Assembly (NCBI GenBank): GCA_023150915.1
Contig: JAKLKA010000002.1
Location: 2,338-66,337, forward strand
DNA: 64,000 nucleotides
Source of the DNA: Polyangiaceae bacterium
GTDB taxonomy: Bacteria > Myxococcota_A > Polyangia > Polyangiales > Polyangiaceae
Direction of reading: 5' to 3'
The position numbers and the translations under genes were made by a program. Position 1 is the first letter of the stretch. Each line of letters starts with the position of its first letter. Shown here one piece after another: positions 1 to 64,000 of the stretch. The notes beneath the pieces were generated by a model, which was not told the origin of the DNA, did not search any database, and saw only the letters and a program-made list of their open reading frames with translations.

Positions 1-161
1 CGAAAGGCCGCCTGGCTGAGCTCGGGAGCGAACTGCACCTCGCAGTCCTCGAGGGACGGGTCGACGTGCAGGGCGGGGTCCGGGGCGTGGCTGCCGCCGT
101 GGGCCGAGGCGCCGGCCGTGCTGAGCCAGGCTGCGGCAAATACTCCAGCGATCCTTCGCAT
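1..161 (-). CDS. N-terminal fragment of a secreted hypothetical protein; gene runs off the left edge of the window
   Basis: Hand translation of minus strand from ATG (cat at 159-161): MRRIAGVFAAAWLSTAGASAHGGSHAPDPALHVDPSLEDCEVQF..., signal-peptide-like start. No stop before position 1, so it is absent from the ORF track. Confidence 0.4.
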   Translation of the reverse strand, partial: MRRIAGVFAAAWLSTAGASAHGGSHAPDPALHVDPSLEDCEVQFAPELSQAAF

Positions 162-274
162 TCTCGGGTTCCTTTCGGGGTCTCTGCGGCACCGTGGGCA
201 CGCCCGCCGAGGCGGTCTGGGCCGCGCGCGACAATCTGTGTGCTCGGGGCGCCAAGGCCGCTTATCGTCTGCCC

Positions 275-1288
275 ATGTGGACCCGTGACGGCACGGTGCT
301 CACGGTGTCCAGCCGCGCGCTGGTGCAGGCCTGCGAGCGACTGGGGGTCGACACCCGAACGCTTCTCGATGGGGCAGGGGTCAGCCAGCGGACCCTCGAC
401 GACCCCGATGCCCGGCTGCACGCCAGCGCGGTCTCGGCCCTGTGGCGCAAGGCCTACGAGATGTCGGGCGACCCGGTGCTCTCACTGCACGCCGCCGAAG
501 CCTGTCCGGTGGGCGCCTACAAGGTCATCGACTTCATGGGTCACAACGCTCGCACGGTGGGCGAGGCCTTCACGCTGGCCGCGCGGTACTTCAAGCTGGT
601 CAACACCGCCGTCTCGCTGCCGATCGATGCGGCGGGCGATCCCGTCGTCTTCGGAATCGTCGACGAGACCAGCCCCGAGGGGGTGTCGCGCCAGTACGCC
701 GAGTATTGTTTCGCGACCTTCTTCCTTCACATCCGCGCGACCACGGGTGTGCCGTTCAGGCTTCAGCGCGTGCAGCTCACTCACCTTCGCCCGGTCGACA
801 TCGCGGAGCACGAACGGATCTTCGGTTGCCCGATCGATTTCGGCGCGCGCCGGACGTGCATGCTCGTCGCTCGCAACGCCTGGGATGCGCCCGCAAAGAG
901 CCCGCATGTCGGGCTGCTCGAGGTGCTCTCGCAGCACGCCGACCTCTTGCTCGAGCGCCTCCCCAAGGGCCCCGGGCTGGTGGAACGCACGCGCAGTGCC
1001 ATCAACCGCCAGCTCCGCGGCGGCGATCCTTCGCTCGAGCCGGTGGCCGCCGAGCTGGCCCTGACGCCGCGCACGCTCCAGCGACACCTGCGCGAGCTCG
1101 GCTACTCGTTCCACACGCTGCTCGACGAGGTCCGCCAGGGTGCCGCGGGGCTGTATCTGCAGCAGCCCGACATCGCCATCGCCGAGGTTGCCTACCTGCT
1201 CGGCTTCTCGGACCAGAGCACCTTCAACCGTGCATTCAAGCGGTGGTACGGCGTCACCCCCAAGCAATACCGAACCCGCGCCGCCTGA
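275..1288 (+). CDS. AraC-family transcriptional regulator
   Basis: ORF 194..1288; ATG 275 (MWTRDG) preferred. C-terminal AraC HTH IAEVAYLLGFSDQSTFNRAFKRWYGVTPKQYR with an N-terminal effector-binding-like domain. Confidence 0.85.
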   Translation: MWTRDGTVLTVSSRALVQACERLGVDTRTLLDGAGVSQRTLDDPDARLHASAVSALWRKAYEMSGDPVLSLHAAEACPVGAYKVIDFMGHNARTVGEAFTLAARYFKLVNTAVSLPIDAAGDPVVFGIVDETSPEGVSRQYAEYCFATFFLHIRATTGVPFRLQRVQLTHLRPVDIAEHERIFGCPIDFGARRTCMLVARNAWDAPAKSPHVGLLEVLSQHADLLLERLPKGPGLVERTRSAINRQLRGGDPSLEPVAAELALTPRTLQRHLRELGYSFHTLLDEVRQGAAGLYLQQPDIAIAEVAYLLGFSDQSTFNRAFKRWYGVTPKQYRTRAA

Positions 1289-1337
1289 CCGGGGGCGAAC
1301 GTCCGCCGCTCGTGGGGGGGCTTCCGTTTCCCGGGCG

Positions 1338-1497
1338 GTGCCCGCCGACGATCTCGCGAACATGTTCCAGTACGAGCGGGACTTCGAGAACGAGTACTGC
1401 GGCGCGCAGCATCGAGTTCTCGCGTTCGGTGAATCCCGAGCTGCAGAGCTTTGCGCAGTGGCTCGAGCGCAACGGCTCGCGCATCGCGCTGAGCTGA
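1338..1497 (+). pseudogene. 3' remnant of an NmrA-like family gene, frameshifted
   Basis: Two frames join near 1410: ...DDLANMFQYERDFENEYCGAQ then SIEFSRSVNPELQSFAQWLERNGSRIALS*. Together these resemble the C-terminal ~50 aa of NmrA-like proteins (recalled pattern DLANMFRFY...LNP...QWL). There is no room for the ~250-aa N-terminal part after the AraC stop at 1288. Confidence 0.45.
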
Positions 1498-1542
1498 CGC
1501 CTCGGGCGCCGCTGCGCCCCCCTCCCCCCGTCGCCCTTCCGC

Positions 1543-1959
1543 TCAGCGCGTCGCGCCGAGGTGCGCCCGCAGATCGGCGTCGGCTGTCTGCTCGTGATCG
1601 TGGAACCAGTTCTCGAGCTGTTCCGCCACCACGGGGGCCAAGCCCTTGTTGCCGTCGACGCATTCGGCCCGCACGCTCTCGATGTGCCGCAAGAACTTGC
1701 GGTGTCCCTCCCGGTGGTCCTCGGTGTGCGGGTAGTCGTCACGCTCCATCGCGTACTCTTCGGCGGCGAAGTGCTGGCGAAGGTCCTCGATCAGCGCCCC
1801 GAGCAGACTGCAGACCCCGCGCGGATCGCCGCCGGCGCGGGCGGCACGCTTCAGCTGCGCCAGGGCCGTGGCGAGCTGGCTGTGCTGGACGGACGGGTCG
1901 TCGGGAAACGTGGGGCGATCTTCTCCGTGGTCGTCTTCCAGCATCGGTTCGGCACCCAT
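1543..1959 (-). CDS. Hemerythrin-like metal-binding domain protein
   Basis: ORF 1543..1983; ATG at 1959 preceded by GAGGG. His/Glu/Asp ligand pattern HFAAEEYAME...HTEDHREGHRKFLRHIE...WFHDHEQTADADL. Confidence 0.8.
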   Translation of the reverse strand: MGAEPMLEDDHGEDRPTFPDDPSVQHSQLATALAQLKRAARAGGDPRGVCSLLGALIEDLRQHFAAEEYAMERDDYPHTEDHREGHRKFLRHIESVRAECVDGNKGLAPVVAEQLENWFHDHEQTADADLRAHLGATR

Positions 1960-1996
1960 GCCACGACCCTCGGGTCGGGACAACCTGCCCCGCCTG

Positions 1997-4006
1997 CTAG
2001 GAAGAGTAGCTGGTGTTCTCCAGCAAGATCACGTTCGTGCGGCTGCGGGTCTCGCCGGCGTTGGTCACGTAGACTGCCGGCTTGTCGACGATCGGGCAAA
2101 CCTTCTCGCAGGCGCCGCAGCCGATGCACAACGTCGGATCCACGTGGGGGCGCTGCACCTTGATGGTGGTCATCTTCGCGTGCTCGCCCCCCGCCTCGTA
2201 CTTGCTCTCGCGCTTCGGGATCTCGACGTCTTCGGCCCAGATCGCTTTGGGTGAGGTGGGGCAGAACTCTTCGCACACGATGCAGGGCGTGGCCATGGCC
2301 CAGGGCAGGCAGCGGCCCTGGTCGTACATCGCGGTGCCCATGCTGATCGGCTTCTGGCCGATGCCCATCTTCTGCTTCTCGTCGATCTTCTGGATGGCGC
2401 CGGTGGGGCACACCTGACCGCAGAGCACGCAGCTGAACTCGCAATAGCCGATGCGCGGCACCAAGATCGGCGTCCACAGGCCCTCGATCCCAGCCTCGAA
2501 CAGGGCGGGGTGCAGGGCGTTGTTCGGGCACACCTTCATGCACTCTGCGCAGCGGATGCAGCGCTCGAGGAAATCGCGCTCTTCCACCGCCCCCGGCGGG
2601 CGAATCACCTTCTCGCTGTAGGCGCGGTCGGGCCAGTTGGCGATGCGCATCGCCGGGATGGCCACGGCGCCCGCCGCGGTGCTGGCCAGCAGGGTGCGGC
2701 GCTGGAGGTCGGGCTTGACGATCTCGCTCTTGCGGTTCGGTAGGAACTTGAACTTGATGACGTCTTCCGGGCACGCCGCCTCGCAGTTGAAGCACACGAA
2801 GCACTCGTCTTGGCGGTGTTTCACCCCGCCCTGCGGGCTGTCGGCGCCCTGGCAGTTCACCAGGCACAGGTTGCAGTCCGTGCACTTCGCGTGGTCCTTC
2901 TCCATGCCGAAGATGGCGAAGCGAGACAGCATGCCCAAGAACGCGCCGAGCGGGCAGAGCGCCCGACACCAGAACCGCGGGATGATGCGGTTCATGAACA
3001 GCACGGCGACCAGCAAGAAGACGATGAACCAGGTCTGGTGGAAGTAGGCCTGGTTCGCCGTCCAGACCGTCTGCGAGAAGAAGTCTTGCGCGCCGTCGCT
3101 GGCGGTTTGCACCGCGCGCACGTTCGAGTCGGCGGCGACGGTGGCGCCACGAATACCCAGGTATTGCAGCGCCGGCACCACGCCCAGGCCAATGGCGCGC
3201 ACGGCGACGCAGATCGGATCGAACAGCCCGCCGACGGCGCTGCCCGCGGCCGCCGCCCCCAAGAACCCCCACATCAGGTAGAACTTGCCGCGCTGCCAGC
3301 CCTGGGTCTTGTTGGTCTCGACGCGCTTGTTCCCCTTGAGATACCTGCTGGGGAAGATCCAACCGAAGAAGTGGTGCAGCGTGCCGAAGGGGCAGATGAA
3401 GCCGCAGAACACGCGGCCGAACAGCAGCGTGAGCGCCAGGATCACCACCGCCCAAGCGAGACCCCGATAGACCGTGTGGGTCGAGAGCAGAGTCATCACC
3501 GCGACGAACGGGTCGGCGAGCAAGAACGCTTCGACCGGCAACGGCAGCCGAATGGCCTTGCCCGCCTCGGCGCTGAACGTTCCGCGGAACGCCGTCTGGA
3601 ACAGGAACCAGAGGAAGATGCTCAGGAACAGCGCCTGACTCACCACGCGCGCCTTCGCCAGGAAGCGGATCACCTTGCGTGCGGGGATGCCCGACCCGGG
3701 CAGCCTGCGGGGCCCGAAGCGCTTCTTCCACCACCTGGCGAGCTTGGACGGCGGCGGGGGCTTGGTGGGGGCAGGGGGCGCGCTGGCGCCCTGGCCGCCG
3801 CCGGCCCCGCTGCCGGCAGGGGACGACGGCTCGGTCTCGGCGCTGGCGGCGGTGCCGCTCGCGCAGCCGCACGCCCCCGATCCGCAACCGCCCTTCGGCG
3901 CGGGGGCCTTGCGGTCCAGCGGCTCGACGCGACCGGCGGCCCCGAGCCAGGGGATGGGCTGCGGAAGCTCGGGTGCGCCGGGGTGCGGGTGCGGCTCTCC
4001 GGCCAC
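1997..4006 (-). CDS. Membrane polyferredoxin (NapH/NosR-like 4Fe-4S binding protein)
   Basis: TM segments with CGFICPFGTLHHF and CRALCPLG motifs. Multiple CxxCxxCxxxCP clusters (CIRCAECMKVCP, CVLCGQVCP, CIVCEEFCP, CIGCGACEKVCP). GTG start directly follows the upstream TGA. Confidence 0.85.
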   Translation of the reverse strand: MAGEPHPHPGAPELPQPIPWLGAAGRVEPLDRKAPAPKGGCGSGACGCASGTAASAETEPSSPAGSGAGGGQGASAPPAPTKPPPPSKLARWWKKRFGPRRLPGSGIPARKVIRFLAKARVVSQALFLSIFLWFLFQTAFRGTFSAEAGKAIRLPLPVEAFLLADPFVAVMTLLSTHTVYRGLAWAVVILALTLLFGRVFCGFICPFGTLHHFFGWIFPSRYLKGNKRVETNKTQGWQRGKFYLMWGFLGAAAAGSAVGGLFDPICVAVRAIGLGVVPALQYLGIRGATVAADSNVRAVQTASDGAQDFFSQTVWTANQAYFHQTWFIVFLLVAVLFMNRIIPRFWCRALCPLGAFLGMLSRFAIFGMEKDHAKCTDCNLCLVNCQGADSPQGGVKHRQDECFVCFNCEAACPEDVIKFKFLPNRKSEIVKPDLQRRTLLASTAAGAVAIPAMRIANWPDRAYSEKVIRPPGAVEERDFLERCIRCAECMKVCPNNALHPALFEAGIEGLWTPILVPRIGYCEFSCVLCGQVCPTGAIQKIDEKQKMGIGQKPISMGTAMYDQGRCLPWAMATPCIVCEEFCPTSPKAIWAEDVEIPKRESKYEAGGEHAKMTTIKVQRPHVDPTLCIGCGACEKVCPIVDKPAVYVTNAGETRSRTNVILLENTSYSS

Positions 4007-4969
4007 TCAGACCTCCACGCGGGGGATTTGCTCCCAGCTCACCTTCCCGAGCCCGCGCTCTTCGCCCAGGGCAAGGTACTTCACGTTCGCCGGCTTCTCG
4101 CCGATCAGCGTGGCGCCATACGCGTCCACCGCGACCTGATCGAGGCTGGCGATGACCTGGTGCAGATCCTTCGCGTCGTCGATGTTGCCGCCCTGCGGGC
4201 CGTTGCGCAGAAGGACGCGCGTGGCGTCGAGCACGGTGAGCGTGGGCCGCATGAAGGTGGCCAGATCGGCGATCGAGACGTCGATGTTCTGATGCAGGCG
4301 GTTACGGCGGCCCCCGAGCAGGCCGTACCAGTTCTTCATCGCGCCGGTGTACTTCGACAGGTTGTGGTGCTTGGCCACTGGCACGTTGATCACCTTGTCG
4401 GCGTTCACCAGTGGGGTGTACACCGGCCAAAGGTCGAGCACGTCGCCTTTCATGCGCAGCTCGCGGAAGCGGTGCGCCGCCGGCAAGATGACGGTGGCGC
4501 CCACGGCGTGCGTCGCGCGCCAGATCCCCGAACGCTGGAAGCAGCGGTTCGGCTCGTTGCACGAGGCATCGGTGACCACCACCCGCGCCGCGCCGGCGTC
4601 CAGGCACAGCTTGACCAGCTCGGCCACCACCACCGGGTTGGTGTTGGCGGCGTGGACCGGCATCCGATCCCAGCCGATGTTGGGCTTGATGGCCACCACG
4701 TCGCCGCGCGCGACGAACCGCGACATGCCACCCAGACCCTGGACCGCCTTGCGGGTCAGGTCCGCGGCGTCGGTCGAGCTCTTGGCGATGGCCATCACCG
4801 GCCCCGCGCCCGCCTTCAGGCCGAAGTCGCGCACCTGGCGCTCGGCCTCGAGCCGGGTCACGTCGAAGCCCCCCGGATCCCAGGTCAGCCTCGCTGCCAA
4901 GGCCGACCCGCCCAGCGCGGCGGTCGCCGCGCCGATTCGCCCAAGGGCTTCGCGGCGCGAGAGAGACAT
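4007..4969 (-). CDS. DUF362 domain protein with twin-arginine (Tat) signal
   Basis: ORF 4007..5440 trimmed to ATG 4969: MSLSRREALGRIGAATAALGG (RR motif). DUF362-like VAIKPNIGW...NTNPVVVAELVKL...VPVAKHHNLSKYTGAMKNWYG. Confidence 0.8.
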   Translation of the reverse strand: MSLSRREALGRIGAATAALGGSALAARLTWDPGGFDVTRLEAERQVRDFGLKAGAGPVMAIAKSSTDAADLTRKAVQGLGGMSRFVARGDVVAIKPNIGWDRMPVHAANTNPVVVAELVKLCLDAGAARVVVTDASCNEPNRCFQRSGIWRATHAVGATVILPAAHRFRELRMKGDVLDLWPVYTPLVNADKVINVPVAKHHNLSKYTGAMKNWYGLLGGRRNRLHQNIDVSIADLATFMRPTLTVLDATRVLLRNGPQGGNIDDAKDLHQVIASLDQVAVDAYGATLIGEKPANVKYLALGEERGLGKVSWEQIPRVEV

Positions 4970-4993
4970 GACAGGCGGGGTATGGGCCAGATC

Positions 4994-5006
4994 TGACGTA
5001 ACGTCA
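4994..5006. promoter_or_regulatory. Perfect 13-bp palindrome TGACGTAACGTCA in the divergent DUF362/rpmE intergenic region
   Basis: Read directly; sits in an unusually AT-rich patch (4990-5050) of a GC-rich genome, 25 nt upstream of the DUF362 start. Confidence 0.35.
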
Positions 5007-5058
5007 AATTTGCAAACCCGGAACCTAACGTAACGTAATGGCTTTTCTTTTCCGGCGG

Positions 5059-5078
5059 TTCCGGAGCCTGCTCCGGAA
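5059..5078. promoter_or_regulatory. Inverted repeat TTCCGGAGC-ct-GCTCCGGAA upstream of rpmE
   Basis: Perfect 9-bp arms with a 2-nt spacer, read directly, about 60 nt upstream of the rpmE ATG. Confidence 0.3.
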
Positions 5079-5140
5079 CGGGGTCCGTTCACCTGGAGCT
5101 TGAACGGCGCGGGCTGGGGCGCTAGGGTCCGCGCCCCGCT

Positions 5141-5344
5141 ATGAAAGACGGCATCCACCCCGAGTACAACGTCCTCACCGTGACCTGCGCCTGTGGGAAC
5201 ACGTTTCAGACGCGCTCGACGGCGAAGGAGCTCGCCGTCGACGTCTGCGGCGCGTGCCACCCGTTCTACACCGGCAAGCAGCGCTTGATGGACACCGCCG
5301 GTCGCGTCGATCGCTTCCGGAAGCGCTACGCGAAGACCGCGTGA
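5141..5344 (+). CDS. rpmE: 50S ribosomal protein L31 (zinc-binding Cys-containing form)
   Basis: [27 protein letters not shown]...[16 protein letters not shown]; classic L31 sequence with CxC...CxxC. Confidence 0.95.
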
Positions 5345-5439
5345 GCCCGGCGGCTGTCCGCCCCCAGCCTGCGGAACGGTCTCCGCGCTCGCGCACGGTT
5401 CACTGTCCGTTGCGTCTGCCGACGCTATATTGAAGGCCA

Positions 5440-6552
5440 ATGAACCAGCCCCAGGTCGTCGGTCGCGATGGAGTTGCTCGCCCTTACATCGGTGGGCAAG
5501 CGCTGATCGAGGGTGTGATGATGCGCTCGCCGCACTCGTACGCAGCAGTGGTGCGGCGGCGCAACGGCGCGCTGATGGTCCGTGAAGAGACCATGGCCGA
5601 CCCGCGCGTGGGCGCGAAGGGCTGGCCGCTGATCCGCGGGATCACCACCCTGGTCGAGGCGCTGAAGCTCGGCAGTCGCTGCCTGCGCTTCAGTGCCGAG
5701 CTGTACGAGCAAGACATGGAGGCGGAAGAGAAGGCCAAGAAGGCCGGGCCCAGCACCCTGGCGCTCTTGTCGCTGCCGATCATCGCGCTCGCGACCCAAG
5801 AGCCCGACTCGCCCCCGCCGCCCATGGGCAAAGAGGGCGGCGCCGGCAAGTCGCTGTTCACCCTGCTCACCATCGTGTTCGCGCTGGGGCTGTTCGTGGC
5901 CCTGCCGCAGGCCTTTGCGGCGGGCACCAGCCGGGTGTTCGACCTGAACCTGGACGTGCGCGATCCGCGCTTCCAGGTGCTGACCGGCGCCGCCAAGCTG
6001 GTGATCGTGATCGGCTACATGCTGGTGATCCGGCGCATGCCCGAGATTTACCGCGTGTTTCAGTACCACGGTGCCGAGCACAAGGCGATCCACGCGTACG
6101 AGGCGGGGGAGGATTTGGCGGTGGAAAACGCCCGCTCGAAGACCACGCTTCACCCGCGCTGCGGCACCACCTTCTTGGTCATGGTCGCGCTGGTGTCGAT
6201 CCTGATCTTCAGCGCCATCGGCCCGCTGCTGCCCCAGCTGGGCCTGGGCAAGCTCGCCGACAACGTCGTCTTCTTCCTGATGAAGCTGCCGTTCTTGCCG
6301 ATCATTGCCGCCATCACCTTCGAGATCCAGCGGGCTTTGGCGCGCTGGGGCAAGGGCCCGCTGCAGCTGCTCTTGTACCCGGGCTTCTTGGTTCAGAAGA
6401 TCACCACCATCGAGCCCGACGACTCGCAGCTCGAGGTGGCGCTGGCGGCGCTGCGCAGCGCCTTGGTGCGAGAACAGACCGGGCACCAGGCCGACGGCGA
6501 CTCGACCTTCGCGGGTTACGACGCGCTCCGAGAAGCGCGACCGGCTGCCTGA
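5440..6552 (+). CDS. DUF1385 domain membrane protein (conserved neighbour of rpmE/prfA)
   Basis: IGGQALIEGVMMR...QYHGAEHKAIHAYE...HPRCGTTFL motifs and TM segments; rpmE-DUF1385-prfA synteny. Confidence 0.8.
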   Translation: MNQPQVVGRDGVARPYIGGQALIEGVMMRSPHSYAAVVRRRNGALMVREETMADPRVGAKGWPLIRGITTLVEALKLGSRCLRFSAELYEQDMEAEEKAKKAGPSTLALLSLPIIALATQEPDSPPPPMGKEGGAGKSLFTLLTIVFALGLFVALPQAFAAGTSRVFDLNLDVRDPRFQVLTGAAKLVIVIGYMLVIRRMPEIYRVFQYHGAEHKAIHAYEAGEDLAVENARSKTTLHPRCGTTFLVMVALVSILIFSAIGPLLPQLGLGKLADNVVFFLMKLPFLPIIAAITFEIQRALARWGKGPLQLLLYPGFLVQKITTIEPDDSQLEVALAALRSALVREQTGHQADGDSTFAGYDALREARPAA

Positions 6553-6553
6553 C

Positions 6554-7624
6554 GTGTTGCCCATCGAGAAGCTCGAGGCGGTCCACCGCCGCCACCAGGA
6601 GATCGAGCAGCTCTTGTGCGAGCCCGCGACCCTGTCCGAGCCAGCGCGCCTCCTCGCGCTCAATCGCGAACGCGCGCAGATCCAGCCGGTGGTGGCCGCA
6701 TTCGGCGAGTGGCGGGCCCTCGACCGGCAGATCCGCGAAGACCAAGAGGCGCTGGACGACCCCGAGCTGGGGCCGATGGTGCGCGAAGAGCTGCCCGGCC
6801 TGGAAGAGAAGCGCGCCGCGCTGGAGAGGCAGCTGCGCATCCTGCTTTTGCCCCAAGACCCCAGCGACGACAAGAACACCCTGCTCGAGATCCGGGCCGG
6901 AACCGGCGGCGAAGAGGCCGCGTTGTTCGCGGCCGATCTGCTCCGCATGTACTCGCGTTACGCCGAGCAGAAGGGCTGGCGGGTCGAGCTCTTGTCCCAG
7001 AGCGAGGCCAGCGCCGGCGGGGTCAAAGAGGTGATCTTGCTGATCACGGGAAACCGCGTGTACTCGAACCTGAAGTACGAAGGCGGCGTTCACCGCGTGC
7101 AGCGCGTGCCCGCCACCGAGGCTCAGGGGCGCATCCACACGTCCACGGCCACCGTGGCCGTCTTGCCCGAAGCCGACGACGTGGACGTGACCATCGACGA
7201 GAAGGACCTGCGCTTCGACATTGCCGCTTCGGGGGGCCCCGGGGGCCAGGGCGTGAACACCACCAACAGCGCCGTGCAAATCACCCACCTGCCGACCGGC
7301 ATGATCGTGAAGTGCCAAGACGAGCGTAGCCAGCTCAAGAACAAGAGCAAGGCGCTGAAGATCCTGAAGAGTCGTCTGCTCGACATCGAACAGCAGAAGC
7401 AAGACGACGCCCTGCGCGACGAGCGCCGCGGCATGGTCAAGAGCGGGGAGCGGTCGGAGAAGATTCGCACCTACAACTTCCCCCAGAACCGGCTGACCGA
7501 TCACCGCATCGGGCTCACGCTCTATCAGCTCGAGCGCGTGATGGAGGGCGACCTGGGCGAGCTCACGGACGCGCTGGTCGCCTTTCATCAGGCGGCCGAG
7601 CTCGAGCGGCAAGGTCTGGACTGA
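6554..7624 (+). CDS. prfA: Peptide chain release factor 1
   Basis: ORF 6305..7624 trimmed to GTG 6554, just after the upstream stop. RF1 PAT tripeptide (RVPATE), GGQ motif (SGGPGGQGVNTT), DERSQLKNK. Confidence 0.93.
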   Translation: MLPIEKLEAVHRRHQEIEQLLCEPATLSEPARLLALNRERAQIQPVVAAFGEWRALDRQIREDQEALDDPELGPMVREELPGLEEKRAALERQLRILLLPQDPSDDKNTLLEIRAGTGGEEAALFAADLLRMYSRYAEQKGWRVELLSQSEASAGGVKEVILLITGNRVYSNLKYEGGVHRVQRVPATEAQGRIHTSTATVAVLPEADDVDVTIDEKDLRFDIAASGGPGGQGVNTTNSAVQITHLPTGMIVKCQDERSQLKNKSKALKILKSRLLDIEQQKQDDALRDERRGMVKSGERSEKIRTYNFPQNRLTDHRIGLTLYQLERVMEGDLGELTDALVAFHQAAELERQGLD

Positions 7625-7768
7625 ACAAAGTCAAGGGCGCGCCGCCGCCGCAATGATGGATTGCCGCGACGCATTTTCGCTCGACCTGCTCCGGCATCGC
7701 GGCGAACATGTGCGGGCGTGGCTCAGGCTCAGCACACGTCGGATCGCCCCGGGGGTCGCCCGCTCGAC

Positions 7769-8158
7769 ATGGACGGCCTGCTGTGCGCGCTGGTGCTGGT
7801 CCCGCCCAGCTTCAGCCGCAACCGGTTCTTCGGCATGTTTCAGGATCCGGCGGTGAACAAGGTGCGGCGGCGCGCGGCGCGCGTGCGCGGGATCATCCGC
7901 CAGCTGCTGGGGCAAGGCCGCCAGAAGGCGGAGCTCACCGGCGAGGCGGTGCTCGACGACGGCCAGGTGCTGCTGCGCTTTCGCGTGGTGGGCATGTCGT
8001 ACGATCGAACCGCGGCCCTGACCCAGCTGGAAGCAGCGGCGCTGCGCTACGCGTTGCATCGCGCAGGGGCCGGCGCTCTGGAAGACGCCGACAAGCGCCT
8101 GGTCGAAGAGGCGCTCACCCGGCTGGGTGGCGTGGCACTGGGCTCAGGTCGCAGCTGA
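7769..8158 (+). CDS. Hypothetical protein
   Basis: ORF 7661..8158 trimmed to ATG 7769 (MDGLLCALV); strong GC3 bias; no recognisable motif. Confidence 0.5.
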   Translation: MDGLLCALVLVPPSFSRNRFFGMFQDPAVNKVRRRAARVRGIIRQLLGQGRQKAELTGEAVLDDGQVLLRFRVVGMSYDRTAALTQLEAAALRYALHRAGAGALEDADKRLVEEALTRLGGVALGSGRS

Positions 8159-10135
8159 GACGATCCGCTCCCAGGCGGCGCGCTCGGCGTCGGTCATGGG
8201 CGGGTTCGGCTCGCCGCCGAACGGCAGCGTGCGCGCGGCCGGCGCGCCGCGGCGCTGAACCGCCAGCGTGGCGTGGTCGATGCGCGCGATGCGCTCGCGG
8301 GCGCCCAGCACCAGCGCCGACAAGTCTGGCCCGACGGCGCGGCGTGGCGCGGGGCGCACCACCAGCTGACGACCGGCGGGCAGCGTCGCGACGAAGCCCG
8401 AGAGAGTCTGCGCCACCGGATCGGCCCACGGGCTCGCGGCGCCGGGCATGCCCGCGGCGATCCACGCGGCCACCGTGCCCTCGCCCGGGGTGCCCAGCGT
8501 GAGCCCGCGCGCGTTCAGCGTGGCCTCGGCCGCGCCGAGCCGGGTGTCGCCCGAGAACGTCGCGAGCAGCGAGTGCTCGTCGATCGTGCCCGGCAAGAAC
8601 GGCGGCGCCGCGGAGGTTTCGCAAGCGGGTGCGTCCGCGCGCGGTGTCAGGTTGCCCGGGTTCATCAGGCCGTGGGGATCCCAGGCGCGCATCAGGCGCC
8701 TGACCAGCTCGACGCCATGGCCCAGCTCGTCACCCAGCCGCGGCGCTTTGCTTCGCCCCACCCCGTGGTGATGGCTGAGTGTGCCGCCCGCGGCGATGGC
8801 CGCGGTCATCGCCGAGCGCCACGCGGCCTCGTACTTGGCAATCGCCGCCGCGTCGGAGCCCGCCGTTCCCGAGAACGTGAAGTAGATGCTGCAGCCGTCG
8901 GGGTAGGCGTGCGACAGGTGGGCCATCACTAGGACGTGCTCGCCCAGGGCCTCGCGCACGGCATCGTAGAGCCCCGACAGCTTCGACCAGGGCGCAGCGA
9001 CTTCCATGGTGTCGCTGAACGCCCCCAGTCGGAACACCGGCGCCTGGCGATAGCTGACGCTGTAGCGATGGGCAAACCACTTGCGCGCAGGCCCCTCGCC
9101 CAGCGAGCGCGCGCCGACCCCCAGTGCAATGCGCGATGCTCGCTCGCAGTCGGCGTGGGCCTCTTCCGACGTGCCCTCGAACACCAGCACCATGGTCGCG
9201 CCGCCGAGCAGGTTGCCCTCGGCCGCCTGAATCACTGCGTTCAGCGCCCGCGGAACGGCGAGCAGCCCCCGCGCCAGACGCGACACGGCGCGACTCGCGG
9301 TCTTCGGTCCGTGGCGCTTCTTCCCCGACTTCACCGACCCGCTCTTCATGATCGCCGAGTCGATCGGGTCGTACAGGCGCGAGACCGCCGGCCGAAGCCC
9401 TGCCTGGAACATCTGCCGAAATGCGTCCCAACCCGACTCGGTGTCGGGAAACGAGAACGCGGCGTAGGCCCGGGCCGCCGGGGCCGGGTGCAGGCGCAGC
9501 GTGGCGCGGGCGATGGTGCACAACGTGCCCTCGCTGCCCACCACCAGCGGCACCATGCTCGGCCCGTCGAAGCGACGCTTCAGCGTGACCACGTCGCCCG
9601 TGCCCAGCACGCAGTCGACGGACACCACCATGTCCTCGATCTTTCCGTACTTGCCCGAGCACTGGCCGGCGCCGCGCGCCGCGATCCAGCCACCCACCGT
9701 GGAGCAGAGAATGCTCGAGGGGAAATGCCCGATGGTGTAGCCGGCACGCTGCACGTCTTCTTCCAGCGTGATCCCCATGGCGCCGGCGCCCACGTCGAGA
9801 GTGGGCCCCGCCGGGTCGATGCGGAAGTCGCGCATCTTCTTCACGTCGACCACGATGGTCTTCGGGCTGGGATCCACGCCGCCGCACACGCCGCTGCCGG
9901 CGCCGAATGGCACCAGGTTCAACCCTTCGTCGCGCGCGAAGCGCGCCAGCGCCGCCAGCTCTTCGGCGGTGGTCGGCCACACCACCGCGAGCGGCGGGCT
10001 CACCGCCGGCCGACCCGCGCGCGCGTCGAGCAAGCGTCGCGGCCAGAGGTCCCGCGAATACGCGACGCGGTCGGGGCTCGACGTGCTGACCGTGACGCCC
10101 GGCAGCGCGCTCTCGAGGGCACGGGTGACGTCCAC
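8144..10135 (-). CDS. FAD-linked oxidase (GlcD / alkyl-DHAP-synthase-like) with extra C-terminal PCMH-like half-domain
   Basis: FAD_binding_4-like N-terminus (VVWPTTAEELAALARFARDEGLNLVPFGAGSGVCGG) and C-terminal oxidase domain ending WDPHGLMNPGNL. A further ~190 aa follow, resembling a second degenerate FAD-binding half. Confidence 0.8.
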   Translation of the reverse strand: MDVTRALESALPGVTVSTSSPDRVAYSRDLWPRRLLDARAGRPAVSPPLAVVWPTTAEELAALARFARDEGLNLVPFGAGSGVCGGVDPSPKTIVVDVKKMRDFRIDPAGPTLDVGAGAMGITLEEDVQRAGYTIGHFPSSILCSTVGGWIAARGAGQCSGKYGKIEDMVVSVDCVLGTGDVVTLKRRFDGPSMVPLVVGSEGTLCTIARATLRLHPAPAARAYAAFSFPDTESGWDAFRQMFQAGLRPAVSRLYDPIDSAIMKSGSVKSGKKRHGPKTASRAVSRLARGLLAVPRALNAVIQAAEGNLLGGATMVLVFEGTSEEAHADCERASRIALGVGARSLGEGPARKWFAHRYSVSYRQAPVFRLGAFSDTMEVAAPWSKLSGLYDAVREALGEHVLVMAHLSHAYPDGCSIYFTFSGTAGSDAAAIAKYEAAWRSAMTAAIAAGGTLSHHHGVGRSKAPRLGDELGHGVELVRRLMRAWDPHGLMNPGNLTPRADAPACETSAAPPFLPGTIDEHSLLATFSGDTRLGAAEATLNARGLTLGTPGEGTVAAWIAAGMPGAASPWADPVAQTLSGFVATLPAGRQLVVRPAPRRAVGPDLSALVLGARERIARIDHATLAVQRRGAPAARTLPFGGEPNPPMTDAERAAWERIVSAAT

Positions 10136-10180
10136 AGGGTGCTTGTAACCCGCGCGCGCCAGGGCGTATACCTGCCAGCC

Positions 10181-10570
10181 GTGTCACCGAGACTCGTCTT
10201 TGGCGCCGTGGCCCTCGCGCTCGCGCTCGGCCCGGCCTGCGGCGGCGGTGGCAGCGCTGGCCAACCCGGAAGCAAGACCGGGTTGGCGGACGTCGATCGC
10301 CCCGCAAAGGGCGACGGCGACGACGCGCCCGACGGGGACGAAGCGTCGCCGGCCGTCGCTCCGCGTTGCGCGGACGGTACCTGCTTGGCGTGCGGCTCCG
10401 GCCTCTGCCCCAAGGGGTTCTACTGCGACGAGAAGGCGCCCGGTGGGCCCGCCTGCAGCTGGCTGCCCGAGTGCGCGCAGAGCGTCAGCTGCGCCTGCGT
10501 GAAGCAAGCGCTGGGCTCGAGCTGCAGCTGCACCGAAGGCCCGGCCGGCCCCAGCGTGACCTGCCCGTGA
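10181..10570 (+). CDS. Small Cys-rich lipoprotein
   Basis: Tail of ORF 8936..10570 from in-frame GTG 10181: VSPRLVFGAVALALALGPAC (lipobox), then a Cys-rich domain CADGTCLACGSGLCPKGFYCDE... Confidence 0.6.
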   Translation: MSPRLVFGAVALALALGPACGGGGSAGQPGSKTGLADVDRPAKGDGDDAPDGDEASPAVAPRCADGTCLACGSGLCPKGFYCDEKAPGGPACSWLPECAQSVSCACVKQALGSSCSCTEGPAGPSVTCP

Positions 10571-10598
10571 TGCGGGCGGCGCGGCCTTGGCGCTGGCG

Positions 10599-12581
10599 CT
10601 AAGGACGCTGAGCCAAGATCAAGATACGCGGCGAGCTGCCGCCGAAGAACACGCCGGGCGTGGAAGGGTGCCCGCTGGCTTCGGTCACGCGGAAGCCGGC
10701 GTCGTGCAGGATCTTTCCGAGCTCGTGCAACGAGTACAGCCGAATGCTGTAGCTGCACTCCATGGTGCGGCCGTCGTCCAAGATCAGCGAGCGCTTCACC
10801 TTCAGGCGGCTGGTGATGAAGTCCACCGCCATGTCGTCCATGCACACGCAGGCGTCGCCTTCGAACCAGGTCTGTGCCGGCTGATTGGCGACCACGAAGT
10901 CGCGGTTGGCAACGTCGAGCAAGAACATGCCGCCCGGCCTGAGCGCGCGGAAGATCCGCTGGGCCACTGCGGCGTTCTTCTCTTCTTCGAAGTAGCCGAA
11001 GCTGGTGTTCCAGCAGTAGATGCCGTCGAACATCTCTTCGAAGGCCATCTCGCGCATGTCGCCCTGAAGCAGGTTGAGCTTCTGCCCCGCGTCTTGCGCC
11101 ACGTCGGCGGCCACCGCCAGCTGATAGAGCGAGAGGTCGTAACCCACGACGCCGTAGCCGCGCTGTGCCAGCTCGACCGCGTGCTGCCCGCTGCCGCAGG
11201 CCAGATCGAGCATCACGCCACCCTTGGCCACCCCCAGCGACTCTTCGATGAAATCGGCCTCGTGGACGATCTGGCCGGGCTTGAGCTTGGCGTTCGCCCG
11301 GGCGAAGTCTTCGCCGAACAGCTCTTCCCACCACGCTTTGCGCTGCTTGGTGCGCTGCGCTTCCTTGGCCTCGGCCACCGACGGCGCCTTCGGTGCTTCG
11401 CGTCGCGGTGGGGGCGGTGGGGGCGGGGGCAGCGGCTTGTCGGCTTCGAGCTCCACCGCGACCTCGGGCTCGCTTTCGCGCTCTTCCGGCACCGCGATGT
11501 CGTCGTCGGTCAGCTCTTCGGTGGCGGCCTTTTCGTCGGCCGGGAACGAGATGTCGCCCGCGTCGACGGCCTCGGTCGGTTCGGCGCCCTCGTCCGAGGG
11601 GAACGAGATGTCGCTCTCGTCGAGCGGCTCGGGTGCCTCCGACACGGGCTTCGCCACGGCGGCCGCGTCGGGCGGCGGCGGGGGCGGCGGCGGGGGCGGC
11701 GGCGCGGGCGGGGGAGTCGAAGCACCCACGCTCTTCACGGCCTGCGCCTTCACCCCGATGACCCGCATCGGCTTCAGCGACGCAGGCATCGCCTCGGCGT
11801 CGGCATGCTCGTCGAGCACCACCGGCGGGGGCGGGTAAGAAGTGGCAGCAGGTTTGCCGGCCTCTGGCAGGGGATTGTGCGGCTGGGTCGGCGGCTCGGA
11901 CTCGTGACGGACCGCCGCGGGCGGCGCCGGCGGGGGGGGGGGCTGCGACACCGGGCGCGGCGGCTGCGACACCGCACGCGGCGGCTGCGACACCGGGCGC
12001 GGCGGCTGCGACACCGGACGCGGAGGCTGCGACACCGGACGCGGAGGCACCGAACCGGGCGGCGGCATGGGGCGCACCGCGCCCGCCTCGACCCGCTGCG
12101 TGGTCGGCTCGTCGAGATCCGAGACGTGGTCGAGCGGCTCGGGCGCTTTGCGCACGGTCTTCTCGAAGTCGTCGTCCTCGTCGAGCCGCGTCGTTGGCTC
12201 GTCCAGATCTGCGTCCGACAGTGACGGGGGTCGGGGCGGCTTGAGGGACTCGCTGGCGGGCGCGGCGTTCACCGCGGCCTCGTCGGCCGGGGGGGGCATG
12301 CTGGCCCGTGCAACCGGCGTCGCGGGGTCGGTCTGCATGCGCTTGCGCGGCGGAGGCAGCGGGGGCAAGGCGTCGGGCTCGATCTCTTCCCCCGGCTCGC
12401 TCTCGACCTCCACGTCGATCTCGACGTCCAGCTCCGACGAGATCTCGAGCCGCGGGGCCTCGACCTGCACCGACGCGGGTGGGATCTCGGGGGGAAGCTC
12501 GGGGATCGGAGCGATCTCGGGCTGCGACCCGATGTCCGGGATGCTCGGCGGCGCCTCGTCGTCCAGCTGATCGTCGCTCAT
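10599..12581 (-). CDS. Class I SAM-dependent methyltransferase with ~400-aa Pro-rich disordered N-terminal region
   Basis: C-terminal MTase fold with motif I VMLDLACGSGQHAVEL and LRPGGMFLLD; N-terminus rich in P/E/A with VSQPPRP repeats. Confidence 0.85.
   Translation of the reverse strand: MSDDQLDDEAPPSIPDIGSQPEIAPIPELPPEIPPASVQVEAPRLEISSELDVEIDVEVESEPGEEIEPDALPPLPPPRKRMQTDPATPVARASMPPPADEAAVNAAPASESLKPPRPPSLSDADLDEPTTRLDEDDDFEKTVRKAPEPLDHVSDLDEPTTQRVEAGAVRPMPPPGSVPPRPVSQPPRPVSQPPRPVSQPPRAVSQPPRPVSQPPPPPAPPAAVRHESEPPTQPHNPLPEAGKPAATSYPPPPVVLDEHADAEAMPASLKPMRVIGVKAQAVKSVGASTPPPAPPPPPPPPPPPDAAAVAKPVSEAPEPLDESDISFPSDEGAEPTEAVDAGDISFPADEKAATEELTDDDIAVPEERESEPEVAVELEADKPLPPPPPPPPRREAPKAPSVAEAKEAQRTKQRKAWWEELFGEDFARANAKLKPGQIVHEADFIEESLGVAKGGVMLDLACGSGQHAVELAQRGYGVVGYDLSLYQLAVAADVAQDAGQKLNLLQGDMREMAFEEMFDGIYCWNTSFGYFEEEKNAAVAQRIFRALRPGGMFLLDVANRDFVVANQPAQTWFEGDACVCMDDMAVDFITSRLKVKRSLILDDGRTMECSYSIRLYSLHELGKILHDAGFRVTEASGHPSTPGVFFGGSSPRILILAQRP
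11932..11942. repeat. Homopolymeric G11 tract (C11 on coding strand) inside the methyltransferase gene
   Basis: Counted directly: c + 9 g at 11931-11940, then gg at 11941-11942; encodes PPPP. Confidence 0.9.
11941..12066. repeat. 21-bp tandem repeat, 5 good copies plus 1 degenerate, encoding (VSQPPRP)n
   Basis: Units ggctgcgacaccgggcgcggc at 11941, 11962, 11983, 12004 and 12025, with a degenerate unit at 12046. Confidence 0.95.
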
Positions 12582-13402
12582 GCGGGCTTCAGCAGGGATT
12601 CGCCGTAACGGATCGGACCAACCGAACGGGCCAGGGTGATTCCAGGCTCCACCAGCAACACTGCGGTGGACCCCAAGTGAAAGACGCCGATCTCGTCGCC
12701 GCGCTTCACCGGCGCGGCAGGACGAACGGCATGGTCGCCGGGAGGAACGGCGGGCTCGTCGATCACGCTGACGCTGATCCGCCCTACGATGACCGCTCCA
12801 ACCATCACCACGTAGGCGCGACCCAGCCCCGGTGTGTCGATGGCGATGGCAACGCGGTTGTTGCGCACGAACAGGCGAGGCACGTGCCGCTCGCCGATCT
12901 TGTTCACCGGGTAGAGATCCCCCGGGATCCCGCGGACCAGGCCGATGGAACCGTCGACCGGCGAGTGGACCCGGTGGTAGTCGCGCGGCGACAGGTACAC
13001 CACGGCGAAGCTGCCGCCGGCGAAGCGCGCCGCGTCCCTGGGATCGCCCACCAGCTCGGCGACGTCGTAGGGCTGCCCCTTGACGAATACGCGACTGCCC
13101 GTGTCCACCGGACCGGTCGCTTCGATCACGCCGTCTGACGGGCTGACGATCACGTCGTCGCTGATCCGCCGCGCACCGGGCTTGAGCCCGCGGGTGAAGA
13201 ACGCATCGAAGGTGGGATAGGCCGCCGCCTCGGGCGCTGCCTCACCCATGTTGACGCGGTACACGCTCGCGTAGACCCGCTCGATGGCGCGCGACATCGG
13301 CGGCGCGAGCGGCTTCTCGCACAGTCGACCGACGGCTCGACTGATGCGCGTGCGTGGGAGCACTTTCAACAGCTGCGCGGCGGCGAAGGTGGCGGCACTC
13401 AC
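12578..13402 (-). CDS. psd: Phosphatidylserine decarboxylase proenzyme
   Basis: SPSDG...VYLSPRDYHRVHSP...VFHLGSTAVLL (LGST self-cleavage motif); 4-nt overlap with the downstream methyltransferase. Confidence 0.9.
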   Translation of the reverse strand: MSAATFAAAQLLKVLPRTRISRAVGRLCEKPLAPPMSRAIERVYASVYRVNMGEAAPEAAAYPTFDAFFTRGLKPGARRISDDVIVSPSDGVIEATGPVDTGSRVFVKGQPYDVAELVGDPRDAARFAGGSFAVVYLSPRDYHRVHSPVDGSIGLVRGIPGDLYPVNKIGERHVPRLFVRNNRVAIAIDTPGLGRAYVVMVGAVIVGRISVSVIDEPAVPPGDHAVRPAAPVKRGDEIGVFHLGSTAVLLVEPGITLARSVGPIRYGESLLKPA

Positions 13403-13505
13403 GAGAGGTCCTCAATCAGACAGCGCGAGCTCGACCGGGTCAGCGGAAGAGCCATCTGATTTCGCGCAGATGGGCGTTTGATGCTAGGCGCCCCCGGTCC
13501 GAGGG

Positions 13506-15038
13506 TCAATCTACCGGCAAGACCCGCGCGGCCTCGCAGAGCGCGCGCCGCCGTGGGTCCTGGGGGAGGGCCGGAAGCTCGGCACCCGGTCGGCGCGGGC
13601 GCCACTGGCCCTCGCATGCGACCTCTTCGCTCCACGGGTCCACCGCGATTCCCAGGCGAAATGCCCCCTCTGCCCCGCCCCGATCCCCGCCTTCGGCGCG
13701 GAATCGGCCGCTCAGGGCCTGCCACCCGCCGTGCACCGTGCGGACCTCTGCCTGGCCCCCCAGCGCGGCCTTTGCCTCGGGCATCCGGCCCGCGTCACAC
13801 AGCGCCCGGGCCCAGCGGAAACGCACCGAGGGCTCGGTGTCGAGGAGCTTGGCGGCCGCCGCCAGCTGCTGCGCGGTCGCCGCCGAGTGCCCGCGCGAGA
13901 ACAGCAGATCGCCGAGCCGCACGCGCCGCGCCGGATCGTCGCCGCGTGACACCGGCCCGGTGCGTGCCGGCGCCGCCGGCTCAGGGGGTTGTTCGAGCAG
14001 CCAACGCTGCCACCTGGGGATCCACTGAACCAGGTCGTACCCGGTCACGCTGCGCAACGCCGCGCCCGCGTCGTCACTGCCACTGCCCTTCAGGTCGGTG
14101 AGCAGCAGGTGCAGCGCCGAGACGCCGTTCTCGCGGATCCAATAGGCCACGAAGCTGGTCACCTCCGAGAACGCCGTGGCAGCCGCGTCGGGAGTGGGCA
14201 GCATCGCGATGGATGGGCCGAGCTTGTCGACCCCCACCGAGCGACCCGAGACGAGCGCCGCCCGCGCCACCGCGTCGGCCGACGGCGTGCCGTCCAGCGG
14301 ACGCGGATCGCGCCACCGGGTCTCTTCGCGCTTCGCCACGCCCTCTTGGAGCCAGAGCGGCGCGCGATCACGCGTCGCGCGGCTCAGTGCCAGGTGAGCG
14401 ATCTCGTGCGCCAGCGTGTCCTCCCACGGGTAGCCCAGGTGCGTGGCGCGCGGCGAGATCATCGTCACGCGGCCCCAGCGCGCGACCGCCACGGTGCCCG
14501 TGGTCTCGGCGGCGGTCACCGGCAGCCCCGAGATCGCCGAGAGCGTGAACAGATCGCGCACCAGGTCCATCCGCAGCGGTCGCGGAAGCGTCGTGCCCAG
14601 ATCCGCCTCGATGCGCTGCCGGGCACGCACGGCCACGTCCACGATGAAGGGAACCAGCGCGCGATCGGCCTCGTCTTGCAGGCGGATCCACACGCCGGCT
14701 TCGCGATCGTCGTGGACCAGGGCGCCGGCGGTGGCGCGTGCGCAGCTCTTCGCCAGATCGAACAGGCCCACGCCCTCGGGAGTCGCCCCCAGCTCGGCCG
14801 ACGCCAAGATGGCCGAGGCGGTGTCGCAATCCCCCAGATAGATCGCCAGCCGGGCGCGCTCGAACGCGATGGTGGGCGACGCCGAGTCGGTCTTCTCGAG
14901 CAGGCTCTTCGCCCGCTCCACGTCGAGCTCGGTGATGGCGTCGGCGATGGCCTGCGCGCGACTGGGCGCCTGCGCTCGAGCCAGCAGCGGCACCAGCAGG
15001 CCGAGGGCGACGACCCACGCAGCCAGAAGCGCCCTCAT
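13506..15038 (-). CDS. Secreted peptidase-MA-like (HExxH) protein with TPR-like C-terminus
   Basis: Signal peptide MRALLAAWVVALGLLVPLLARAQA; LAHEIAHLAL...PLWLQEGVAKREE resembles the Peptidase_MA_2 pattern. Confidence 0.6.
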   Translation of the reverse strand: MRALLAAWVVALGLLVPLLARAQAPSRAQAIADAITELDVERAKSLLEKTDSASPTIAFERARLAIYLGDCDTASAILASAELGATPEGVGLFDLAKSCARATAGALVHDDREAGVWIRLQDEADRALVPFIVDVAVRARQRIEADLGTTLPRPLRMDLVRDLFTLSAISGLPVTAAETTGTVAVARWGRVTMISPRATHLGYPWEDTLAHEIAHLALSRATRDRAPLWLQEGVAKREETRWRDPRPLDGTPSADAVARAALVSGRSVGVDKLGPSIAMLPTPDAAATAFSEVTSFVAYWIRENGVSALHLLLTDLKGSGSDDAGAALRSVTGYDLVQWIPRWQRWLLEQPPEPAAPARTGPVSRGDDPARRVRLGDLLFSRGHSAATAQQLAAAAKLLDTEPSVRFRWARALCDAGRMPEAKAALGGQAEVRTVHGGWQALSGRFRAEGGDRGGAEGAFRLGIAVDPWSEEVACEGQWRPRRPGAELPALPQDPRRRALCEAARVLPVD

Positions 15039-17869
15039 CGCAGCAGGCCCTCCGCATAGCGCTTCACCGCGGGCGAGAGGCGGCCGTCTTTGCTCGTGCC
15101 CAGGCCCTCGACCACGCGTCGCCGGAACGCCTCCGCGTTCTTCTTGTCCTGGTCTCGGGGGACCTCGCCCCCGGTCTTCATGGCCTTGCCCCGATCGCCC
15201 CGCGCTGGCTTCGGCTCGGGCTTCCTTTCTGGCTCTGCTTCGTCGTCTCCGGTCTGGCCGGTGGTGGCATGCTCCAGCAGGCGTTGCGCCTGGCGCTGAA
15301 GCTCGAGACCGCGATCCCCCTTGCCGTCGGTCAGCTCGCGGGCCGCTTCGCGCATCAGGCCCTCTGCCTTCTCCAGGTTCTCGAGGGCCTCTTCGGGCAG
15401 CGCGGTGTCGCTGTTCTTGCCTCGCGATGCCAGGTTGCCGGCGCGGCGCGACAGCTCGTGCTCGCTCTCGCCCGAGCTGCTGGTGGCCGAGCGTGACTTG
15501 GCCTGCGCGTTCTTCTTCAGCTCGGTGAGCTGTTTTTCGGCCCAGCCCAGCTGCACCGCCAGCTCGCGCTTGGCATCTTCCAGCTCTTGCGGGTCGACCA
15601 GGTCGCTGGCCCCGGCGCGCTTCTTCGCTTCGCTCAGGGCGCTCATCGCGTCCCTTCCGCTCTGCACCGCGTCGCCCAGGCTGAGGCGCTCCAGCGACTC
15701 GGCCATCGCAGTGCCGTGCTCGCGGCCGAGCGCGGCCGACGCCCGCGCCGACCCCGGGGTGTGGCTGAACTGCGGAAGGTCCGCCAGCGCGCGCCGCAGC
15801 GCGTCGGCGCGCTGTTTGGCTTCCTCGCGCACACCCTCGAGATCCACTCCGGCCTCGGCTTCGGCCAGCGCCTGCTCCACCTTCCCGATTTCGTCGGCGT
15901 GATCCGCCGCCAGCTTCTCCAGCTCGGCGGCCAGCTCGTCGAAGCGATCGCTCGAGTCGGAAGGTTCACCCCCTGCGCCGCCGTTCTGGCTGGGCGCGCC
16001 CGACTCGACGCCGCCCCGCTGCGCGCTGCCGAACGAAGGGTTCGGGCGCCGCAGGCGTGCTGCCAGGTGACGCGCCGCCAGCTCGGTGTGGGTCAGGTCG
16101 TCGGCCGCGCGCGACCGCTTGACCCGCCCCAGATCGGCCTGGGCCACGCTCCCCAGATCGCGGCCCAAGAGGCCCAGCACCCGCAAGCGCTCCGCGCCAT
16201 CGCTGGCCGCTGCCAGCGCCGTGTCGAGCCGCGCGAGCCCCACGCTCTTCTGCTCCGTCTCGCGCGCCTGCTTGGCGCCGTTGGCGATCTCGTCGACCAC
16301 GTCGGCCAGCCGCTTGGCCACGCTCTGCGCGTCCTTGGTCGAGAGCGCGCGCAGCACCGCGTCCAGCGCCAAGACCACGTCTTCCGTCCTTCGCAGCCGC
16401 GATTCCCCCGGCTTTGCCGCCCGCGTGAGCACGCGCATCTGGCCCAGCACGAAAGCGCGCAGCCCCGCGGGAACGGTCAGGCCGCCGTAGCTCTTGTCGA
16501 TGGCCTTCTTGACCAGGTCGGTGGCGCGCCCCGCGCGCTCGACCTCGTCGCGCGACGCCGGCTCGGTGTCCTTGCCGTCGCGGCCCGCCTGCCACGCCAG
16601 GAAGTCGACCAGGGCGCCCCGGGCCTCGGCCAGCGATGCATGGCGCGCTGCCTCGGGCTCGCCCACCACCGGCGGCACCAGCGTGATGGCGGCGCTCTTG
16701 CCCCATTTCGGACCGGTGATCGGATCGTTGTCCCGGGCCTCGATCGTGACCTGCACGGGCAAGTACATCCGCCGCAAGAAGGGGTCGCGCGGCGTCAGCA
16801 CGTGGTTGCCGCGCTCGAAGGTGCTCTCGCCGTCGAGCCGCGCCAGCACGCGCCGGTCTTCTCGGTCGCCCGCGCGCATCACCACGTCCACCTGCCTCAG
16901 GCCGTGATCGTCCCCGGCCTCGTAGGTGAGCTCCAGGGACTCGATCTGGTCGAGCTTCAGCGTCTTGGGAGCACCGGCCAGCGTGACCTCGGGGGTCTCG
17001 TCGACCACGGCTTTTACCGGGACGGTCTCGAGCTCGTACACCAGCACCTGGCCGAACCGGGCCGCGACCCGAAGCTCACTGGTCTCGGCGACCGTCCAGC
17101 GGGCGACCACGCCCCCCGAGCCGTCGCTCACGAACGGGACCTCAAGCTTGCCGTCGGTGAGCACCAACCGGCGCCCGTCGCGTCGCGGCACCCCGCGCAC
17201 CGAGAGCAACGTGCCGGCCGGGTGTCGCGACTCGAGCCCGGGATAGACGAAGCGCTCGGGGAGCTTGAGGTAGGCCGGAGGCTCGGCCGTGGCTTTCATG
17301 TAGTCGAGCCATGCCAGCGGCATCGGCGCCCGCCCCTTCCAGGCGCAGAGCACGTTCAAGCCCTCGACCACCCGCATCGGGCCGACCGCGAACGCGCCGA
17401 TCACCGCCAAGAGCCCGAGCACCACGCCGCCGTGCCACAGCCGCGCTCGCCGCGACGCCGTGCGCTCCACGTCGGCCAGCGACGCGCGGGCGATCAGCCG
17501 CTCGAAGTGGACCCGAGCCAGCTCGGGCGAACCGGCAGTATCGTCGCGCGCGGTGCGATCGAGCAGGTTCACTGCCCGCAGCGTGCGCTCCCCCAGCTCG
17601 CGATTGGTGGGAACCAGCACCGCGCGCAGGGTGCTCCTGAGGTCGAGATAGGTGCGGCGATCGCGCAGCGCGCGCCCGACCATCGCCATCACGACCACTG
17701 CCACCAAGCCCGCGGCCGCCGCCCGCGTCAGCGGGGTGCCGAGCCGCGCCAGGTGAGCCCCACCCACGATCGCCAGAACCAGCGCGGTCAAGAGCGCCTG
17801 CCGAGCCGCCGTCCCCACGCGGCTCTGCCATGCCGAGGCAAGGCGCTGGATCAGCTCGGTGGTGGCCAC
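15035..17869 (-). CDS. Large membrane-anchored coiled-coil protein (possibly DUF4175-like)
   Basis: 944 aa; N-terminal TM helices (LLTALVLAIVGGAHL, GLVAVVVMAMVG, VVLGLLAVIGAFAV); charged coiled-coil C-terminal half; 4-nt overlap with the downstream gene. The family name is a guess. Confidence 0.55.
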   Translation of the reverse strand: MATTELIQRLASAWQSRVGTAARQALLTALVLAIVGGAHLARLGTPLTRAAAAGLVAVVVMAMVGRALRDRRTYLDLRSTLRAVLVPTNRELGERTLRAVNLLDRTARDDTAGSPELARVHFERLIARASLADVERTASRRARLWHGGVVLGLLAVIGAFAVGPMRVVEGLNVLCAWKGRAPMPLAWLDYMKATAEPPAYLKLPERFVYPGLESRHPAGTLLSVRGVPRRDGRRLVLTDGKLEVPFVSDGSGGVVARWTVAETSELRVAARFGQVLVYELETVPVKAVVDETPEVTLAGAPKTLKLDQIESLELTYEAGDDHGLRQVDVVMRAGDREDRRVLARLDGESTFERGNHVLTPRDPFLRRMYLPVQVTIEARDNDPITGPKWGKSAAITLVPPVVGEPEAARHASLAEARGALVDFLAWQAGRDGKDTEPASRDEVERAGRATDLVKKAIDKSYGGLTVPAGLRAFVLGQMRVLTRAAKPGESRLRRTEDVVLALDAVLRALSTKDAQSVAKRLADVVDEIANGAKQARETEQKSVGLARLDTALAAASDGAERLRVLGLLGRDLGSVAQADLGRVKRSRAADDLTHTELAARHLAARLRRPNPSFGSAQRGGVESGAPSQNGGAGGEPSDSSDRFDELAAELEKLAADHADEIGKVEQALAEAEAGVDLEGVREEAKQRADALRRALADLPQFSHTPGSARASAALGREHGTAMAESLERLSLGDAVQSGRDAMSALSEAKKRAGASDLVDPQELEDAKRELAVQLGWAEKQLTELKKNAQAKSRSATSSSGESEHELSRRAGNLASRGKNSDTALPEEALENLEKAEGLMREAARELTDGKGDRGLELQRQAQRLLEHATTGQTGDDEAEPERKPEPKPARGDRGKAMKTGGEVPRDQDKKNAEAFRRRVVEGLGTSKDGRLSPAVKRYAEGLLR

Positions 17870-17899
17870 GCGGGCACAGCTTAGCGCCGCCGCCCCCCA

Positions 17900-18691
17900 G
17901 TGGTACTCTTTGCGGGCGTGAGCGACGTCAAGCGGCTCAAGCGGCTTCTGCTCTCCCTGGCCGACACCGGTCTGCGCGTGGGTTGGCTGTCCGACCAGCT
18001 CGAGCGGTGGCCGCTGCCCCGGGCGGCGCGCGTGCTCGACGAGCTGTGTGACGAGAACGAGCGCTCGGATCCGGAGGCCCGCGAGGCGCTCTTGGCCGTG
18101 GCCCTGTATCTGGTCAGCCGGGGCCCAAGCCCCGTGGTCGACCGCCTGCGCGACGAGGCCGAGGCCCGCCGCCTGCTGGGGCTCTCACGCCTGCTGCGAC
18201 GCGCGCCCGCGCCGGTGATGGTGGACCGACCTGCGAGCGAGCTGCCCGTTCCCGACTACGGTGCGGGTCGTGAGCTGACGCTCGGCGAGCGCCGGTCCCT
18301 GGCCCGACGGCCCAGTCGGCGTTCGTTCGACAAGCTGCTCTCGGACCCCCACCCGCTGGTGATCCGCCTCTTGCTCCAGAACCCGAAGCTCACCGAAGAC
18401 GACGTGGTCCGGCTGGTCTCGCGCCGTCCGGCGCGGGCCGAGGCCATGGCCGAGATCGCCCAGGCCGTGCGCTGGCTCAGCCGCAGCCGGGTGCGGCTCG
18501 CGATCGTGCTCAACCCCGGGTCGCCGCCCGAGATGGCCATCCCCCTGTTGCCGGTCTGCAAGCGCACCGAGCTCAAAGAAGTGGTGCGCGCCACCGAGAC
18601 GTCGATGGTGCTTCGGGCCACGGCCCTCGAGCTGCTCGAACGCCGCCCACCGATCAAAGAGCCGGACCTGGCCGAAGCCGTCCTGCAGTGA
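17900..18691 (+). CDS. Hypothetical protein (helical-repeat-like)
   Basis: GTG 17900 or GTG 17918; strong GC3 bias; no catalytic motif recognised. Confidence 0.5.
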   Translation: MVLFAGVSDVKRLKRLLLSLADTGLRVGWLSDQLERWPLPRAARVLDELCDENERSDPEAREALLAVALYLVSRGPSPVVDRLRDEAEARRLLGLSRLLRRAPAPVMVDRPASELPVPDYGAGRELTLGERRSLARRPSRRSFDKLLSDPHPLVIRLLLQNPKLTEDDVVRLVSRRPARAEAMAEIAQAVRWLSRSRVRLAIVLNPGSPPEMAIPLLPVCKRTELKEVVRATETSMVLRATALELLERRPPIKEPDLAEAVLQ

Positions 18692-18919
18692 TCAGCCCTC
18701 TTCTTCTTCGCCCACGTCCCAGCGAGTCAGCGCGCCCACCGTGATCTCTTGCGCGCACTCGTCGCACAGCGGCGGTTCTTCATAACGGACCTCGTCGCCA
18801 CGCGTCCAGAGGAACAGCCCGGCGCCCCCGGGCGTGCCCTCGAAGGTCTTGCCGCACGCGTCGCACTCGAACTGCCTCGGCGGCGCGGGCTCTTCGGCGT
18901 GGAAGCGCGAAGCGGACAT
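18692..18919 (-). CDS. Small zinc-ribbon protein
   Basis: CDACGKTF...CDECAQE (two CxxC pairs); 75 aa with acidic tail; immediately downstream of the Fe-S oxidoreductase. Confidence 0.55.
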   Translation of the reverse strand: MSASRFHAEEPAPPRQFECDACGKTFEGTPGGAGLFLWTRGDEVRYEEPPLCDECAQEITVGALTRWDVGEEEEG

Positions 18920-18935
18920 CAGAGGGGAGTATAGC

Positions 18936-21269
18936 TCAAGCTTCGGCGCTCGCCTCTGCCCCCGCCTTTGCCTCCGCCGCGACCTTCTTCTCGTCCGCCC
19001 CGCAGGCCGTGGCCAAGAGCTCGACGATGTCCAGGTTCTGGATCTCGCCTTCCTTTTCCTGGCTCTTGATGCCGTCGGTCAGCATCGTCATGCAGAAGGG
19101 GCACGCGGTGGCGATGGTCTTCGCGCCGGTGTCGAGCAGCTGCAAGGTGCGCTTCACGTTCACGCGGTCCTTGTTCTGCTCTTCCATCCACATCTGCGCG
19201 CCGCCGGCGCCGCAGCACAGGCCCTTGTTCCGGGTCCAATGCTCGGGCTCCACCAGCTCTACCCCGGGGATGCGGCGCAAGATCTCGCGCGGCGACTCGT
19301 AGATTTCGTTGTAGCGGCCCAGGTAGCACGAGTCGTGATAGACCACGCGGCCCTTCACGCCTCGGGTCGGCTTCAGCTTCCCCTGTGCGACCAGCTCGAG
19401 CAAGAAGTCGGCATGGTGCACCACCTCCCACTTGCCGCCGAAGTCGGGGTACTCGTTGCCCAGGGCGTTGAAGCAGTGCGGGCAGGTGGTGATGATCTTC
19501 TTGATGCCGCCCTGCTCGCGGTAGCCGTTGATGGTGGCCACGTTGGCCTCGGCCAGCATCATGAAGAGCAGCTCGTTGCCGGCGCGGCGGGCCGAGTCGC
19601 CGGTGCACGACTCTTCTTCGCCCAAGATGGCGAAGTCCACCCCGGCCTGCTTCAGCAGCGCTGCCGTGGCCCGCGCGATCTTCTTGGCGCGATCGTCGTA
19701 GCTGGCCGCGCACCCCACCCAGTACAAGACCTCGGCCTTGGGGTTTTCGGCCATCTTCGGCACGTCGAGCCCCTCGGACCACGTGGCGCGATCGACCCGG
19801 GACAGGTTCCAGGGGTTGCCGTTGGTCTCCATGCCCTGGAACGGCTTGTTCAGCTCCTGCGGGAAGCTCTCGCCCCGGATCATCACCAGGTTACGCCGCA
19901 TCTGCACGATCTTGTCCACGTAGGTGATCATCACGGGACACTGCTCTTCGCACGCGCGGCAGGTGGTGCAGGCCCAGAGCACGTCCTCGTGGACCACGTT
20001 GGGCACCAGGTCCACGGGCTTGTAATCGGGCTTCTTCTCGCCTTCCGCCGCGGCGGGTTGGGCCGCGTCGGCCGGCGCTTCGGCGGCCTCGGTGCCCTCC
20101 GCTTCCGGCTTGGTCTCGCCCTCGGGCGTGGCCTCGGCGGGCTTCGCGGTCAGGTCCACCCGGGGCACCTCGCCCAACTCCAAGAACTCTTCCTGGCGAG
20201 CGTAGAGGTGGTCCCTGAGGTCCAGCGTCAGGAACTTGGGGCTCAAGATCTTGCCCGTGGTGGCCGCCGGGCAGTTGTCCGAGCAGCGGCCGCACTCCGT
20301 GCAGGTGTAGAAGTCGAGCACGTCTTTCCAGGTGAAGTGCTCGATGCGCGCGTAGCCGATGGGGGCCGCGAGCATGTCTTCGCGCTCCATCGCCTTCTCG
20401 ACCTTGGCCATCAGCTCGTCGGTGTTCTTCGCCAGCGGGCGCAGCCGGCCGGGGGCCGTCAGATCGCTGAACGCGACGTTCGGCACCGCCGTGAGCACGT
20501 GGAAGTGCTTCGAGTAAGGCAAGATGTTGAGGAAGATCAGCACCAGCGACGAATGGACCCAGAAACCCGCGTGGGCGAGCACCACCAAGGTGGGCACGCT
20601 GGCACCCGACAGGGCCACCGCCCAGAGGCTGCCCACCGGTTCGGGGTAGGGGTGGAAGGCCACGCTGCCCGTCGCGGGGCCCAGCGGCTTGACCAGCGTT
20701 GCCGCCGACCCGCACCAGTCGGCGCTGCGCGTGCCGCACTCGGCCCCCAGCTTGTGGTTTAGCGCGATGGCCGCGCCGTCGTACAGCTGATCGGCGATCA
20801 TCATCGTGCTGATGATGCCCAAGATGAGCAGCGCCTCGCCCGAGAGCGTCATGCGCTGCTGCTTGTTCAGCGTGCGGTAGTAGACGAAGACCAGCGCACC
20901 CACCAGCACCAGCGTGGACACGATGTCCTTCAGGAACGCGTACACCTGCCCTGCGGGGCCGGTTGGCCCCAGCACCCACAGGTTGAAGTTGGGGTCGAAG
21001 CCGCGCCCCCAGAGGATCAACGTGCGCAGCAGCAGCACCACGAAGCCGAGGAAGATCAGCTGATGCGCCAGACCCGCGCCCAGGTAATAGCGCATCTTCT
21101 TCTGGAAGAGCGCAAAGGTCCAAACCCGGCCCATGCGCTCGCCAATGCGATCGAAGCGGCTCTCGTGGGTGGGGCCGCCGACTTTGAGCAGGCCCCAGCG
21201 CTGGCTCGCGCTCCACAAGAACGCGCCGGTCAGGCTGAGAATGATGACGGCCATCGCTACGGGATTCAT
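18936..21269 (-). CDS. Membrane-bound HdrD/GlpC-like Fe-S oxidoreductase (EtfD-like architecture)
   Basis: ATG 21269 preceded by GGAGAG. N-terminal multi-TM domain, two ferredoxin motifs (CTECGRCSDNCP, CTTCRACEEQCP) and CCG-type Cys-rich domains (CTGDS..., LCCGAGG). Confidence 0.8.
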   Translation of the reverse strand: MNPVAMAVIILSLTGAFLWSASQRWGLLKVGGPTHESRFDRIGERMGRVWTFALFQKKMRYYLGAGLAHQLIFLGFVVLLLRTLILWGRGFDPNFNLWVLGPTGPAGQVYAFLKDIVSTLVLVGALVFVYYRTLNKQQRMTLSGEALLILGIISTMMIADQLYDGAAIALNHKLGAECGTRSADWCGSAATLVKPLGPATGSVAFHPYPEPVGSLWAVALSGASVPTLVVLAHAGFWVHSSLVLIFLNILPYSKHFHVLTAVPNVAFSDLTAPGRLRPLAKNTDELMAKVEKAMEREDMLAAPIGYARIEHFTWKDVLDFYTCTECGRCSDNCPAATTGKILSPKFLTLDLRDHLYARQEEFLELGEVPRVDLTAKPAEATPEGETKPEAEGTEAAEAPADAAQPAAAEGEKKPDYKPVDLVPNVVHEDVLWACTTCRACEEQCPVMITYVDKIVQMRRNLVMIRGESFPQELNKPFQGMETNGNPWNLSRVDRATWSEGLDVPKMAENPKAEVLYWVGCAASYDDRAKKIARATAALLKQAGVDFAILGEEESCTGDSARRAGNELLFMMLAEANVATINGYREQGGIKKIITTCPHCFNALGNEYPDFGGKWEVVHHADFLLELVAQGKLKPTRGVKGRVVYHDSCYLGRYNEIYESPREILRRIPGVELVEPEHWTRNKGLCCGAGGAQMWMEEQNKDRVNVKRTLQLLDTGAKTIATACPFCMTMLTDGIKSQEKEGEIQNLDIVELLATACGADEKKVAAEAKAGAEASAEA

Positions 21270-21348
21270 GGCGGCTCTCTCCACGCGCGCGGGTTCGCGG
21301 AGGTCTTAGGGCGTCATGCTGCTGCGCGTCAACCAGGACGCGCCGAAA

Positions 21349-21945
21349 TCAGCCGCGGCCGGTCAAGCGCAGCCACGCCAGAAGCAGCAACCACAGCACG
21401 ATCACGACCCCGACCCAGAGCGCGGTGCGGCTCTTCGGCGGCGCCGCCACCGGGGCCGGCGCATCGGCGCCCTCGGCTGCGGGCTCCGGCGCCATCGCCT
21501 CTTCCTCGGTGAGCACCGGCGGCGGAACGGGCCGCTCGATGCGCTGCACCCCGGGGTCGGAGGCATCGGCCGGGACCACGCTGAGCAAGAGCAAGCCCCG
21601 CGGCAGGGCGGGGCTCTCGGACATGCCGCCCCGTTCGGGGATGCGGATCACCAGCGTGCGCCCCGACGCCGTGGACTCGAGGCTGCTCTCGTCCCGCTTC
21701 GGCAACGTGACCTGCACGACCTCGCCCAGCTCTTTGCGGCCGCGCACCGACACTGCACCCGAGCGACCGCACGCGTCGCAGCCGCCCCCCTCGCACGCGG
21801 CGCACTTCAGGTTGCGCGGCAGCTCGAACTCGATCAGCGCGCCTTCTTCGAGCCACTCGGCCGCGACGTGGATGCGGTGAATGACGTCGGGCCCGCGGGG
21901 GACATCCACCGCGCCGGTGACCTTACCGAGCCTGTGCCGGGACAA
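21349..21945 (-). CDS. Tail-anchored protein with DnaJ-like zinc-finger motif
   Basis: CAACEGGGCDACGRSG (CxxCxGxG-like pair); C-terminal TM ALWVGVVIVLWLLLLAWL. Confidence 0.5.
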   Translation of the reverse strand: MSRHRLGKVTGAVDVPRGPDVIHRIHVAAEWLEEGALIEFELPRNLKCAACEGGGCDACGRSGAVSVRGRKELGEVVQVTLPKRDESSLESTASGRTLVIRIPERGGMSESPALPRGLLLLSVVPADASDPGVQRIERPVPPPVLTEEEAMAPEPAAEGADAPAPVAAPPKSRTALWVGVVIVLWLLLLAWLRLTGRG

Positions 21946-21979
21946 TCTGGAAGATCGTACCCCTTGCCCGGGTCAGTGA

Positions 21980-22453
21980 CTACTTCTTCTTGGCCCGCGG
22001 GCCGCGCTGGCACCGGCCCTCTTCGCAGATCGGTTCGCAGGTCCACGGCTCGCACTGGGCCATGGTCCCGCATCCGTTTTTCTTCGCATCCTTGACCAGG
22101 GCATCCAGCTTCTTGCCGGTGGGCTTGTCGACCACACCGCCGCAGTCGTTGCCCGGGATCTTCGAGAGCTGGCCGGGGAAGCAGGCGCAGTCCGCGTCCT
22201 TCTTGCACTCGTTCTTGGCGGCCGAGAGCGCCTCGTCGAAGTCGTGCAGTGTCTTGTCGCAGCCCTTCAGCTCTTTCGGGGGAGCGGGGGTCTCGGGTTC
22301 CGCCGAGGCCGCCGGGCCCGGACCGTCGGACTTCGGGGGTTCGGTGGGCTGGGCGCTCTCGGCCGGCGCTGCCGCCGAGCCGGTTGGAGGCTTGCTGGCG
22401 CAGCCCGCGACCAGACACGACACGGCGAACCAGGCGACACTCGTCTTGATCAT
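21980..22453 (-). CDS. Cys-rich lipoprotein
   Basis: Tail of ORF 21980..23026 from ATG 22453: MIKTSVAWFAVSCLVAGC (lipobox), Pro/Ala linker, Cys-rich domain ending EEGRCQRGPRAKKK. Confidence 0.6.
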   Translation of the reverse strand: MIKTSVAWFAVSCLVAGCASKPPTGSAAAPAESAQPTEPPKSDGPGPAASAEPETPAPPKELKGCDKTLHDFDEALSAAKNECKKDADCACFPGQLSKIPGNDCGGVVDKPTGKKLDALVKDAKKNGCGTMAQCEPWTCEPICEEGRCQRGPRAKKK

Positions 22454-22470
22454 GCTTTCTCCGTTTTCCT

Positions 22471-23064
22471 TCACAGCTCGAACACGACCACGCGCTCGTC
22501 CTCGGGCTTGGTCAGCTCCAGCTCGAGCGAATAGGTCTTCGGCCCGACGCGTGCGCCGAGCATCACTTGAATCGGCGGGTTGTCGCCCCCCAGCTTCTCC
22601 AGCCGCACCCGCACGCGATATTTGCCACGCGGCGGGTCCCCGTCTTCCAGGTACACGTTCTCCATGTTCTGCCCGCGGCACAGGTTGGTCTTGCCCGGGC
22701 AGTCGCGATCTTTGACCAGACCGCTCTTGGCGGCGCGCCCCACCTCGGCCAGCTCTCCGTTCGGGTCCATCACCTCGAGGTCGACGTCGGCGCCCGGCTG
22801 CGGCCAGGCGATGGCGAACTGAACCAGGCCCGTGGCCACGCCGCAGCCCTCGTCGATGATGCCGTTGCAGTTGTCGTCGCGGGCGTTGAAGCACAGCTCG
22901 GGGCCGCTGGGGGTGCAGGCCTGACGGACCACCACCCCGGGCGCCGCGGTGATGCGTACGATGCGCGGGCCCGGGTCGGCCGGCGAGGCTGCGGGGTGTT
23001 CCTTCCCGCAGCCCAACACACAACACAGCGCGAGCACCGCGCCGACGCCGAGCGGGCGCGTCAC
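22471..23064 (-). CDS. Lipoprotein with MopE-like putative metal-binding Cys motif
   Basis: GTG 23064 (GTGA overlap with upstream stop): VTRPLGVGAVLALCCVLGCG lipobox; CFNARDDNCNGIIDEGCG motif. Confidence 0.6.
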   Translation of the reverse strand: MTRPLGVGAVLALCCVLGCGKEHPAASPADPGPRIVRITAAPGVVVRQACTPSGPELCFNARDDNCNGIIDEGCGVATGLVQFAIAWPQPGADVDLEVMDPNGELAEVGRAAKSGLVKDRDCPGKTNLCRGQNMENVYLEDGDPPRGKYRVRVRLEKLGGDNPPIQVMLGARVGPKTYSLELELTKPEDERVVVFEL

Positions 23065-25754
23065 TCTTTCTTGCCCTTGCCCCCGCCAGCCTTGTCGCCC
23101 GCGCTCTCGGGCACCTTCACGTCGGTGATGACCTTGGGGTTCATCAGCTCGAAATAGGCGGCAGCCGCCAGCTCGCCGGTGGGGCCCTTCTCGTCGCGCA
23201 GCGCCATCAGCACACCCTGCTCTTTCATGAACTTCAGCGTGCGAATCGCGCCTTCCATCAGCTCTTTCTTGCTGGTGTCTTTCGCCATCTGCATCAGCCG
23301 CTGGCGCAGCACCACGCGGGTGAACGAGTGCGGCCCGTTGTCGAACTGCAGGTTGTCGAACTGCTTCATCAGCAAGAACGGCGCCCAGTCTTGCGGCACG
23401 CCCTTGAGCTCGACCTGCTGAATCGCGATGGCGTTGTCCACCCACTTGAAGATGCGCCCGCTGTTCAGATCTTCGTGCGACCAGTAGCCGAACGCGTCGT
23501 ACCAGAGGTTCTGCAGCTCCTCGACCGTGGCCTTCGGCTTGTCGGCGAACATCGCCACGGCGCGCTTGGCCGTGTCCGGGCTGCCGCCCAAGATCAGGGC
23601 CAGCGCAGCGTCGGTGAGCAGCGACTCGGTCTTCAAGAGCTCGAACAGCTTGGCCTCGACGTCCTTGTCGAAACCCGTCTTGCCGATGGCGGCGCCCACC
23701 TGGTGCCGCGTCTCGAGCGTGGCTTCGGCGTTCAGCATGGGGAGCAGGGCCGACGACACGCCGGGGATGGGCCGGCGAATGAATGCCTCGAGCAGGCAGG
23801 CGCGGCGCTGCGAGTCGGCCTTGTCGGCCTTCTTGTACTCTTGCACCTTCTTCGCCACCTCGAGCATGTCCTCTTTGCTGCCCACCCACGGCAGGGCGGC
23901 GCACGCCGACATGCGGGCCTGCTCGTTCTCTTTCGGCTCTTCGATGTACTTGAGCAGTGGCTTGAACCCGCGGGGGTCTTGCCACTGGGCCATGCCGTCG
24001 GCGGCGCCCACACCCAGCGCGCGCAGCGTCATGCCCAAGATCGCCAGCCCGCCGGCCATCAGGCCGTCCATGGTCACGTCCAGCTTCGGATCGCGGCGGG
24101 TCAGGGACTTCTCCAGCACCGCCCAGCTCTGCTCGTCCTTCAGCCAGCCCACATAGCGCATGGCGCTCTGCGCCACGACCCACTCTTCGGGGAAGGGCGG
24201 CTGCTGGCCCTCGAGCGGCAGCGGCTTGTTCGGATCGGCCCACTTGCGGAAGGCGGCGATGTCCTTGGTCGACTCCATGGCCGCCAGTGCGCGCAGCCCG
24301 TTGGCGTGCGGCGAGGGCATCTCGTGGATCCAGAAGATGACCGCGTCTTCACCCTCTTTGCGGATGTACTCGCGCTTGTCGGGGTGCATCGCCGCCAGAT
24401 CCGCGATCATGCGGGTGGCCACCACGCGCTCTTGGTCGTCGCGCTTGAGCAACTGCTCGTGATCGTACTGATCGCTGTAGATCTTCAGCGGGTCCATCCG
24501 CAGGCGCTTGGCCAGGGTCGGCACCGCGCGCACGTCGCCGATCTCGGCCATGGCCGTGGCGGCCTCGGTCTGCCAGTGAATGTGAGGCTTGGTCTCGATG
24601 AACTTCCCGAGGGCGTCGCCGCAGCGCGGGTCTTGCAGCTCGCGGATCAGATCGAACACCACCTTGGTCTGGAACCAGGCCTTCTCGACGTCGCTGTCGT
24701 TCGAGCCCAGCGCCAGCAGCAGGCCTTCGCAGCCAATGCCGTCTTTCAGCGCGTGCAGGTACTTCTTGCGACTCTCTTTGTCCGTCTTCTTCAGGGCCGA
24801 GATCAGCGGTTCGCGCGCGCGCTGATCGCCGATTTTGCCCAGCCCGGGCGCGGCCTGCCGCGCAATCTCGGCGTCGCTGTCTTGCACCAGCTTGATCAGC
24901 GCGTCGGTGTATTTCGGCGCCGCGTTGCGCGACAGCACGGTGGCCACCAGCTGGCGCACCGCGCCGCTCTCGTCCCCGGCCATGGTCGCCAGCTTGTCGG
25001 TGTCGATCAGCTTGACCAGCTTCTCGGGGTCGAACGCCACGCCGCCGCCCAGGCGCTGCACCTTCGAGAGGTGGCCCGCGCGGTAGAGCACCATGATCTG
25101 GTCGAAGGCCGACGTCTCGCCCAGCACCACCAGCGCCCAGGCGATCTGCGGCTTCGCGCCGGGGCCCGCCTTCGGCAGGGCCTGCATCAGCGCGCCCTTG
25201 GCCTTCTCGGCGGTGGGCAGGCCGTACTCGCTGAGGCAGGTCGCAGCCATCGACTGGATGGGCTCGCTGGGGCGGGCCAGCGCCTTCATCGCCAGATCCA
25301 CGCCGGCCGGGTCGCGGGCGAAGGCCAGCTGCTTGAGCGACTCTTGCACCAGCTCGTCGCTGGCCTCCGAGGCCGCCCACTCGCGCCACTTCGGAAGCTG
25401 CTCGTCCTTGGGCAGGACGAAGGTCGCTTTCTTCCGCTGTTCGACCTGCTCTACAGTGAGCTTCTCAGCGTCCTTCTTGAGCCCGATGAACAGGAACAGC
25501 ACGCCGCCGATGACGGCCACGAGTCCGATCAAGATCACGAAGGGGTTGAAGCGGCCCTTCTTGAAGTTGCCGTCCCCCATGTCGTACGAGCCGGGGGCGC
25601 CGCCGCCGGGCAGTTGCGGCGCGCCGCCGCCGGGTGCCCCGTCGTCGTCGGGCGGCCACTTCGCCAGGTCGACGCGATCTTCTGCTTCTTCCCCCACCAG
25701 CGGTGGAACGGGCCGGTGGGCGGGCTGCGGGGACGGCGAGATCGGTTCGAGCAT
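23061..25754 (-). CDS. Membrane-anchored HEAT/ARM-like repeat protein
   Basis: ORF 23061..27359 trimmed to ATG 25754 (MLEPISPSP...); single TM FVILIGLVAVIGGVLFLFIGL followed by ~800 aa of helical repeats. Confidence 0.6.
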   Translation of the reverse strand: MLEPISPSPQPAHRPVPPLVGEEAEDRVDLAKWPPDDDGAPGGGAPQLPGGGAPGSYDMGDGNFKKGRFNPFVILIGLVAVIGGVLFLFIGLKKDAEKLTVEQVEQRKKATFVLPKDEQLPKWREWAASEASDELVQESLKQLAFARDPAGVDLAMKALARPSEPIQSMAATCLSEYGLPTAEKAKGALMQALPKAGPGAKPQIAWALVVLGETSAFDQIMVLYRAGHLSKVQRLGGGVAFDPEKLVKLIDTDKLATMAGDESGAVRQLVATVLSRNAAPKYTDALIKLVQDSDAEIARQAAPGLGKIGDQRAREPLISALKKTDKESRKKYLHALKDGIGCEGLLLALGSNDSDVEKAWFQTKVVFDLIRELQDPRCGDALGKFIETKPHIHWQTEAATAMAEIGDVRAVPTLAKRLRMDPLKIYSDQYDHEQLLKRDDQERVVATRMIADLAAMHPDKREYIRKEGEDAVIFWIHEMPSPHANGLRALAAMESTKDIAAFRKWADPNKPLPLEGQQPPFPEEWVVAQSAMRYVGWLKDEQSWAVLEKSLTRRDPKLDVTMDGLMAGGLAILGMTLRALGVGAADGMAQWQDPRGFKPLLKYIEEPKENEQARMSACAALPWVGSKEDMLEVAKKVQEYKKADKADSQRRACLLEAFIRRPIPGVSSALLPMLNAEATLETRHQVGAAIGKTGFDKDVEAKLFELLKTESLLTDAALALILGGSPDTAKRAVAMFADKPKATVEELQNLWYDAFGYWSHEDLNSGRIFKWVDNAIAIQQVELKGVPQDWAPFLLMKQFDNLQFDNGPHSFTRVVLRQRLMQMAKDTSKKELMEGAIRTLKFMKEQGVLMALRDEKGPTGELAAAAYFELMNPKVITDVKVPESAGDKAGGGKGKKE

Positions 25755-25880
25755 ATTTCCTCCGACGCGGTGCAGGCCCGTCGACCACAGGGTCGTCGCC
25801 CGAGCCCGCACATCGAGCGGCGGCGACCTTATCCCAGACCTGCGACGACCTGAAGCGCGGAGCCGCCCAACTGGCGGAAA

Positions 25881-26636
25881 ATGTGGGTGACCGAGGGCCC
25901 GCCGCCGCCTTCGGCCGAGCCTGCCGCGGCGCCGCGCAGCCGCCGGCCCTGGCTCGTGCCGCTCGGGGTCGCGCTGGCCACCAGCGCGGCCGTGACCGCG
26001 CTTTCCTACGGAATGCCCGACAAGTACGCGGCCACCGCGGTCGGGCTCGGCTTCCTCGCGGCCACCTACGGGGTCGCCTTGCGCCGCGATCACCCACTGC
26101 CCCCCGAACACTACGGGCTCGGACTCGGCGGCCTGCTCGACCCAGCGCCCCTGTCGCTGGTGCGGGTGGCGCGGGAGTCGTCCCGAGCCCTGGCCTGGGC
26201 CGCCGCCCTCGCGCTCGCCATCTTCCCGTTCTTCTGGCTCGGCTATCAGTGGTGGTGGAAGCCGCGTCACGCCTTCGTGCCGGGCGCGCTCCCGTCGTTC
26301 GGCGACGACGTGCTCGGGCAGCTCTTGGTGATCGCGCTGCCCGAAGAGGCCTTCTTCCGGGGCTACCTGCAGACCGCGCTCGACGACGCGTGGAAGCCGC
26401 GCGTGAAGATCCTGGGCGCCAACCTCGGCTGGGGCATCTTGGTGTCGAGCGCGCTCTTCGCCCTCGGGCACTTCGCCACCGAAGCGCACCCCAACCGGCT
26501 GGCGGTGTTCTTCCCCGCGCTGGTGTTCGGTTGGCTGCGCGCCAGGACGGGCGGCGTCGGCGCGGGCATCGTGTTCCACGCGCTGTGCAACTTGTTCGCG
26601 GCCTATCTGGCAAGGAGCTACGGGATGGGCCGGTGA
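25881..26636 (+). CDS. CPBP-family (CAAX-type) glutamic intramembrane protease
   Basis: Motifs EEAFFRGYLQ, FALGHF and FHALCNLF across multiple TM helices. Confidence 0.85.
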   Translation: MWVTEGPPPPSAEPAAAPRSRRPWLVPLGVALATSAAVTALSYGMPDKYAATAVGLGFLAATYGVALRRDHPLPPEHYGLGLGGLLDPAPLSLVRVARESSRALAWAAALALAIFPFFWLGYQWWWKPRHAFVPGALPSFGDDVLGQLLVIALPEEAFFRGYLQTALDDAWKPRVKILGANLGWGILVSSALFALGHFATEAHPNRLAVFFPALVFGWLRARTGGVGAGIVFHALCNLFAAYLARSYGMGR

Positions 26637-27021
26637 GGGTGTATGGCGTCCCGACGCTGCGCGCGAGCATGGCCAGGGCGTGACATCAGCGAAACGCGTA
26701 GATTTCGGCACCGGCTGATCCCGGAGGACGGTCCCGTCCGGGGCGACGATACGCAACAGCTCTGCACCAAAGTCGACGACGGCCAGGTTCCCGTTGGGAA
26801 GAGCTGCCACGCCAGCAAAGCCGATTGTCGTGGCGCCTCCGGGCGTCAAGGCAGGGAGGGTCCACCCTTGCCGAGTACCCGAGCCTCGAACCCGCGGACA
26901 TCCGTGCGTGCATCGCGTACGCCTCGGCGCTGACGCGGGAGCGCGACGCTCCCCATCCGCCCGACTGCTGAACCCCGCTCTGCTGCGGCGACCTGCAAGG
27001 CTGCTGCTGAGCGGGGGCGGG

Positions 27022-27369
27022 TCAGTCTCCCAAGTCCAAGAACCAGCGCACGCCTTCGCAGACGGCACGCAGGACGCGCGGTGGCAGGGTGCCGACGAGC
27101 TCATCCAAGTCCGCCTTGTCCACGGTGGAGATCTGTGAAGCGTTCGCCACCGAGTCCCTCGGGAGACCGGTGTGGCGGCGCTCGAGCAGGGTGTTCCCGG
27201 GCGCCTTGGCGTGCGCCTTGTTGCTGGTGAGCACGCACACCACGACGGTGCTGATCCGACTCGCGTTGACTTCATCTCGCTGCAGGACCAGCGCGGGATG
27301 GCGGAATCCCGGCTCCGAGCCGCGCGGGTCGGAGAAATCGACCCACCAGATCTGCCCACGCCGAATCAA
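27022..27369 (-). CDS. mazF: Type II toxin, MazF/PemK-family endoribonuclease
   Basis: MIRRGQIWWVDFSDPRGSEPGFRHPALVLQ...VVVCVLTSN...SVANASQISTVDK; typical PemK fold signature. Confidence 0.88.
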   Translation of the reverse strand: MIRRGQIWWVDFSDPRGSEPGFRHPALVLQRDEVNASRISTVVVCVLTSNKAHAKAPGNTLLERRHTGLPRDSVANASQISTVDKADLDELVGTLPPRVLRAVCEGVRWFLDLGD

Positions 27370-27626
27370 CGCTTCTTTGCCCTGCCGGTTCCGAGCACTC
27401 GCTTCGCCCGCCGGCGAAACGCCAGCGCCGCTGGCTCGTCTCCAGGTTGCCCGCCCTTCTCGATGGCAGCGTTCCAGGCCGCCGTCGAGTCGGCCGCCGG
27501 CGTCCCTTTCTCCAGGAACTCCCGGGCCGCCTTCGCGAGCAGGGCACTGCGGGAGATCTTGAGAGCGCGCGCCCGCGCGTCGACGAGTCGAAACAGATCG
27601 TCCGGCAAGGACACGGCCGTCTTCAT
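27366..27626 (-). CDS. mazE: Type II antitoxin, ribbon-helix-helix (CopG/MazE-like)
   Basis: ORF 27366..27821 trimmed to ATG 27626: MKTAVSLPDDLFRLVDARARALKISRSALLAKAAREFLEK; 4-nt overlap with mazF. Confidence 0.8.
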   Translation of the reverse strand: MKTAVSLPDDLFRLVDARARALKISRSALLAKAAREFLEKGTPAADSTAAWNAAIEKGGQPGDEPAALAFRRRAKRVLGTGRAKKR

Positions 27627-27632
27627 GCCGCG

Positions 27633-27662
27633 AGTATGACCGGTATTACCTGCCCGGGTCAA
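27633..27662 (-). promoter_or_regulatory. Candidate sigma70-type promoter for mazEF (TTGACC-N17/18-CATACT), near-leaderless
   Basis: Minus-strand read ggTTGACCcgggcaggtaataccggtCATACTcgcggcATG; the -10 element ends 6 nt before the mazE ATG. Confidence 0.35.
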
Positions 27663-27684
27663 CCCGACTGCGGGTTCTCTGGCA

Positions 27685-27721
27685 CCATGAAATCTCGTAG
27701 TTCTGTCATGAGATTTCATGG
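27685..27721. promoter_or_regulatory. 12-bp perfect inverted repeat CCATGAAATCTC-N13-GAGATTTCATGG
   Basis: Read directly; AT-rich; lies upstream of the putative mazE -35 in the divergent mazE / vWA-lipoprotein region. Confidence 0.4.
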
Positions 27722-27978
27722 TGTCTTTGCGACGTGATCTTCCGGGAAGGACGCGGGCATCGACCCCGGGCATCCTCGCGTGGCTCCTCAGGCAGTTCCC
27801 GGTGAGCCCGCTTCCGACCATGCTCAGCCCCCTGAGCAGCGACGACCTCCGAGCCTACCGGGACGCTCTCGCGGAGCGCATGCGCAAGCTGGCCGTGCCC
27901 AACGGAGCTGACGGGAGCACACCGCCGCCGCGGCTCGGAAGCTCACGACGCCGTCATTGCAGCGAGCGCCCACGGACT

Positions 27979-28075
27979 GAGCCGCGGCGAATGGCGCTAT
28001 CCGTGCCAGAAAGCGCGCCACAAGGCCCCGAGCCGCGGCCGATGGCGCTCTCCGTGCCAGAAAGCGCGGCACAAG
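27979..28075. repeat. Two direct copies of a 46-bp element, 51-bp period, 4 mismatches
   Basis: 27979-28024 gagccgcggcgaatggcgctatccgtgccagaaagcgcgccacaag versus 28030-28075 gagccgcggccgatggcgctctccgtgccagaaagcgcggcacaag. Confidence 0.9.
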
Positions 28076-28137
28076 CAGCCCGCGCACCGCCTGGCCCGGT
28101 TCAAGTCTGCCTCCCCCCGGCCGTTCATGGGTTTGGC

Positions 28138-29430
28138 ATGCGCAATTCCGTCCACGTTGCCGCCGGTCTGGGTCTCTTCGGGTTCCTGTTCTTCGCTTGC
28201 GGCGGCGGCGACGCCGGGTCCGGCGGCGAGGGCTCGGGCACCGGAGGGGCCAGCGGCGCGGCCACCGGGGGCGCGGCCGGCGCCGCGGGTGGGGGAAGCG
28301 GTGGCGGTCTGAACCCGGGCGGGGGCGGCACGGGCGGCAGCGCCAGCACGGGCGGCAGCGCCAGCACGGGCGGCAGCGCCAGCACGGGCGGCAGCGCGGG
28401 CGCCGACGGCGGCGCGGACGTCAGCGTGCCCGACGCGACCTTCGTCTATAGCCCTCCGGATGCCGGCGCCGACGACGCCTGCGCCGCGGTGGCCGCCACG
28501 CCCACCAAGCCGCCGGTCGACGTCATCTGGATCATCGACCAATCCAGCTCGATGAGCGACGAGATCGCCCAGGTCAAGACCAACGTCAACGGTCACTTCG
28601 CCAACATCATCCAGGACAGCGGCCTCGACTACCGCGTCATCATGTTCGCCAATGCCCAGTACCCGGTCGCATCGCGGCGCGTGTGCGTCTTGCCACCGCT
28701 CGGCGCTGCCGACTGCGGCGCCGACAATCCGCCGCGCTTCTTTCAGGTGAACCAGAACGTCGAGAGTCTGGACTCGCTGCTGCTGTTCAGCAGCACGACC
28801 TGGTGGCCCCAGGTGAAGTCCCACCTCCGCCCCGAGTCATTCAAGGCGTTCGTCGAGGTCACCGACGATCAGTCGAGCCTGTCTGCGGCGAACTTCGACG
28901 AGTTTCTGCTGAAGGGCATGGCCGCGGGCTACTTCGGCACCGCCGCCCAGCGCCGTTACGTGTTCCATTCCATCGTCGGGGTCGCCTCGCCCTTGGGCCC
29001 GACCGCGCCCAAGACAGAAAGCAAGTGCCCGAGCTCCGAGAACCCGGGCCCGCAGTACCAAGAGCTCAGCATGCTCACGGGCGGGATGCGTCACCCGGTG
29101 TGCGACAACGACTACTCCACGGTGTTCAAGGACATCGCCACCAGCATCGTGAACTCTCTGGCGTGTGACCTTGCCACCCCCGGCGCCAGCGACGCCGGCG
29201 TCTTGGATTGGAGCAAGGTGAAGCTGCAGTACACCCCGGGAGCCGGCGGGGCCGGGCCTGCGACCTTCCAGCAAGTGCCCGGCAAGGCGAGCTGCGGCGC
29301 GGCGGACGGCTTCTACTACGACGATCCGAAGAACCCGACCAAGGTCACGCTCTGCCCGGCCTCGTGCAGCGCGGTGAGCACCGACAAGGGCGCCAAGCTC
29401 GAGCTGCTCCTCGGCTGCCTCGGCAGCTGA
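28138..29430 (+). CDS. Lipoprotein with Gly/Ser/Thr-rich linker and vWA-like domain
   Basis: ORF 27718..29430 trimmed to ATG 28138: MRNSVHVAAGLGLFGFLFFAC lipobox, (TGGSAS)n linker, MIDAS-like DVIWIIDQSSSMSDE. Confidence 0.75.
   Translation: MRNSVHVAAGLGLFGFLFFACGGGDAGSGGEGSGTGGASGAATGGAAGAAGGGSGGGLNPGGGGTGGSASTGGSASTGGSASTGGSAGADGGADVSVPDATFVYSPPDAGADDACAAVAATPTKPPVDVIWIIDQSSSMSDEIAQVKTNVNGHFANIIQDSGLDYRVIMFANAQYPVASRRVCVLPPLGAADCGADNPPRFFQVNQNVESLDSLLLFSSTTWWPQVKSHLRPESFKAFVEVTDDQSSLSAANFDEFLLKGMAAGYFGTAAQRRYVFHSIVGVASPLGPTAPKTESKCPSSENPGPQYQELSMLTGGMRHPVCDNDYSTVFKDIATSIVNSLACDLATPGASDAGVLDWSKVKLQYTPGAGGAGPATFQQVPGKASCGAADGFYYDDPKNPTKVTLCPASCSAVSTDKGAKLELLLGCLGS
28330..28401. repeat. 18-bp tandem repeat x4 encoding (TGGSAS)n
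   Basis: Units acgggcggcagcgccagc at 28330, 28348 and 28366, with a variant unit at 28384. Confidence 0.9.
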
Positions 29431-29718
29431 TCGCCGCGCAAGTGCCAGTCTTTGCCAAGCGCTCCGGGCACGGTTGCTGCTTGGGGAGTGCTCATGCGCG
29501 GGGCTGAACACAGTCGAGCTGGCTTCCACGCGAGCCGAGTCCCGCGTGCTCCCCGGTCTCGCGGTGGACCTCAGTGCGCTCTTCCGCTGAGCAACGTCAC
29601 GGCGCTTCGGGCTCGTAGCCGGGCTTCTTCAGGGCGGCCGGCCCGACAGACGCTCGGTGGTCCCCCAATCCGTGGTCGCCCCTTTCTCGCCGCGCGACTC
29701 GGCGCTAGGGTCGCGGCC

Positions 29719-30564
29719 GTGTTCGTCTCGAGCTTGATCGATCGCCTGGTGGATGCCGCGCTCGCCGAAGATCTGGAGGGCGGCGACCTGACCACCGAAG
29801 CCACCGTCCCCGCCGAAGCCCGGGCGGTGGCCCGGGCGGTGGCCCGCTCGGAGCTGGTGGTGTGCGGGGGCGATGTGTTCGCGCGGGTGTTCTACCGGGT
29901 CGATCCGGGCGTGCGGGTCGAGCGCCTGCTGGACGAGGGCGCCGACGCGAAGAAGGGTGACGTGCTCTGGGTGGCCGAGGGGGCGGCCCGCTCGCTGCTC
30001 ATGGCCGAGCGTACCGCGCTGAACTTCGCGCAGCGCATGAGCGGCATCGCCACGCTCTCGCGGCGCTACGTGCGCGCGTTGCCCGCAGGAAGCCGCACGC
30101 GGGTGACCGACACGCGCAAGACCACGCCCGGGTTGCGAGCCCTCGAGCGCTATGCCGTGCGCACCGGCGGCGCGCACAACCACCGCGACACCTTGGGGTC
30201 GGCGGTGCTGATCAAGGACAACCACATCCAGGCTGCGGGCGGCATCGGCGTGGCGGTGGAGCGCGCGCGCGCCCGGGCCCCGCACACCTCGAAGATCGAG
30301 ATCGAGGTCGCGTCGCTCGCCGAGCTCGGCGAAGCCCTGGCGGCGGGGGCAGACATCGTGATGCTCGACAATTTCTCCCCCAGCGACGTGATCGCGGGCG
30401 TGGCCCTGGCCAAGGGCAAGGCCCTGGTCGAGGTCTCGGGCGGCGTTACCCTCGAGCGCATCGCCGAGCTCGCTGCCAAGGGCGTGGACGTGATCAGCTC
30501 CGGGGCGCTCACGCATTCGGCCCCCAGCGCCGACATCGCGCTCGATCTCGAGAGACTGGGATGA
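29719..30564 (+). CDS. nadC: Nicotinate-nucleotide pyrophosphorylase (carboxylating)
   Basis: ORF 29452..30564 trimmed to GTG 29719; ERTALNFAQRMSGIAT, TRKTTPGLR, HNHRDTLGSAVLIKDNH, MLDNF. Confidence 0.9.
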   Translation: MFVSSLIDRLVDAALAEDLEGGDLTTEATVPAEARAVARAVARSELVVCGGDVFARVFYRVDPGVRVERLLDEGADAKKGDVLWVAEGAARSLLMAERTALNFAQRMSGIATLSRRYVRALPAGSRTRVTDTRKTTPGLRALERYAVRTGGAHNHRDTLGSAVLIKDNHIQAAGGIGVAVERARARAPHTSKIEIEVASLAELGEALAAGADIVMLDNFSPSDVIAGVALAKGKALVEVSGGVTLERIAELAAKGVDVISSGALTHSAPSADIALDLERLG

Positions 30565-31337
30565 CCGCCTTCGACGTGGCGCGCTTCGCCGCGCTTCGCC
30601 GCGAGCGCGGGCTCGGGCTGGGTGAGCCACTGAAGGCGGTGCCCGAGACCGGCTCGACCAACGACGACGCCATGGACGCGGCCCGCGCCGGCGCGCCCCA
30701 CGGTGCCACCTTCGTGGCCGACGCACAGACGCGCGGTCGCGGTCGGCGCGGCGCACGCTGGACCTCGCCCCCGGGCCAGAACCTACTGTGTTCGGTGCTG
30801 CTTCGCCCCGGCCTGTCGCCCGAGCTCACCGGAACGCTCACCTTGGCCGTCGGCCTTGCGGTGCGTGAGGTGGCGGCGGCGCGGATCGCGGCGGACGTGC
30901 GCGTGAAGTGGCCCAACGACGTGCTGGTCGACGACCGCAAGCTGGCGGGGATCCTGCTCGAGAGTCAGCTCGATGCGGGGCAGGTGACCGCCATCGTGGT
31001 CGGGGTGGGGCTCAACGTGGGGATGAGCGAGCTGCCGCCCGAGCTGCGGGGCGTCGCGACGTCACTCGCGCTCTTGGGCGATCGCCACCCTCGCCGCGAA
31101 GAGGTGCTGATCGAGCTTCTGGCGGCGCTCGAGCGCCGGGTGGCGGCCCACGCCCAGGGCGGGCTGACGCTAGTGCTCGCCGAGCTGGCTCGGGTCGATG
31201 CGCTGGCCGGGCGGCGCGTGCGCGCCGACCGAGTGGAGGGCGTGGCCGCGGGCATTGCCCCCGACGGCGCCCTGCGGGTGCGCATCGACGACGGCGAAGA
31301 GGCACGGGTCTGCTCGGGCGGCGTGGTCCTGATCTGA
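30561..31337 (+). CDS. birA: Biotin--[acetyl-CoA-carboxylase] ligase, group I (no N-terminal HTH)
   Basis: GSTNDDA, QTRGRGRRGARWTSPPG, KWPNDVLVDDRKLAGIL; ATGA overlap with nadC. Confidence 0.88.
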   Translation: MTAFDVARFAALRRERGLGLGEPLKAVPETGSTNDDAMDAARAGAPHGATFVADAQTRGRGRRGARWTSPPGQNLLCSVLLRPGLSPELTGTLTLAVGLAVREVAAARIAADVRVKWPNDVLVDDRKLAGILLESQLDAGQVTAIVVGVGLNVGMSELPPELRGVATSLALLGDRHPRREEVLIELLAALERRVAAHAQGGLTLVLAELARVDALAGRRVRADRVEGVAAGIAPDGALRVRIDDGEEARVCSGGVVLI

Positions 31338-31442
31338 GCGTGCCATGTGTGCCACTGTGCCGCGCGTGCGCACATGATTCAGCCAAAAACAGGCAGTTCT
31401 TCTCAGGCACACGCCGGCACATGGGTTGCTAAGGCAGATCCC

Positions 31443-32126
31443 ATGACCAAGACCCTGGCCGCCTCCGCCCTCGCCCTGCTGCTCACCGCCGCCTGCGGCG
31501 GCAAGACCGACGACAACACCGCGAACACCGGCGGCGGTGGCGGCGCCGGGGCCACCGGCGGCAGCGGCGGCAGTGGCGGGGCCACCGGCGGGGGCGGTGG
31601 GATCGGTGGCGCCAGCGGTGGCACGGGCGGCATGCCGAACGAGTGCTCGGTGACGACCACCGAGCCGGGGCCCTATCCGACCAAGATCCGCTTCGTGAAC
31701 CCCGGCGGCAACCCGCTCTGGATCCGCGAGGACTGCCAGCTCAACTGGGACCTTTACTCGTGCGCCGATGGCTACACCACCGAGGTGCCCCACGTCGCAG
31801 ACTGCATGACCGCGTGCAGCGAAACCGGGACGGGTGGCTGCATCGCGTGCGGTGCGTGCATGCTGCAAGCGCACCAGGTCACCACCGCCAGCCCGGTCGA
31901 GACCGAGTGGAGCGGCCACACCTTCACGTTCGGACAGAAGAACGGCTGCCAGTGCTACGACCAGAGCAACGCTCTGCCCGGCAAGTACGCGATCAAGATC
32001 CAGGTCTTCGCGTCGAAGGACGACGCCGAGAGCTTCAAGGCCGGCTACGAAGCCTGGGCCTACTTCGACTTGCCCGCCAAGAACGGCGTGGTCGAAGTCT
32101 CGCTGGTTCCGCCGGTCGAGGGCTGA
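31443..32126 (+). CDS. Lipoprotein with Gly-rich linker and Cys-rich domain
   Basis: ORF 31347..32126 trimmed to ATG 31443: MTKTLAASALALLLTAAC lipobox; GGGGGAGATGGSGGSGGATGGGGG linker. Confidence 0.65.
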   Translation: MTKTLAASALALLLTAACGGKTDDNTANTGGGGGAGATGGSGGSGGATGGGGGIGGASGGTGGMPNECSVTTTEPGPYPTKIRFVNPGGNPLWIREDCQLNWDLYSCADGYTTEVPHVADCMTACSETGTGGCIACGACMLQAHQVTTASPVETEWSGHTFTFGQKNGCQCYDQSNALPGKYAIKIQVFASKDDAESFKAGYEAWAYFDLPAKNGVVEVSLVPPVEG

Positions 32127-32681
32127 TCAGGCGGCCTCGGCCAGCGCCGGCGCAGGCGCTTCGCGCAGCCGCTCGGCCAGCAGTCGGCGACCGCGGAACA
32201 GCCGGCTCATCACCGTGCCCACCGGCACGCCCAAGATCGCGGCCGCGTCTTTGTACGAGCGCTCGTCCAAGTCCACCAAGCGGACCACGTCGCCGAACGC
32301 CCGCGGAAGCTCGCCGAGCGCGCGCTCGACCTGGGGCGACAGGTGCTGCATCACCGGGCTCGACTCCGAGTGCGTCCACGCGCACGGATCGTGGGTCAGT
32401 GACTCGAGCGCGCGCCGCTCGCGCCGCACCCGGCGACAGCGCGTCACGAACACGCTGAACAGCACCTGTTGCAGCCACGCTCGCAGGTTCGTTCCAGGCT
32501 GGTAGCTCGCCTCGAACTTCAAGGCGCGCTCCACGGTGTCTTGCACCAGATCCTGAGCATCGGTGGCGTTCAGGCTGAGCTTGAGCGCCCGGGCGCGGAG
32601 CGCGGGCATCAGCTCCGCGATCTCGTCGCGCAGGGGGCGGTGGGTCGGCGTGGCGGTGAAGCTCGAAGGCTGGGTGAACAT
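32127..32681 (-). CDS. ECF-type RNA polymerase sigma-70 family factor
   Basis: Start ATG 32681 (MFTQPSS); region 2 DAQDLVQDTVERAL...NLRAWL; region 4 SYKDAAAILGVPVGTVMSRLFRGR. Confidence 0.85.
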   Translation of the reverse strand: MFTQPSSFTATPTHRPLRDEIAELMPALRARALKLSLNATDAQDLVQDTVERALKFEASYQPGTNLRAWLQQVLFSVFVTRCRRVRRERRALESLTHDPCAWTHSESSPVMQHLSPQVERALGELPRAFGDVVRLVDLDERSYKDAAAILGVPVGTVMSRLFRGRRLLAERLREAPAPALAEAA

Positions 32682-32838
32682 GGGGGTTCGTTCCTCTTGG
32701 CCCGTGCCCATCGCAAGCCACGTGCCAGCTTCGAATCCCACGATTCCCCGGGTTTTCGCAGGGGTGTCCGCGTCCGAGAGGACGCGGGGGGCGTGTCAAT
32801 CTGGCACCTCTGACCCCGCGCCTGCCAAGCGGGCACGC

Positions 32839-33642
32839 CTACTCCAGCACCCGGTCCGGATCCCCGAGGAAGTCGAAGTGCATGGTGTCCTCGAGCTCGT
32901 CATGGCCGAGCCAGTGGAAGCCGTAACGCTCGAACACCTCGACCCAGCACTTCGGCATGGCCATGCGCTCGTACGGCGTGCTGACCTTCTTGCGGCAGAC
33001 GGGGTTCTCGGCCCAGAAGCCCACGCAGTGGCAGCAGGGGTTCAGCTGCGGGTCGATGTCGATGGCGATCCCGTAGGTGTGGTTCGACACCTCGTAATCC
33101 TTGAAGGTGTTCTCGGACCGCAGCCCGCCCACCTGCCGCGGGCGGTAGCTCTCGGCCGCGCACTCGCGCTTCAAGGCGGCTTCGACGCAGGCGAGCGCTG
33201 GAACCACCTTGCGATTCACGACCAGCGGCAGCCCCATGAAGGTGGTGCGCTGGGCATAGAAGCTGGGCGGGTGACGGTTGTCGCTGCGGCGACCGAAGCC
33301 CGAGACGCGACCGTAGTGCCGGGTCCGGTACTCGATGCTGCGCCGCCGCGCCTCTTCGATGGCGCGCTGCTCGCTGGCGCTGGCGCCGATCTTTGCGATC
33401 TGACCTTTGCGCAGCAAGAACTCTTGCGCCGGCTGCTGTCGGCACTGCGGCGCGGCCGGGCGCCTGGGCGGCGGCGAGATCGCCGCCAGGGTGGGCGCGG
33501 CGCTGGGGGCCGGAGCGGCCGACGCGCTGGGCTCACCGGCGGTCTCGGCGGCGCGGGGCTGGGCGTCGTCGGGCTTCGAGGCGCAAGCCACGGCCAGCAG
33601 CATGACCGAGAACGCTGGCAGAACTGCACGATTCGCAGCCAT
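32839..33642 (-). CDS. M15/LAS-family metallopeptidase lipoprotein (VanY-like)
   Basis: ATG 33642: MAANRAVLPAFSVMLLAVAC lipobox; SxHxxGxAxD motif (VSNHTYGIAIDID) and DTMHFD. Confidence 0.75.
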   Translation of the reverse strand: MAANRAVLPAFSVMLLAVACASKPDDAQPRAAETAGEPSASAAPAPSAAPTLAAISPPPRRPAAPQCRQQPAQEFLLRKGQIAKIGASASEQRAIEEARRRSIEYRTRHYGRVSGFGRRSDNRHPPSFYAQRTTFMGLPLVVNRKVVPALACVEAALKRECAAESYRPRQVGGLRSENTFKDYEVSNHTYGIAIDIDPQLNPCCHCVGFWAENPVCRKKVSTPYERMAMPKCWVEVFERYGFHWLGHDELEDTMHFDFLGDPDRVLE

Positions 33643-33653
33643 CGGCGGTTCCC

Positions 33654-35207
33654 TCAACCGGGCGACTCGCGCCGCGCTCCGGCCAGGCGGGCGAGCACCG
33701 CCGGGATCCCGTTCGCGACCTCGTGAGCCAAGAGCCCGCGGTCGGCGCCGGTGGTCTCGGCCCAGAGCTCGGCAGAGCGAGCGTGCAAGTGCGCGCCCAG
33801 GATTGCCGCGAAGCGCGGCGGCACGTGGTGTGCCCACGCGGCGATCACCCCGGTGAGCACGTCCCCGGCGCCGGCGGTGGCGAGTGCCGGCGAGCCCGCC
33901 GCGGTGACCAGCGTGGTCTCGTCCGGAGCGCCCACCAGCGTGCGCGCACCCTTGAGCAACACCACTGCACCCGTCAGCTCGACCGCCCGCCGCACCGCGC
34001 CGAAGCGATCCCGCTCCACCTCGGCGGCGGTGGTGCCCAGCAAGCGACCGAGCTCGCCCGGGTGGGGAGTGAGCACCAGCTGGCCGCGCGCGCGCCCCAG
34101 CGCGGCGCCGCGCCCTTCGAACGCGCTCACCGCGTCAGCGTCCACGATCTTGATACCGTTCCAGGTCAGGATCACGTGCTCGGCCGCGCGCCGCGCGCGG
34201 TCCGATAGGCCCAGCCCCGGACCGATGGCCACCACGTCGGCGCGCTCGAGCGCAGCTTCCAGCGAGGCCTCGATGTGCTCGGGATCGATCCGCGCCGTCA
34301 TCTCTTCCAGCACCCGTGAGTCCAGGCTGTCGGCGGCGTCGGGGAAGGTGCACAGCGTGGCAAGGCCCGCGCCGGCGCGCAGCGCCCCCCGCGCCACCAG
34401 CAGCGCCGCCCCGGTCTTGCCCACCGAGCCGGCGACCGCGAACACGTGACCCGCCGCCCCCTTGTGGGTGGAGACGTCGCGCGGCGCGATCAGCTCGCGC
34501 GCGTCGTCGTCGTCGAACAACAGCGCCGAAACGCCGACCTCGCGGAACAGCTCTCCGGGCACGCCGATGTCGACCACGTGCACGTCCCCCGCATGCTCCG
34601 CGCCCGTCGGGGTCAGAAGGCCCGCCTTCAGGTGGGCGAAGGTGACCGTCGCCTCGGCACGGACGGCCACCCCCAGCGCCGCCCCGGTGTTGGCGTCGAG
34701 GCCCGAGGGAACGTCCAGCGACAGCACCCGCGCCTCGCTCTCGTTGATGCCTTCGATCACCCGGGCCAGGTTCCCCTCTACTGCGCGGTCGAGCCCGGTG
34801 CCGAGGAGCGCGTCGACGATCACGTCGCCCGGGCCGAGCGCCGCCAGCGTGCCCAAGAGCGCCACGACTCCGGCGTCGTCGCTCGCCGGCGTCACGCGCC
34901 CGCCCAGGCCGCGCCAGGCGTCGTGGTTCGCCTTCGCGTCGCCCTTCAGCTGCTGCGGGTCGCCGACCAGGTACGCCTCGGGGGCGTGCCCCGCGGTCAG
35001 CAGCCGGCGCGCCACCACGAAGCCGTCGCCGCCGTTGTTGCCAGGGCCAGCCACCACCACGGTCTTCCCGGGCGCCAGCGTGCGCAGCAAGATCCCCGCG
35101 GCGTTGCGTCCCGCGTTCTCCATCAGCACCAGGCTCGGCACTCGGCACACCTCGATGGCGTGGCGATCGAGCTCGCGCATCTGCTCACGCGACAGGACGG
35201 GGATCAT
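33654..35207 (-). CDS. nnr: Bifunctional NAD(P)H-hydrate repair enzyme (epimerase / ADP-dependent dehydratase)
   Basis: YjeF-N GPGNNGGDGFVVAR plus YjeF-C ...GAGDVLTGVIAA; 517 aa. Confidence 0.9.
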   Translation of the reverse strand: MIPVLSREQMRELDRHAIEVCRVPSLVLMENAGRNAAGILLRTLAPGKTVVVAGPGNNGGDGFVVARRLLTAGHAPEAYLVGDPQQLKGDAKANHDAWRGLGGRVTPASDDAGVVALLGTLAALGPGDVIVDALLGTGLDRAVEGNLARVIEGINESEARVLSLDVPSGLDANTGAALGVAVRAEATVTFAHLKAGLLTPTGAEHAGDVHVVDIGVPGELFREVGVSALLFDDDDARELIAPRDVSTHKGAAGHVFAVAGSVGKTGAALLVARGALRAGAGLATLCTFPDAADSLDSRVLEEMTARIDPEHIEASLEAALERADVVAIGPGLGLSDRARRAAEHVILTWNGIKIVDADAVSAFEGRGAALGRARGQLVLTPHPGELGRLLGTTAAEVERDRFGAVRRAVELTGAVVLLKGARTLVGAPDETTLVTAAGSPALATAGAGDVLTGVIAAWAHHVPPRFAAILGAHLHARSAELWAETTGADRGLLAHEVANGIPAVLARLAGARRESPG

Positions 35208-35280
35208 GCGTCACCTCGGGTCCACCCGAGCGTACACCAGTGTCCTGCGGCAAGGGACGACGTCGGCGCTGAGTAGCGCC

Positions 35281-35655
35281 TCACGCCTCGAGCACCACCA
35301 CCGCCGCCGCGACGCCGGCGTCGTGACTGATGGAAACCAGCGACCGGGTCACGCCCAGCGCCAAGAGGTAGGGCAGGGCTGGACCGTGGGCGACGAGCTC
35401 GGGCGCGCCGTTGGGGGCGCGACGCACTTCCACGTCTTGCCACCACACGTCTTTGGGAGCCCCCAGCGCCTTGCTGAATGCCTCTTTCGCGGCGAACCGA
35501 CCGGCCAGGGCTGCCGCGCGGTCGGCATGGCGCGCCGCCAGGTCGACCCGCTCACGGGGGGTGAGCACCCGCGCCCAGAACTTCTCGCCGAAGCGCTCGA
35601 GCGCGCTCTCGATGCGCGCCACGCTGCACACGTCGATGCCCAAGCCCACGATCAT
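35281..35655 (-). CDS. acpS: Holo-[acyl-carrier-protein] synthase
   Basis: ORF 35281..35916 trimmed to ATG 35655: MIVGLGIDVCSVARIE...RFAAKEAFSKAL...ISHD; ATGA overlap with pdxJ. Confidence 0.9.
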   Translation of the reverse strand: MIVGLGIDVCSVARIESALERFGEKFWARVLTPRERVDLAARHADRAAALAGRFAAKEAFSKALGAPKDVWWQDVEVRRAPNGAPELVAHGPALPYLLALGVTRSLVSISHDAGVAAAVVVLEA

Positions 35656-36386
35656 GGTCGTCGCGCCGCGATGCCCCGCTCGATGGCCGCGCGGAACCCG
35701 CGCACGGCACCGGATAGTCCGTCGAACACCGCGTCGGCGATCACCGCGTGCCCGATGTTCAGCTCCACGATGCTCTCGATGGCGGCCACGTCGATCACGT
35801 TGTGTCGGGTCAGCCCGTGGCCGGCCGCCACCTCGAGCCCCAGCTCTCGCGCGCGCACCGCGCCGGCGCGCAGGCGCTCGAGCTCGGCCAGCTGCCGCGC
35901 GCCTGCCAGGTGGCAATACTCGCCGGTGTGAAGCTCGATCTGCTCGGCACCCACCGCCTTGCTGGCGGCGATCTGCTCAAGATCGGGCGCGATGAACAGG
36001 CTCAGCTTGATGCCGACCTCGCGACACAGGGTCGCCACCTTGGCGATTGCTTCCCGGGCGCCCATCACGTCCAGCCCGCCCTCGGTGGTGCGCTCTTCGC
36101 GGCGCTCGGGCACCAGGGTGATCACGTCCGGCTTCACGCGGCGCGCGATGGTGGTCATCTCTTCGGTGGCGGCCATCTCCAGGTTCATCCGCGTGCCGAT
36201 CGCGGCACGCATGCGGGCGACGTCGTCGTCGTTGATGTGCCGCCGATCTTCGCGCAGGTGCAGCGTGATGCCGTCGGCCCCCGCCTGCTCGCAGATCTGC
36301 GCGGCAAAGACCGGGTCCGGGTAGCGCGTGCCGCGGGCGTTGCGCAGCGTCGCGACGTGGTCGATGTTCACGTGGAAGCGGATCAC
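35652..36386 (-). CDS. pdxJ: Pyridoxine 5'-phosphate synthase
   Basis: VNIDHVATLRNARG, ITLHLREDRRHI, ELHTGEY, GHGL. Confidence 0.93.
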   Translation of the reverse strand: MIRFHVNIDHVATLRNARGTRYPDPVFAAQICEQAGADGITLHLREDRRHINDDDVARMRAAIGTRMNLEMAATEEMTTIARRVKPDVITLVPERREERTTEGGLDVMGAREAIAKVATLCREVGIKLSLFIAPDLEQIAASKAVGAEQIELHTGEYCHLAGARQLAELERLRAGAVRARELGLEVAAGHGLTRHNVIDVAAIESIVELNIGHAVIADAVFDGLSGAVRGFRAAIERGIAARRP

Positions 36387-36469
36387 GGCGCGAGCATACG
36401 AAAATTCGCGGGCCGCCGCATGCTCGCTTTGCCCCAGGTCCGAAAGATCTTAGTGGGGACTCGTTCCGG

Positions 36470-36994
36470 ATGAGCCGCCGTCCCCTGATCGATCTCCGCA
36501 TGCACGACGGCAGCCGTCACTTCGGCAGCCTGCCCGAGCACCTCGGCGCCGAGCCGCCCGAGTGGCACGTGATCCGCGATGCCGTTCCGGCGCTCGCGGG
36601 CGCTGCGCTCTCGGACTTCGTCACCGACGAGGTGACCGAGGCATGGATCCACTTCCAGTGGCGTGGCCAGCGCTTCGCCATCAACAACCAGCACGGCGAG
36701 TGGTGGTTCTTCGTCGACGACCCCAGCTGCCCTGACGCGCTGCTGGCGGCGGTGCTCGAGCACTTCGAAACGGCCCTGTCCCCGCGCTCGGCCCAGGCGC
36801 GTAGCTTGGGCCCCCTCGCGCCGAGCTGCTTTCGGGTCGTGGTGGACGAGGTCGACGGTCGCACCAGCTTCAAGGACTTCGCCAGCCTGCCGGAAGCCGC
36901 CGCGTACGCCGACGACGCCGCGTCGGAGAGCGACGTGCACGCCACCGTCGTGGATGGCGACTTCCGAGTCGTGCAGCACGGGAAGCACTATTGA
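36470..36994 (+). CDS. Hypothetical cytoplasmic protein
   Basis: ATG start; strong GC3 bias; no motif recognised. Confidence 0.5.
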   Translation: MSRRPLIDLRMHDGSRHFGSLPEHLGAEPPEWHVIRDAVPALAGAALSDFVTDEVTEAWIHFQWRGQRFAINNQHGEWWFFVDDPSCPDALLAAVLEHFETALSPRSAQARSLGPLAPSCFRVVVDEVDGRTSFKDFASLPEAAAYADDAASESDVHATVVDGDFRVVQHGKHY

Positions 36995-38352
36995 GTCGCT
37001 GGCGGCGCGAACGCCCGTGGCGCGAACGCCGGTGGCACGAACGGGGGTGGCGCCGGCGGCTTCTGTCGCGCACGCCGCCACGCCGGCAGCCACAGGCGCA
37101 GCTCGTAGCCGGTGCGCGTCACCGGCAGCTCGGCGTTCACCGGCGACACCCACCACGAGCACAGCGTGATGGCACCGAGGCCCAGCCAGCCCAGGCGCCG
37201 TCGAGCATCGATCAGGGTTGCGACCTTGCCTGCCACCAGCACCACCGCGAAGCCGTAGGCCGGAAGGTAGTGGTAGATGTACGAATCGCGACGCGACAGC
37301 ACCCACGGTAAGACCGGCAGCGCCCACAGGGCCAAGCACCACAGCTCGGCGCTGGCCAGCGCACCAAGGGTGGAGAGGGGTGTGGCCCGGGCCTGCACGA
37401 AGGCCCGCGCCCGCTCGGCCGCCACCCGGAGCAGCTCGCCCAGCGTCGCCAGAACGGCCAGGCTGCTCGCCCACCAGAGCAGCGGGTTTCCCATCGACGT
37501 CATGGACCGCACCATCCCGTCTGCTTCGGCATAGCGCATCGGGATGGGTTTGAGCGGCACCAGCCAGCTGTACCAGCTCGAGATCAGCATGTGCTTGCCG
37601 TCGGTCAGCTTGGCGTGGTGCTCGTACAGCTCGCGCGTGGCCGCGATCACGTCGCCCACGCCGTGCGGTCGGTGTTGCAGCAGCAGGCCCCATTGGTAGA
37701 CGCCGACGTAGCTCAGCGGCGCCAGCAGCAAGAGCAGCCCGGCCCAGCGCGGCGCCGGACCGAACAGCGCGCTTGCCACGAGCGGTACGAGCATCACCAC
37801 CGCGCTGAACTTCACCGCGCAGCCCAGCCCGAGCAGCACTGCGGCCAGCCCGATGCCCAGCGCGCCTCGCGCGCGCACGGCCGCACAGGCCGTGGCCAGG
37901 GTGAAGGTCGCGACCACGCCGTCGAGGAGCGCGGTGCGCGAATACGCGATGAAGAAGCCGTCGCCCGCCAGGAAGGCTGCGGCGATCAGACCGGCCCGCC
38001 AGCTGTGGAAGAGGCGCCCCGCCAGCAGCCCGGCGAGCGCGATGTTGGTCAGCCCGCTCGCCAGCGCCGAGACGCGCCAGCCGAACGCGGTGTCACCGAA
38101 CCAGTGGATGCCGTGCGCGATCAGCAGCTTGCCGAGCGGCGGATGGTCGTTCCAGTCCCGGCCGCCGCTGAGCAGGTTCTGGGCCGTACGCACGAAGTGG
38201 TGCTCGTCCCAGGCCAGCCCCGGCGGATCGGCCAGGTGCTGCACGCGCAGCCACACCCCGAGGGCCACGCTGGCCAAGCACCAGCCGATCAGCAGCCGAT
38301 CCAGTTGCTTCGACTTCGACACCCGAGCCGCCTGTGTACCAGAAGCCGCCAA
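36988..38352 (-). CDS. GT39/PMT-family polyprenyl-phosphate-sugar-dependent glycosyltransferase (paralog 1)
   Basis: WDEHHFV and NDHPPLGKLLIA loop motifs, about 10 TM helices; start TTG 38352 or GTG 38322. Confidence 0.8.
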   Translation of the reverse strand: MAASGTQAARVSKSKQLDRLLIGWCLASVALGVWLRVQHLADPPGLAWDEHHFVRTAQNLLSGGRDWNDHPPLGKLLIAHGIHWFGDTAFGWRVSALASGLTNIALAGLLAGRLFHSWRAGLIAAAFLAGDGFFIAYSRTALLDGVVATFTLATACAAVRARGALGIGLAAVLLGLGCAVKFSAVVMLVPLVASALFGPAPRWAGLLLLLAPLSYVGVYQWGLLLQHRPHGVGDVIAATRELYEHHAKLTDGKHMLISSWYSWLVPLKPIPMRYAEADGMVRSMTSMGNPLLWWASSLAVLATLGELLRVAAERARAFVQARATPLSTLGALASAELWCLALWALPVLPWVLSRRDSYIYHYLPAYGFAVVLVAGKVATLIDARRRLGWLGLGAITLCSWWVSPVNAELPVTRTGYELRLWLPAWRRARQKPPAPPPFVPPAFAPRAFAPPATQ

Positions 38353-38399
38353 CCCTGGCTTGCGGACGCCAACCCGGGGTTGGCACCGGATCCGGCGGA

Positions 38400-40004
38400 A
38401 TGGGCCGAGAAACGCAGCTCTCGGGCTGGTTCGACGCTTGCAGAACCCGGCGCGTGCGCGCTCTCTTCGCCCGGTCGCTGTTCATCACCACCACCCTGGC
38501 GCTGCCGGCGGTTGCCGCGCCCGATCCCCCGACGCCCAGCTTCGGCAAGGCCATCGACGCCTTCGCCAGCTACGACGCCCAGGACACCTGCGACCCCACC
38601 GCCAAGCCCGGTACGGCCAGCTTCAAGGACTTCATCCTGAAGACCTACCCCACTACCGGCGACTACGGCATCACCCGGGCTTGCAACATCGGCAGCACCA
38701 GCGAGCACAAAGAGGGGCGCGCCTGGGACTGGAAGGTCAACTACTTCAACACCGCCCAGCGGGACATCGCCGAGACGGTGATCGACTGGCTGCTGGACAC
38801 CGATCCGCACGGCAACGCGTGTGCGAACGCCCGCCGCCTGGGGATGATGTACTTCATCTGGAACAGCAAGATCTGGGGGGCCTACCGCTCACCCAATGCG
38901 TCGTGCGCCACCGCGGGGTGGAAGGCCTATACCGGCTCGAACCCCCACACCGATCACGTGCACATCAGCTGGGCGTGGCCCGGCGCAAAGAAGCAGACCA
39001 CCTGGTGGACTGCGGCGCTGCCGCCCGAGCCGGTGAACACCAAGCCCAAGGGCTACCTGGACGGCGCCAGCTGCGAGAAGGTCTGGGGCTGGTCGCAAGA
39101 CCCCGACGCGGCCAAGAAAGGCATCGCCGTGCATCTGTACTTCGGGGGCCCGGCGGGGGACCCGAAGGCCAAGGGCGTGCCGGTCGACGCCAACATCGAT
39201 CGCGGCGACCTCTGCACGCCGCTGGGCTCGTGCAATCACGGCTTCGAGGTCGCCTCGCCGCTCAGCTTGCACGACGGCAAGCCCCACGCGGTCCACGCCT
39301 ACGGCATCGACAGCGCGGGCGGCGCCAACGCCGAGCTCGCGCAGAGCCCCGCGAGCCTCGACTGCGATCCGGTCATCCCCAAGGGCGTTCGCCGCAGGGT
39401 CCAGGACATGACCAGCTTCGACGACTGGGGCTTCTCCGAGTTCTGGGACGTGATGCCGGTGGACGACACGGCCCTTGCCGCCATCACCGAAGACGACGCT
39501 CTGCCCGACAGCCCGCTCTTGGTGCAGTCCACCGACGGCAGCGCCGAAGTCTGGTTGATCGACGGCGAATTCCGCCGCCACGTTCCGAGCCAAGAGGTCA
39601 TGGCCACCTGGGGCTTCGATGCCGCTGCGGTCGTGAAATGGGCCCCCAAGGACCTCGAGAAGCTCGAGGTCGGCCCCAAGCTGCGCGCACGCCCGGTGCT
39701 GGTGCGCGGCAGCGGCGAGAAGATCTACCTGATGGATGACGCCCTGCCCGAGACGGGTCAGCCGCCGGCCGGCACCGGCGGCGCCGGGGGCAGCGGCGGC
39801 AGCGACACGGGTGGCACCGGCGCTGCGATCGGCGCCAGCGGCGGCAAGAGCGGCGCGTCGGCCCAGCAGACCAAGGTGCTCTCCGAAGACGACCAAGGGT
39901 GCGCGTGTCGCACCAGCGGGCGCTCGAGCGGCTCGACTGCGCAGCTCTCGCTCTTGGCCCTCGGCCTGCTCGCCGCGCGTCGCCGGCGTGCGAGGTCGGC
40001 GTGA
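38400..40004 (+). CDS. Secreted LAS/M15-like domain protein with MYXO-CTERM-type sorting tail
   Basis: ATG 38400; signal peptide ...LFITTTLALPAVAAP; SxHxxGxAxD (STSEHKEGRAWDW) and HTDHVHISW; C-terminal GCACR...LSLLALGLLAARRRRARSA. Confidence 0.75.
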   Translation: MGRETQLSGWFDACRTRRVRALFARSLFITTTLALPAVAAPDPPTPSFGKAIDAFASYDAQDTCDPTAKPGTASFKDFILKTYPTTGDYGITRACNIGSTSEHKEGRAWDWKVNYFNTAQRDIAETVIDWLLDTDPHGNACANARRLGMMYFIWNSKIWGAYRSPNASCATAGWKAYTGSNPHTDHVHISWAWPGAKKQTTWWTAALPPEPVNTKPKGYLDGASCEKVWGWSQDPDAAKKGIAVHLYFGGPAGDPKAKGVPVDANIDRGDLCTPLGSCNHGFEVASPLSLHDGKPHAVHAYGIDSAGGANAELAQSPASLDCDPVIPKGVRRRVQDMTSFDDWGFSEFWDVMPVDDTALAAITEDDALPDSPLLVQSTDGSAEVWLIDGEFRRHVPSQEVMATWGFDAAAVVKWAPKDLEKLEVGPKLRARPVLVRGSGEKIYLMDDALPETGQPPAGTGGAGGSGGSDTGGTGAAIGASGGKSGASAQQTKVLSEDDQGCACRTSGRSSGSTAQLSLLALGLLAARRRRARSA

Positions 40005-40552
40005 CCGTGAAGCGCGCCTTGGCCGTCGCGCTGGCGCTGGCGCTCGTCGTCACCGCGCTCGTGCTCTGGCCCGGGCGTCCGCCCCGGCCGGCAGCGACAC
40101 CGATCGCGGCGCACACCGCCACCGACGTTCGCCCCGAGCGCCCGCGGCGCCCCCGCGCGACCCGACCGCGACCGCCGCCCGCCGAGATCCGCGAAGCCGC
40201 GGTGTCCCCGCCAGCTTCGAATGCGCAGCAGCCGACCCCCACCCGCGTCGAGCAACTGGCGACCACGGTGCTGGCCGCGGCGGTGCGCCACGACTGGATG
40301 GTGGTCGACGAGCACGAGACGCCCTGCCCGCCGCAGCAGATCCGCATCGTGTACGACGCACCGTCGGATCTGGGCGGCTACACCAAGGGTGCCTACTTCG
40401 AGCCGCTGGGCCCGGGCCCCGGCGAGAGTGACACCGAGGTCAACGGGCTCATGCTGTGCGAGGGGTCGACCTTCCTGTATCGCGGTTTCGAGGCCTACTA
40501 CCGTGCCGATCGGGGACAGTGGGACGTGTTCCCGTTCCCGGTGATCGAATGA
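40001..40552 (+). CDS. Membrane-anchored hypothetical protein
   Basis: GTG 40001 (GTGA overlap with upstream stop); VTVKRALAVALALALVVTALVLW TM anchor, Pro/Arg linker, C-terminal globular part. Confidence 0.5.
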   Translation: MTVKRALAVALALALVVTALVLWPGRPPRPAATPIAAHTATDVRPERPRRPRATRPRPPPAEIREAAVSPPASNAQQPTPTRVEQLATTVLAAAVRHDWMVVDEHETPCPPQQIRIVYDAPSDLGGYTKGAYFEPLGPGPGESDTEVNGLMLCEGSTFLYRGFEAYYRADRGQWDVFPFPVIE

Positions 40553-40583
40553 CGCGACGGGCGGTTTGACCGAGGAACGTAGA

Positions 40584-40597
40584 GGCATCATGATGCC
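40584..40597. promoter_or_regulatory. Perfect 14-bp palindrome GGCATCATGATGCC abutting the vapB start
   Basis: Read directly, 4 nt upstream of ATG 40601. Confidence 0.4.
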
Positions 40598-40600
40598 TTG

Positions 40601-40864
40601 ATGCGAACCACCTTGACGCTCGACCCGGACGTCGCGCAGCTCCTCAAGGCAGAGGCCCACCGGCAGCGCAAGGCGTTCAAGGAAGTGGTCAACGACGCCA
40701 TTCGCCGGGGGCTTTCGCCCCAGCGCGAGCGACCGCCCAAGCGCTACCGGGTGCGGCCCCACAAGACGCGGCTGTTGCCCGGAATCGATCTGGCCGGTTT
40801 CAACAAGCTGGCAGACGAGCTCGAGGACGACGCTCTGATCGCGAAGGCGAAGGCCCCGCGATGA
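40601..40864 (+). CDS. vapB: Type II antitoxin, VapB-like
   Basis: MRTTLTLDPDVAQLLKAEAHRQRKAFKEVVNDAIRRGL; overlaps vapC by 4 nt. Confidence 0.75.
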   Translation: MRTTLTLDPDVAQLLKAEAHRQRKAFKEVVNDAIRRGLSPQRERPPKRYRVRPHKTRLLPGIDLAGFNKLADELEDDALIAKAKAPR

Positions 40865-41292
40865 TCATTCCGGACGTCAACCTGCTGCTCTACGCCGAGA
40901 TCGACGCTTACCCGCAGCACCGGCTGGCGCGCAAGTGGTGGGAGGCATTGCTGGGGGGTGAGCGCGCTGTGGGCATCGCGCCCGCCACTCTGTTCGGGTT
41001 CCTGCGCATCAGCACCAACCGTCGGGTGTTCTCGGACCCGTTGACGATCGACGATGCGATCTTCCGGATCGAGGGCTGGCTTCGGCAGCCCTGCGCGACA
41101 TTCTTGGTCCCCGGCCCCCGGCACCTGGAAACGGCCTTTCGGCTGTTGAAGCAGATCGGCGTCGGGGGGAACCTCACGACGGATGTGCAGCTCGCTGCGC
41201 ATGCCATCGAACAGGGCGGAGAGCTGCACTCCAACGACACCGACTTCGCCCGCTTCGAGGGTCTTCGTTGGGTCAATCCGCTTGCGGGGTGA
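40861..41292 (+). CDS. vapC: Type II toxin, PIN-domain VapC
   Basis: MIIPDVNLLLYA (Asp5)...TTDVQLAAHAIEQGGELHSNDTDFARF; acidic PIN residues present. Confidence 0.85.
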   Translation: MIIPDVNLLLYAEIDAYPQHRLARKWWEALLGGERAVGIAPATLFGFLRISTNRRVFSDPLTIDDAIFRIEGWLRQPCATFLVPGPRHLETAFRLLKQIGVGGNLTTDVQLAAHAIEQGGELHSNDTDFARFEGLRWVNPLAG

Positions 41293-41422
41293 ACCCGTTC
41301 GGGGCAGCGCTCCATGTGGCATCGAGACACGGGGCGGCGCGGGCACCTCGCGCTCTGCGCCGGTTTGGCGATGAAGGAAGTGCGGTGCCCAACGCCTCCT
41401 TGACGCGCTGGCCGTCGCCGTC

Positions 41423-41923
41423 TTGACTCGCGCCGTGCAAACCACCGCCGCGCGCTGGGGGGCCCTCGCGATCTGGCTCGCGACCGCGCCGCTGCTCGCC
41501 TTCTCGGGCAGCTCACCGTCGTTCCATCCGGGCGCCATCGTCGACGTCGACATCAGCCTGGTGAGCAGCGACGCGCACGACCTGTCGTGCTCGTGGGATC
41601 GTAGCGCGTGGGGCCATGCCTGCGGTTATCGCGACGGGGGTCGGACCGTGCAGGCCCACGGCACGCTGGTCCCCACCGTGACCGCCGATCGGAAGACGCT
41701 GGTCGTGCCTGGCCTGTTCCGAGAGCCCCAGGTCGCGGCACGCGTCGCGGCCGACGCCGGTCGCGAGCGCGACGCGCAGCAGCGCTTCGTGGTGCGCTGC
41801 CGGGTCCGGGTGCTCCAGCAACTCAGCGGCGTGCAGGTGCGGTTCGCGGCGGGCGCCGCCTTCGAGCCGCCTTCCAAGCAGTGGTTGGCGGCGCCCCTTG
41901 CCTGCCAGGTTCTGCCCGGCTGA
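41423..41923 (+). CDS. Secreted hypothetical protein
   Basis: TTG 41423 or GTG 41435; signal-like WGALAIWLATAPLLAFSG; ends 3 nt before PMT paralog 2. Confidence 0.5.
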   Translation: MTRAVQTTAARWGALAIWLATAPLLAFSGSSPSFHPGAIVDVDISLVSSDAHDLSCSWDRSAWGHACGYRDGGRTVQAHGTLVPTVTADRKTLVVPGLFREPQVAARVAADAGRERDAQQRFVVRCRVRVLQQLSGVQVRFAAGAAFEPPSKQWLAAPLACQVLPG

Positions 41924-41926
41924 ACC

Positions 41927-43231
41927 ATGCGGCGCAAGTTGCTTCAATCGCTGCGCGCTCCCGACGCGCCCCTGATCACGGCGGCGATCGTGATGATCGT
42001 GTTCGGCATTGGCCTGCGCGCGCAGCGCCTCGCGTTTCCCCGCGGGCTCACCTGGGACGAGCACCACTTCGTGCTCAACGCCAAGACCTATCTCGCGCAC
42101 CAGCCCGATCTGAACGACCATCCGCCGCTTGGGAAGCTGCTGATCGCGCTGCCGATCCACCTCTTGGGGGATACGTCGCTGGCCTGGCGGCTGGCGCCCT
42201 TTCTGCTCGGCTGCGTGAACATCGTGCTGGTGGGGCTGATCGCGGCCTGGGTCGCCGAGCGTCGCACCGCGTTCTGGGTCGGCGCGGCGCTGGCGGCGGT
42301 CGACGGCTTCTTGATCGCGTATTCGCGGTCCGCCCTCCTCGACGGCATGCTGGCTTGCTCGTGCATGGCAGCGGTGCTGACCGCGCTCCGCGCCCGCTCG
42401 TGGCCCAGCTTCGCCCTGGCTTCGCTTCTGCTCGGCTCTGCCTGCGCCATCAAGTACAGCGCTGTGGTGTTCGTGCCGGTGCTGCTCTGGGTCGCGGTGA
42501 GCAAGCGGTCGAAGATCGCTTCGACGTTCACGCTTGGCCTGGTGCCCGCGGCCTACACCGGCTGGTTCAGCTTGGGCCTGTGGATGGCGAAGCAGCCCTT
42601 CGGCCCGTCTGCGGTGGTCGCCGAGACCAAACGCCTGTACCTGCACCACGCCAGCCTCACGCACTGGAAGCATCCGCTCTTGTCGCACTGGTACGAGTGG
42701 TTCTTGCCGACGCGCCCCATCCCGATGCGCAACGACCCGCTCAGCGACGGCCGCATGCGGGTGCTCACCGCGATGGGTAACCCGCTGGTGTGGTGGCTGG
42801 TGAACCTGGCCCTGCTGTTCGCCATCGGGTCCGTGGTGGTGGCGTTGGTGCTGGCGCTCAGGCGCCGTGCCCTGGGCCCGGCCACTCGTCGTGCGCTGGC
42901 GCTCGCGGGGCCCACCGCACGCCGCAGCCTGATCGTGGCGGCCTGGTGCGCGCCCATCGTGCCGTGGTGGGTCTCGGCACGTGACTCGTACGTCTATCAC
43001 TACCTTCCGGCCTACGCGTTCGGCGTGGTGCTGGTGGCGGCGCTGTTCGCGGCCGCGCTCCGTCGCTTCCGCACTGCGGCCTTCGTCGGGCTGCTGGTGG
43101 TGGGCCAGGTCGGCTTCTACTACTCGCCGGTCTGGGGGCAGAACCCGATCTCGCGCGAGGGCGTCGAGCAGCGCGCGCTCTGGCGGCGCTGGCACGTCGG
43201 GTTTACGCTGCGATCGCCATTCGATCCTTGA
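41927..43231 (+). CDS. GT39/PMT-family glycosyltransferase (paralog 2)
   Basis: WDEHHFV, NDHPPLGKLLIALP, IAYSRSALLDG; same motifs and order as 36988..38352. Confidence 0.8.
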   Translation: MRRKLLQSLRAPDAPLITAAIVMIVFGIGLRAQRLAFPRGLTWDEHHFVLNAKTYLAHQPDLNDHPPLGKLLIALPIHLLGDTSLAWRLAPFLLGCVNIVLVGLIAAWVAERRTAFWVGAALAAVDGFLIAYSRSALLDGMLACSCMAAVLTALRARSWPSFALASLLLGSACAIKYSAVVFVPVLLWVAVSKRSKIASTFTLGLVPAAYTGWFSLGLWMAKQPFGPSAVVAETKRLYLHHASLTHWKHPLLSHWYEWFLPTRPIPMRNDPLSDGRMRVLTAMGNPLVWWLVNLALLFAIGSVVVALVLALRRRALGPATRRALALAGPTARRSLIVAAWCAPIVPWWVSARDSYVYHYLPAYAFGVVLVAALFAAALRRFRTAAFVGLLVVGQVGFYYSPVWGQNPISREGVEQRALWRRWHVGFTLRSPFDP

Positions 43232-43938
43232 CTGCCCGCGGGCTCGCGTTACGAGACCCGCCGGTGACGTCACCTGCCCAGGCTTCGGCCCTCACCACCC
43301 TCGCGGGTGTCTCTCCTCGCCTGCGCCACGGGGTGTTCGCGCTGATCGCGCTCCTGGCCATCGGCAACGCCGTGGGCACGGCGCTCTCACCCTATCTGGT
43401 GGTGCGGCACCCGCTGTTCTTGGTGGCGATTTCTCCCGAGGGGCGTCACGTGGTGCTGGCCACCGCCGGTGTTGCGCCCGTGCTCTTGGTGGTGGTCGGC
43501 ACGCTGCGCCGCCTGTTGGGTATCGTCGCGGGCTACGGCCTGGGCTCGATGTATGGCGAGGCCGCGGTGCGCTGGGCCGAGCAGCGCGTCCCGCGCTTCG
43601 CGCGCATCATCCGTTTCTTCGAGCGCGCCTTCGCGCGCTTCGGCATGGTCCTGGTGTTCGTGGTGCCGCTGCCGTCGATCGGTGTCCTGGCGGGCGCATC
43701 ACGGGCGCGCTTCCGCTGGGTGGTGCTGGCCGGCGTCTTCGGCCAGGCCACGTGGATGACGCTGACCGTGCTGTTCGGCGAGGCCATTGCCAACTGGACG
43801 CAGCCAGTTCTCGCGTTCTTCTCTCGCCACCTGGTCGAGAGCACGATCGTTGCCGCGGCCCTGGTGGGCTTGCAGCAGCTGGTGGCCTACCAGAAGCGAC
43901 GGCGCGCCCGCCCGCCCGAGGCGCCCGCCGACGGCTGA
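43228..43938 (+). CDS. VTT-domain (DedA/TVP38-like) membrane protein, tentative
   Basis: Multi-TM; LLGIVAGYGLGSMYG and VVPLPSIGVLAGASRARF resemble VTT-domain patterns; start TTG 43228 (overlaps PMT stop) or GTG 43264. Confidence 0.45.
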   Translation: MTARGLALRDPPVTSPAQASALTTLAGVSPRLRHGVFALIALLAIGNAVGTALSPYLVVRHPLFLVAISPEGRHVVLATAGVAPVLLVVVGTLRRLLGIVAGYGLGSMYGEAAVRWAEQRVPRFARIIRFFERAFARFGMVLVFVVPLPSIGVLAGASRARFRWVVLAGVFGQATWMTLTVLFGEAIANWTQPVLAFFSRHLVESTIVAAALVGLQQLVAYQKRRRARPPEAPADG

Positions 43939-43939
43939 A

Positions 43940-46900
43940 TTACTCGCCGCCCACGAACTCCCAGTCGGCGGCGAACTCTTCACCCTTCGGCGTCGAGAGC
44001 GCCTCGCCGCCCGGGCCGTCGCGCCGCACCACGATGGTGTGCCGGCTGGCGGTGTCCTCGTTCTCACGGGCGACCACCGTGACCACGTTCATGCCGGGGT
44101 TGAGCGCTGCGTCGAAGCCGAACTTGAGCTTCAGCGGGTCGGTGCCCTTTCGATTGGACTGGTAGAAGACCTTGTGCGCGCCCACGAAGACGTAGACGTC
44201 GAGCACGCGGTCGCCGTCCGTGGCCGTGCCCTCGATCTTCACCTTGTCGCCGCGCATGGCCAAGCCCGCCGGCTCGAGCGTGATCAGCGGCGGTGAGTGG
44301 GTGAGGTGCGGCTTGAAGGTCGGCTTGCCGGCACCGGCGCCGTCTTTCAGAGCCGAGGTCTCGACGAACCCGAACCGGTCGCCGTCGATGCGCACCTTGG
44401 TGAAGCCGGCGAAGGTGCCCAGGCGGTCGACCACCGAGCCCTTGGCCAGCTCGCCCACCACCGCGACACTGGCCTGCGGCTGGCCGCGCACCTGGGCCGG
44501 CTGCTCCACGCTGACCTTGCCCGAGGCCTGGTTGATGAACACGCCGGCGCGCGTGACCGGGATCACGATCTTCTCGCTGGTCACCACCCGCAGGTCGCGG
44601 TCGGCAATGCTCATCTCGAGCTTCGCGAAGTTGTCGGTCAGGCCGTCCAGCACGTCGAAGGTGAAAGCCACCTCGCGCGTGTCGCCGGGGTTCATGCTGG
44701 GCAGCTCGAAGCGCCCGCCGCGCAGGTACAGACCGTCACCCGTCAGGTTGCGGATGTTGGCCTGGGTCTCGTAAGACTTGCCGGTGCCGACGTTCTTCAC
44801 CGTCAAGAAGACGGTGACGCCTTCCCCGCGCTGCACCTGGCCGTCGCCGTTGGCCGAGCGGCTGTCGGCCACCTGATACGAGAACGCAAAGGCCGGGCGC
44901 GGCAGGCTCTGCACCGTGGGCCTCAGCTCTTGGTCCTTGGGTGCCGCGCCGCCCTCGGCGAAGAAGCGCACCTTCACCACGTCTTGCCTCGTGGTGGCGT
45001 CGAGCGGGATCTTGCACACCCGCTTCGCGTCGGTCGGCACCGGCTTGGTGCTGCCGGGCTTCTTGCCGTCGAGCTCGCACCAGCCGAATGGGACCGTTGC
45101 GGTGCGCGACTTGCCCGGCTCGATCTTGCCGAAAGCCAGCTCTTTCTCGTCGTAATAGCCGCCGTCGCTCTTGGTCACCGCGCGCAGCTGGTGGATCGGC
45201 TCGGTGCCGTTGTTCTTCACCGTGACCTTCAGGTTCATCGGCTCGCCGGCCGTCACGGTGTCGCCCTTCCGGTCGGTCTCGAGCTTCACTTCGTAGTCGT
45301 CCGGGCCTGGCCCCTTCGCGTCCTTCGCCGGCGCGCCCCAGTCGATGCCCAGCTTCTGCAGGTCGGTGGTGATGGCCTGGATCTGCCCGTCTTGCGCCTT
45401 CTCGACCACGGGCTTGGCGGCGCGCACCTGGTCGGGGCGCTTGCCCTGCGGCAGCTTGCCCACCAGGTCGCGGCAGAAGGTGACGGGGAAGTCGAGCTGG
45501 AACTCGTCTTCCAGGTCGCCGCCCAGGTCGCGCATCTTGGCCCGCTCTTCTTCCGGCAGGTTGTAACGCAGCTTGTAGTGCGGGCGATCACTCGAGCGCT
45601 TGCTGGCGCCGCCCAGGCTCTTGGAGAGGTCGCGCTCGCGCACCGGGCTCTCTTCGCTGTAGAGGTCCATCTCCAGCGTGTCGGCGGTCATCGGATCGAG
45701 CTGCACGTCGGGCGCGACGCCCACACCCTGAATCGACACGTCGCCCGGGGTCAGGTACTGCGCAATGGTCAGCTTCAGCGCCGCGCCGTCCGGGGTGATG
45801 CGCGGGAACACCAGTTGCACCGTCCCCTTGCCGAAGCTGGTCTGGCCGACGATCACCGCGCGGTCCTGGTTCTTGAGGGCGCCGGACACAATCTCGCTGG
45901 CGCTCGCGCTCGAGCCGCTCTGCAGCACGACGATCGGGTAGTTCGGCTCGGTGCCGCGGGGCGTGGCCTTCTTCTCTTCGCGCCCCTCGGCGGCGCCCAC
46001 CGTGGCGACAATGGGCCCGGTTTCGAGGAATTTGTCGGCGACCTTGGCCGCCTGATCGAGCAGACCACCGGGGTTGCCGCGCAGATCCAGCACCAGGCCC
46101 TTGAGCGGCTCGCTCTTGGCCAGATCGGCCAACGCCGCGTCCAGCTCGTCGGCGGTGCTCGACTGGAACTGCTTGAGCCGCACGTAGCCGATGCCGGGCG
46201 AGAGCGCCCGGTAGTCCACGCTCTTGATGCGGATCTCTTCGCGGGTCAGCTCGAAGGGGCGCGAGCCCTGCCAGCCCTCGTTGCCGTCGCGGTGCACCCA
46301 GATGGTCACCTTCGAGCCGGGCTTGCCGCGCAGGCGCTTCACCGCGTCGTCCAGCGGCATGTTGAGCGTCGACTCGTTGTTGATCTTGGTGATGCGGTCC
46401 ATGCGCTTCAGCCCGGCGCGCCCGGCGGGCGTCTCGGGCATGGGGCGCATGATGGTCAGCTGCTGGTCGCGGATCGAGATCACGATGCCCAGGCCGCCGA
46501 AGTGCCCGGACGTCGACAGGTTCATCTCCTTGTAGGCTTCGGGGCTCAAGAAGACGCTGTGCGGGTCCAGGGTGCGCAACATGCCGTTGCAGGCGGCGTA
46601 CTCGATGTCGCGCAGGTCGACCTCGGTGTCTTTCAGGTTCGTCTGCAAGAACGCGAACACCTCGCGCAGCCGCGCGGCCACGTCCCACGGCCCCTGGATG
46701 TTGTCGACGCGGAACTCTTTCTCTTCGGTGTCGGCCCGGACCTTCACGGTGGGGGACTTCTCGTCGTGCAGGATGATGACCTGCGCGACCTCTTTCTGGA
46801 CCTGGTTGAGCGCCGACAAGAACATCTGTTGCGGCTTCACCCGCCCGGGCTCGACGTACTTGTCGCGGATGGTCTTGAGCGTCTCGTTGACGGCGGTGAG

Positions 46901-47068
46901 CTGGGTCAGATCGTAGGGCGTCTTGTTGCCGCCAGGCGCGCTCACGGCGTGGGCCGCCTCGAGCCCCTTCCACAGGCCCCCGGTGCCGAACTGAAGTGCG
47001 AAGTACGAGGCGAGGGCGAACACCCCCAGGACGACGATCGCGCGGCCAAGCCGCTCCAGAATTCGCAT
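43940..47068 (-). CDS. S41-family C-terminal processing peptidase with ~500-aa C-terminal extension
   Basis: ORF 43940..48241 trimmed to ATG 47068 (MRILERLG...); PDZ region, LDLRGNPGG, catalytic GSSASASEI and SFGKGTVQ. Confidence 0.85.
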   Translation of the reverse strand: MRILERLGRAIVVLGVFALASYFALQFGTGGLWKGLEAAHAVSAPGGNKTPYDLTQLTAVNETLKTIRDKYVEPGRVKPQQMFLSALNQVQKEVAQVIILHDEKSPTVKVRADTEEKEFRVDNIQGPWDVAARLREVFAFLQTNLKDTEVDLRDIEYAACNGMLRTLDPHSVFLSPEAYKEMNLSTSGHFGGLGIVISIRDQQLTIMRPMPETPAGRAGLKRMDRITKINNESTLNMPLDDAVKRLRGKPGSKVTIWVHRDGNEGWQGSRPFELTREEIRIKSVDYRALSPGIGYVRLKQFQSSTADELDAALADLAKSEPLKGLVLDLRGNPGGLLDQAAKVADKFLETGPIVATVGAAEGREEKKATPRGTEPNYPIVVLQSGSSASASEIVSGALKNQDRAVIVGQTSFGKGTVQLVFPRITPDGAALKLTIAQYLTPGDVSIQGVGVAPDVQLDPMTADTLEMDLYSEESPVRERDLSKSLGGASKRSSDRPHYKLRYNLPEEERAKMRDLGGDLEDEFQLDFPVTFCRDLVGKLPQGKRPDQVRAAKPVVEKAQDGQIQAITTDLQKLGIDWGAPAKDAKGPGPDDYEVKLETDRKGDTVTAGEPMNLKVTVKNNGTEPIHQLRAVTKSDGGYYDEKELAFGKIEPGKSRTATVPFGWCELDGKKPGSTKPVPTDAKRVCKIPLDATTRQDVVKVRFFAEGGAAPKDQELRPTVQSLPRPAFAFSYQVADSRSANGDGQVQRGEGVTVFLTVKNVGTGKSYETQANIRNLTGDGLYLRGGRFELPSMNPGDTREVAFTFDVLDGLTDNFAKLEMSIADRDLRVVTSEKIVIPVTRAGVFINQASGKVSVEQPAQVRGQPQASVAVVGELAKGSVVDRLGTFAGFTKVRIDGDRFGFVETSALKDGAGAGKPTFKPHLTHSPPLITLEPAGLAMRGDKVKIEGTATDGDRVLDVYVFVGAHKVFYQSNRKGTDPLKLKFGFDAALNPGMNVVTVVARENEDTASRHTIVVRRDGPGGEALSTPKGEEFAADWEFVGGE

Positions 47069-47104
47069 CGGACGGGCAGTATACCCTGGTAGTCTGCCGC
47101 GGCC

Positions 47105-47569
47105 ATGTCCCTGAGCTGCCCCCGCGACCGAAGCGCGCTCGAGCCCCAGACTTACGAGGCGAAGATCGAAATCGACGCTTGTCCAACGTGTCGCGGCGTA
47201 TGGCTCGACCAGGGCGAGCTCGAGGCCATTCAAGAAGCCAAAGAGCACGACTATTCCCAGACCCTGGCCAACCTGCCCGACTCGGTGGCGCGCAGCATCA
47301 ACAAGGTCGCGCAGTCCGTCGCCGGCCCGGTGGGCTGCCCGAAGTGCGGCGCCGAGATGGACGTGCGCGAGTACGCCTATTGCTCGCAGATCATCATCGA
47401 CACCTGCCCCGAGGGCTGCGGCATCTGGCTCGACGCGGGCGAACTGCAGGCGCTCGAGAAGTTCTTCGAGCGAAGCCAGGCCGAAGCGGGTGACGTGATC
47501 CCGCTGCGCTGGCGGCTGTGGGCCACGCTCGCTGGCGCCTTCAAGAAGCGCGCGCCCGGACCGAAGTAG
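47105..47569 (+). CDS. Zinc-ribbon (zf-TFIIB-like) domain protein
   Basis: Two copies of CPxC...WLDxGEL (CPTCRGVWLDQGEL, CPEGCGIWLDAGEL). Confidence 0.7.
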   Translation: MSLSCPRDRSALEPQTYEAKIEIDACPTCRGVWLDQGELEAIQEAKEHDYSQTLANLPDSVARSINKVAQSVAGPVGCPKCGAEMDVREYAYCSQIIIDTCPEGCGIWLDAGELQALEKFFERSQAEAGDVIPLRWRLWATLAGAFKKRAPGPK

Positions 47570-47623
47570 GGGCGGCTGGCGGTGGCGCCGGCGCGCCTCG
47601 AACGAATCGAGTAGAGTCCGCGC

Positions 47624-48310
47624 GTGGCTCGCGCTCTCTGGGTCCTGGCACTCTCCGCAGTGGCGTGTCGCACGCCCTCCAGCGCGCCCGCGGGCGGCAC
47701 CACGGCGCCCGCCCCCACCGGCGAGGCACCCGCTCCAGTGTCCAGCGCCGCAGCGGCCGGACCGCCGGCGCCGGTGACCGTGTGCACGCGCGACGCCGAG
47801 TGCGCCGTGGCGCGCGTTGCGACTTCCGGAAAGTGGGCGTGCTGCGACGCGTGCGGCACCACCCCAGGCACTCGGCGCTGGCACGCAGAGCTGCAGCGCT
47901 GGTGCGCGGCGTACCCGCCCAAGGACTGCTACCCGCTGGCTTGCCCGCAAGGGCCGACGCGCGCCGTGTGTCGTGACGGGCGCTGCGAGGCGACGCCGAA
48001 CGCCATCGACGGGGGCCCGGGCTTCGTCCCGGTCGAGCGGCGTTGCCTGCCTTCGCTGGTCTGCGACGCTTGGTCCGGGTGCACAGAGGCCCGCGGCAAC
48101 GACCAGGATGGTTGGTTCGTCGGGTCGTCCGAGCGCGCCCCCCGGGGCGAGCTGGTCGCGCTGACCCGCGTGGCATTGGTCGACAAGTCCGCCGCCGACG
48201 CCTTTCTCATCCACGACCCGAAGGTGAAGTGCCCGCCCCACACCGTGCCCCCGGTGCTGCCGGCGCCGCCGGTGTGCGTGGAAGCGGGCGGGCAGTGCAA
48301 GCAGAAGTGA
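47624..48310 (+). CDS. Cys-rich lipoprotein
   Basis: GTG 47624: MARALWVLALSAVAC lipobox; Pro/Ala linker; Cys-rich domain (...CRDGRCEA...). Confidence 0.6.
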   Translation: MARALWVLALSAVACRTPSSAPAGGTTAPAPTGEAPAPVSSAAAAGPPAPVTVCTRDAECAVARVATSGKWACCDACGTTPGTRRWHAELQRWCAAYPPKDCYPLACPQGPTRAVCRDGRCEATPNAIDGGPGFVPVERRCLPSLVCDAWSGCTEARGNDQDGWFVGSSERAPRGELVALTRVALVDKSAADAFLIHDPKVKCPPHTVPPVLPAPPVCVEAGGQCKQK

Positions 48311-48739
48311 CTATCGCCCTCGCGCGGTGAGCGCCATGCCGACGAAGGCGCCGTAGGTGCCCAGGAGCTCGACCACCGGCGAGATCTCGATGCTGGTCGG
48401 CAGGCCCACCCAGAACACGCCGCACACCCGGTCGGCGTGCACCAGCGGCGCGACCAGCTGCAGCACTCGGTCTTGACCCATCTGAAAGGTCGGCGCCCGC
48501 GAGCGGGCCACCACGTCGAACAGCCCCGGGAACGGTCGGGCGGCGAGCGGCGGCTCTTCGCGTCCGACACGCGCCAGCTCGTGGAAGACGCCCTGCTCGT
48601 CGCGCTCGCAGAGCACGGCCCAGTCGGCGTCGCACAGCGGGTTTGCCCGCTTCCGTGTGGCAACGCCTTCACGCTGCTGTCGCGTGATAGCCTCGACGCC
48701 TCGACGCCTCGGGGCCCATGCTCGATCCGAATGCCGCAC
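48311..48739 (-). CDS. GAF-like domain protein, start uncertain (GTG 48739 or GTG 48616)
   Basis: C-terminal ...LVAPLVHADRVCGVFWVGL...ELLGTYGAFVGMAL resembles a GAF C-terminal half. The first ~30 codons have poor GC3, so the true start is probably internal. Confidence 0.4.
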   Translation of the reverse strand: MRHSDRAWAPRRRGVEAITRQQREGVATRKRANPLCDADWAVLCERDEQGVFHELARVGREEPPLAARPFPGLFDVVARSRAPTFQMGQDRVLQLVAPLVHADRVCGVFWVGLPTSIEISPVVELLGTYGAFVGMALTARGR

Positions 48740-49173
48740 GCTGCGCCGGCTGCGCCAAGCAGCTGGCCCTTGCCCAGCTCACCTACGACGACAACGGTCG
48801 TCTGCTCTGCGCCAGGTGCCACGCGGTCCAGATGTCGGACCTGACGGGCAAGGTCGCGCTCTCGGCGGACGAATACCGAGCGTGCGAGGTCTGCGGAAAG
48901 AAGCTGGTTCCAGAGCTGGTGCGAGACGGCTCGTCCAACTTCGACACTCGGCGTCGCTACGCTTGCGAGTGCGGGCACGCCTTCTGGATCATGACCTGGC
49001 CGGCCATCTTGATGGCTGCGGTCTTCGGAGCGCTCGGCGCGCTGGGCGCGGGGCACTCCCTCTACGACCAAGATCTGGACGAGATGATCGTCCCCGCGAT
49101 CTTGATGGGCATTGCCTGCCTGCTCTTGCTGCGCGATGCCACGATCCGCCACCGAAACCCGCGGGTGCTTTGA
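48718..49173 (+). CDS. Zinc-ribbon membrane protein
   Basis: CAGC...CARC and CEVC...CECGH Cys pairs, then two TM helices; good GC3 bias. Confidence 0.55.
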   Translation: MLDPNAARCAGCAKQLALAQLTYDDNGRLLCARCHAVQMSDLTGKVALSADEYRACEVCGKKLVPELVRDGSSNFDTRRRYACECGHAFWIMTWPAILMAAVFGALGALGAGHSLYDQDLDEMIVPAILMGIACLLLLRDATIRHRNPRVL

Positions 49174-49204
49174 GCCCCGCGCCGTTCGGCGCATACTGGG
49201 CGCC

Positions 49205-49930
49205 ATGACTCGCGCTCTGTGGGCGTCGCTCGTCGTGCTCGGCATTGCGTTCGGCTGCAGCGGTGACGACGGCGCCGACGGCGTGGCAGGACCCGACGGT
49301 GGCAAGGCAGGCGCCGATGGCAGCGCGGGCCTCGCCGGGTCGGGTGGCGGCTGGCCCGGTGGCAGCGGCGGAAGCAGTGGCGGGACTGGCGGCACGACCA
49401 GCGGCGGCACGGGCGGCACGGTGAGCGGCGGCACGGGCGGCGCGGTGAGCGGCGGCGGCGGCACGCCGACCGGCGGCAGCGGCGGCGTGGACGCGGGCTG
49501 CCCGCTGGGCACCGGGGGTAGCGGCGGCCCCTGCGAGTTCCCGCAGGGCGTCCCCGATCCCGATTTCATCTGCAGTGCGGCCTCGTATCAAGACACCGAT
49601 CCGTCGGTCGACGCCGCGGTGAACGCGGCCATGGCGAAGCTCACCGGCTGCGGCGTGATGAGCGACTGCGACCTCTCGAGCTATGCGGGTGCGACCGCCG
49701 GGGACAAGTGCCAGAGCTTCTTCGCCGCCGTGACCCAAGAGCTGCGCGCTCAAGGGTACTGCGCCGGCCAGCACGCCGTCGGATCCACCGACGAGATCGC
49801 GGTCAGCAAGACCGGCTGCGTCGGCAAGTGGTACGGCTATCACGTCTGCTTCTACGGCGGCCCGAAGGTGGTGTGGAACCCGGGCGCGCGCCGCGGCTGG
49901 TGGGTGATCAAGCCTTCGTATTGCAAGTAG
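49205..49930 (+). CDS. Lipoprotein with Gly/Ser/Thr-rich linker and Cys-rich domain
   Basis: ORF 49112..49930 trimmed to ATG 49205: MTRALWASLVVLGIAFGC lipobox; (SGGTGGTx)n linker. Confidence 0.65.
   Translation: MTRALWASLVVLGIAFGCSGDDGADGVAGPDGGKAGADGSAGLAGSGGGWPGGSGGSSGGTGGTTSGGTGGTVSGGTGGAVSGGGGTPTGGSGGVDAGCPLGTGGSGGPCEFPQGVPDPDFICSAASYQDTDPSVDAAVNAAMAKLTGCGVMSDCDLSSYAGATAGDKCQSFFAAVTQELRAQGYCAGQHAVGSTDEIAVSKTGCVGKWYGYHVCFYGGPKVVWNPGARRGWWVIKPSYCK
49376..49465. repeat. 24-bp tandem repeat, about 3.7 copies, encoding (SGGTGGTx)n
   Basis: Units start at 49376, 49400 and 49424, with a partial unit at 49448; agcggcggcacgggcggcacggtg. Confidence 0.9.
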
Positions 49931-49934
49931 CCGG

Positions 49935-51134
49935 TCACCGCGCCACGTAGCGCGCGCGCGGTCTGAGCAAGAAGCCCTGTTCGCGCTGCTCGAGCGCGTG
50001 AGCAATCCAGCCCGCCGAGCGCCCCAGCGCGAACAGAGCGCTCGCGGCTCCGACCGGCAGCCCCAGCGCGATGCGCACCGCGACCAGACCCGCGTCCAGG
50101 TTCGGCGCCGGCTGCTCGGCCGCGTGCATCGCGCGCACCACGGCCTCGAGCACCTTCAGCCGGGGCGGGCGCGCGAGCGTCGCCCGCGCCCGCGCCAGCG
50201 CCAAGAGCTGTGCGCCGCGCGGATCGCCCGCCGGATAGAGCGGGTGACCGAAGCCCGCGAGGGCCTCACCGCGGCGCACGCGCTCCGCCAGCACCGCGCG
50301 GGCGCGCGCAGGGCTGCCGACCTCGTCCAGCAACGCTTCGACGCGATCCGAGGCTGCGCCGTGGGCGGGACCGCTGAAGGCCGCGAGCGCCGCCGTGATG
50401 CAAGCCGGGAGCGTGGCACCGGCCGAGGCCACCACACGCGCTGCGAACGCCGACACGTTGAGCTCGTGATCGGCGCACAGCACCAGCGCTTGCTCCACTC
50501 CGGCCACGCGCCGTTCGGTGGCCTCGACCCCGAAGCTTGCCAGCGCGGCCCGCGCCACCGTGCTCGCGCGCGCTGCGCTCGCGGCGCGGCGTGGGTCGGG
50601 TGCCAGGGCGACGGCCAGCGTGCGCACCAGCTGGCCTGCGTTCGCCAGGGGCGCACACAGCGGATCGCCGGGCGCCAGGGTGGGGGCGACGCACAGCAGG
50701 CGCTCGACCCAGGTAGTGGCCCCGGCGCTCCGGGCGACGGGAACGGTGCTCCGCATCTCCGGACGCTCCGCAGGCAGCGAGCCCGCCCAGAGCAGCGCGC
50801 ACACCGACTCGAAGGGCGTGCCCTGGCGCGCCAGCTCGACCGCCCACTGTCCGCGGTAGCGCGGTCCGCTCGCTCCGATCTCGGTGATGGACGACTCGAG
50901 CACGGGCTCGCCCCAGCGCAGCGCACCGCTCGCCACCGCCGCGTGGCCCCCGCGGGCGTCGCGTCGCGCGCGCAGCCGCAGGAGATCTGCTCGGGCGTAG
51001 AGCCGCGCGCGACCTTCGCCGGAAGGCACGCTCGTGACGAGCCCGCGGCTGGCATACGCATAGAGCGTGGGCAGCCGCACCCCAAGGAGCTTCACTGCCT
51101 GCTTCGCGCTCACGAAATCGGATGGTTGATTCAT
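49935..51134 (-). CDS. Citrate-synthase-family protein with N-terminal MerR/excisionase-like HTH
   Basis: N-terminus SAKQAVKLLGVRLPTLYAYASRGLV (HTH); CS-like core with GPAHGAAS and GFGHPLYPAGDPR. Confidence 0.75.
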   Translation of the reverse strand: MNQPSDFVSAKQAVKLLGVRLPTLYAYASRGLVTSVPSGEGRARLYARADLLRLRARRDARGGHAAVASGALRWGEPVLESSITEIGASGPRYRGQWAVELARQGTPFESVCALLWAGSLPAERPEMRSTVPVARSAGATTWVERLLCVAPTLAPGDPLCAPLANAGQLVRTLAVALAPDPRRAASAARASTVARAALASFGVEATERRVAGVEQALVLCADHELNVSAFAARVVASAGATLPACITAALAAFSGPAHGAASDRVEALLDEVGSPARARAVLAERVRRGEALAGFGHPLYPAGDPRGAQLLALARARATLARPPRLKVLEAVVRAMHAAEQPAPNLDAGLVAVRIALGLPVGAASALFALGRSAGWIAHALEQREQGFLLRPRARYVAR

Positions 51135-51139
51135 CTTTC

Positions 51140-51155
51140 AACGTTGATCAATGTT
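51140..51155. promoter_or_regulatory. Imperfect 16-bp palindrome AACGTTGATCAATGTT in the 45-bp divergent intergenic region
   Basis: Read directly; core TTGATCAA is perfect; AT-rich patch between the two citrate-synthase-like genes. Confidence 0.4.
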
Positions 51156-51179
51156 ACACTCGGAACCAGACTCCTGGCC

Positions 51180-52298
51180 ATGAGCACCGGAGCAAATGGG
51201 CTGGAAGGCGTGGTCGTGGCCGATACCGCGCTGTCCGACGTGGACGGCGAGCGGGGCGAGCTGTGGATCCGCGGCGAGCCGGTCGAGCGCCTGGCCGTGC
51301 GCCACGCGTTCGCTGAAGTGCTGGGCTTGCTCACCACCGGCGAGCTGCCCGAGCCGACCGATGGCCGTATCCCGAGCCTGCTTTCCCGAGGCCGAAGCCT
51401 GGCGCACCGGCGCCTCTCGCAGCTCGGCGACGCCATCGACCAGCCCAACGCGATGGATGCGCTGCGCGCCGGCGTCGCACACTACCGAGCCGCCGATCTG
51501 GGCCCCGGCGACGAAGCGGCCGCAGTGCTCGCCGGGGTGGTCGCGACGCTGGCCGCGGCTTGGGCGTGTCGCCAGCGCGGTGAAGAGTTGCCCGAGCCCG
51601 ATCCGGCCGCCGGTCACGCCGACGACGTCTTGCGGCTCCTGGGGGCGCGACCGGGCCCCGCCGGGCGCGCGCTCGACGCTTACTGGATCGCGGTGATCGA
51701 TCACGGGCTGAATGCGTCGACGTTCGCGGCGCGCGTGGTCGCTTCGACCGGCTCCGATCTCATCAGCGCGGTGACTGCGGCGATCGGCGCGCTCAAGGGC
51801 CCGCTGCATGGTGGAGCGCCCGGCCCGGTGCTGGACATGCTCGACGCCATCGGCAGCGAGCCGAGCGCCGAGCCATGGCTCCGTCAGGAGCTCGCGGCCG
51901 GTCGCCGCATCATGGGCATGGGGCATCGCATCTACCGCGTGCGCGATCCCCGGGCGTTGGTCCTCGAGCAAGCGCTGAGCCGCTATCGCCAGGCGCTGGG
52001 CCAAGGCGCTGACCCCGTCGTGCGGCGGCTCGAGCTGGCCCGCCACGTCGAGCGCGTGGCCACGCGGCTCCTCTCCGAACGCCACCCCAGCCGCCCGCTG
52101 GCCGCCAACGTCGAGTTCTTCACCGCGGTCCTGCTCGAAGCCATCGGGGTTCCGCGCTCGCTCTTCAGTGCGATGTTCGCCGCGTCGCGCGTGGTCGGCT
52201 GGTGCGCGCACGTGGCCGAGCAGCGCGCCAGCGGGCGACTGATCCGACCCGCGTCGCGCTACGTGGGCGCACGCAGCGGGGCTGCCCCCGCGGCGTGA
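51180..52298 (+). CDS. Citrate synthase / 2-methylcitrate synthase family protein
   Basis: ORF 49998..52298 trimmed to ATG 51180; GLNASTFAARV, KGPLHGGAPG, GMGHRIYRVRDPR, ANVEFF. Confidence 0.85.
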   Translation: MSTGANGLEGVVVADTALSDVDGERGELWIRGEPVERLAVRHAFAEVLGLLTTGELPEPTDGRIPSLLSRGRSLAHRRLSQLGDAIDQPNAMDALRAGVAHYRAADLGPGDEAAAVLAGVVATLAAAWACRQRGEELPEPDPAAGHADDVLRLLGARPGPAGRALDAYWIAVIDHGLNASTFAARVVASTGSDLISAVTAAIGALKGPLHGGAPGPVLDMLDAIGSEPSAEPWLRQELAAGRRIMGMGHRIYRVRDPRALVLEQALSRYRQALGQGADPVVRRLELARHVERVATRLLSERHPSRPLAANVEFFTAVLLEAIGVPRSLFSAMFAASRVVGWCAHVAEQRASGRLIRPASRYVGARSGAAPAA

Positions 52299-52341
52299 GG
52301 CTCACCGCTTCAGCCGCTCGGCCGCGCGCACCAGGTCGACG
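52295..52341. repeat. Left copy of the 47-bp direct repeat (orphan copy of the anti-sigma/vWA gene 3' end)
   Basis: gtgaggctcaccgcttcagccgctcggccgcgcgcaccaggtcgacg; matches 59066-59112 at 46 of 47 positions. Confidence 0.95.
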
Positions 52342-52367
52342 CGCCATGGTGCTCGGTCCCTCACGCG

Positions 52368-53273
52368 TCACCCGGCGACCACCGGCAGGCCGTGCTCACG
52401 GAGCAGGCGCGCCGCGGCTTCGAGCTCGGCGTCACCCGGAGGCGTGGTGTCGGCATGGGGATAGCGCGTGCCATACAGCGCCGCTTTTCCCGATGCGAGG
52501 CGGTGGAACGGCTGGAGCTTCACCGCCGGGACCCGCGGGCGCTGGCGCAGCCAGCGCGCGATGGCCTCGAGCTCGTCCCGCCCGGAGTTGAACCCGGGGA
52601 CCAGCGTCACGCAGAGCTCGAGCTCCACGTCGGTGGCGAGCAGCGCGTCGAGGTTCTCCAGAATCGCGCGGCCGTCGACGCCCATCACGCGTGTGATCGC
52701 CGCGGCGTCGCAGTGCTTGAGGTCGAACAAGACCAGGTCTGCGCGTTCCGCCAGCTCCGCCACGTGTCTCCGGGGCCAGAGTCCCGCGGTCTGCACGGCG
52801 ACGTGGACGTTCCGGGTCGCCAGCTCGGCCGCGCACGCGAAGACGAAGTCGGCTTGCAAGAGGGGCTCACCGCCGGAGAAGGTCACGCCCCCGCCGGTGC
52901 CGCGGAAGAAGTCGGCGTCCACGAGCACCTCGCGCACCAGCTCCTCGACGCTCAGCTCCCGCCCGACCTTGCGCCGCGCGCCCGACGGGCAGACCTCCAC
53001 GCAGCGCCCCGCGAGATCACAGCCGTCGCGCCAGGCGTCGGTGCCGTCCAGCGCCCAGGCGCCCGGGTTCCGCGGGCAAGCCTCGACGCAGCGCCCGCAG
53101 CGAATGCAGAGTGCGGCGTCGTAGGCGATCTGAGGGCGGTGCGAGGTCCCCTCCAGGTTGTGGCACCAGGGGCAGCCGAGGGCGCAGCCCTTCAGGAACA
53201 CGACTGTTCTGAGCCCGGGTCCGTCGTGGACGCAGCCCTTCGAGACGTCGAAGACGCGCCCGAGTGGGCTCAC
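52368..53273 (-). CDS. Glycyl-radical enzyme activating protein (radical SAM)
   Basis: GTG 53273 (GTGA overlap with GRE stop); DGPGLRTVVFLKGCALGCPWCHN (CX3CX2C) plus CIRCGRCVEACP ferredoxin-like motif. Confidence 0.9.
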   Translation of the reverse strand: MSPLGRVFDVSKGCVHDGPGLRTVVFLKGCALGCPWCHNLEGTSHRPQIAYDAALCIRCGRCVEACPRNPGAWALDGTDAWRDGCDLAGRCVEVCPSGARRKVGRELSVEELVREVLVDADFFRGTGGGVTFSGGEPLLQADFVFACAAELATRNVHVAVQTAGLWPRRHVAELAERADLVLFDLKHCDAAAITRVMGVDGRAILENLDALLATDVELELCVTLVPGFNSGRDELEAIARWLRQRPRVPAVKLQPFHRLASGKAALYGTRYPHADTTPPGDAELEAAARLLREHGLPVVAG

Positions 53274-55843
53274 CCGTCGGCCCCGAACTCGGCGCGGGCG
53301 ATGATGTCGTCCTGGATGGACCGCCCCAGGTCGGTGAAACACGCCGAGTAGCCGGACACCTTGACGATCAGGTCGCGATGGCGCTCGGGATGAAGCTGCG
53401 CGTCGCGCAGCGTCTCGACCGAGACGAAGTTGGGCTGAAGGTGCATGCCGCCGAGCGAGAAGTAGGTCTTCAGCATGGCGGCGAAGGTGTCGAGGCCGCG
53501 CCCGTCTTTGATGAAGTTCGGGTGGAAGCGGATGTTGAGCGCGATGCCCGATGACGCCTGGGCCGGGGGGATCTTGGCCGCGCTGCGCATGCCGGCGTGT
53601 GGGCCGCCCGTGGGCTTCACCAGGTTGCTCGGCGAGACGCCGTTCGAGATCGGCGTGCCTCGCCGCCGGCCGTCGGGCGTGGCGCCGAGGAACAGCCCGT
53701 CGACCACGTGGTTGCCCAGCGAGAAGTAGGCGACGCGGTATCGTCCGCCGCGCACGTTGCGTCGCGCCTGGACGTGACCGTGGATGCGCTCGACGATACG
53801 CAACGCGAGGGCGTCCGCCTGGGCGTCGCCGCTGCCATACTTGGGCGATTCGCGCAGGAGGCGCTGGCGCAGCGCCTCTTGCCCGGCGAAGTCGTCGAGC
53901 ACGATGGCCACGAGCTCATTCAGTCCCAGCTCTTTCCGGTCGTAGACGAGGGTCTCGATGGCCAAGAGTGAGTCCACCAGCGTCGCCAGCCCGCGCACGT
54001 CGATGGAGGTGAAATCGTACTTCGCGCCGCCGGTGGTGACGTCGTTCGCGCCCTCGATGCAGCCCTGGATCAACGCCGAGACGTAAGGTGCCGGCAGCAT
54101 CTCGGCGTGGGCCTCGTCCTTGCCGGCGATGGCCCGGACCATGGTGTCGAGCTGGTGCGAGAGCTGCCGATCGAAGGCCGCGAAGAGCCCCTCGAAGCTG
54201 TCGAAGTGCGAGGGGTCGCCGCTCGAGAAGCCGGCTTGTTGCCCGGGGGCCGCGGGTGGGAAGGCCCCGTTCGTCAGCGTGAGCATCAGTGCCGCCGGCA
54301 GCACGAAGTCGTGACCGGCCACACAGCCCTGGGTGTCGCCGTGCCCGCAGGTCTCGACGCAGCCCACGACGGTGTAGTCGCGCGCGTCCTCGTCCGAGTA
54401 GCCGTCGGCGCGCAGGCCGGGGACGATGGCCTCGTCGTTGTAGAACGCGATGCCGTTGGTGTGCCGGAAGACCTCGCAGGCGCGACGCACGAACCCTGCC
54501 GGCGTGCCGGCGTGCAGGCGCACACACAGCTGGTTCACGGCGCCGCGCATCTCCGCGTAAGCGTCGAGCGTGAGCTCGGACAGCTCGTTGGTGGCATCGC
54601 TGCCCGAGGGCGTCACTCCCCCGAGGGTCACGCAGTGCTGGCTGTTGCCGAGCACGGCGTTCGACTCCATGCCCACCTCGGGTGTCGGGCTCACGTTCGA
54701 GGACAACTTCAGGAAGTATTCCTGCAAGAGCGCGGTGGCCTCGGCGCGCTCGAGCGCGCCCGAGCGCAAGTCCTTCTGGAACAGCGGATAGAGGTACTGG
54801 TCGATGCGTCCCACCCCGAAGACATCCATCGTGCCGAACTGGATCTCGCCCACCACCTGGGTCATCCACGCAGACTGGAGCGCCTCGTGGAAGCTCGACG
54901 CGGGCAAGCGCGGGACCCTGCGGCAGTGCTCGGCGATGCGCCCGAGCCGGCGCCGCTCGTCGGCGCTCGTGGCCTCGCGCGCCTGCGCCTCGGCCAGCTC
55001 CGCGAAACGCTCGGAGTAGCGGATCGCCGCCTCCAGGCTGAGGATCACTGCCTGGAGGAACGCCTTGCCGCGCGAGTCCCCGGGGTCGAGCCGCGTGAGC
55101 TTCTCGTGCGCCCGCCGGATCAGCTCGGCCATTCCCAGCTCGACGACCTGGTCCAGGCCCAGGCACAGGTGGCCTTGCACGTCGTGGCAGTAGACGACGG
55201 GTGTCGGGTTCGCGAAGGCGAGCTCGTGACGCAGTCCGAGCAGGTTCTTCAGCCGGCGCAGGCTGGGGGGCGCGTGCAGGTTGGCCCCCAGGATCTTCTG
55301 CAGGCTGTCCCTGCCCACATAGCGAACGAAGCGGGCCGCGTCGCGCCAGCCGCGAGGGCTCGGTCGCGTGGAGACGACGCCCCAGCGCCGCCATTTGTCG
55401 GCCTTCAGGTCGTGCAGCGTGCGCCCGTCCCAGTAGGGCAAGATTTCGTTCCAGAAGCAGCTGCGGTCCTCGTCGGAGATCTTGAAGGGCTTGGCCTTCT
55501 TCTCCAGAACGTCGAGCTCCATCTGGAGCACGCGCAGGAAATCACCCCGGTCGACCGACAGCGGTGTCGACAGGAAGCGCTCGGTCTTGGTCCCTGCCAG
55601 GTGCTCGTCGGCGTAGATGAAGATGCGCTGCTTCTCCAGCGTACGCTCCAGCGCGCGCGCGGCGCGCAGGGCCGGGTCCTGTCCCTCGGTCTCCCGGTAG
55701 ACCGCCGTGTAGTGGCGGGCGCGCGCCAGGCAGATCTCGTAGTCGGCCGTGAGCAAGCGCTCCTTCATGCGGCGCACGCGCGGCGCCAACCCCGGTCGCG
55801 GTGCGGGCGCGGACACGTCGAGCGACACGCCCTGGTCGGTCAT
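53270..55843 (-). CDS. Glycyl radical enzyme, PFL2 / dehydratase-lyase-like family
   Basis: 857 aa; thiyl loop VVGCVETCGHG; C-terminal glycyl radical motif IVKVSGYSACFTDL. Confidence 0.9.
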   Translation of the reverse strand: MTDQGVSLDVSAPAPRPGLAPRVRRMKERLLTADYEICLARARHYTAVYRETEGQDPALRAARALERTLEKQRIFIYADEHLAGTKTERFLSTPLSVDRGDFLRVLQMELDVLEKKAKPFKISDEDRSCFWNEILPYWDGRTLHDLKADKWRRWGVVSTRPSPRGWRDAARFVRYVGRDSLQKILGANLHAPPSLRRLKNLLGLRHELAFANPTPVVYCHDVQGHLCLGLDQVVELGMAELIRRAHEKLTRLDPGDSRGKAFLQAVILSLEAAIRYSERFAELAEAQAREATSADERRRLGRIAEHCRRVPRLPASSFHEALQSAWMTQVVGEIQFGTMDVFGVGRIDQYLYPLFQKDLRSGALERAEATALLQEYFLKLSSNVSPTPEVGMESNAVLGNSQHCVTLGGVTPSGSDATNELSELTLDAYAEMRGAVNQLCVRLHAGTPAGFVRRACEVFRHTNGIAFYNDEAIVPGLRADGYSDEDARDYTVVGCVETCGHGDTQGCVAGHDFVLPAALMLTLTNGAFPPAAPGQQAGFSSGDPSHFDSFEGLFAAFDRQLSHQLDTMVRAIAGKDEAHAEMLPAPYVSALIQGCIEGANDVTTGGAKYDFTSIDVRGLATLVDSLLAIETLVYDRKELGLNELVAIVLDDFAGQEALRQRLLRESPKYGSGDAQADALALRIVERIHGHVQARRNVRGGRYRVAYFSLGNHVVDGLFLGATPDGRRRGTPISNGVSPSNLVKPTGGPHAGMRSAAKIPPAQASSGIALNIRFHPNFIKDGRGLDTFAAMLKTYFSLGGMHLQPNFVSVETLRDAQLHPERHRDLIVKVSGYSACFTDLGRSIQDDIIARAEFGADG

Positions 55844-57639
55844 GCGAACAGCTCCTCTTCGGTCTTCAGGGTCAAACCGTCACTATCCAAGAGGCGCGCG
55901 GCGGGTCCCTCGACCTTCGGCAGCTCGTAGGCGAAGAAGAAGCGGAACGCGCTCAGCTTGCTGCGATAGAAGCGGGCGTCGGCCTCGGATGGGTCACGCT
56001 CGAGCCCGCGCTCAGCCGTCATCGCCTGACGCAGCCATTGCCATGCGACCGCCACCGTGCCGAAGACCTCGAGGTAGAGGGTAGCATCGGCCAGGAAGAG
56101 ATCGATCTTCCCCTCGAGAGCCAGGCCGGTGAGGTGCTGCGTTACCGCCGTGAGCCGATCGAGCGCTGCCTGGAGCTGCGCGGCGTGCGCGCCCAGCCCG
56201 GCGACGCCGCGCGCTTCGCTGATGCTCGTGCCCACCTCGTCCAGGAACAGGAACATGGCCTTCCCGCCGTCCCGCACCACCTTGCGACCGAGCAGGTCGA
56301 GCGCCTGGATGCCGGTCGTGCCCTCGTGAATGGTGTGGATGCGGACGTCGCGATAGTACTGCTCGAGCGCGAAGTCGGCGCAGTAGCCGTAGCCACCCAG
56401 GCACTGGAGGCCCTGGCTCACCGCCAGGATGGCCTGCTCTGCGGGGTAGGACTTGGCCGCGGGAGTGAGCAGATCCAAGAGCAGCTCGCAGCGCTCCCTC
56501 GCGTCACCCTGCAGGGTCTGCGCGAGGTCGGAGTAGTGCGTGCACTGAAGCACCAGCGACAGCGACCCCTCGACGACTGCGCGCTGGAACAGCAGCATGC
56601 GCTTCACGTCCGCGTGCTCGATGATCGGCACCTGCGCCTGCGCGGGATCCTTGCTGGTGATGGGCCGGCCCTGCGGGCGATGGCGCGCGTAGTCGAGCGC
56701 GGCGTGGTAGGCCGCCGAGGCGATGGCGGTCGCGCCCAGCCCCACCTCGATCCGCGCCTCGTTCATCATCTGGAACATGTAGCGCAGGCCCGAGTGCGGC
56801 TGTCCCACGAGCCACCCGCGACAGTCGCCCGCGTCGCCGAGAGAGAGCTGGGTGATGGGCGCGCCGCGGTAGCCCACCTTGTGATAGACGCTGGTGCAGG
56901 TGACGTCGTTGTCGACGAGCCCGGAATCCGTGGGCCGGCGGTCGGGCACGACGAAGAGCGAGATCCCCTTGACCCCGGCGGGGGCGCCGTCGATGCGGGC
57001 GAGCAGCAGGTTGACGCCGTTCTCCGCCTGGTCGTGCCGCGCTGCCGAGATGAAGATCTTCTGCCCGTGGATCAGGTAGTGCCCCTCGGTCGTGGGCGTG
57101 GCGCGGGTGCGGATGTCGGAGAGCGACGAGCCGGCCTGCGGCTCGGTGAGCGCCATCGTGCCTTGCCACTCGCCGGCGTACATCTTCGGCAGGTAGAGGG
57201 CGCCGAGCTCCTCGGCGCCGAACGAGGCCAAGAGGTGTGCGGCCCCGGCGGTGAGAGCCGGAAAGACGCTGGTCGAGTAGTTCGCCGCCGCGAGGATGGC
57301 GCGGAACGCCGTCATCACCGTGCGCGGGATCTGCAGCCCGCCGTGCGCAACGGGGACGTCCGCGTTGATCCAGCCCCCCTGCCCGCACTCGCGCAACAGT
57401 GCCCGGATAGACGGGTGCACGCGAACCCGTCCGTCGATCAGCACCGGAGGCTCCTGGTCCATCTCGCGGAAGGGAGGCCAGAGGACCTCGCGACCGAGCT
57501 TGTGCGCCGTCGCCAGGGCGAGGTCGAAGGTCTCCCGGCTGTGGTCGGTGAAGGGCGCGTGCTCCGTGAGCGACTCGACTCCGAACTGTTCGTACAGCAG
57601 GAATTCGAGGTTCCGCGCGTCGATGACGGTGGGGGCCAT
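55840..57639 (-). CDS. Long (599 aa) acyl-CoA dehydrogenase with C-terminal extension
   Basis: TEPQAGSSLSD, GQKIFIS, YYRDVRIHTIHEGTTGIQALDL; ATGA overlap with GRE. Confidence 0.88.
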   Translation of the reverse strand: MAPTVIDARNLEFLLYEQFGVESLTEHAPFTDHSRETFDLALATAHKLGREVLWPPFREMDQEPPVLIDGRVRVHPSIRALLRECGQGGWINADVPVAHGGLQIPRTVMTAFRAILAAANYSTSVFPALTAGAAHLLASFGAEELGALYLPKMYAGEWQGTMALTEPQAGSSLSDIRTRATPTTEGHYLIHGQKIFISAARHDQAENGVNLLLARIDGAPAGVKGISLFVVPDRRPTDSGLVDNDVTCTSVYHKVGYRGAPITQLSLGDAGDCRGWLVGQPHSGLRYMFQMMNEARIEVGLGATAIASAAYHAALDYARHRPQGRPITSKDPAQAQVPIIEHADVKRMLLFQRAVVEGSLSLVLQCTHYSDLAQTLQGDARERCELLLDLLTPAAKSYPAEQAILAVSQGLQCLGGYGYCADFALEQYYRDVRIHTIHEGTTGIQALDLLGRKVVRDGGKAMFLFLDEVGTSISEARGVAGLGAHAAQLQAALDRLTAVTQHLTGLALEGKIDLFLADATLYLEVFGTVAVAWQWLRQAMTAERGLERDPSEADARFYRSKLSAFRFFFAYELPKVEGPAARLLDSDGLTLKTEEELFA

Positions 57640-57642
57640 CCT

Positions 57643-58404
57643 TCAGCCTTCCTGCCGTGCCGACAGCTCGGCGATGCACAGGGCCTGATTGCGGTCCTCG
57701 AGCCGAATCGCGTCCTCCAGGCTGCCCCCTCCGCTGTTGCAGTCGAGGGCCTCTTTCGTCAGGCGCAAGCCCAGCGCCGATTTGCTCTCCAGGTTCTTCG
57801 CCAGCGCCAGCGCCTGACCCATGAGCGCGGCGTCGTCGACGATCGCCTGTAGAAAGCCGAGCCGGTGCGCCTCTTCGGCGGGCAAGAAGTCGCCGGTCAT
57901 CAGGTAGCGCGCGGCGTTCGCCGTGCCGATGGCCCGAGGGAGCAGCCACGACGAGCCCATGTCTGCGCCGCCGAGGCCCAGGTTGACGTAGGCCGCCTGG
58001 AACCTGGCGCCCGGCGTGCCCAGGCGGATGTCGCAGGCCATGGCCATGGAGAAGCCGGCGCCGACGCACACGCCGTTGATCGCACCGATGATCGGCTGCG
58101 GGCAGCGCCGCATGCGCAGGATCAGCTCGGAGAACGTGCGCTGCGCCGTGTACGCGCTCTGGGGAGACAGACCACCCGCGGGGCTGACCAGGACCGGGTC
58201 CTTGATGTCGAGCCCGGCGCTGAAGGCGCGCCCGGCGCCCGTCAGCACGATCACCCGCGTCTCGGTGTCGTTCATGCGTTCGTCGAGGAACGCTCGAAGC
58301 TCGTCCCGCATCACGTGGTCGATGGCGTTCAAGCAGCGGGGGCGCTCGAGCGTCAGGATGGCAGTAGCGCCGTCTTGGTCGTGTCGGATCGTTTCGTAGG
58401 CCAT
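57643..58404 (-). CDS. Enoyl-CoA hydratase/isomerase (crotonase) family protein
   Basis: ORF 57643..58566 trimmed to ATG 58404; VIVLTGAGRAFSAGLDIK, AINGVCVGAGFSMAMACD. Confidence 0.88.
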   Translation of the reverse strand: MAYETIRHDQDGATAILTLERPRCLNAIDHVMRDELRAFLDERMNDTETRVIVLTGAGRAFSAGLDIKDPVLVSPAGGLSPQSAYTAQRTFSELILRMRRCPQPIIGAINGVCVGAGFSMAMACDIRLGTPGARFQAAYVNLGLGGADMGSSWLLPRAIGTANAARYLMTGDFLPAEEAHRLGFLQAIVDDAALMGQALALAKNLESKSALGLRLTKEALDCNSGGGSLEDAIRLEDRNQALCIAELSARQEG

Positions 58405-58477
58405 CGAGATCCCTCGGCGTGTATCCTGGACCCGTTCAGCCGTCGAAGGCCAGCCCGCTGGCGACGAGAGGTGAAGG

Positions 58478-59050
58478 ATGAGCCCGAGCTTCGTTCCACT
58501 GCAGGACCCGCCGTCGTTCCAGCGTTGGGCGGCCGCCCAGTGGCGCAGGCCGAACGACTCGACCATCTACGGCGCCGTCGAGCTCGACATGACCCGGCCG
58601 CTGGCGCTGATCGAACGTCTGCGCCACGAGTGGGGGATCCGGCTGACGCTCACCCACCTGGTCACGAAGGCGCTGGCCCTCGCCATCGCGAAGTATCCGC
58701 GCACCAACGTGAAGGTGCGGTTCTGGGGCAAGCTGGAGCAACGCCAGAGCGTGGACGTGATCGTGCTGGTCGCCGGAGAGGGTGGGCGCGATCTGTCGGC
58801 GCACCGCATCACCGGTGCGGACCAGCTTCCGCTGCGTGAGCTGGCGACCCAGGTCATCGAAGCCAGCGAGCGCATTCGACGCGACGAAGATCCGCAGTTC
58901 CGCCAGAGCCGTGAGCTGGTGACGCGAATGCCCTGGTGGCTGATGCGCCCCTTCCTGTCGCTCGCGAGCCTCTGCATGAACGAGCTCCACCTCGACCTGT
59001 CGAAGCTGGGGCTGCCGGTGGATCTCTTCGGCGTCGGCATGGTCACGAGC
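58478..59050 (+). pseudogene. 3'-truncated 2-oxoacid-dehydrogenase-type acyltransferase catalytic domain
   Basis: Recognisable E2-like domain up to ...DLFGVGMVTS. It then switches at 59051 into repeat-derived sequence read antisense to the vWA gene; the expected C-terminal DHRxxDG catalytic motif is missing. Confidence 0.6.
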
Positions 59051-59112
59051 GCTCTTCAGTGCGATGTGAGGCTCACCGCTTCAGCCGCTCGGCCGTGCGC
59101 ACCAGGTCGACG
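59051..59112. repeat. Right junction repeat: 17 nt identical to 52160-52176 fused to the 47-bp direct repeat
   Basis: gctcttcagtgcgatgt + gaggctcaccgcttcagccgctcggccgtgcgcaccaggtcgacg; equals 52160-52341 minus exactly 120 nt. Confidence 0.95.
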
Positions 59113-60932
59113 AATTCTCGCCGGCGCTCGTCCAGCTCGCCCGAGCTGGCCAGGCGCACGGTATCGGCGAAGCTCGAGCTGCCCTTGTGCGGCGAGTCCC
59201 TGAGCAGCATGCCGAGCTCTGCAACCGCGGCGGCGAAGCGGAAGTCGTCCGACTCCTTCGCGTCGGTGTCGCGCACGACGACCTCGATCAGCTGGCTCTC
59301 GCTGCCCGCCGGCTGCTTGTAGCGGAGCTTCACCGTCGCGAGCTCGCCCCGCGCCGCCTTGCCGGTGGGCGTGCCCGGCGCCTGGTACTTCAGTGGATCG
59401 TTGCCCGGCCCGGTGGGAGCGCCGCCCGCGGGCACGATCTCGTACAGCGCCGTCACGGTGTGGTCGGCGCCGATCTCGCCGGCGTCCTTCTTGTCGTCGT
59501 TGAAGTCGTGGTGAGAAAGCACGCGGTTCTCGTAGCCGATCAGCCGGAACTCGGAGACCTCGGCAGGGTTGAATTCGATCTGGATCTTCACGTCCTTGGC
59601 GATGGTCATCAGCGTGCCGGTGGCTTGCTCGACCAGCACCTTCTTCGCCTCGTTCAGCGTGTCGATGTAGGCGTAGTTGCCGTTGCCCTTGTCGGCCAGC
59701 TTCTCCATGGTCGAGTCGTTGAAGTTGCCGGCGCCGAAGCCCAGCACGCTCAAGAACACCCCGGTCTTGGCCTTCTTTTCCACCAAGTCGACCAGATCGC
59801 TCTGGCTGGTGACGCCGACGTTGAAGTCGCCGTCCGTCGCCAAGAGCACGCGGTTGACGCCGCCCTTCACGAAGCCCTGCTTCGCGAGCTCGTAGGCGAG
59901 CTGGATGCCTTCACCCCCGTTGGTGGAACCGCCAGAGCTCAGGCGATCCAGCGCGCCGAGGATGGTGGCCCTCTGGTCACCGGGCGTGGGCGGCAGCACG
60001 GTGCCCGCCGAGCCGGCATAGGCCACGATCGACACGCGGTCCACCGCGTCGAGCTGCTGTACCAGGAGCGAGAACGCCTGCTTGAGCAGCGGGAGCTTGT
60101 TCTCGTCGCTCATCGAGCCCGAGGTGTCGACCAAGAACACCAGGTTGGTGCCGGGCACGTCGGCGGGTGCGACGTGCTTGCCCTTGAGACCCAGCTTCAG
60201 CAGCCGGTGCCCGCTGGCCCAGGGCGCCGCGCCGACCTCGCTCGAGACCGAGAACGGGCGATCGCCCGTCGGCTCGGGATAGACATAGGTGAAGTAGTTG
60301 ATCATCTCCTCGATGCGCACCGCGCCCTTGGGGGGCAGCTGGCCGTCCCTCAGATGACGGCGGACCAGCGAGTACGACGCGGTGTCGACGTCGATCGAGA
60401 AGGTCGAGCGCGGATCGGTGGCGACGCGCACGAAGGGGTTGTCCGCGAAGGCATCGTAGGCGTCGCGGTTGAACCGCTGACCCTGATTCACAACCGGCAT
60501 GTCCTCGGACGAAGCCGCCGACGCGGCCGTCCCCGGGCCCAGGGTTCCTTTCTCTTTGCCCTCGGCCTTGTCCATCGACACCGACGCGACCTCGGCCCGT
60601 CGCCCCTGGGTGGTCACGAAGAGCATCGCGCCGGCCGCGGCGGCGGTGACGGTCATGGCGGCGAAGGCCACGGCCCGCAGGCGACGCTTCGGCTTCGGCG
60701 CACCCTGCGACGCCTGCTCGGCGATGCGCTCGCGCCGCGGCGCGTCCAGCGCCGGCTTCGGCTCAGAGCCGAGCTCCTCGCGCAGAGCGCCGAGCGTGCT
60801 CTTTACGCCTGCCAGCTCCTCGCGCAAGAGCTCGGACTCCGCGAGCTCGGCCTCGAATCGCGCCAGCTCTTCGCCGCTGAGCTCGCCGAGCGCATAGTCC
60901 GTGACGCGGGGATCTTCGTGGGCAGTGCTCAT
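59073..60932 (-). CDS. Anti-sigma-like N-terminal domain / TM / vWA (YfbK-like) protein
   Basis: ORF 59073..61595 trimmed to ATG 60932; N-terminus VTDYALGELSGEELARFEAEL, one TM, MIDAS LVFLVDTSGSMS; 4-nt overlap with the ECF sigma gene. Confidence 0.85.
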   Translation of the reverse strand: MSTAHEDPRVTDYALGELSGEELARFEAELAESELLREELAGVKSTLGALREELGSEPKPALDAPRRERIAEQASQGAPKPKRRLRAVAFAAMTVTAAAAGAMLFVTTQGRRAEVASVSMDKAEGKEKGTLGPGTAASAASSEDMPVVNQGQRFNRDAYDAFADNPFVRVATDPRSTFSIDVDTASYSLVRRHLRDGQLPPKGAVRIEEMINYFTYVYPEPTGDRPFSVSSEVGAAPWASGHRLLKLGLKGKHVAPADVPGTNLVFLVDTSGSMSDENKLPLLKQAFSLLVQQLDAVDRVSIVAYAGSAGTVLPPTPGDQRATILGALDRLSSGGSTNGGEGIQLAYELAKQGFVKGGVNRVLLATDGDFNVGVTSQSDLVDLVEKKAKTGVFLSVLGFGAGNFNDSTMEKLADKGNGNYAYIDTLNEAKKVLVEQATGTLMTIAKDVKIQIEFNPAEVSEFRLIGYENRVLSHHDFNDDKKDAGEIGADHTVTALYEIVPAGGAPTGPGNDPLKYQAPGTPTGKAARGELATVKLRYKQPAGSESQLIEVVVRDTDAKESDDFRFAAAVAELGMLLRDSPHKGSSSFADTVRLASSGELDERRREFVDLVRTAERLKR

Positions 60933-61459
60933 GACGTCCTCCCGGCGGCGCGCATCGGCAGCTCGGAGTCGCGGGCGATCTCCCGCTGGATGCGCTTGAT
61001 GGCCGTGTGCAGGATGAACCCGACGTTGCTGGTCGAGAGGCCCATGATCTTCGCGATCTCCTTGTAGCTGAGCCCGCCGTCGAGCTTGAGCAGCAGTGCT
61101 TCGCGCTCGCGCTCGGGCAGCGCTTCGAGCGCGACGCCGACTCGACTCAGGGTTTGTCTCCGTTCGAGCTTCTGGATGGGTCCACTGTCCGGGGCTTCGT
61201 TCACGTCGGCGTCCTCCAGGCTGCGAAGGCGCTGCGCTTTGCGGCGCGCGTCGACCGCCCGGTGCTTGCACACCGTGAAGAGCCAGGCGGCCAGGTGCCC
61301 TTCGACCGCCTCGCGCTCTGCTTTGCAGAGCTCGAGGAACGTCTCTTGGACCACGTCTTTCGCCTGGGCTCGGTCGACGAGGGTCGCTGCGTAACGAAGA
61401 AGCGCGGCTTCGTACCGGGACAGGGCTTCCATCACCCAGCGCACCTTTCCGTCCTGCAT
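60929..61459 (-). CDS. ECF-type RNA polymerase sigma factor
   Basis: Region 2 AKDVVQETFLEL...AWLFTVCKHRAVDARRK; region 4 LSYKEIAKIMGLSTSNVGFILHTAIKRI. Confidence 0.88.
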   Translation of the reverse strand: MQDGKVRWVMEALSRYEAALLRYAATLVDRAQAKDVVQETFLELCKAEREAVEGHLAAWLFTVCKHRAVDARRKAQRLRSLEDADVNEAPDSGPIQKLERRQTLSRVGVALEALPEREREALLLKLDGGLSYKEIAKIMGLSTSNVGFILHTAIKRIQREIARDSELPMRAAGRTS

Positions 61460-61470
61460 CGCCTTCGAAG

Positions 61471-61495
61471 AGACAACGGGGCAGCCCCGGGTTTC
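61471..61495 (-). promoter_or_regulatory. Weak candidate ECF-type promoter (GAAAC-N16-GTCT) upstream of the sigma gene
   Basis: Minus-strand read agGAAACccggggctgccccgttGTCTcttcgaaggcgATG; next to an unusual A7 run (61500-61506). Confidence 0.2.
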
Positions 61496-61899
61496 TTAGA
61501 AAAAAACGCGCTTGCTCCGAAGAAGGCGAAAGTGCGTGGGATTGTCGCCGGGTGGACGGGCTTCCGGTGACCCGCGGTCGGCTCCAGAACGGCAAAGCCT
61601 CGGGGCGCCTTCCACCTCAGGCCCGGATGTTCGCGGACAATCGCCTGCGTGGCCGGCTCATCCGTGAGGAGCTCGGGGGCGATGTGTCCGGCGCCGTCGA
61701 GCCGCTCGAGGAACTCGAGCTCGTAGCGAAACTTGTCGGATCTTCGCGTAGTTCCACCCGCCCCCAGCGCGGGCTGGTTTCGTCGTCGCTCTCGTGGTGA
61801 AGGAAGGCGGGGCGGAATGCGTGTGCCTGTGGGTCGACATCTGCGCACGGGCTTCCGGTTGTCCCGGGCCGGCCCCAGGTACTTGGGCGGAGGCGAACG

Positions 61900-63174
61900 G
61901 TGGACGCAAGGGGGGACCGCGCCGAGCTTGCCACGCGCTACCGCGCGGTGCGCGACGGCACCGAGGCGCTCGCTCGCATGCTGTCCGCCGAGGACCAGCA
62001 GCTGCAGTCGATGCCGGACGCGAGCCCGACCAAGTGGCATCGCGCACACGTCACTTGGTTCTTCGAAGAGTTCCTGCTCCGCCCGAGCGGCGTCCCGCCC
62101 GTCGACGAGCGCTACCGGTACCTGTTCAACTCGTACTACGACGCGGTCGGTCCGCGGCACCCGCGACCACGCCGCGGCATCCTCTCTCGGCCCAACGCGA
62201 CCGAGGTCGAGGCCTACCGGCGGGCGATCGACGGTCGCATGCTCGAGCTTCTGCAGAGCGTGGATGATGCCCGGCTGGCCGAGCTTCGCCCCTTGCTCGA
62301 GCTCGGGCTGGCGCACGAAGAGCAGCACCAAGAGCTGATCTTGACCGACATCGTGCACGCGTTCTCCGACAGCCCGCTCCTGCCCGCGGTGCGCCAGGCG
62401 TCCGCGCGGCCCGCGCTGCCCTCCGCCGAGGCGCTTCCGCTCCGCTTCCTGGAGCACGCCGGCGGCGTGTGCGAAGTGGGTGCGGGCGCCGGCGCCGGGT
62501 TTCACTTCGACAACGAGGGGCCGCGCCACCGCGTGTTCCTCGAACCGTACGCGCTCGCGTCGCGCGCCATCACGGTGGGCGAGGTGATCGCCTTCATTCG
62601 CGCAGGGGGCTATCTGAGCCCGGCCCTCTGGCTCTCGGAGGGCTGGGACTGGGTGCGTGCGCGAGGCCGCGAGGCCCCAGCGTACTTTCGCCTGGATGGC
62701 GGGCACGCGGTGGTGTTCGGCGTGGATGGCGAGCGCGAGGCGCTGGACGCCGAGCCTGCCGCGCACCTCTCTTACTTCGAGGCCGACGCGCTCGCGCGCT
62801 TCCTCGGGGGCCGGCTGCCCACCGAGCACGAGTGGGAGCACGCGGCGGCGCGCATCGATCCACGGGACGGCAACTTCCGCGAGAGCGGCGCGTTCGCGCC
62901 GCGACCGGTGTCGACCGAGTCGTCGACGCTGCAGCTCTTCGGCGACGTCTGGGAGTGGACGTCGTCGGCTCATGCGCCCTATCCGGGCTTCTCGCCTCGG
63001 GCCGGCGCCGTCGGGGAGTACAACGGCAAGTTCATGGTGAGCCAGCTGGTGCTGCGCGGAGGCTCGTGCCTCTCGCCCCTCGGTCACCTGCGCAGCACGT
63101 ATCGAAACTTCTGGCCCCCGGGCACGTTCTTCCAGATGAGCGGCGCGCGCGTCGCACGTTCGCTAGCAGGGTAG
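61900..63174 (+). CDS. egtB: Ergothioneine biosynthesis sulfoxide synthase EgtB
   Basis: GTG 61900 preceded by GGAGG; DinB-like N-terminus (PTKWHRAHVTWFFEEF, HEEQHQEL); FGE-sulfatase-like C-terminus (GDVWEWTSS, LRGGS). Confidence 0.88.
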   Translation: MDARGDRAELATRYRAVRDGTEALARMLSAEDQQLQSMPDASPTKWHRAHVTWFFEEFLLRPSGVPPVDERYRYLFNSYYDAVGPRHPRPRRGILSRPNATEVEAYRRAIDGRMLELLQSVDDARLAELRPLLELGLAHEEQHQELILTDIVHAFSDSPLLPAVRQASARPALPSAEALPLRFLEHAGGVCEVGAGAGAGFHFDNEGPRHRVFLEPYALASRAITVGEVIAFIRAGGYLSPALWLSEGWDWVRARGREAPAYFRLDGGHAVVFGVDGEREALDAEPAAHLSYFEADALARFLGGRLPTEHEWEHAAARIDPRDGNFRESGAFAPRPVSTESSTLQLFGDVWEWTSSAHAPYPGFSPRAGAVGEYNGKFMVSQLVLRGGSCLSPLGHLRSTYRNFWPPGTFFQMSGARVARSLAG

Positions 63175-63180
63175 GCCCGC

Positions 63181-64000
63181 ATGCACGACCCGATCGCCGA
63201 CGAGGTGCGCCGCGGCCTGACCGCGCCCGCGAAGTCTTTGCCGCCGCACCTGTTCTACGACGAAGAGGGCTCGCGCCTCTACGAGCAGATCACCGAGCTC
63301 GAGGAGTACTACCCGACCCGGACCGAGCGCGCGATCCTCGCGCGCCACGCGCCGACGATGGTCGCCCTGGCCGCGAGCGACAGCCAAGAGCCGCTGTCGG
63401 TGGTCGAGCTGGGAGCGGGCTCGGCCGACAAGACTCGCCTGATCCTCTCCGCGCTGGTCGCCACGCAGCAGCGCGCGGTCTACCTCCCGGTGGACGTCTC
63501 CCCCAGCGCGCTCGAAGCCGCGCGCGCTCGCATCGAGGCGGAGATACCAGGCATCGAGGTGCGCCCCTTCGTGGGGCGGCACGAGGCAGCGAGTGAGGCC
63601 ATTTCCCGCTTGGGCCCGCGCCGGCTGGTGCTGTTCATCGGCAGCTCCATCGGCAACTTCGAGGACGACGCCGCGGTGAGCTTGCTCCGCGCCGTGCGCC
63701 GCGGGCTCGTTCCCGGCGACGCGCTCTTGCTCGGGACCGACATGAAGAAGTCCCCCGCGCGCCTGCTGCCTGCCTACGACGACGCCCGCGGGGTGACCGC
63801 AGAGTTCAACAAGAACATCCTGGCGCGCATCAACCGCGAGCTGGGGGGCCGCTTCGAGCTCGAGCGATTCAAGCACGTGGCGCTGTGGAACGCGGCCGCG
63901 TCGCGCGTCGAGATGCACCTCGAGAGCCGCGTGGACCACTCCGTGCGCATCGACGCGCTGGGGCTCGACGTGAGCTTTCGCCGGGGCGAGCGCATCCACA
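63181..64000 (+). CDS. egtD: L-histidine N-alpha-methyltransferase EgtD (3' end beyond window)
   Basis: Hand translation from ATG 63181: LPPHLFYDEEGSRLYEQITELEEYYPTRTERAIL, ELGAGSADKT, FIGSSIGNF, AYDDARGVTAEFNKNILARINREL. No stop in window, so absent from the ORF track. Confidence 0.88.
   Translation, partial: MHDPIADEVRRGLTAPAKSLPPHLFYDEEGSRLYEQITELEEYYPTRTERAILARHAPTMVALAASDSQEPLSVVELGAGSADKTRLILSALVATQQRAVYLPVDVSPSALEAARARIEAEIPGIEVRPFVGRHEAASEAISRLGPRRLVLFIGSSIGNFEDDAAVSLLRAVRRGLVPGDALLLGTDMKKSPARLLPAYDDARGVTAEFNKNILARINRELGGRFELERFKHVALWNAAASRVEMHLESRVDHSVRIDALGLDVSFRRGERIH

Follow-up and report, generated by a model that had tools for sequence, protein, structure and literature searches.

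Insertion of a chromosomal cassette fragment between two convergent genes in a Polyangiaceae bacterium, supported by an empty site in sister contigs

Rearrangements of the MMBIR/FoSTeS type comprise several joints per event, a short templated segment from nearby, duplication by upstream re-entry and small microhomology at the joints. Transposons duplicate a short target of constant length, roughly 2-14 bp. When I-SceI breaks were repaired by NHEJ in Streptomyces ambofaciens, the healed sites are reported to have gained between 30 bp and 18.8 kb of captured DNA, among it pieces of 42 and 83 bp that came from close to the break (Hoff et al., PMC5869714). Furthermore, illegitimate recombination during natural transformation has been proposed as an acquisition route for genes that are not themselves mobile (bioRxiv 10.1101/2023.11.22.568220).

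In this study we focus on a 6,708-nt block lying between a citrate synthase (CS) gene and an anti-sigma/vWA gene, in a window of 64 kb (the whole stretch of DNA analysed, 64,000 nt). The locus probably carries the scar of a one-off, recombinase-independent (illegitimate) insertion that occurred through break repair or template switching. It is a well documented insertion scar, ordinary in its mechanism, and not a new mobile element, since a sister species retains the uninterrupted site.

Table 1 Coordinates of the features at the locus, in positions of the window.
Feature	Position	Strand	Evidence or content
Citrate synthase (CS), left target gene, intact	51180..52298	+	Pfam Citrate_synt 8.4e-96; NCBIfam PRK12350 above cutoff
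Native 18-mer within CS, source of the scrap	52159..52176	+	Exact match to 59050-59067; once in empty-site CS
CS 3' coding segment	52177..52294	+	In left junction and empty sites, missing at right junction
Left 47-bp direct repeat	52295..52341	+	CS stop plus orphan last 12 codons and stop of anti-sigma gene
Inserted block, 6,708 nt	52342..59049		Absent from empty-site relatives L103, L104, L107
Spacer from left repeat to activase stop, 26 nt	52342..52367		Unique in window; not alignable to L095 or L096
Glycyl-radical-enzyme (GRE) activase, radical SAM	52368..53273	-	Pfam Radical_SAM; TIGR02494 275.7 bits, above cutoff
GRE, 857 aa, PFL2/glycerol-dehydratase type	53270..55843	-	PFL-like 8.5e-145 and Gly_radical
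Acyl-CoA dehydrogenase (ACAD), 599 aa	55840..57639	-	Pfam Acyl-CoA_dh_N, _M, _1, _C
Deletion in sister strains L105 and L106, 1,365 nt	57161..58525		ACAD N-terminus, whole ECH, divergent intergenic region, acyltransferase codons 1-16
Enoyl-CoA hydratase (ECH), 253 aa	57643..58404	-	Pfam ECH_1 7.6e-44
Truncated E2-like acyltransferase (2-oxoacid_dh)	58478..59049	+	Codons 1-191 of about 270 kept
CS-derived 18-nt scrap	59050..59067	+	Copy of 52159-52176
Right 47-bp direct repeat	59066..59112	+	Functional anti-sigma/vWA 3' end (...FVDLVRTAERLKR*); YfbK_C profile matched to last position
Anti-sigma/vWA (YfbK-type), right target gene, intact, 619 aa	59073..60932	-	Pfam vWF_A, VWA, YfbK_C
ECF sigma factor, co-oriented with anti-sigma gene	60929..61459	-	Pfam Sigma70_r2 and r4_2

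The two junctions and the empty site

Gene identities were confirmed by Pfam and GC3 (Table 1). The CS protein has 372 aa, the same length as in relatives with an empty site, and the anti-sigma/vWA protein of these relatives likewise has 619 aa. The original prediction had described a 47-bp direct repeat with a single C>T difference, and both copies were located. A scan of the window allowing up to 3 mismatches gave these 2 matches and no others, against 0 in 100 shuffles. The copies are identical at 46 of 47 positions, the sole mismatch being C at 52325 and T at 59096, and their longest common exact stretch is 30 nt. As had also been proposed, the TGA of the CS gene (52296-52298) lies within the left repeat and the anti-sigma stop (59073-59075) within the right one. 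The YfbK_C domain natively ends in the residues encoded by the 47-mer, the profile being matched to 184/184, and the anti-sigma C-terminus of the homologue L009 reads ...FVELVKKAEGL. It does not belong to a dispersed repeat family, an eventuality raised at the outset: besides the two copies in the window, its 30-nt core gave one match in the JGI metagenomes, which is the empty site itself, and none in IMG/VR.

Next to the right repeat lies a piece of native CS coding sequence, identical to its source at 18 of 18 positions; allowing up to 2 mismatches, the window contains 2 matches (shuffle mean 0.01). The predicted CS scrap is thus an exact copy, but 18 nt long (52159-52176 = 59050-59067) and not 17. 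The donor acyltransferase sequence could account for the first base of the scrap as well, and the final two, GT, coincide with the start of the right 47-mer. Consequently the right junction corresponds to 52159-52341 minus 120 nt, this being the gap left by the CS segment 52177-52294 once the shared GT is counted, and the earlier reading of the junction as an upstream CS/repeat segment with a 120-nt deletion holds with the segment so extended. Each junction bears a scrap of the gene on the opposite side, which requires that CS and anti-sigma were formerly adjacent.

Indeed, the predicted empty site, with CS directly convergent on the ECF/anti-sigma-vWA pair, was found on three contigs from a sister lineage: L103 (JGI Ga0073899_10001113), L104 (ENA ERZ27258503) and L107 (ENA ERZ27258501). 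They are about 92-94% identical at the nucleotide level to both flanks of the window and about 99% identical to one another. In all three, CS and anti-sigma/vWA are convergent, only 3 nt separate their stop codons, and there is a single 47-mer, where the window has two flanking copies. Their alignments jump from 52341 to 59066, and those to the left and right flanks overlap by exactly 47 nt. The occupied locus exceeds the empty one by 6,771 nt, made up of the block (6,708), 16 nt found only in the scrap and the second 47-mer (47). In L104 the gene order is conserved to either side of the site, through EgtD-EgtB-ECF-anti-sigma in one direction and through CS, HTH-CS and a gene for a 241-aa product in the other.

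Moreover, the NCBI MAG contig JAPKGM010000018.1 and the Logan assembly of SRR17665565 each match the window at 100% identity over both junctions. One or other junction was recovered from additional samples, and the junctions also occur in strains 99.1-99.75% identical, from other samples; occupied strains differ from one another by substitutions inside the repeats. The occupied structure is not a mis-assembly, as had been considered beforehand, because it recurs with identical junctions in independent assemblies. The empty site, the exact 47-nt overlap, the non-dispersed nature of the 47-mer and this recurrence together support, by sequence comparison, an insertion between two genes originally arranged tail to tail that duplicated its target and orphaned a gene 3' end, as originally envisaged.

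At repeat position 31, every occupied strain has T in the right 47-mer, where the left one retains the ancestral C; at position 40, the left copy has a derived G in every such strain. Two of the 47 positions already distinguished the copies in the ancestor that these strains share. Later mutation would fit these differences, as would a copy imported from another allele.

The inserted block and its probable source

The block begins 26 nt beyond the activase stop and ends at 59049/59050 inside the acyltransferase gene. The original prediction had placed its bounds in this way, and the right end coincides exactly with the point, 59050, where nucleotide homology to four relatives stops. The spacer at 52342-52367 is presumably donor sequence downstream of the activase. 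In tetranucleotide composition the block does not stand out from the window (r = 0.917; mean for the window 0.907, sd 0.019). The best PDB matches of the GRE are a diol dehydratase (5i2a) and HypD (6vxc), and its score lies under every NCBIfam equivalog cutoff. Truncation has removed the FDHRVVDG catalytic motif (DHRxxDG) from the acyltransferase, whose open frame extends past the junction as far as 59203, into the 3' end of the anti-sigma gene. Full-length homologues have 269-271 aa, with an alignment that diverges past ...GMVTS, and in clusters at 90% identity or more the protein occurs only in truncated forms. We predict that the truncated enzyme is dead.

Two relatives, L095 and L096, carry the same five genes (GRE, activase, ACAD, ECH, acyltransferase) in the same order, with a full acyltransferase of 270 aa. 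The block is 78-81% identical to these cassettes at the nucleotide level, from 52381/52387 to 59050. They lie at other loci, with different flanks on both sides, and have neither flanking direct repeats nor, within 10 kb, an integrase. Relatives with the block, an intact acyltransferase and no repeats had been named as evidence against insertion; L095 and L096 are literally such relatives, but their loci are unrelated and the insertion is not refuted. They offer a picture of the donor cassette, and by this comparison the block is a fragment of a conserved, larger, non-mobile chromosomal cassette of five genes. Furthermore, the rest of the cassette is decaying in some strains: L105 and L106 show the later deletion listed in Table 1, and the corresponding forms of 438 aa for ACAD and 204 aa for the acyltransferase were found in several samples.

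The expected absence of an integrase, a transposase and a tRNA was borne out. Pfam detected no integrase, recombinase or transposase domain in the block genes, in the 47 GC3-called ORFs of the window or in precomputed Pfam tables of the contigs, and the window holds no tRNA. The block has no plasmid or replicon genes (Pfam), and no terminal inverted repeats beyond chance at its ends. An integrase-mediated integrative element was rejected for want of a site-specific recombinase in the window ORFs and contig tables. A discrete element recurring as a unit was rejected too, as the right end falls at codon 191 of a 270-codon gene and the L095/L096 cassettes lie elsewhere without repeats. A transposon or insertion sequence was set aside with no transposase and only chance-level inverted matches at the block ends, and a transposon target-site duplication with 47 nt plus an 18-nt scrap in place of a short fixed length. 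The analogy with integrative elements drawn in the original prediction is one that we do not retain: the block is an arbitrarily cut, truncated piece of an ordinary chromosomal cassette, with no recombinase, tRNA or terminal repeats.

Proposed course of the insertion and its alternatives

Capture by end joining is suggested by the arbitrary ends of the block (26 nt past a stop; mid-gene), by the tiny microhomology at the two assessable joints and by a filler 18-mer drawn from within CS, 136 nt upstream of the site. Both of these joints are on the right side, with at most 1 nt (C) of microhomology between block and scrap and at most 2 nt (GT) between scrap and 47-mer. In the ancestral state, CS (+) and anti-sigma/vWA (-) would have been convergent, with 3 nt between their stops. 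A linear fragment, cut at arbitrary points from the five-gene cassette past the activase stop and at the acyltransferase codon given above, would have been joined in here while a break or a collapsed fork was being repaired. The chromosomal ends joined to the fragment would have overlapped by 47 nt, owing to a staggered break, unequal ends of sister copies or backward re-entry of a switching polymerase. Both flanking genes would have stayed intact because the 47 nt duplicated contain the ends of both, and the right joint would have received its 18-nt filler from CS as template. In the aftermath the acyltransferase would have been dead and the remaining cassette left to decay in some strains. 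The enzymology may have been Ku/LigD-type end joining or replicative template switching (ku and ligD are absent from the 64-kb window), and the fragment may have come from an unsampled relative or from a second copy since lost. A duplication of 47 nt, or of 183 nt, far exceeds the usual fill-ins of overhangs in bacterial end joining, and an extra assumption is therefore needed. It further counts against an illegitimate insertion that direct repeats of this size around an island are also expected from site-specific or homologous integration of circular DNA.

The duplication may have arisen as 47 nt plus filler in a single step, or as 183 nt followed by a 120-nt deletion. In the latter variant, which we regard as unlikely, the target 52159-52341 was duplicated and the right copy then lost 120 nt by GCGATGT/GCGGCGT slippage. 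The exact length of the missing segment agrees with it, the deletion ends share GT within similar heptamers, and another microhomology deletion demonstrably occurred within the block. However, it requires a longer target duplication and one more event, and no strain with the undeleted 183-nt duplication was seen, as 7 of 7 right junctions read alike (window, L002, L003, L005, L105 and L106).

A Campbell-type single crossover appears quite improbable. Here, a circle already carrying the 47-mer and the scrap would have recombined with the chromosomal 47-mer by RecA-dependent homology, which would give exactly the topology observed, that of a single-crossover integrant with the homology duplicated on both sides; the 2 of 47 ancestral differences would fit one copy from a different allele. 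Against this, the truncated cassette, the CS scrap and the anti-sigma end would have had to be joined earlier in the circle, and as that joining is itself an illegitimate event at the same locus, the crossover adds steps and removes none. The block lacks plasmid or replicon genes, no circular precursor carrying the 47-mer was seen in the collections searched, and 47 bp is close to the lower limit for efficient homologous recombination.

There is little to recommend a mobilisable island integrated in trans, with the 47-mer as attL/attR, a circle of 6,771 bp (block, scrap and 47-mer) and an integrase supplied by another part of the genome or by a helper element. The direct repeats around the block, the single copy in the empty site and the targeting of gene 3' ends with both genes kept intact are all as in islands that target 3' ends. 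However, no recombinase was found in the block or in the 64-kb window, no tRNA is present, the block stops within a gene that is intact in relatives, and intact cassettes elsewhere have no such repeats or integrases; the 30-nt core occurs nowhere else in JGI metagenomes or IMG/VR, and the block decays by random deletion. It is more doubtful still that the 47-mer is a working attachment site, from which a recombinase-less cargo island of 6,771 bp could yet be excised and re-inserted by an integrase encoded elsewhere, the CS scrap being a fossil of an earlier, imprecise excision; if true, this would be a trans-mobilised metabolic island in Myxococcota targeting a convergent-gene junction. Finally, a chimeric join at a repeated k-mer is hardly credible even though some Logan contigs break off close to a junction (59078; 52433-52455), given the junctions identical in the NCBI MAG, the window's assembly and Logan SRR17665565, their presence in related strains from other samples, non-identical repeat copies whose longest exact common stretch is 30 nt and strain-to-strain substitutions within the repeats.

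Comparison with known systems

Genomic islands directed at the 3' ends of genes have several features in common with the illegitimate insertion favoured here: direct repeats tens of bp long around the insert, a one-copy empty site in a relative and preserved target 3' ends. Unlike them, the locus has no integrase, excisionase or tRNA, its insert ends inside a truncated gene, its repeat is unused elsewhere and its cassette is non-mobile chromosomal DNA in relatives.

To our knowledge, illegitimate recombination events of the Acinetobacter baylyi type replace or delete recipient DNA, with no 47-nt duplication. Homology-facilitated or double illegitimate recombination in A. baylyi and SPDIR resemble the present case in that dedicated recombinases play no part when foreign or ectopic DNA is joined at microhomologies, although SPDIR inserts are tiny (bioRxiv 10.1101/2023.11.22.568220).

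Several joints, a scrap templated nearby, small microhomology and a duplication explicable by upstream re-entry are likewise found in MMBIR/FoSTeS. The locus differs in that its microhomology is minimal (at most 1 and 2 nt) and that 6.7 kb would have been copied with no template surviving in the sampled genomes.

In S. ambofaciens the break was induced, whereas here a natural event is deduced from comparative sequence, and a target duplication such as the 47 nt seen here is not mentioned for the captures in the sections of that report that we cite (PMC5869714). Both organisms have high-G+C genomes, and the 42- and 83-bp local pieces of S. ambofaciens have a counterpart in the 18 nt taken from 136 nt away (PMC5869714). 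Moreover, as in NHEJ capture in S. ambofaciens, the insert is a kilobase-sized piece of chromosome joined without a recombinase, with arbitrary ends and little or no microhomology at the joints (PMC5869714).

Junctions and gene order of the insertion

The insertion lies in ordinary core chromosome (prfA, nadC, birA-like, pdxJ, acpS), between a citrate synthase (CS) gene and a convergent gene for a vWA/YfbK-type anti-sigma protein. The original prediction held that the inserted block is bracketed by a 47-nt direct repeat with one C/T difference, which was borne out by reading of the sites as well as by repeat and pattern searches: the copies differ only at C 52325 versus T 59096. It also placed a 17-nt scrap of the CS gene at the right junction; this scrap is present and exact, but it is one base longer, its 18 nt being identical to 52159-52176. 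Shuffled sequences contain neither the 47-mer nor the 18-mer, of which the window has exactly two copies each. The GT closing the scrap is also the GT opening the right repeat copy, so that the right junction equals 52159-52341 minus 120 nt. The CS stop codon (TGA) sits within the left copy, and the right copy encodes the native C-terminus of the anti-sigma protein, where the YfbK_C profile (Pfam) matches to the last position; a 75% identical homologue on a more distant contig (L009) ends in ...FVELVKKAEGL. The possibility that the 47-mer is a dispersed repeat was rejected, in view of its two copies in the window and the match of its core to one JGI contig.

Genes and junction features at the insertion, in window positions (genes called from GC3 phase, translations and Pfam/NCBIfam)
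Feature	Position	Strand
HTH + citrate-synthase-like protein	49935-51134	-
Citrate synthase (CS)	51180-52298	+
47-mer, left copy	52295-52341	
Inserted block (6,708 nt)	52342-59049	
Glycyl-radical-enzyme (GRE) activase	52368-53273	-
PFL2-type glycyl radical enzyme (GRE)	53270-55843	-
Acyl-CoA dehydrogenase (ACAD)	55840-57639	-
Enoyl-CoA hydratase (ECH)	57643-58404	-
E2-like acyltransferase (acylT)	58478->	+
CS scrap	59050-59067	
47-mer, right copy	59066-59112	
vWA/YfbK-type anti-sigma	59073-60932	-
ECF sigma	60929-61459	-

No tRNA is present in the 64-kb window, its 47 GC3-called ORFs and the precomputed annotations yielded no domain of an integrase or transposase, and inverted repeats at the block ends do not exceed chance. 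Over 14 nt, the end of the left 47-mer and the opening 14 nt of the block are 79% complementary, a match discarded as noise for this G+C content. At the joint between block and scrap (marked by a slash), the donor-like side reads ...ACGAGC/CTSGGC, S being C in L095 and G in L096-L098 (relatives carrying the cassette genes), and the target side reads ...GCGCTC/GCTCTT, with at most one base (C) common to both; scrap and 47-mer have GT in common. At the left joint, the 26-nt stretch 52342-52367 occurs only once in the window and aligns to neither L095 nor L096.

The 399-aa product divergent from CS combines a citrate-synthase-like domain with an HTH (HTH_17/MerR_1) at its N-terminus and may be an enzyme-derived ligand-sensing regulator; the gene pair is kept in L104, an empty-site contig, and in the more distant L102. 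The stretch from CS to TreS-Mak is variable (window 52299-64000 and beyond; L102 2504-7157; L094 1-10000). In L102, with 83% CS identity, a Na+/H+ exchanger alone lies there, and in the window lineage the stretch holds the block, the ECF/anti-sigma pair, the EgtB/EgtD ergothioneine genes, Rrf2 and a PIN/Phd toxin-antitoxin pair. L102 was too distant to serve as a polarising outgroup and was dropped.

Occupied and empty sites

Mis-assembly was rejected, since the junctions recur in independent assemblies and in diverged strains. The GRE protein is encoded on contigs, 100% identical to the window, of an NCBI MAG (GCA_026647795.1) and of several independent Logan assemblies; two of these contigs, L002 (JAPKGM010000018.1) and L003, cross both junctions. 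Four further contigs (L099, L100, L105 and L106; 99.1-99.75% identical) also contain the junctions, with substitutions of their own within the repeats. Look-ups by exact protein sequence (CS, GRE, anti-sigma) returned occupied contigs alone. Contigs L005, L006, L007 and L093, from at least three Logan samples, terminate within 23 nt of each other (52433-52455), ~100 nt inside the block, for which a population variant and a coverage drop are both possibilities. The final 74 nt of JAPKGM010000018.1 (15258-15331) mismatch the window after 13.4 kb of 100% identity, probably as a contig-end artefact.

Against JGI metagenome contigs, a 30-nt core of the repeat matched a single contig (L103, Ga0073899_10001113) in which the window flanks are contiguous: its positions 11-2490 correspond to window 61543-59066 and 2444-3292 to 52341-51493, with an overlap of exactly 47 nt. 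Two further empty sites, L104 (ERZ27258503) and L107 (ERZ27258501), were reached through anti-sigma homologues of 92% amino acid identity. L104 retains synteny on both sides (EgtD-EgtB-ECF-anti-sigma // CS, HTH-CS, 241-aa gene), its anti-sigma gene ending at 6635 and its CS gene at 6639, which leaves 3 nt between the stop codons. The three contigs are ~99% identical to one another and 92-94% identical to the window, and represent a sister species of the window lineage. The predicted insertion between convergent genes is thus supported by actual empty sites. The occupied state is longer than the empty one by 6,771 nt, made up of the block, 16 nt of scrap alone and the second 47-mer. Each junction holds an orphan piece of the opposite gene; CS and anti-sigma must therefore have been neighbours before the insertion, which makes the empty state the ancestral one. 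A scan of the genome collection with the anti-sigma protein gave L009 (75% amino acid identity) as best relative, with only the ECF/anti-sigma pair in common and no flanking synteny; this contig gave no information on the empty site.

The cassette, its source and its decay

L095 and L096 carry the same five-gene cassette, with order and orientation kept and with unrelated sequence to either side; within 10 kb of these cassettes there is no integrase, nor do direct repeats flank them. In all four relatives, nucleotide homology to the window (78-81%) begins just within the activase gene and stops at exactly 59050. Past ...GMVTS, the CS scrap replaces LGMHGIDEG...FDHRVVDG of the relatives, so that acylT is truncated after codon 191, without its catalytic motif; full-length homologues have 269-271 aa, the best being 85% identical. 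In composition the block cannot be told from the rest of the window, which speaks neither for nor against transfer from a related genome. No acylT or GRE was found at 86%-98% identity, and the 90% clusters, in which acylT occurs only in truncated form, hold members of the occupied lineage alone (NCBI and Logan), so that the empty-site lineage apparently lacks the cassette. Likewise, no full-length acylT or cassette at least 90% identical, as an intragenomic donor or an empty-lineage copy, was found. The fragment would come from a relative not yet sampled, or from a copy since lost.

The payload (window 52368-58404; L095 3877-10813; L096 3930-10813) is a conserved cassette in which the GRE is accompanied by the activase, a long ACAD, ECH and a 270-aa E2-like acylT. 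The GRE is of the PFL2 type, with an N-terminal extension of ~220 aa; it falls below every NCBIfam equivalog cutoff, and among solved structures diol dehydratase and hydroxyproline dehydratase come nearest to it. The occurrence of a GRE in Polyangia-like genomes is notable in itself.

Within the occupied lineage, the cassette is decaying. L105 and L106 (GCA_963169825.1 and SRR33667359; ~99.4% identical) are without window 57161-58525, a deletion of 1,365 nt (L105 12406-12407, L106 3176-3177) with 2-3 nt of junction microhomology, which takes the ACAD N-terminus, all of ECH, the divergent intergenic/promoter region and the acylT start; shortened forms of ACAD (438 aa) and acylT (204 aa) are seen in several samples. 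In the window, the acylT frame stays open to 59203 (58478-59203, +) through read-through junk and overlaps the anti-sigma 3' end by 131 nt; annotation pipelines make of it a 241-aa "2-oxo acid dehydrogenase", whereas it is to be regarded as a pseudogene, and calling it as a gene over anti-sigma is a caution for annotation.

The repeats have changed as well. All occupied strains have C at position 31 and G at position 40 of the left copy and T at position 31 of the right copy, and both positions are C in the empty sites. In the right copy, position 40 (window 59106, cf. 52335) is the ancestral C in L105/L106 and G in the window type, which may reflect short conversion between the repeats or parallel mutation. 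In the orphan left copy of L099 (99.75% identical), two clustered changes at 11130-11134 (TTCAG to CTCGG) generate a local direct repeat, CTCGGCCGCTCGGCC, and have the look of a templated multi-base mutation in sequence that has become non-coding.

Route of entry and comparison with known captures

Bacterial genomic islets often carry no mobility genes, and their route of entry is usually unknowable, as their junctions are eroded. Here each of three states can be read to the base, namely the empty site of the sister species, the donor-like intact cassettes of relatives and the occupied site, which retains the 47-bp duplication and the 18-nt filler. Judged from its sequence, the feature is best read as a recombinase-free insertion scar. 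It offers a natural, sequence-level case of genes gained without a recombinase by a large, high-G+C genome, with visible decay thereafter, and is useful as a worked case.

In the simplest account, a break or fork collapse within the 3 nt between the convergent genes would have led to a single illegitimate event, in which a linear cassette fragment would have been captured, a 47-nt overlap of the chromosomal ends would have preserved both genes, and 18 nt of local filler would have been added. The same product would be expected from serial template switching, and sequence alone separates neither these two routes from each other nor either of them from a two-step version, in which a 183-nt duplication was followed by a 120-nt deletion. 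Site-specific integration acting in trans and Campbell-type integration of a circle are possible, but each requires extra, unsupported components.

Within the literature on double illegitimate recombination and NHEJ, one directly relevant precedent comes from a study of Streptomyces ambofaciens (PMC5869714), in which pieces of 30 bp to 18.8 kb were captured at induced breaks in an NHEJ-dependent way, near-break pieces of 42 and 83 bp among them. NHEJ is associated with large, high-G+C genomes in a survey that makes no statement on myxobacteria (PMC7719229). Set beside these captures, the scar is a new and unusually well-preserved case of a known type of event, rather than a new element or mechanism.

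Follow-up and report, generated by a model that had tools for sequence, protein, structure and literature searches.

A putative new CXE-class glycyl radical enzyme and its activase beside a crotonase and acyl-CoA dehydrogenase module in a Polyangiales lineage

The window, a 64,000-nucleotide stretch of DNA from a soil myxobacterium (Polyangiaceae), carries a packed minus-strand block of four genes, in which a crotonase-family gene and an acyl-CoA dehydrogenase (ACAD) gene are followed by the genes of an oxygen-sensitive glycyl radical enzyme (GRE) and its radical SAM activase (Table 1). With a probability of roughly 0.45, we read this operon as a new GRE/activase pair of the CXE (Cys-x-Glu) class that is coupled, in one lineage of Polyangiales, to a widespread crotonase and ACAD module of CoA-ester metabolism. 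The coupling is best explained as both transcriptional and translational.

Table 1. Features of the four-gene block and its upstream border, in window coordinates
Feature	Position	Strand	Description
Crotonase-family gene	57643..58404	-	253 aa; first in operon; PF00378 (1.4e-43)
ACAD	55840..57639	-	599 aa; PF02771, PF02770, PF00441, PF12806
GRE	53270..55843	-	857 aa; PF02901 (8.5e-145) and PF01228
Activase, radical SAM	52368..53273	-	301 aa; GTG start; TIGR02494
Divergent intergenic region	58405..58477		73 bp; presumed operon promoter region; placed from gene starts
Acyltransferase remnant, E2/CAT-fold	58478..59050	+	truncated; divergent from operon
Segment deleted in 99%-identical strain	57161..58525		blastn of window against L081/L082

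Direct reading of the junctions confirmed the tight packing described in the first-pass annotation, with a 3-nt gap between the crotonase and ACAD genes ('ggc TGA agg ATG'), an ATGA overlap between ACAD and GRE ('gcATGAcc') and a GTGA overlap between the GRE stop and the activase start ('ggGTGAgc'). A public contig of 99% identity, whose genes were called independently, has the same boundaries for GRE and activase, the latter again of 301 aa. Since the block is bordered downstream by a convergent citrate synthase gene ending at 52298 and upstream by the divergent acyltransferase gene, the four genes make up a transcription unit of their own. Scans of the operon for consensus promoters and terminators gave nothing informative, including no sigma-70 consensus match in the divergent intergenic region, as is expected at 70% G+C. 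The operon contains no CoA ligase or transferase, CoA-acylating aldehyde dehydrogenase, 3-hydroxyacyl-CoA dehydrogenase or thiolase, so that no complete pathway can be written from it.

The divergent acyltransferase gene, of the stand-alone 2-oxoacid-dehydrogenase type, is a pseudogene in the window: its match to the 270-aa orthologue at locus L084 (85% identity) covers residues 1-191 and no more, the C-terminal part with the FDHRVVDG motif is not present in the window, and the reading frame continues into the end of a vWA gene. Intact orthologues occupy the same position in L001, L021, L084 and L085. The comparison with the 99%-identical strain returned collinear blocks of 99.3-99.6% identity and a 1365-bp gap, with 1-2 bp of microhomology at the deletion junction. 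The deletion removes the crotonase gene, the first ~160 ACAD codons, the promoter region and the start of the acyltransferase, leaving a 438-aa ACAD and an intact GRE-activase pair, which argues against coupling to CoA metabolism.

A close examination of the GRE revealed the catalytic glycine, Cys-x-Glu and histidine of the 1,2-eliminase/isomerase class, in agreement with the earlier reading of its GCVE motif as eliminase-like. G831 (VKVSGYSA), C495 and E497 (GCVE) and H225, the last aligning with His164 of glycerol dehydratase (GD) and His160 of HypD, are invariant throughout a large family that is confined to metagenome-assembled genomes of Myxococcota, Actinomycetota and Asgard archaea. This conservation across three phyla, together with the overlapping gene of a cognate activase that scores 275.4 bits against a TIGR02494 cut-off of 174 and has Radical_SAM and ferredoxin-like Fe-S motifs, favours a functional GRE. 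No NCBIfam equivalog cut-off is reached by the protein and all scores are far below (for TIGR01774, 531.7 vs 678). Its AF2 model (pTM = 0.86) superimposes on GD, propanediol dehydratase (PD), CutC and HypD in Foldseek with TM = 0.80-0.83, and PDB and Foldseek matches place it roughly equidistant from all solved eliminases at 25-30% identity; the active-site loops of the model (residues 495-500, 709-745 and 830-832) are of low confidence, with pLDDT <50. An Arg/Lys-rich helical insertion of ~60 residues (about 150-215), which is missing from the solved eliminases, precedes the His-containing strand and is conserved in length across the family. The best reading of these sequence and model comparisons is an eliminase-type enzyme outside every characterised subfamily, as had been suspected, and a probable new family in the CXE class.

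Other GRE classes show a partial resemblance. The isomerases PflD, YbiW and HplG share the CXE motif and the fold (349-364 bits, TM about 0.8), but the window has no nearby sugar-phosphate or hydroxyproline pathway genes, and its GRE scores 411 on the PRK09983 model vs a cut-off of 1109. The X-succinate synthases (bss/ass/mas) are, to our knowledge, the only GRE systems feeding a CoA-level, beta-oxidation-like route, and their operons likewise cluster GRE and activase with ACAD and crotonase-family genes. However, they are the least similar of the PFL-like GREs in the PDB comparison (MasD 206 bits, TutD 182 bits, 22% identity), and the window lacks genes for small subunits, succinyl-CoA transferase, mutase and thiolase. 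These low scores, with no room for small subunits, bear out the earlier exclusion of a fumarate-adding enzyme.

The label of enoyl-CoA hydratase given to the first gene in the first-pass annotation had to be dropped. The closest solved relatives of this protein are 5e0n, 3sll and the PaaG isomerases 4fzw_C, 3hrx and 6sl9. It has Ser and Tyr where true hydratases have their two catalytic glutamates, and the Asp of its 'GGADMG' segment aligns with the Asp of PaaG, a pattern conserved in all GRE-linked orthologues. The crotonase therefore looks PaaG-like, 'enoyl-CoA hydratase' being a family label only, and without the glutamates it is unlikely to make 3-hydroxyacyl-CoA. PaaG (1,2-epoxyphenylacetyl-CoA / delta3,delta2-enoyl-CoA isomerase) is likewise non-acidic at both positions, although the window's protein reaches only 158 bits on TIGR02280 vs a cut-off of 345, has an Asp loop longer by one residue and lies near no paa genes in the window.

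The ACAD belongs to the long FadE5/DmdC-type enzymes, carries PF12806 at its C-terminal end and shares its four-domain architecture with FadE5 of Mycobacterium, DmdC and Pseudomonas FadE-type enzymes of ~600 aa (270-350 bits). Its PDB matches include 6ijc (DmdC, 349 bits), 8r1e and 8pns (Pseudomonas) and 6kpt/6ks9 (FadE5), and the segment 'IHEGTTGIQ' retains the Glu that we take to be the catalytic base. More than 8000 homologues were found, hundreds of them at 61-66% identity; the GRE-linked ACADs form no specialised clade, and in L088, where a crotonase-ACAD pair occurs without a GRE, the ACAD is as close to that of the window as the GRE-linked ones are. By these sequence relationships it does not stand out within a very abundant family, of which we know of no member reported beside a GRE.

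The combination of GRE, ACAD and crotonase is not unique to this genome. One Polyangiales clade has 11 loci, and in at least 7 of them crotonase and ACAD adjoin the GRE, the gene order taking three forms. The adjacency arose once and is confined to this single monophyletic clade of the GRE family. An ATGA-type overlap or a very small gap between ACAD and GRE is found in the window, L084, L085, L086 and L090, such start/stop overlaps persisting in several genomes whose GREs have diverged to 67-82% identity. The order is rearranged to GRE-activase-crotonase-ACAD in L041, and in L087 the crotonase/ACAD pair lies convergently on the other strand, still adjoining GRE and activase; this persistence through rearrangement is in favour of CoA coupling. 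Three loci of the clade, L001, L021 and L085, lack the adjacency or keep only part of it. Outside it the activase alone is a frequent partner, in an actinomycetotal clade not even the activase adjoins the GRE, and ~25 family loci have no crotonase or ACAD within the available flanking sequence. Other CoA-related genes do occur in the wider family: thiolase-ALDH-GRE-activase in L012, a thiolase directly upstream of GRE-activase in L033, and an SDR and an acyl-CoA synthetase near the GRE in L009. In Methanolliviera, a GRE of 38% identity has a canonical ECH in its vicinity. In L089, found through an ACAD homologue picked blind to its gene context, the same ACAD type adjoins a crotonase gene and a different, unrelated CXE-type GRE family.

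In every characterised CXE enzyme the glutamate hydrogen-bonds to or deprotonates the substrate hydroxyl beside the site of hydrogen abstraction (2026 review). By the same motif logic, we infer that the activase would put a radical on Gly831, to be passed on to Cys495, and that the Cys495 thiyl radical would take a hydrogen from the hydroxyl-bearing carbon of the substrate. Glu497 would deprotonate the hydroxyl, and a vicinal leaving group, most likely OH, would depart with the help of His225 and the acidic residue 340; the alpha-keto radical would then regain hydrogen from Cys495 to give an aldehyde or ketone. Our guess for the substrate is a lipid- or fatty-acid-derived hydroxy compound. ACAD and crotonase, we infer, would follow by introducing and shifting a double bond of the carbon skeleton at the CoA-ester level, towards beta-oxidation, or, in the alternative order, would precede the GRE. 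A dedicated new CoA-level route, as first proposed, is possible: the GRE lies outside known subfamilies and the adjacency is recurrent, so the proposal holds on both of these points, whereas the hydratase it invoked is gone, the adjacency belongs to one clade and the crotonase-ACAD pair also occurs without a GRE.

Alternatively, the adjacency could be historical, a self-contained GRE-activase cassette with a free small-molecule substrate unrelated to CoA esters having been inserted in an ancestor of the Polyangiales clade beside a housekeeping crotonase-ACAD pair of beta-oxidation, with the two now drifting apart. We consider this rather unlikely. The single origin, the activase as sole frequent partner across the wider family, the ordinary ACAD and the stand-alone pair in L088, and the losses in three loci together with the deletion sparing GRE and activase all fit such a history; it agrees poorly, however, with the overlaps kept in diverged genomes, with a proximity that outlasts two different rearrangements, with the second GRE family in L089, and with the thiolase, ALDH, SDR and acyl-CoA synthetase genes near other family members. 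That the GRE is instead a divergent orthologue of a known eliminase (PD, GD, HypD, CutC or a sulfonate lyase) is very improbable. The 1,2-eliminases, including B12-independent GD and IslA/HpsG, do share its fold, Gly-radical motif, Cys-x-Glu loop, aligned His and adjacent TIGR02494-type activase gene, and PD, HypD, GD and CutC are its best PDB and Foldseek matches. But it scores 380-470 bits vs equivalog cut-offs of 1000-1100, and comparison with GD, which the first-pass annotation had suggested, found differences at the positions that we take to contact the substrate in GD, where Asp447 is aligned with Ala/Gly, Ser282 with Asp/Glu, Tyr339 with Ser and Tyr640 with Phe/Tyr. The family also has invariants of its own (S708-x-G-N-H712, with S708, N711 and H712; Q402, C507 and H511) besides the basic insertion. 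The neighbours of the window's GRE are CoA-ester enzymes, and close to it there are no genes for a microcompartment or for aldehyde or alcohol dehydrogenases.

A direct action of the GRE on an acyl-CoA, for example removal of the vicinal group from a 3-hydroxy-4-X-acyl-CoA or a dihydroxyacyl-CoA to give 3-oxoacyl-CoA, seems improbable to us. Such a substrate would fit an operon with no aldehyde dehydrogenase or CoA-activating enzyme between the GRE and the CoA enzymes, beta-oxidation intermediates would supply the hydroxyl-bearing carbon that CXE logic needs, a thiolase gene immediately precedes that of the GRE in L033 and another precedes the ALDH-GRE pair in L012, and the Arg/Lys-rich insertion could bind a phosphorylated moiety. 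Against it, the adjacent crotonase is an unlikely source of 3-hydroxyacyl-CoA, genes of CoA-ester metabolism are absent from the vicinity of most GREs of the family, and among the GREs listed in a June 2026 review none, eliminases included, uses a CoA ester. If the GRE does act on acyl-CoA, it would be the first eliminase among GREs to use a CoA ester, and its reaction would bypass the 3-hydroxyacyl-CoA dehydrogenase step by redox-neutral radical chemistry.

The crotonase-family gene, the acyl-CoA dehydrogenase (ACAD) gene, the glycyl radical enzyme (GRE) gene and the gene of its radical SAM activase form a four-gene packed operon, as the first-pass annotation had described it, and direct reading of the sequence reproduces all three junctions exactly (TGA-agg-ATG, ATGA and GTGA, from the crotonase gene onward). 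The window, with a G+C content of ~70%, has a 99% identical collinear public contig (CAUJFP010000074.1 of GCA_963169825.1). The operon is flanked by a convergent citrate synthase gene and by a divergent acyltransferase remnant; promoter/terminator, tRNA and Rfam scans returned nothing relevant. The citrate synthase, of PRK12350 type, belongs to a divergent pair of citrate-synthase-family genes, the other of which begins with a MerR/HTH_17-type DNA-binding domain, fused to a citrate-synthase-like part falling below every citrate synthase cut-off. On the other side, an ECF sigma factor gene overlapping a 619-aa vWA/YfbK_C gene is placed between the GRE locus and an ergothioneine biosynthesis pair (EgtB-like, DinB_2 + FGE-sulfatase; EgtD-like, Methyltransf_33), whose second gene extends past the window end.

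Positions of features in the window and at comparison loci (L numbers) on other contigs
Feature	Sequence	Position	Strand	Size
MerR/HTH_17 citrate-synthase-like gene	window	49935..51134	-	399 aa
PRK12350-type citrate synthase gene	window	51180..52298	+	
GRE activase gene	window	52368..53273	-	301 aa
GRE gene	window	53270..55843	-	857 aa
ACAD gene	window	55840..57639	-	599 aa
Crotonase-family gene	window	57643..58404	-	253 aa
Intergenic region between crotonase start and divergent gene start at 58478	window	58405-58477		73 bp
Segment deleted in the 99%-identical strain	window	57161..58525		1365 bp
Same deletion, comparison position	L081	8684		
Same deletion, second assembly	L082			
Acyltransferase remnant ORF	window	58478..59203	+	
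ECF sigma/vWA gene pair	window	59073..60932 and 60929..61459	-	
EgtB-like gene	window	61900..63174	+	
EgtD-like gene	window	~63181..64000	+	
CrtI/phytoene-desaturase-family flavoprotein gene	L006	3009..4718		
CrtI/phytoene-desaturase-family flavoprotein gene	L007	13409..14983		
CrtI/phytoene-desaturase-family flavoprotein gene	L093	5434..6879		
Second-family GRE	L089	1470..4055		
Second-family GRE	L091	7001..~9600		
Second-family GRE	L092	7001..~9600		
Second-family GRE	L093			
Ca. Methanolliviera GRE locus	L032	768..6270		

The GRE carries the glycyl radical motif VKVSGYSA (PF01228 at 1.7e-22), with G831 invariant in 19/19 family members, and, on the Cys loop of the 10-stranded barrel fold, a catalytic cysteine, C495, that is invariant in the family as well (PF02901 at 8.5e-145). 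The cysteine loop reads G494-C495-V496-E497 and its glutamate is invariant across the family; the earlier call of a GCVE, eliminase-like enzyme holds. According to a June 2026 review that covers all characterised GREs (PMC13450708), enzymes with the Cys-x-Glu (CXE) motif are eliminases or isomerases, in which the glutamate contacts a hydroxyl of the substrate. H225 of the GRE aligns with His164 of glycerol dehydratase (GD) and His160 of HypD, two characterised enzymes of this type. The AF2 model has a pTM of 0.86, with the Cys, Gly and hairpin loops at pLDDT <50, and in Foldseek it matched GD, PD, CutC and HypD with a probability of 1.0, eliminases and isomerases equally (TM 0.80-0.83, 25-30% identity). 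The activase gene overlaps the GRE gene downstream, and its product reaches 275 bits with TIGR02494, well over the cut-off of 174. Judged from sequence, the pair very probably encodes a working radical eliminase or isomerase of the CXE type.

Within this known enzyme class the GRE represents an uncharacterised clade. None of the NCBIfam equivalogs accepted it (bits/cut-off: HypD 466/1100, HpsG 446/1000, HpfG 427/1000, PflD-type 411/1109, CutC 379/1050), and the subfamily model TIGR01774 was also missed, at 532 against 678. A PDB sequence search gave a flat range from ~390 to 300 bits over PD, HypD, GD, CutC, PflD, YbiW, HplG, IseG and IslA, and neither these nor the Foldseek matches favoured any one eliminase or isomerase. 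The residues that we take from the literature to be substrate contacts are mostly replaced: Ser282, Tyr339, Asp447 and Tyr640 of GD correspond to D340, S401, A509 and F707, and Ser334, Phe340 and Thr645 of HypD to V397, Q402 and L709, while among the contacts of HypD only Asp278 is aligned with an acidic residue (D/E340) in the family. The family has an invariant set of its own (Q402, C507, H511, S708, N711, H712, with position 340 acidic) and, at ~residues 150-215, a basic helical insertion whose length is conserved. That the GRE is a known eliminase in diverged form would fit the fold and the CXE loop seen here, yet with the failed equivalogs and the replaced contacts we regard it as very improbable. 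A fumarate-adding enzyme (X-succinate synthase) was rejected, this type being the least similar (MasD 206 bits and TutD 182 bits versus ~390 for PD and HypD; 22% identity in Foldseek) and the small subunits being absent; the annotation had noted their absence correctly, as the genes overlap or have 3 nt between them, and citrate synthase and the acyltransferase remnant occupy the flanks. A GRE-associated microcompartment locus was likewise discarded, with no BMC shell families in the Pfam annotation of the collinear public contig within +/-10 kb. A full-text literature search and the June 2026 review gave no characterised GRE with such a gene context, and the review (PMC13450708) mentions no CoA-ester substrate for any characterised GRE; the enzyme of a limonene GRE paper is of the fumarate-adding type, and an Asgard microcompartment preprint proved unrelated.

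With the family set at >=50% identity to the window GRE, we found >100 cluster representatives and forty-odd GTDB species-representative loci, every one of the latter a MAG, from Myxococcota or 'Deltaproteobacteria', Actinomycetota (Anoxymicrobiaceae, Geothermincolia, Acidimicrobiales) and one Promethearchaeota genome. The family is large and spans three phyla, in genomes from soil, groundwater, peat and sediment; its presumed active-site residues are strongly conserved, and it has no cultured or characterised member; beyond it the nearest GREs are 37-40% identical, followed by others at ~30-34%.

The two enzymes encoded upstream are ordinary ones. The ACAD has all four Pfam domains (N-terminal, middle and C-terminal ACAD domains and the PF12806 C-terminal extension), matches solved structures over its full length (349 bits to 6ijc, 270 bits to FadE5) and, by sequence, is a member of the very common ~600-aa FadE5/DmdC/Pseudomonas-FadE type. 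Its homologues are plentiful (>8000 pass 1e-50, hundreds of them at 61-66% identity), a Polyangiaceae MAG in NCBI holds a 100% identical protein, and the nearest neighbours of GRE-linked ACADs at 64% identity are unlinked proteins. One locus (L088) has a crotonase-ACAD pair without a GRE, with an ACAD (70% identical) as near to that of the window as the linked ones. The label 'enoyl-CoA hydratase' given to the first gene is probably wrong as to function: in the window protein and all GRE-linked orthologues, the positions of the catalytic Glu144/Glu164 (rat/human) hold Ser in 'GAGFSMA' and Tyr in 'QAAYVN', as aligned with a human ECHS1 fragment whose sequence we take to be correct. PaaG is likewise non-acidic at both positions in the tool alignment, and the Asp in 'GGADMG', present in all linked orthologues, aligns across a 1-residue insertion with its counterpart in the PaaG enzymes from E. 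coli and Thermus. PaaG isomerases are among the best solved relatives, and TIGR02280 gives 158 bits, where the cut-off is 345. Because of the Ser/Tyr pair and the PaaG-like Asp, a canonical enoyl-CoA hydratase appears unlikely.

In a neighbour-joining tree the relevant GREs form one monophyletic Polyangiales clade (67-100% identity to the window GRE), to which L041, with a partial GRE, was added by identity and not by the tree. The order crotonase-ACAD-GRE-activase is found in the window, L002, L084, L086 and L090; L041 has GRE-activase-crotonase-ACAD, and in L087 GRE-activase is convergent with ACAD-crotonase. Only an ACAD lies near the GRE in L085, only a crotonase in L021, only a truncated ACAD in L081/L082, and neither in L001. 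In the window and in L084, L085, L086 and L090, the stop codon of the ACAD gene overlaps the start of the GRE gene or directly adjoins it. The adjacency is therefore not unique to the window genome but is limited to this single clade: at ~25 loci with usable flanks outside it, tblastn at 1e-10, sensitive enough to detect 27%-identical ACADs elsewhere, found no crotonase or ACAD. Only the activase recurs beside these GREs, and when 76 neighbours of family members from outside the Polyangiales were sorted by Pfam, no family was enriched beyond 3 members. The actinomycetotal clade (L019, L022-L030, L064; GREs 50-52% identical) lacks an adjacent activase. Genes for an MBL-fold hydrolase, a CCA-type nucleotidyltransferase/HD protein and an alpha/beta hydrolase, together with HdrABC-like genes and a 394-aa ACAD 6-8 kb off, make up the block around its GREs; this synteny, conserved in close relatives only, is uninformative. 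Other neighbours of CoA type are few and dispersed over the family: the arrangements thiolase-ALDH-GRE-activase (L012) and thiolase-GRE-activase (L033), and an SDR and an acyl-CoA synthetase near the GRE of L009. GntR/FCD regulators lie upstream in six loci (L002, L008, L010, L015, L020, L090); as acyl-CoA sensors they were dismissed, with FadR models at 62-83 bits, far under cut-off, and NanR and PdhR similar.

The gene of an ACAD homologue picked for its long contig only (P0144) has a crotonase gene and a TetR gene beside it, as well as a GRE that is also of CXE type but distinct (L089), 34% identical to that of the window, and this co-occurrence hints independently at a real link between GREs and CoA esters. 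The L089 enzyme belongs to a large, uncharacterised second family, whose members in Myxococcota, Hydrogenedentes, Phycisphaerae and Actinomycetota are 63-71% conserved. Its recurring context is TetR-GRE-(activase)-SDR/3beta-HSD-acetoacetate-decarboxylase-like-400-aa ACAD-unknown-TauE, where the sulfite-exporter-family neighbour TauE hints at a possible C-S lyase. L085, of the window GRE family, also has an acetoacetate-decarboxylase-like gene and a 388-aa ACAD nearby. In a MAG of the alkane-degrading archaeon Ca. Methanolliviera (L032), a 38%-identical GRE and its activase have as neighbours a canonical enoyl-CoA hydratase, with both glutamates, and three HdrD-like CCG/Fe-S proteins. Flavoproteins of the CrtI/phytoene-desaturase family directly adjoin GRE-activase pairs of both GRE families in unrelated MAGs.

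The locus shows signs of erosion. L001, L021, L084 and L085 have a complete gene for the divergent acyltransferase, which is stand-alone and of the 2-oxoacid-dehydrogenase type (E2/CAT fold); its counterpart in the window ends after residue ~191 of 270 and misses the catalytic DHRxxDG His motif. The ORF of this remnant reads on into the 3'-terminal part of the vWA gene, a sign that insertion of the ECF-sigma/vWA pair may have taken place at the acyltransferase gene site. Two independent assemblies (L081/L082; GCA_963169825.1 and a Logan assembly of SRR33667359) of a 99%-identical strain show a clean deletion with 1-2 bp of microhomology at the junction. Lost with it are the crotonase gene, ~160 codons at the start of the ACAD gene, the presumed promoter region and the acyltransferase start; GRE and activase are intact.

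The proposal of an uncharacterised anaerobic route, for example one in which the GRE product feeds beta-oxidation, is partly supported: it has survived both the comparison with characterised subfamilies and the search for recurrence, but it is weaker than the tight packing implies. We put at roughly 45% the probability that, in the Polyangiales clade, the GRE shares a pathway with the crotonase-ACAD module, because translational coupling is kept over genomes with 67-82%-identical GREs, proximity survives rearrangement, and GRE, ACAD and crotonase co-occur independently elsewhere. Those same observations count against the adjacency being a historical accident now in decay, which we consider rather unlikely, although its single origin, the generic partners, the deletion strain and the losses in other members of the clade would all agree with it. 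A third and bolder reading, in which the GRE would be a 1,2-eliminase acting directly on an acyl-CoA thioester, the first of its kind, seems to us improbable. Such an enzyme would yield a 3-oxoacyl-CoA, either by eliminating the group next to a 3-hydroxyl or by dehydrating a dihydroxyacyl-CoA, and would provide a redox-neutral radical shortcut in an anaerobic beta-oxidation-like route, conserved across Myxococcota, Actinomycetota and Asgard archaea; GREs of the L089/L091/L092 type would then do related chemistry beside their ACAD, SDR and acetoacetate-decarboxylase-like genes.

GREs perform chemically difficult anaerobic reactions, and to our knowledge every newly assigned clade so far has brought to light a metabolic route not known before (choline to TMA, hydroxyproline, sulfonates, anhydro-sugars). 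CoA-ester enzymes are the only recurrent metabolic neighbours of this GRE family, a combination that we otherwise know only for fumarate-adding enzymes. Among the many GRE clades that await characterisation, this one stands out by its wide distribution, its good conservation and its consistent proximity to CoA-ester metabolism. Were the link not functional, the clade would still be a well-defined target for function discovery. If it is functional, it would represent an unrecognised anaerobic step in soil lipid or hydroxy-acid turnover, and would imply an anaerobic capability in the Polyangiaceae, which are regarded as aerobes.
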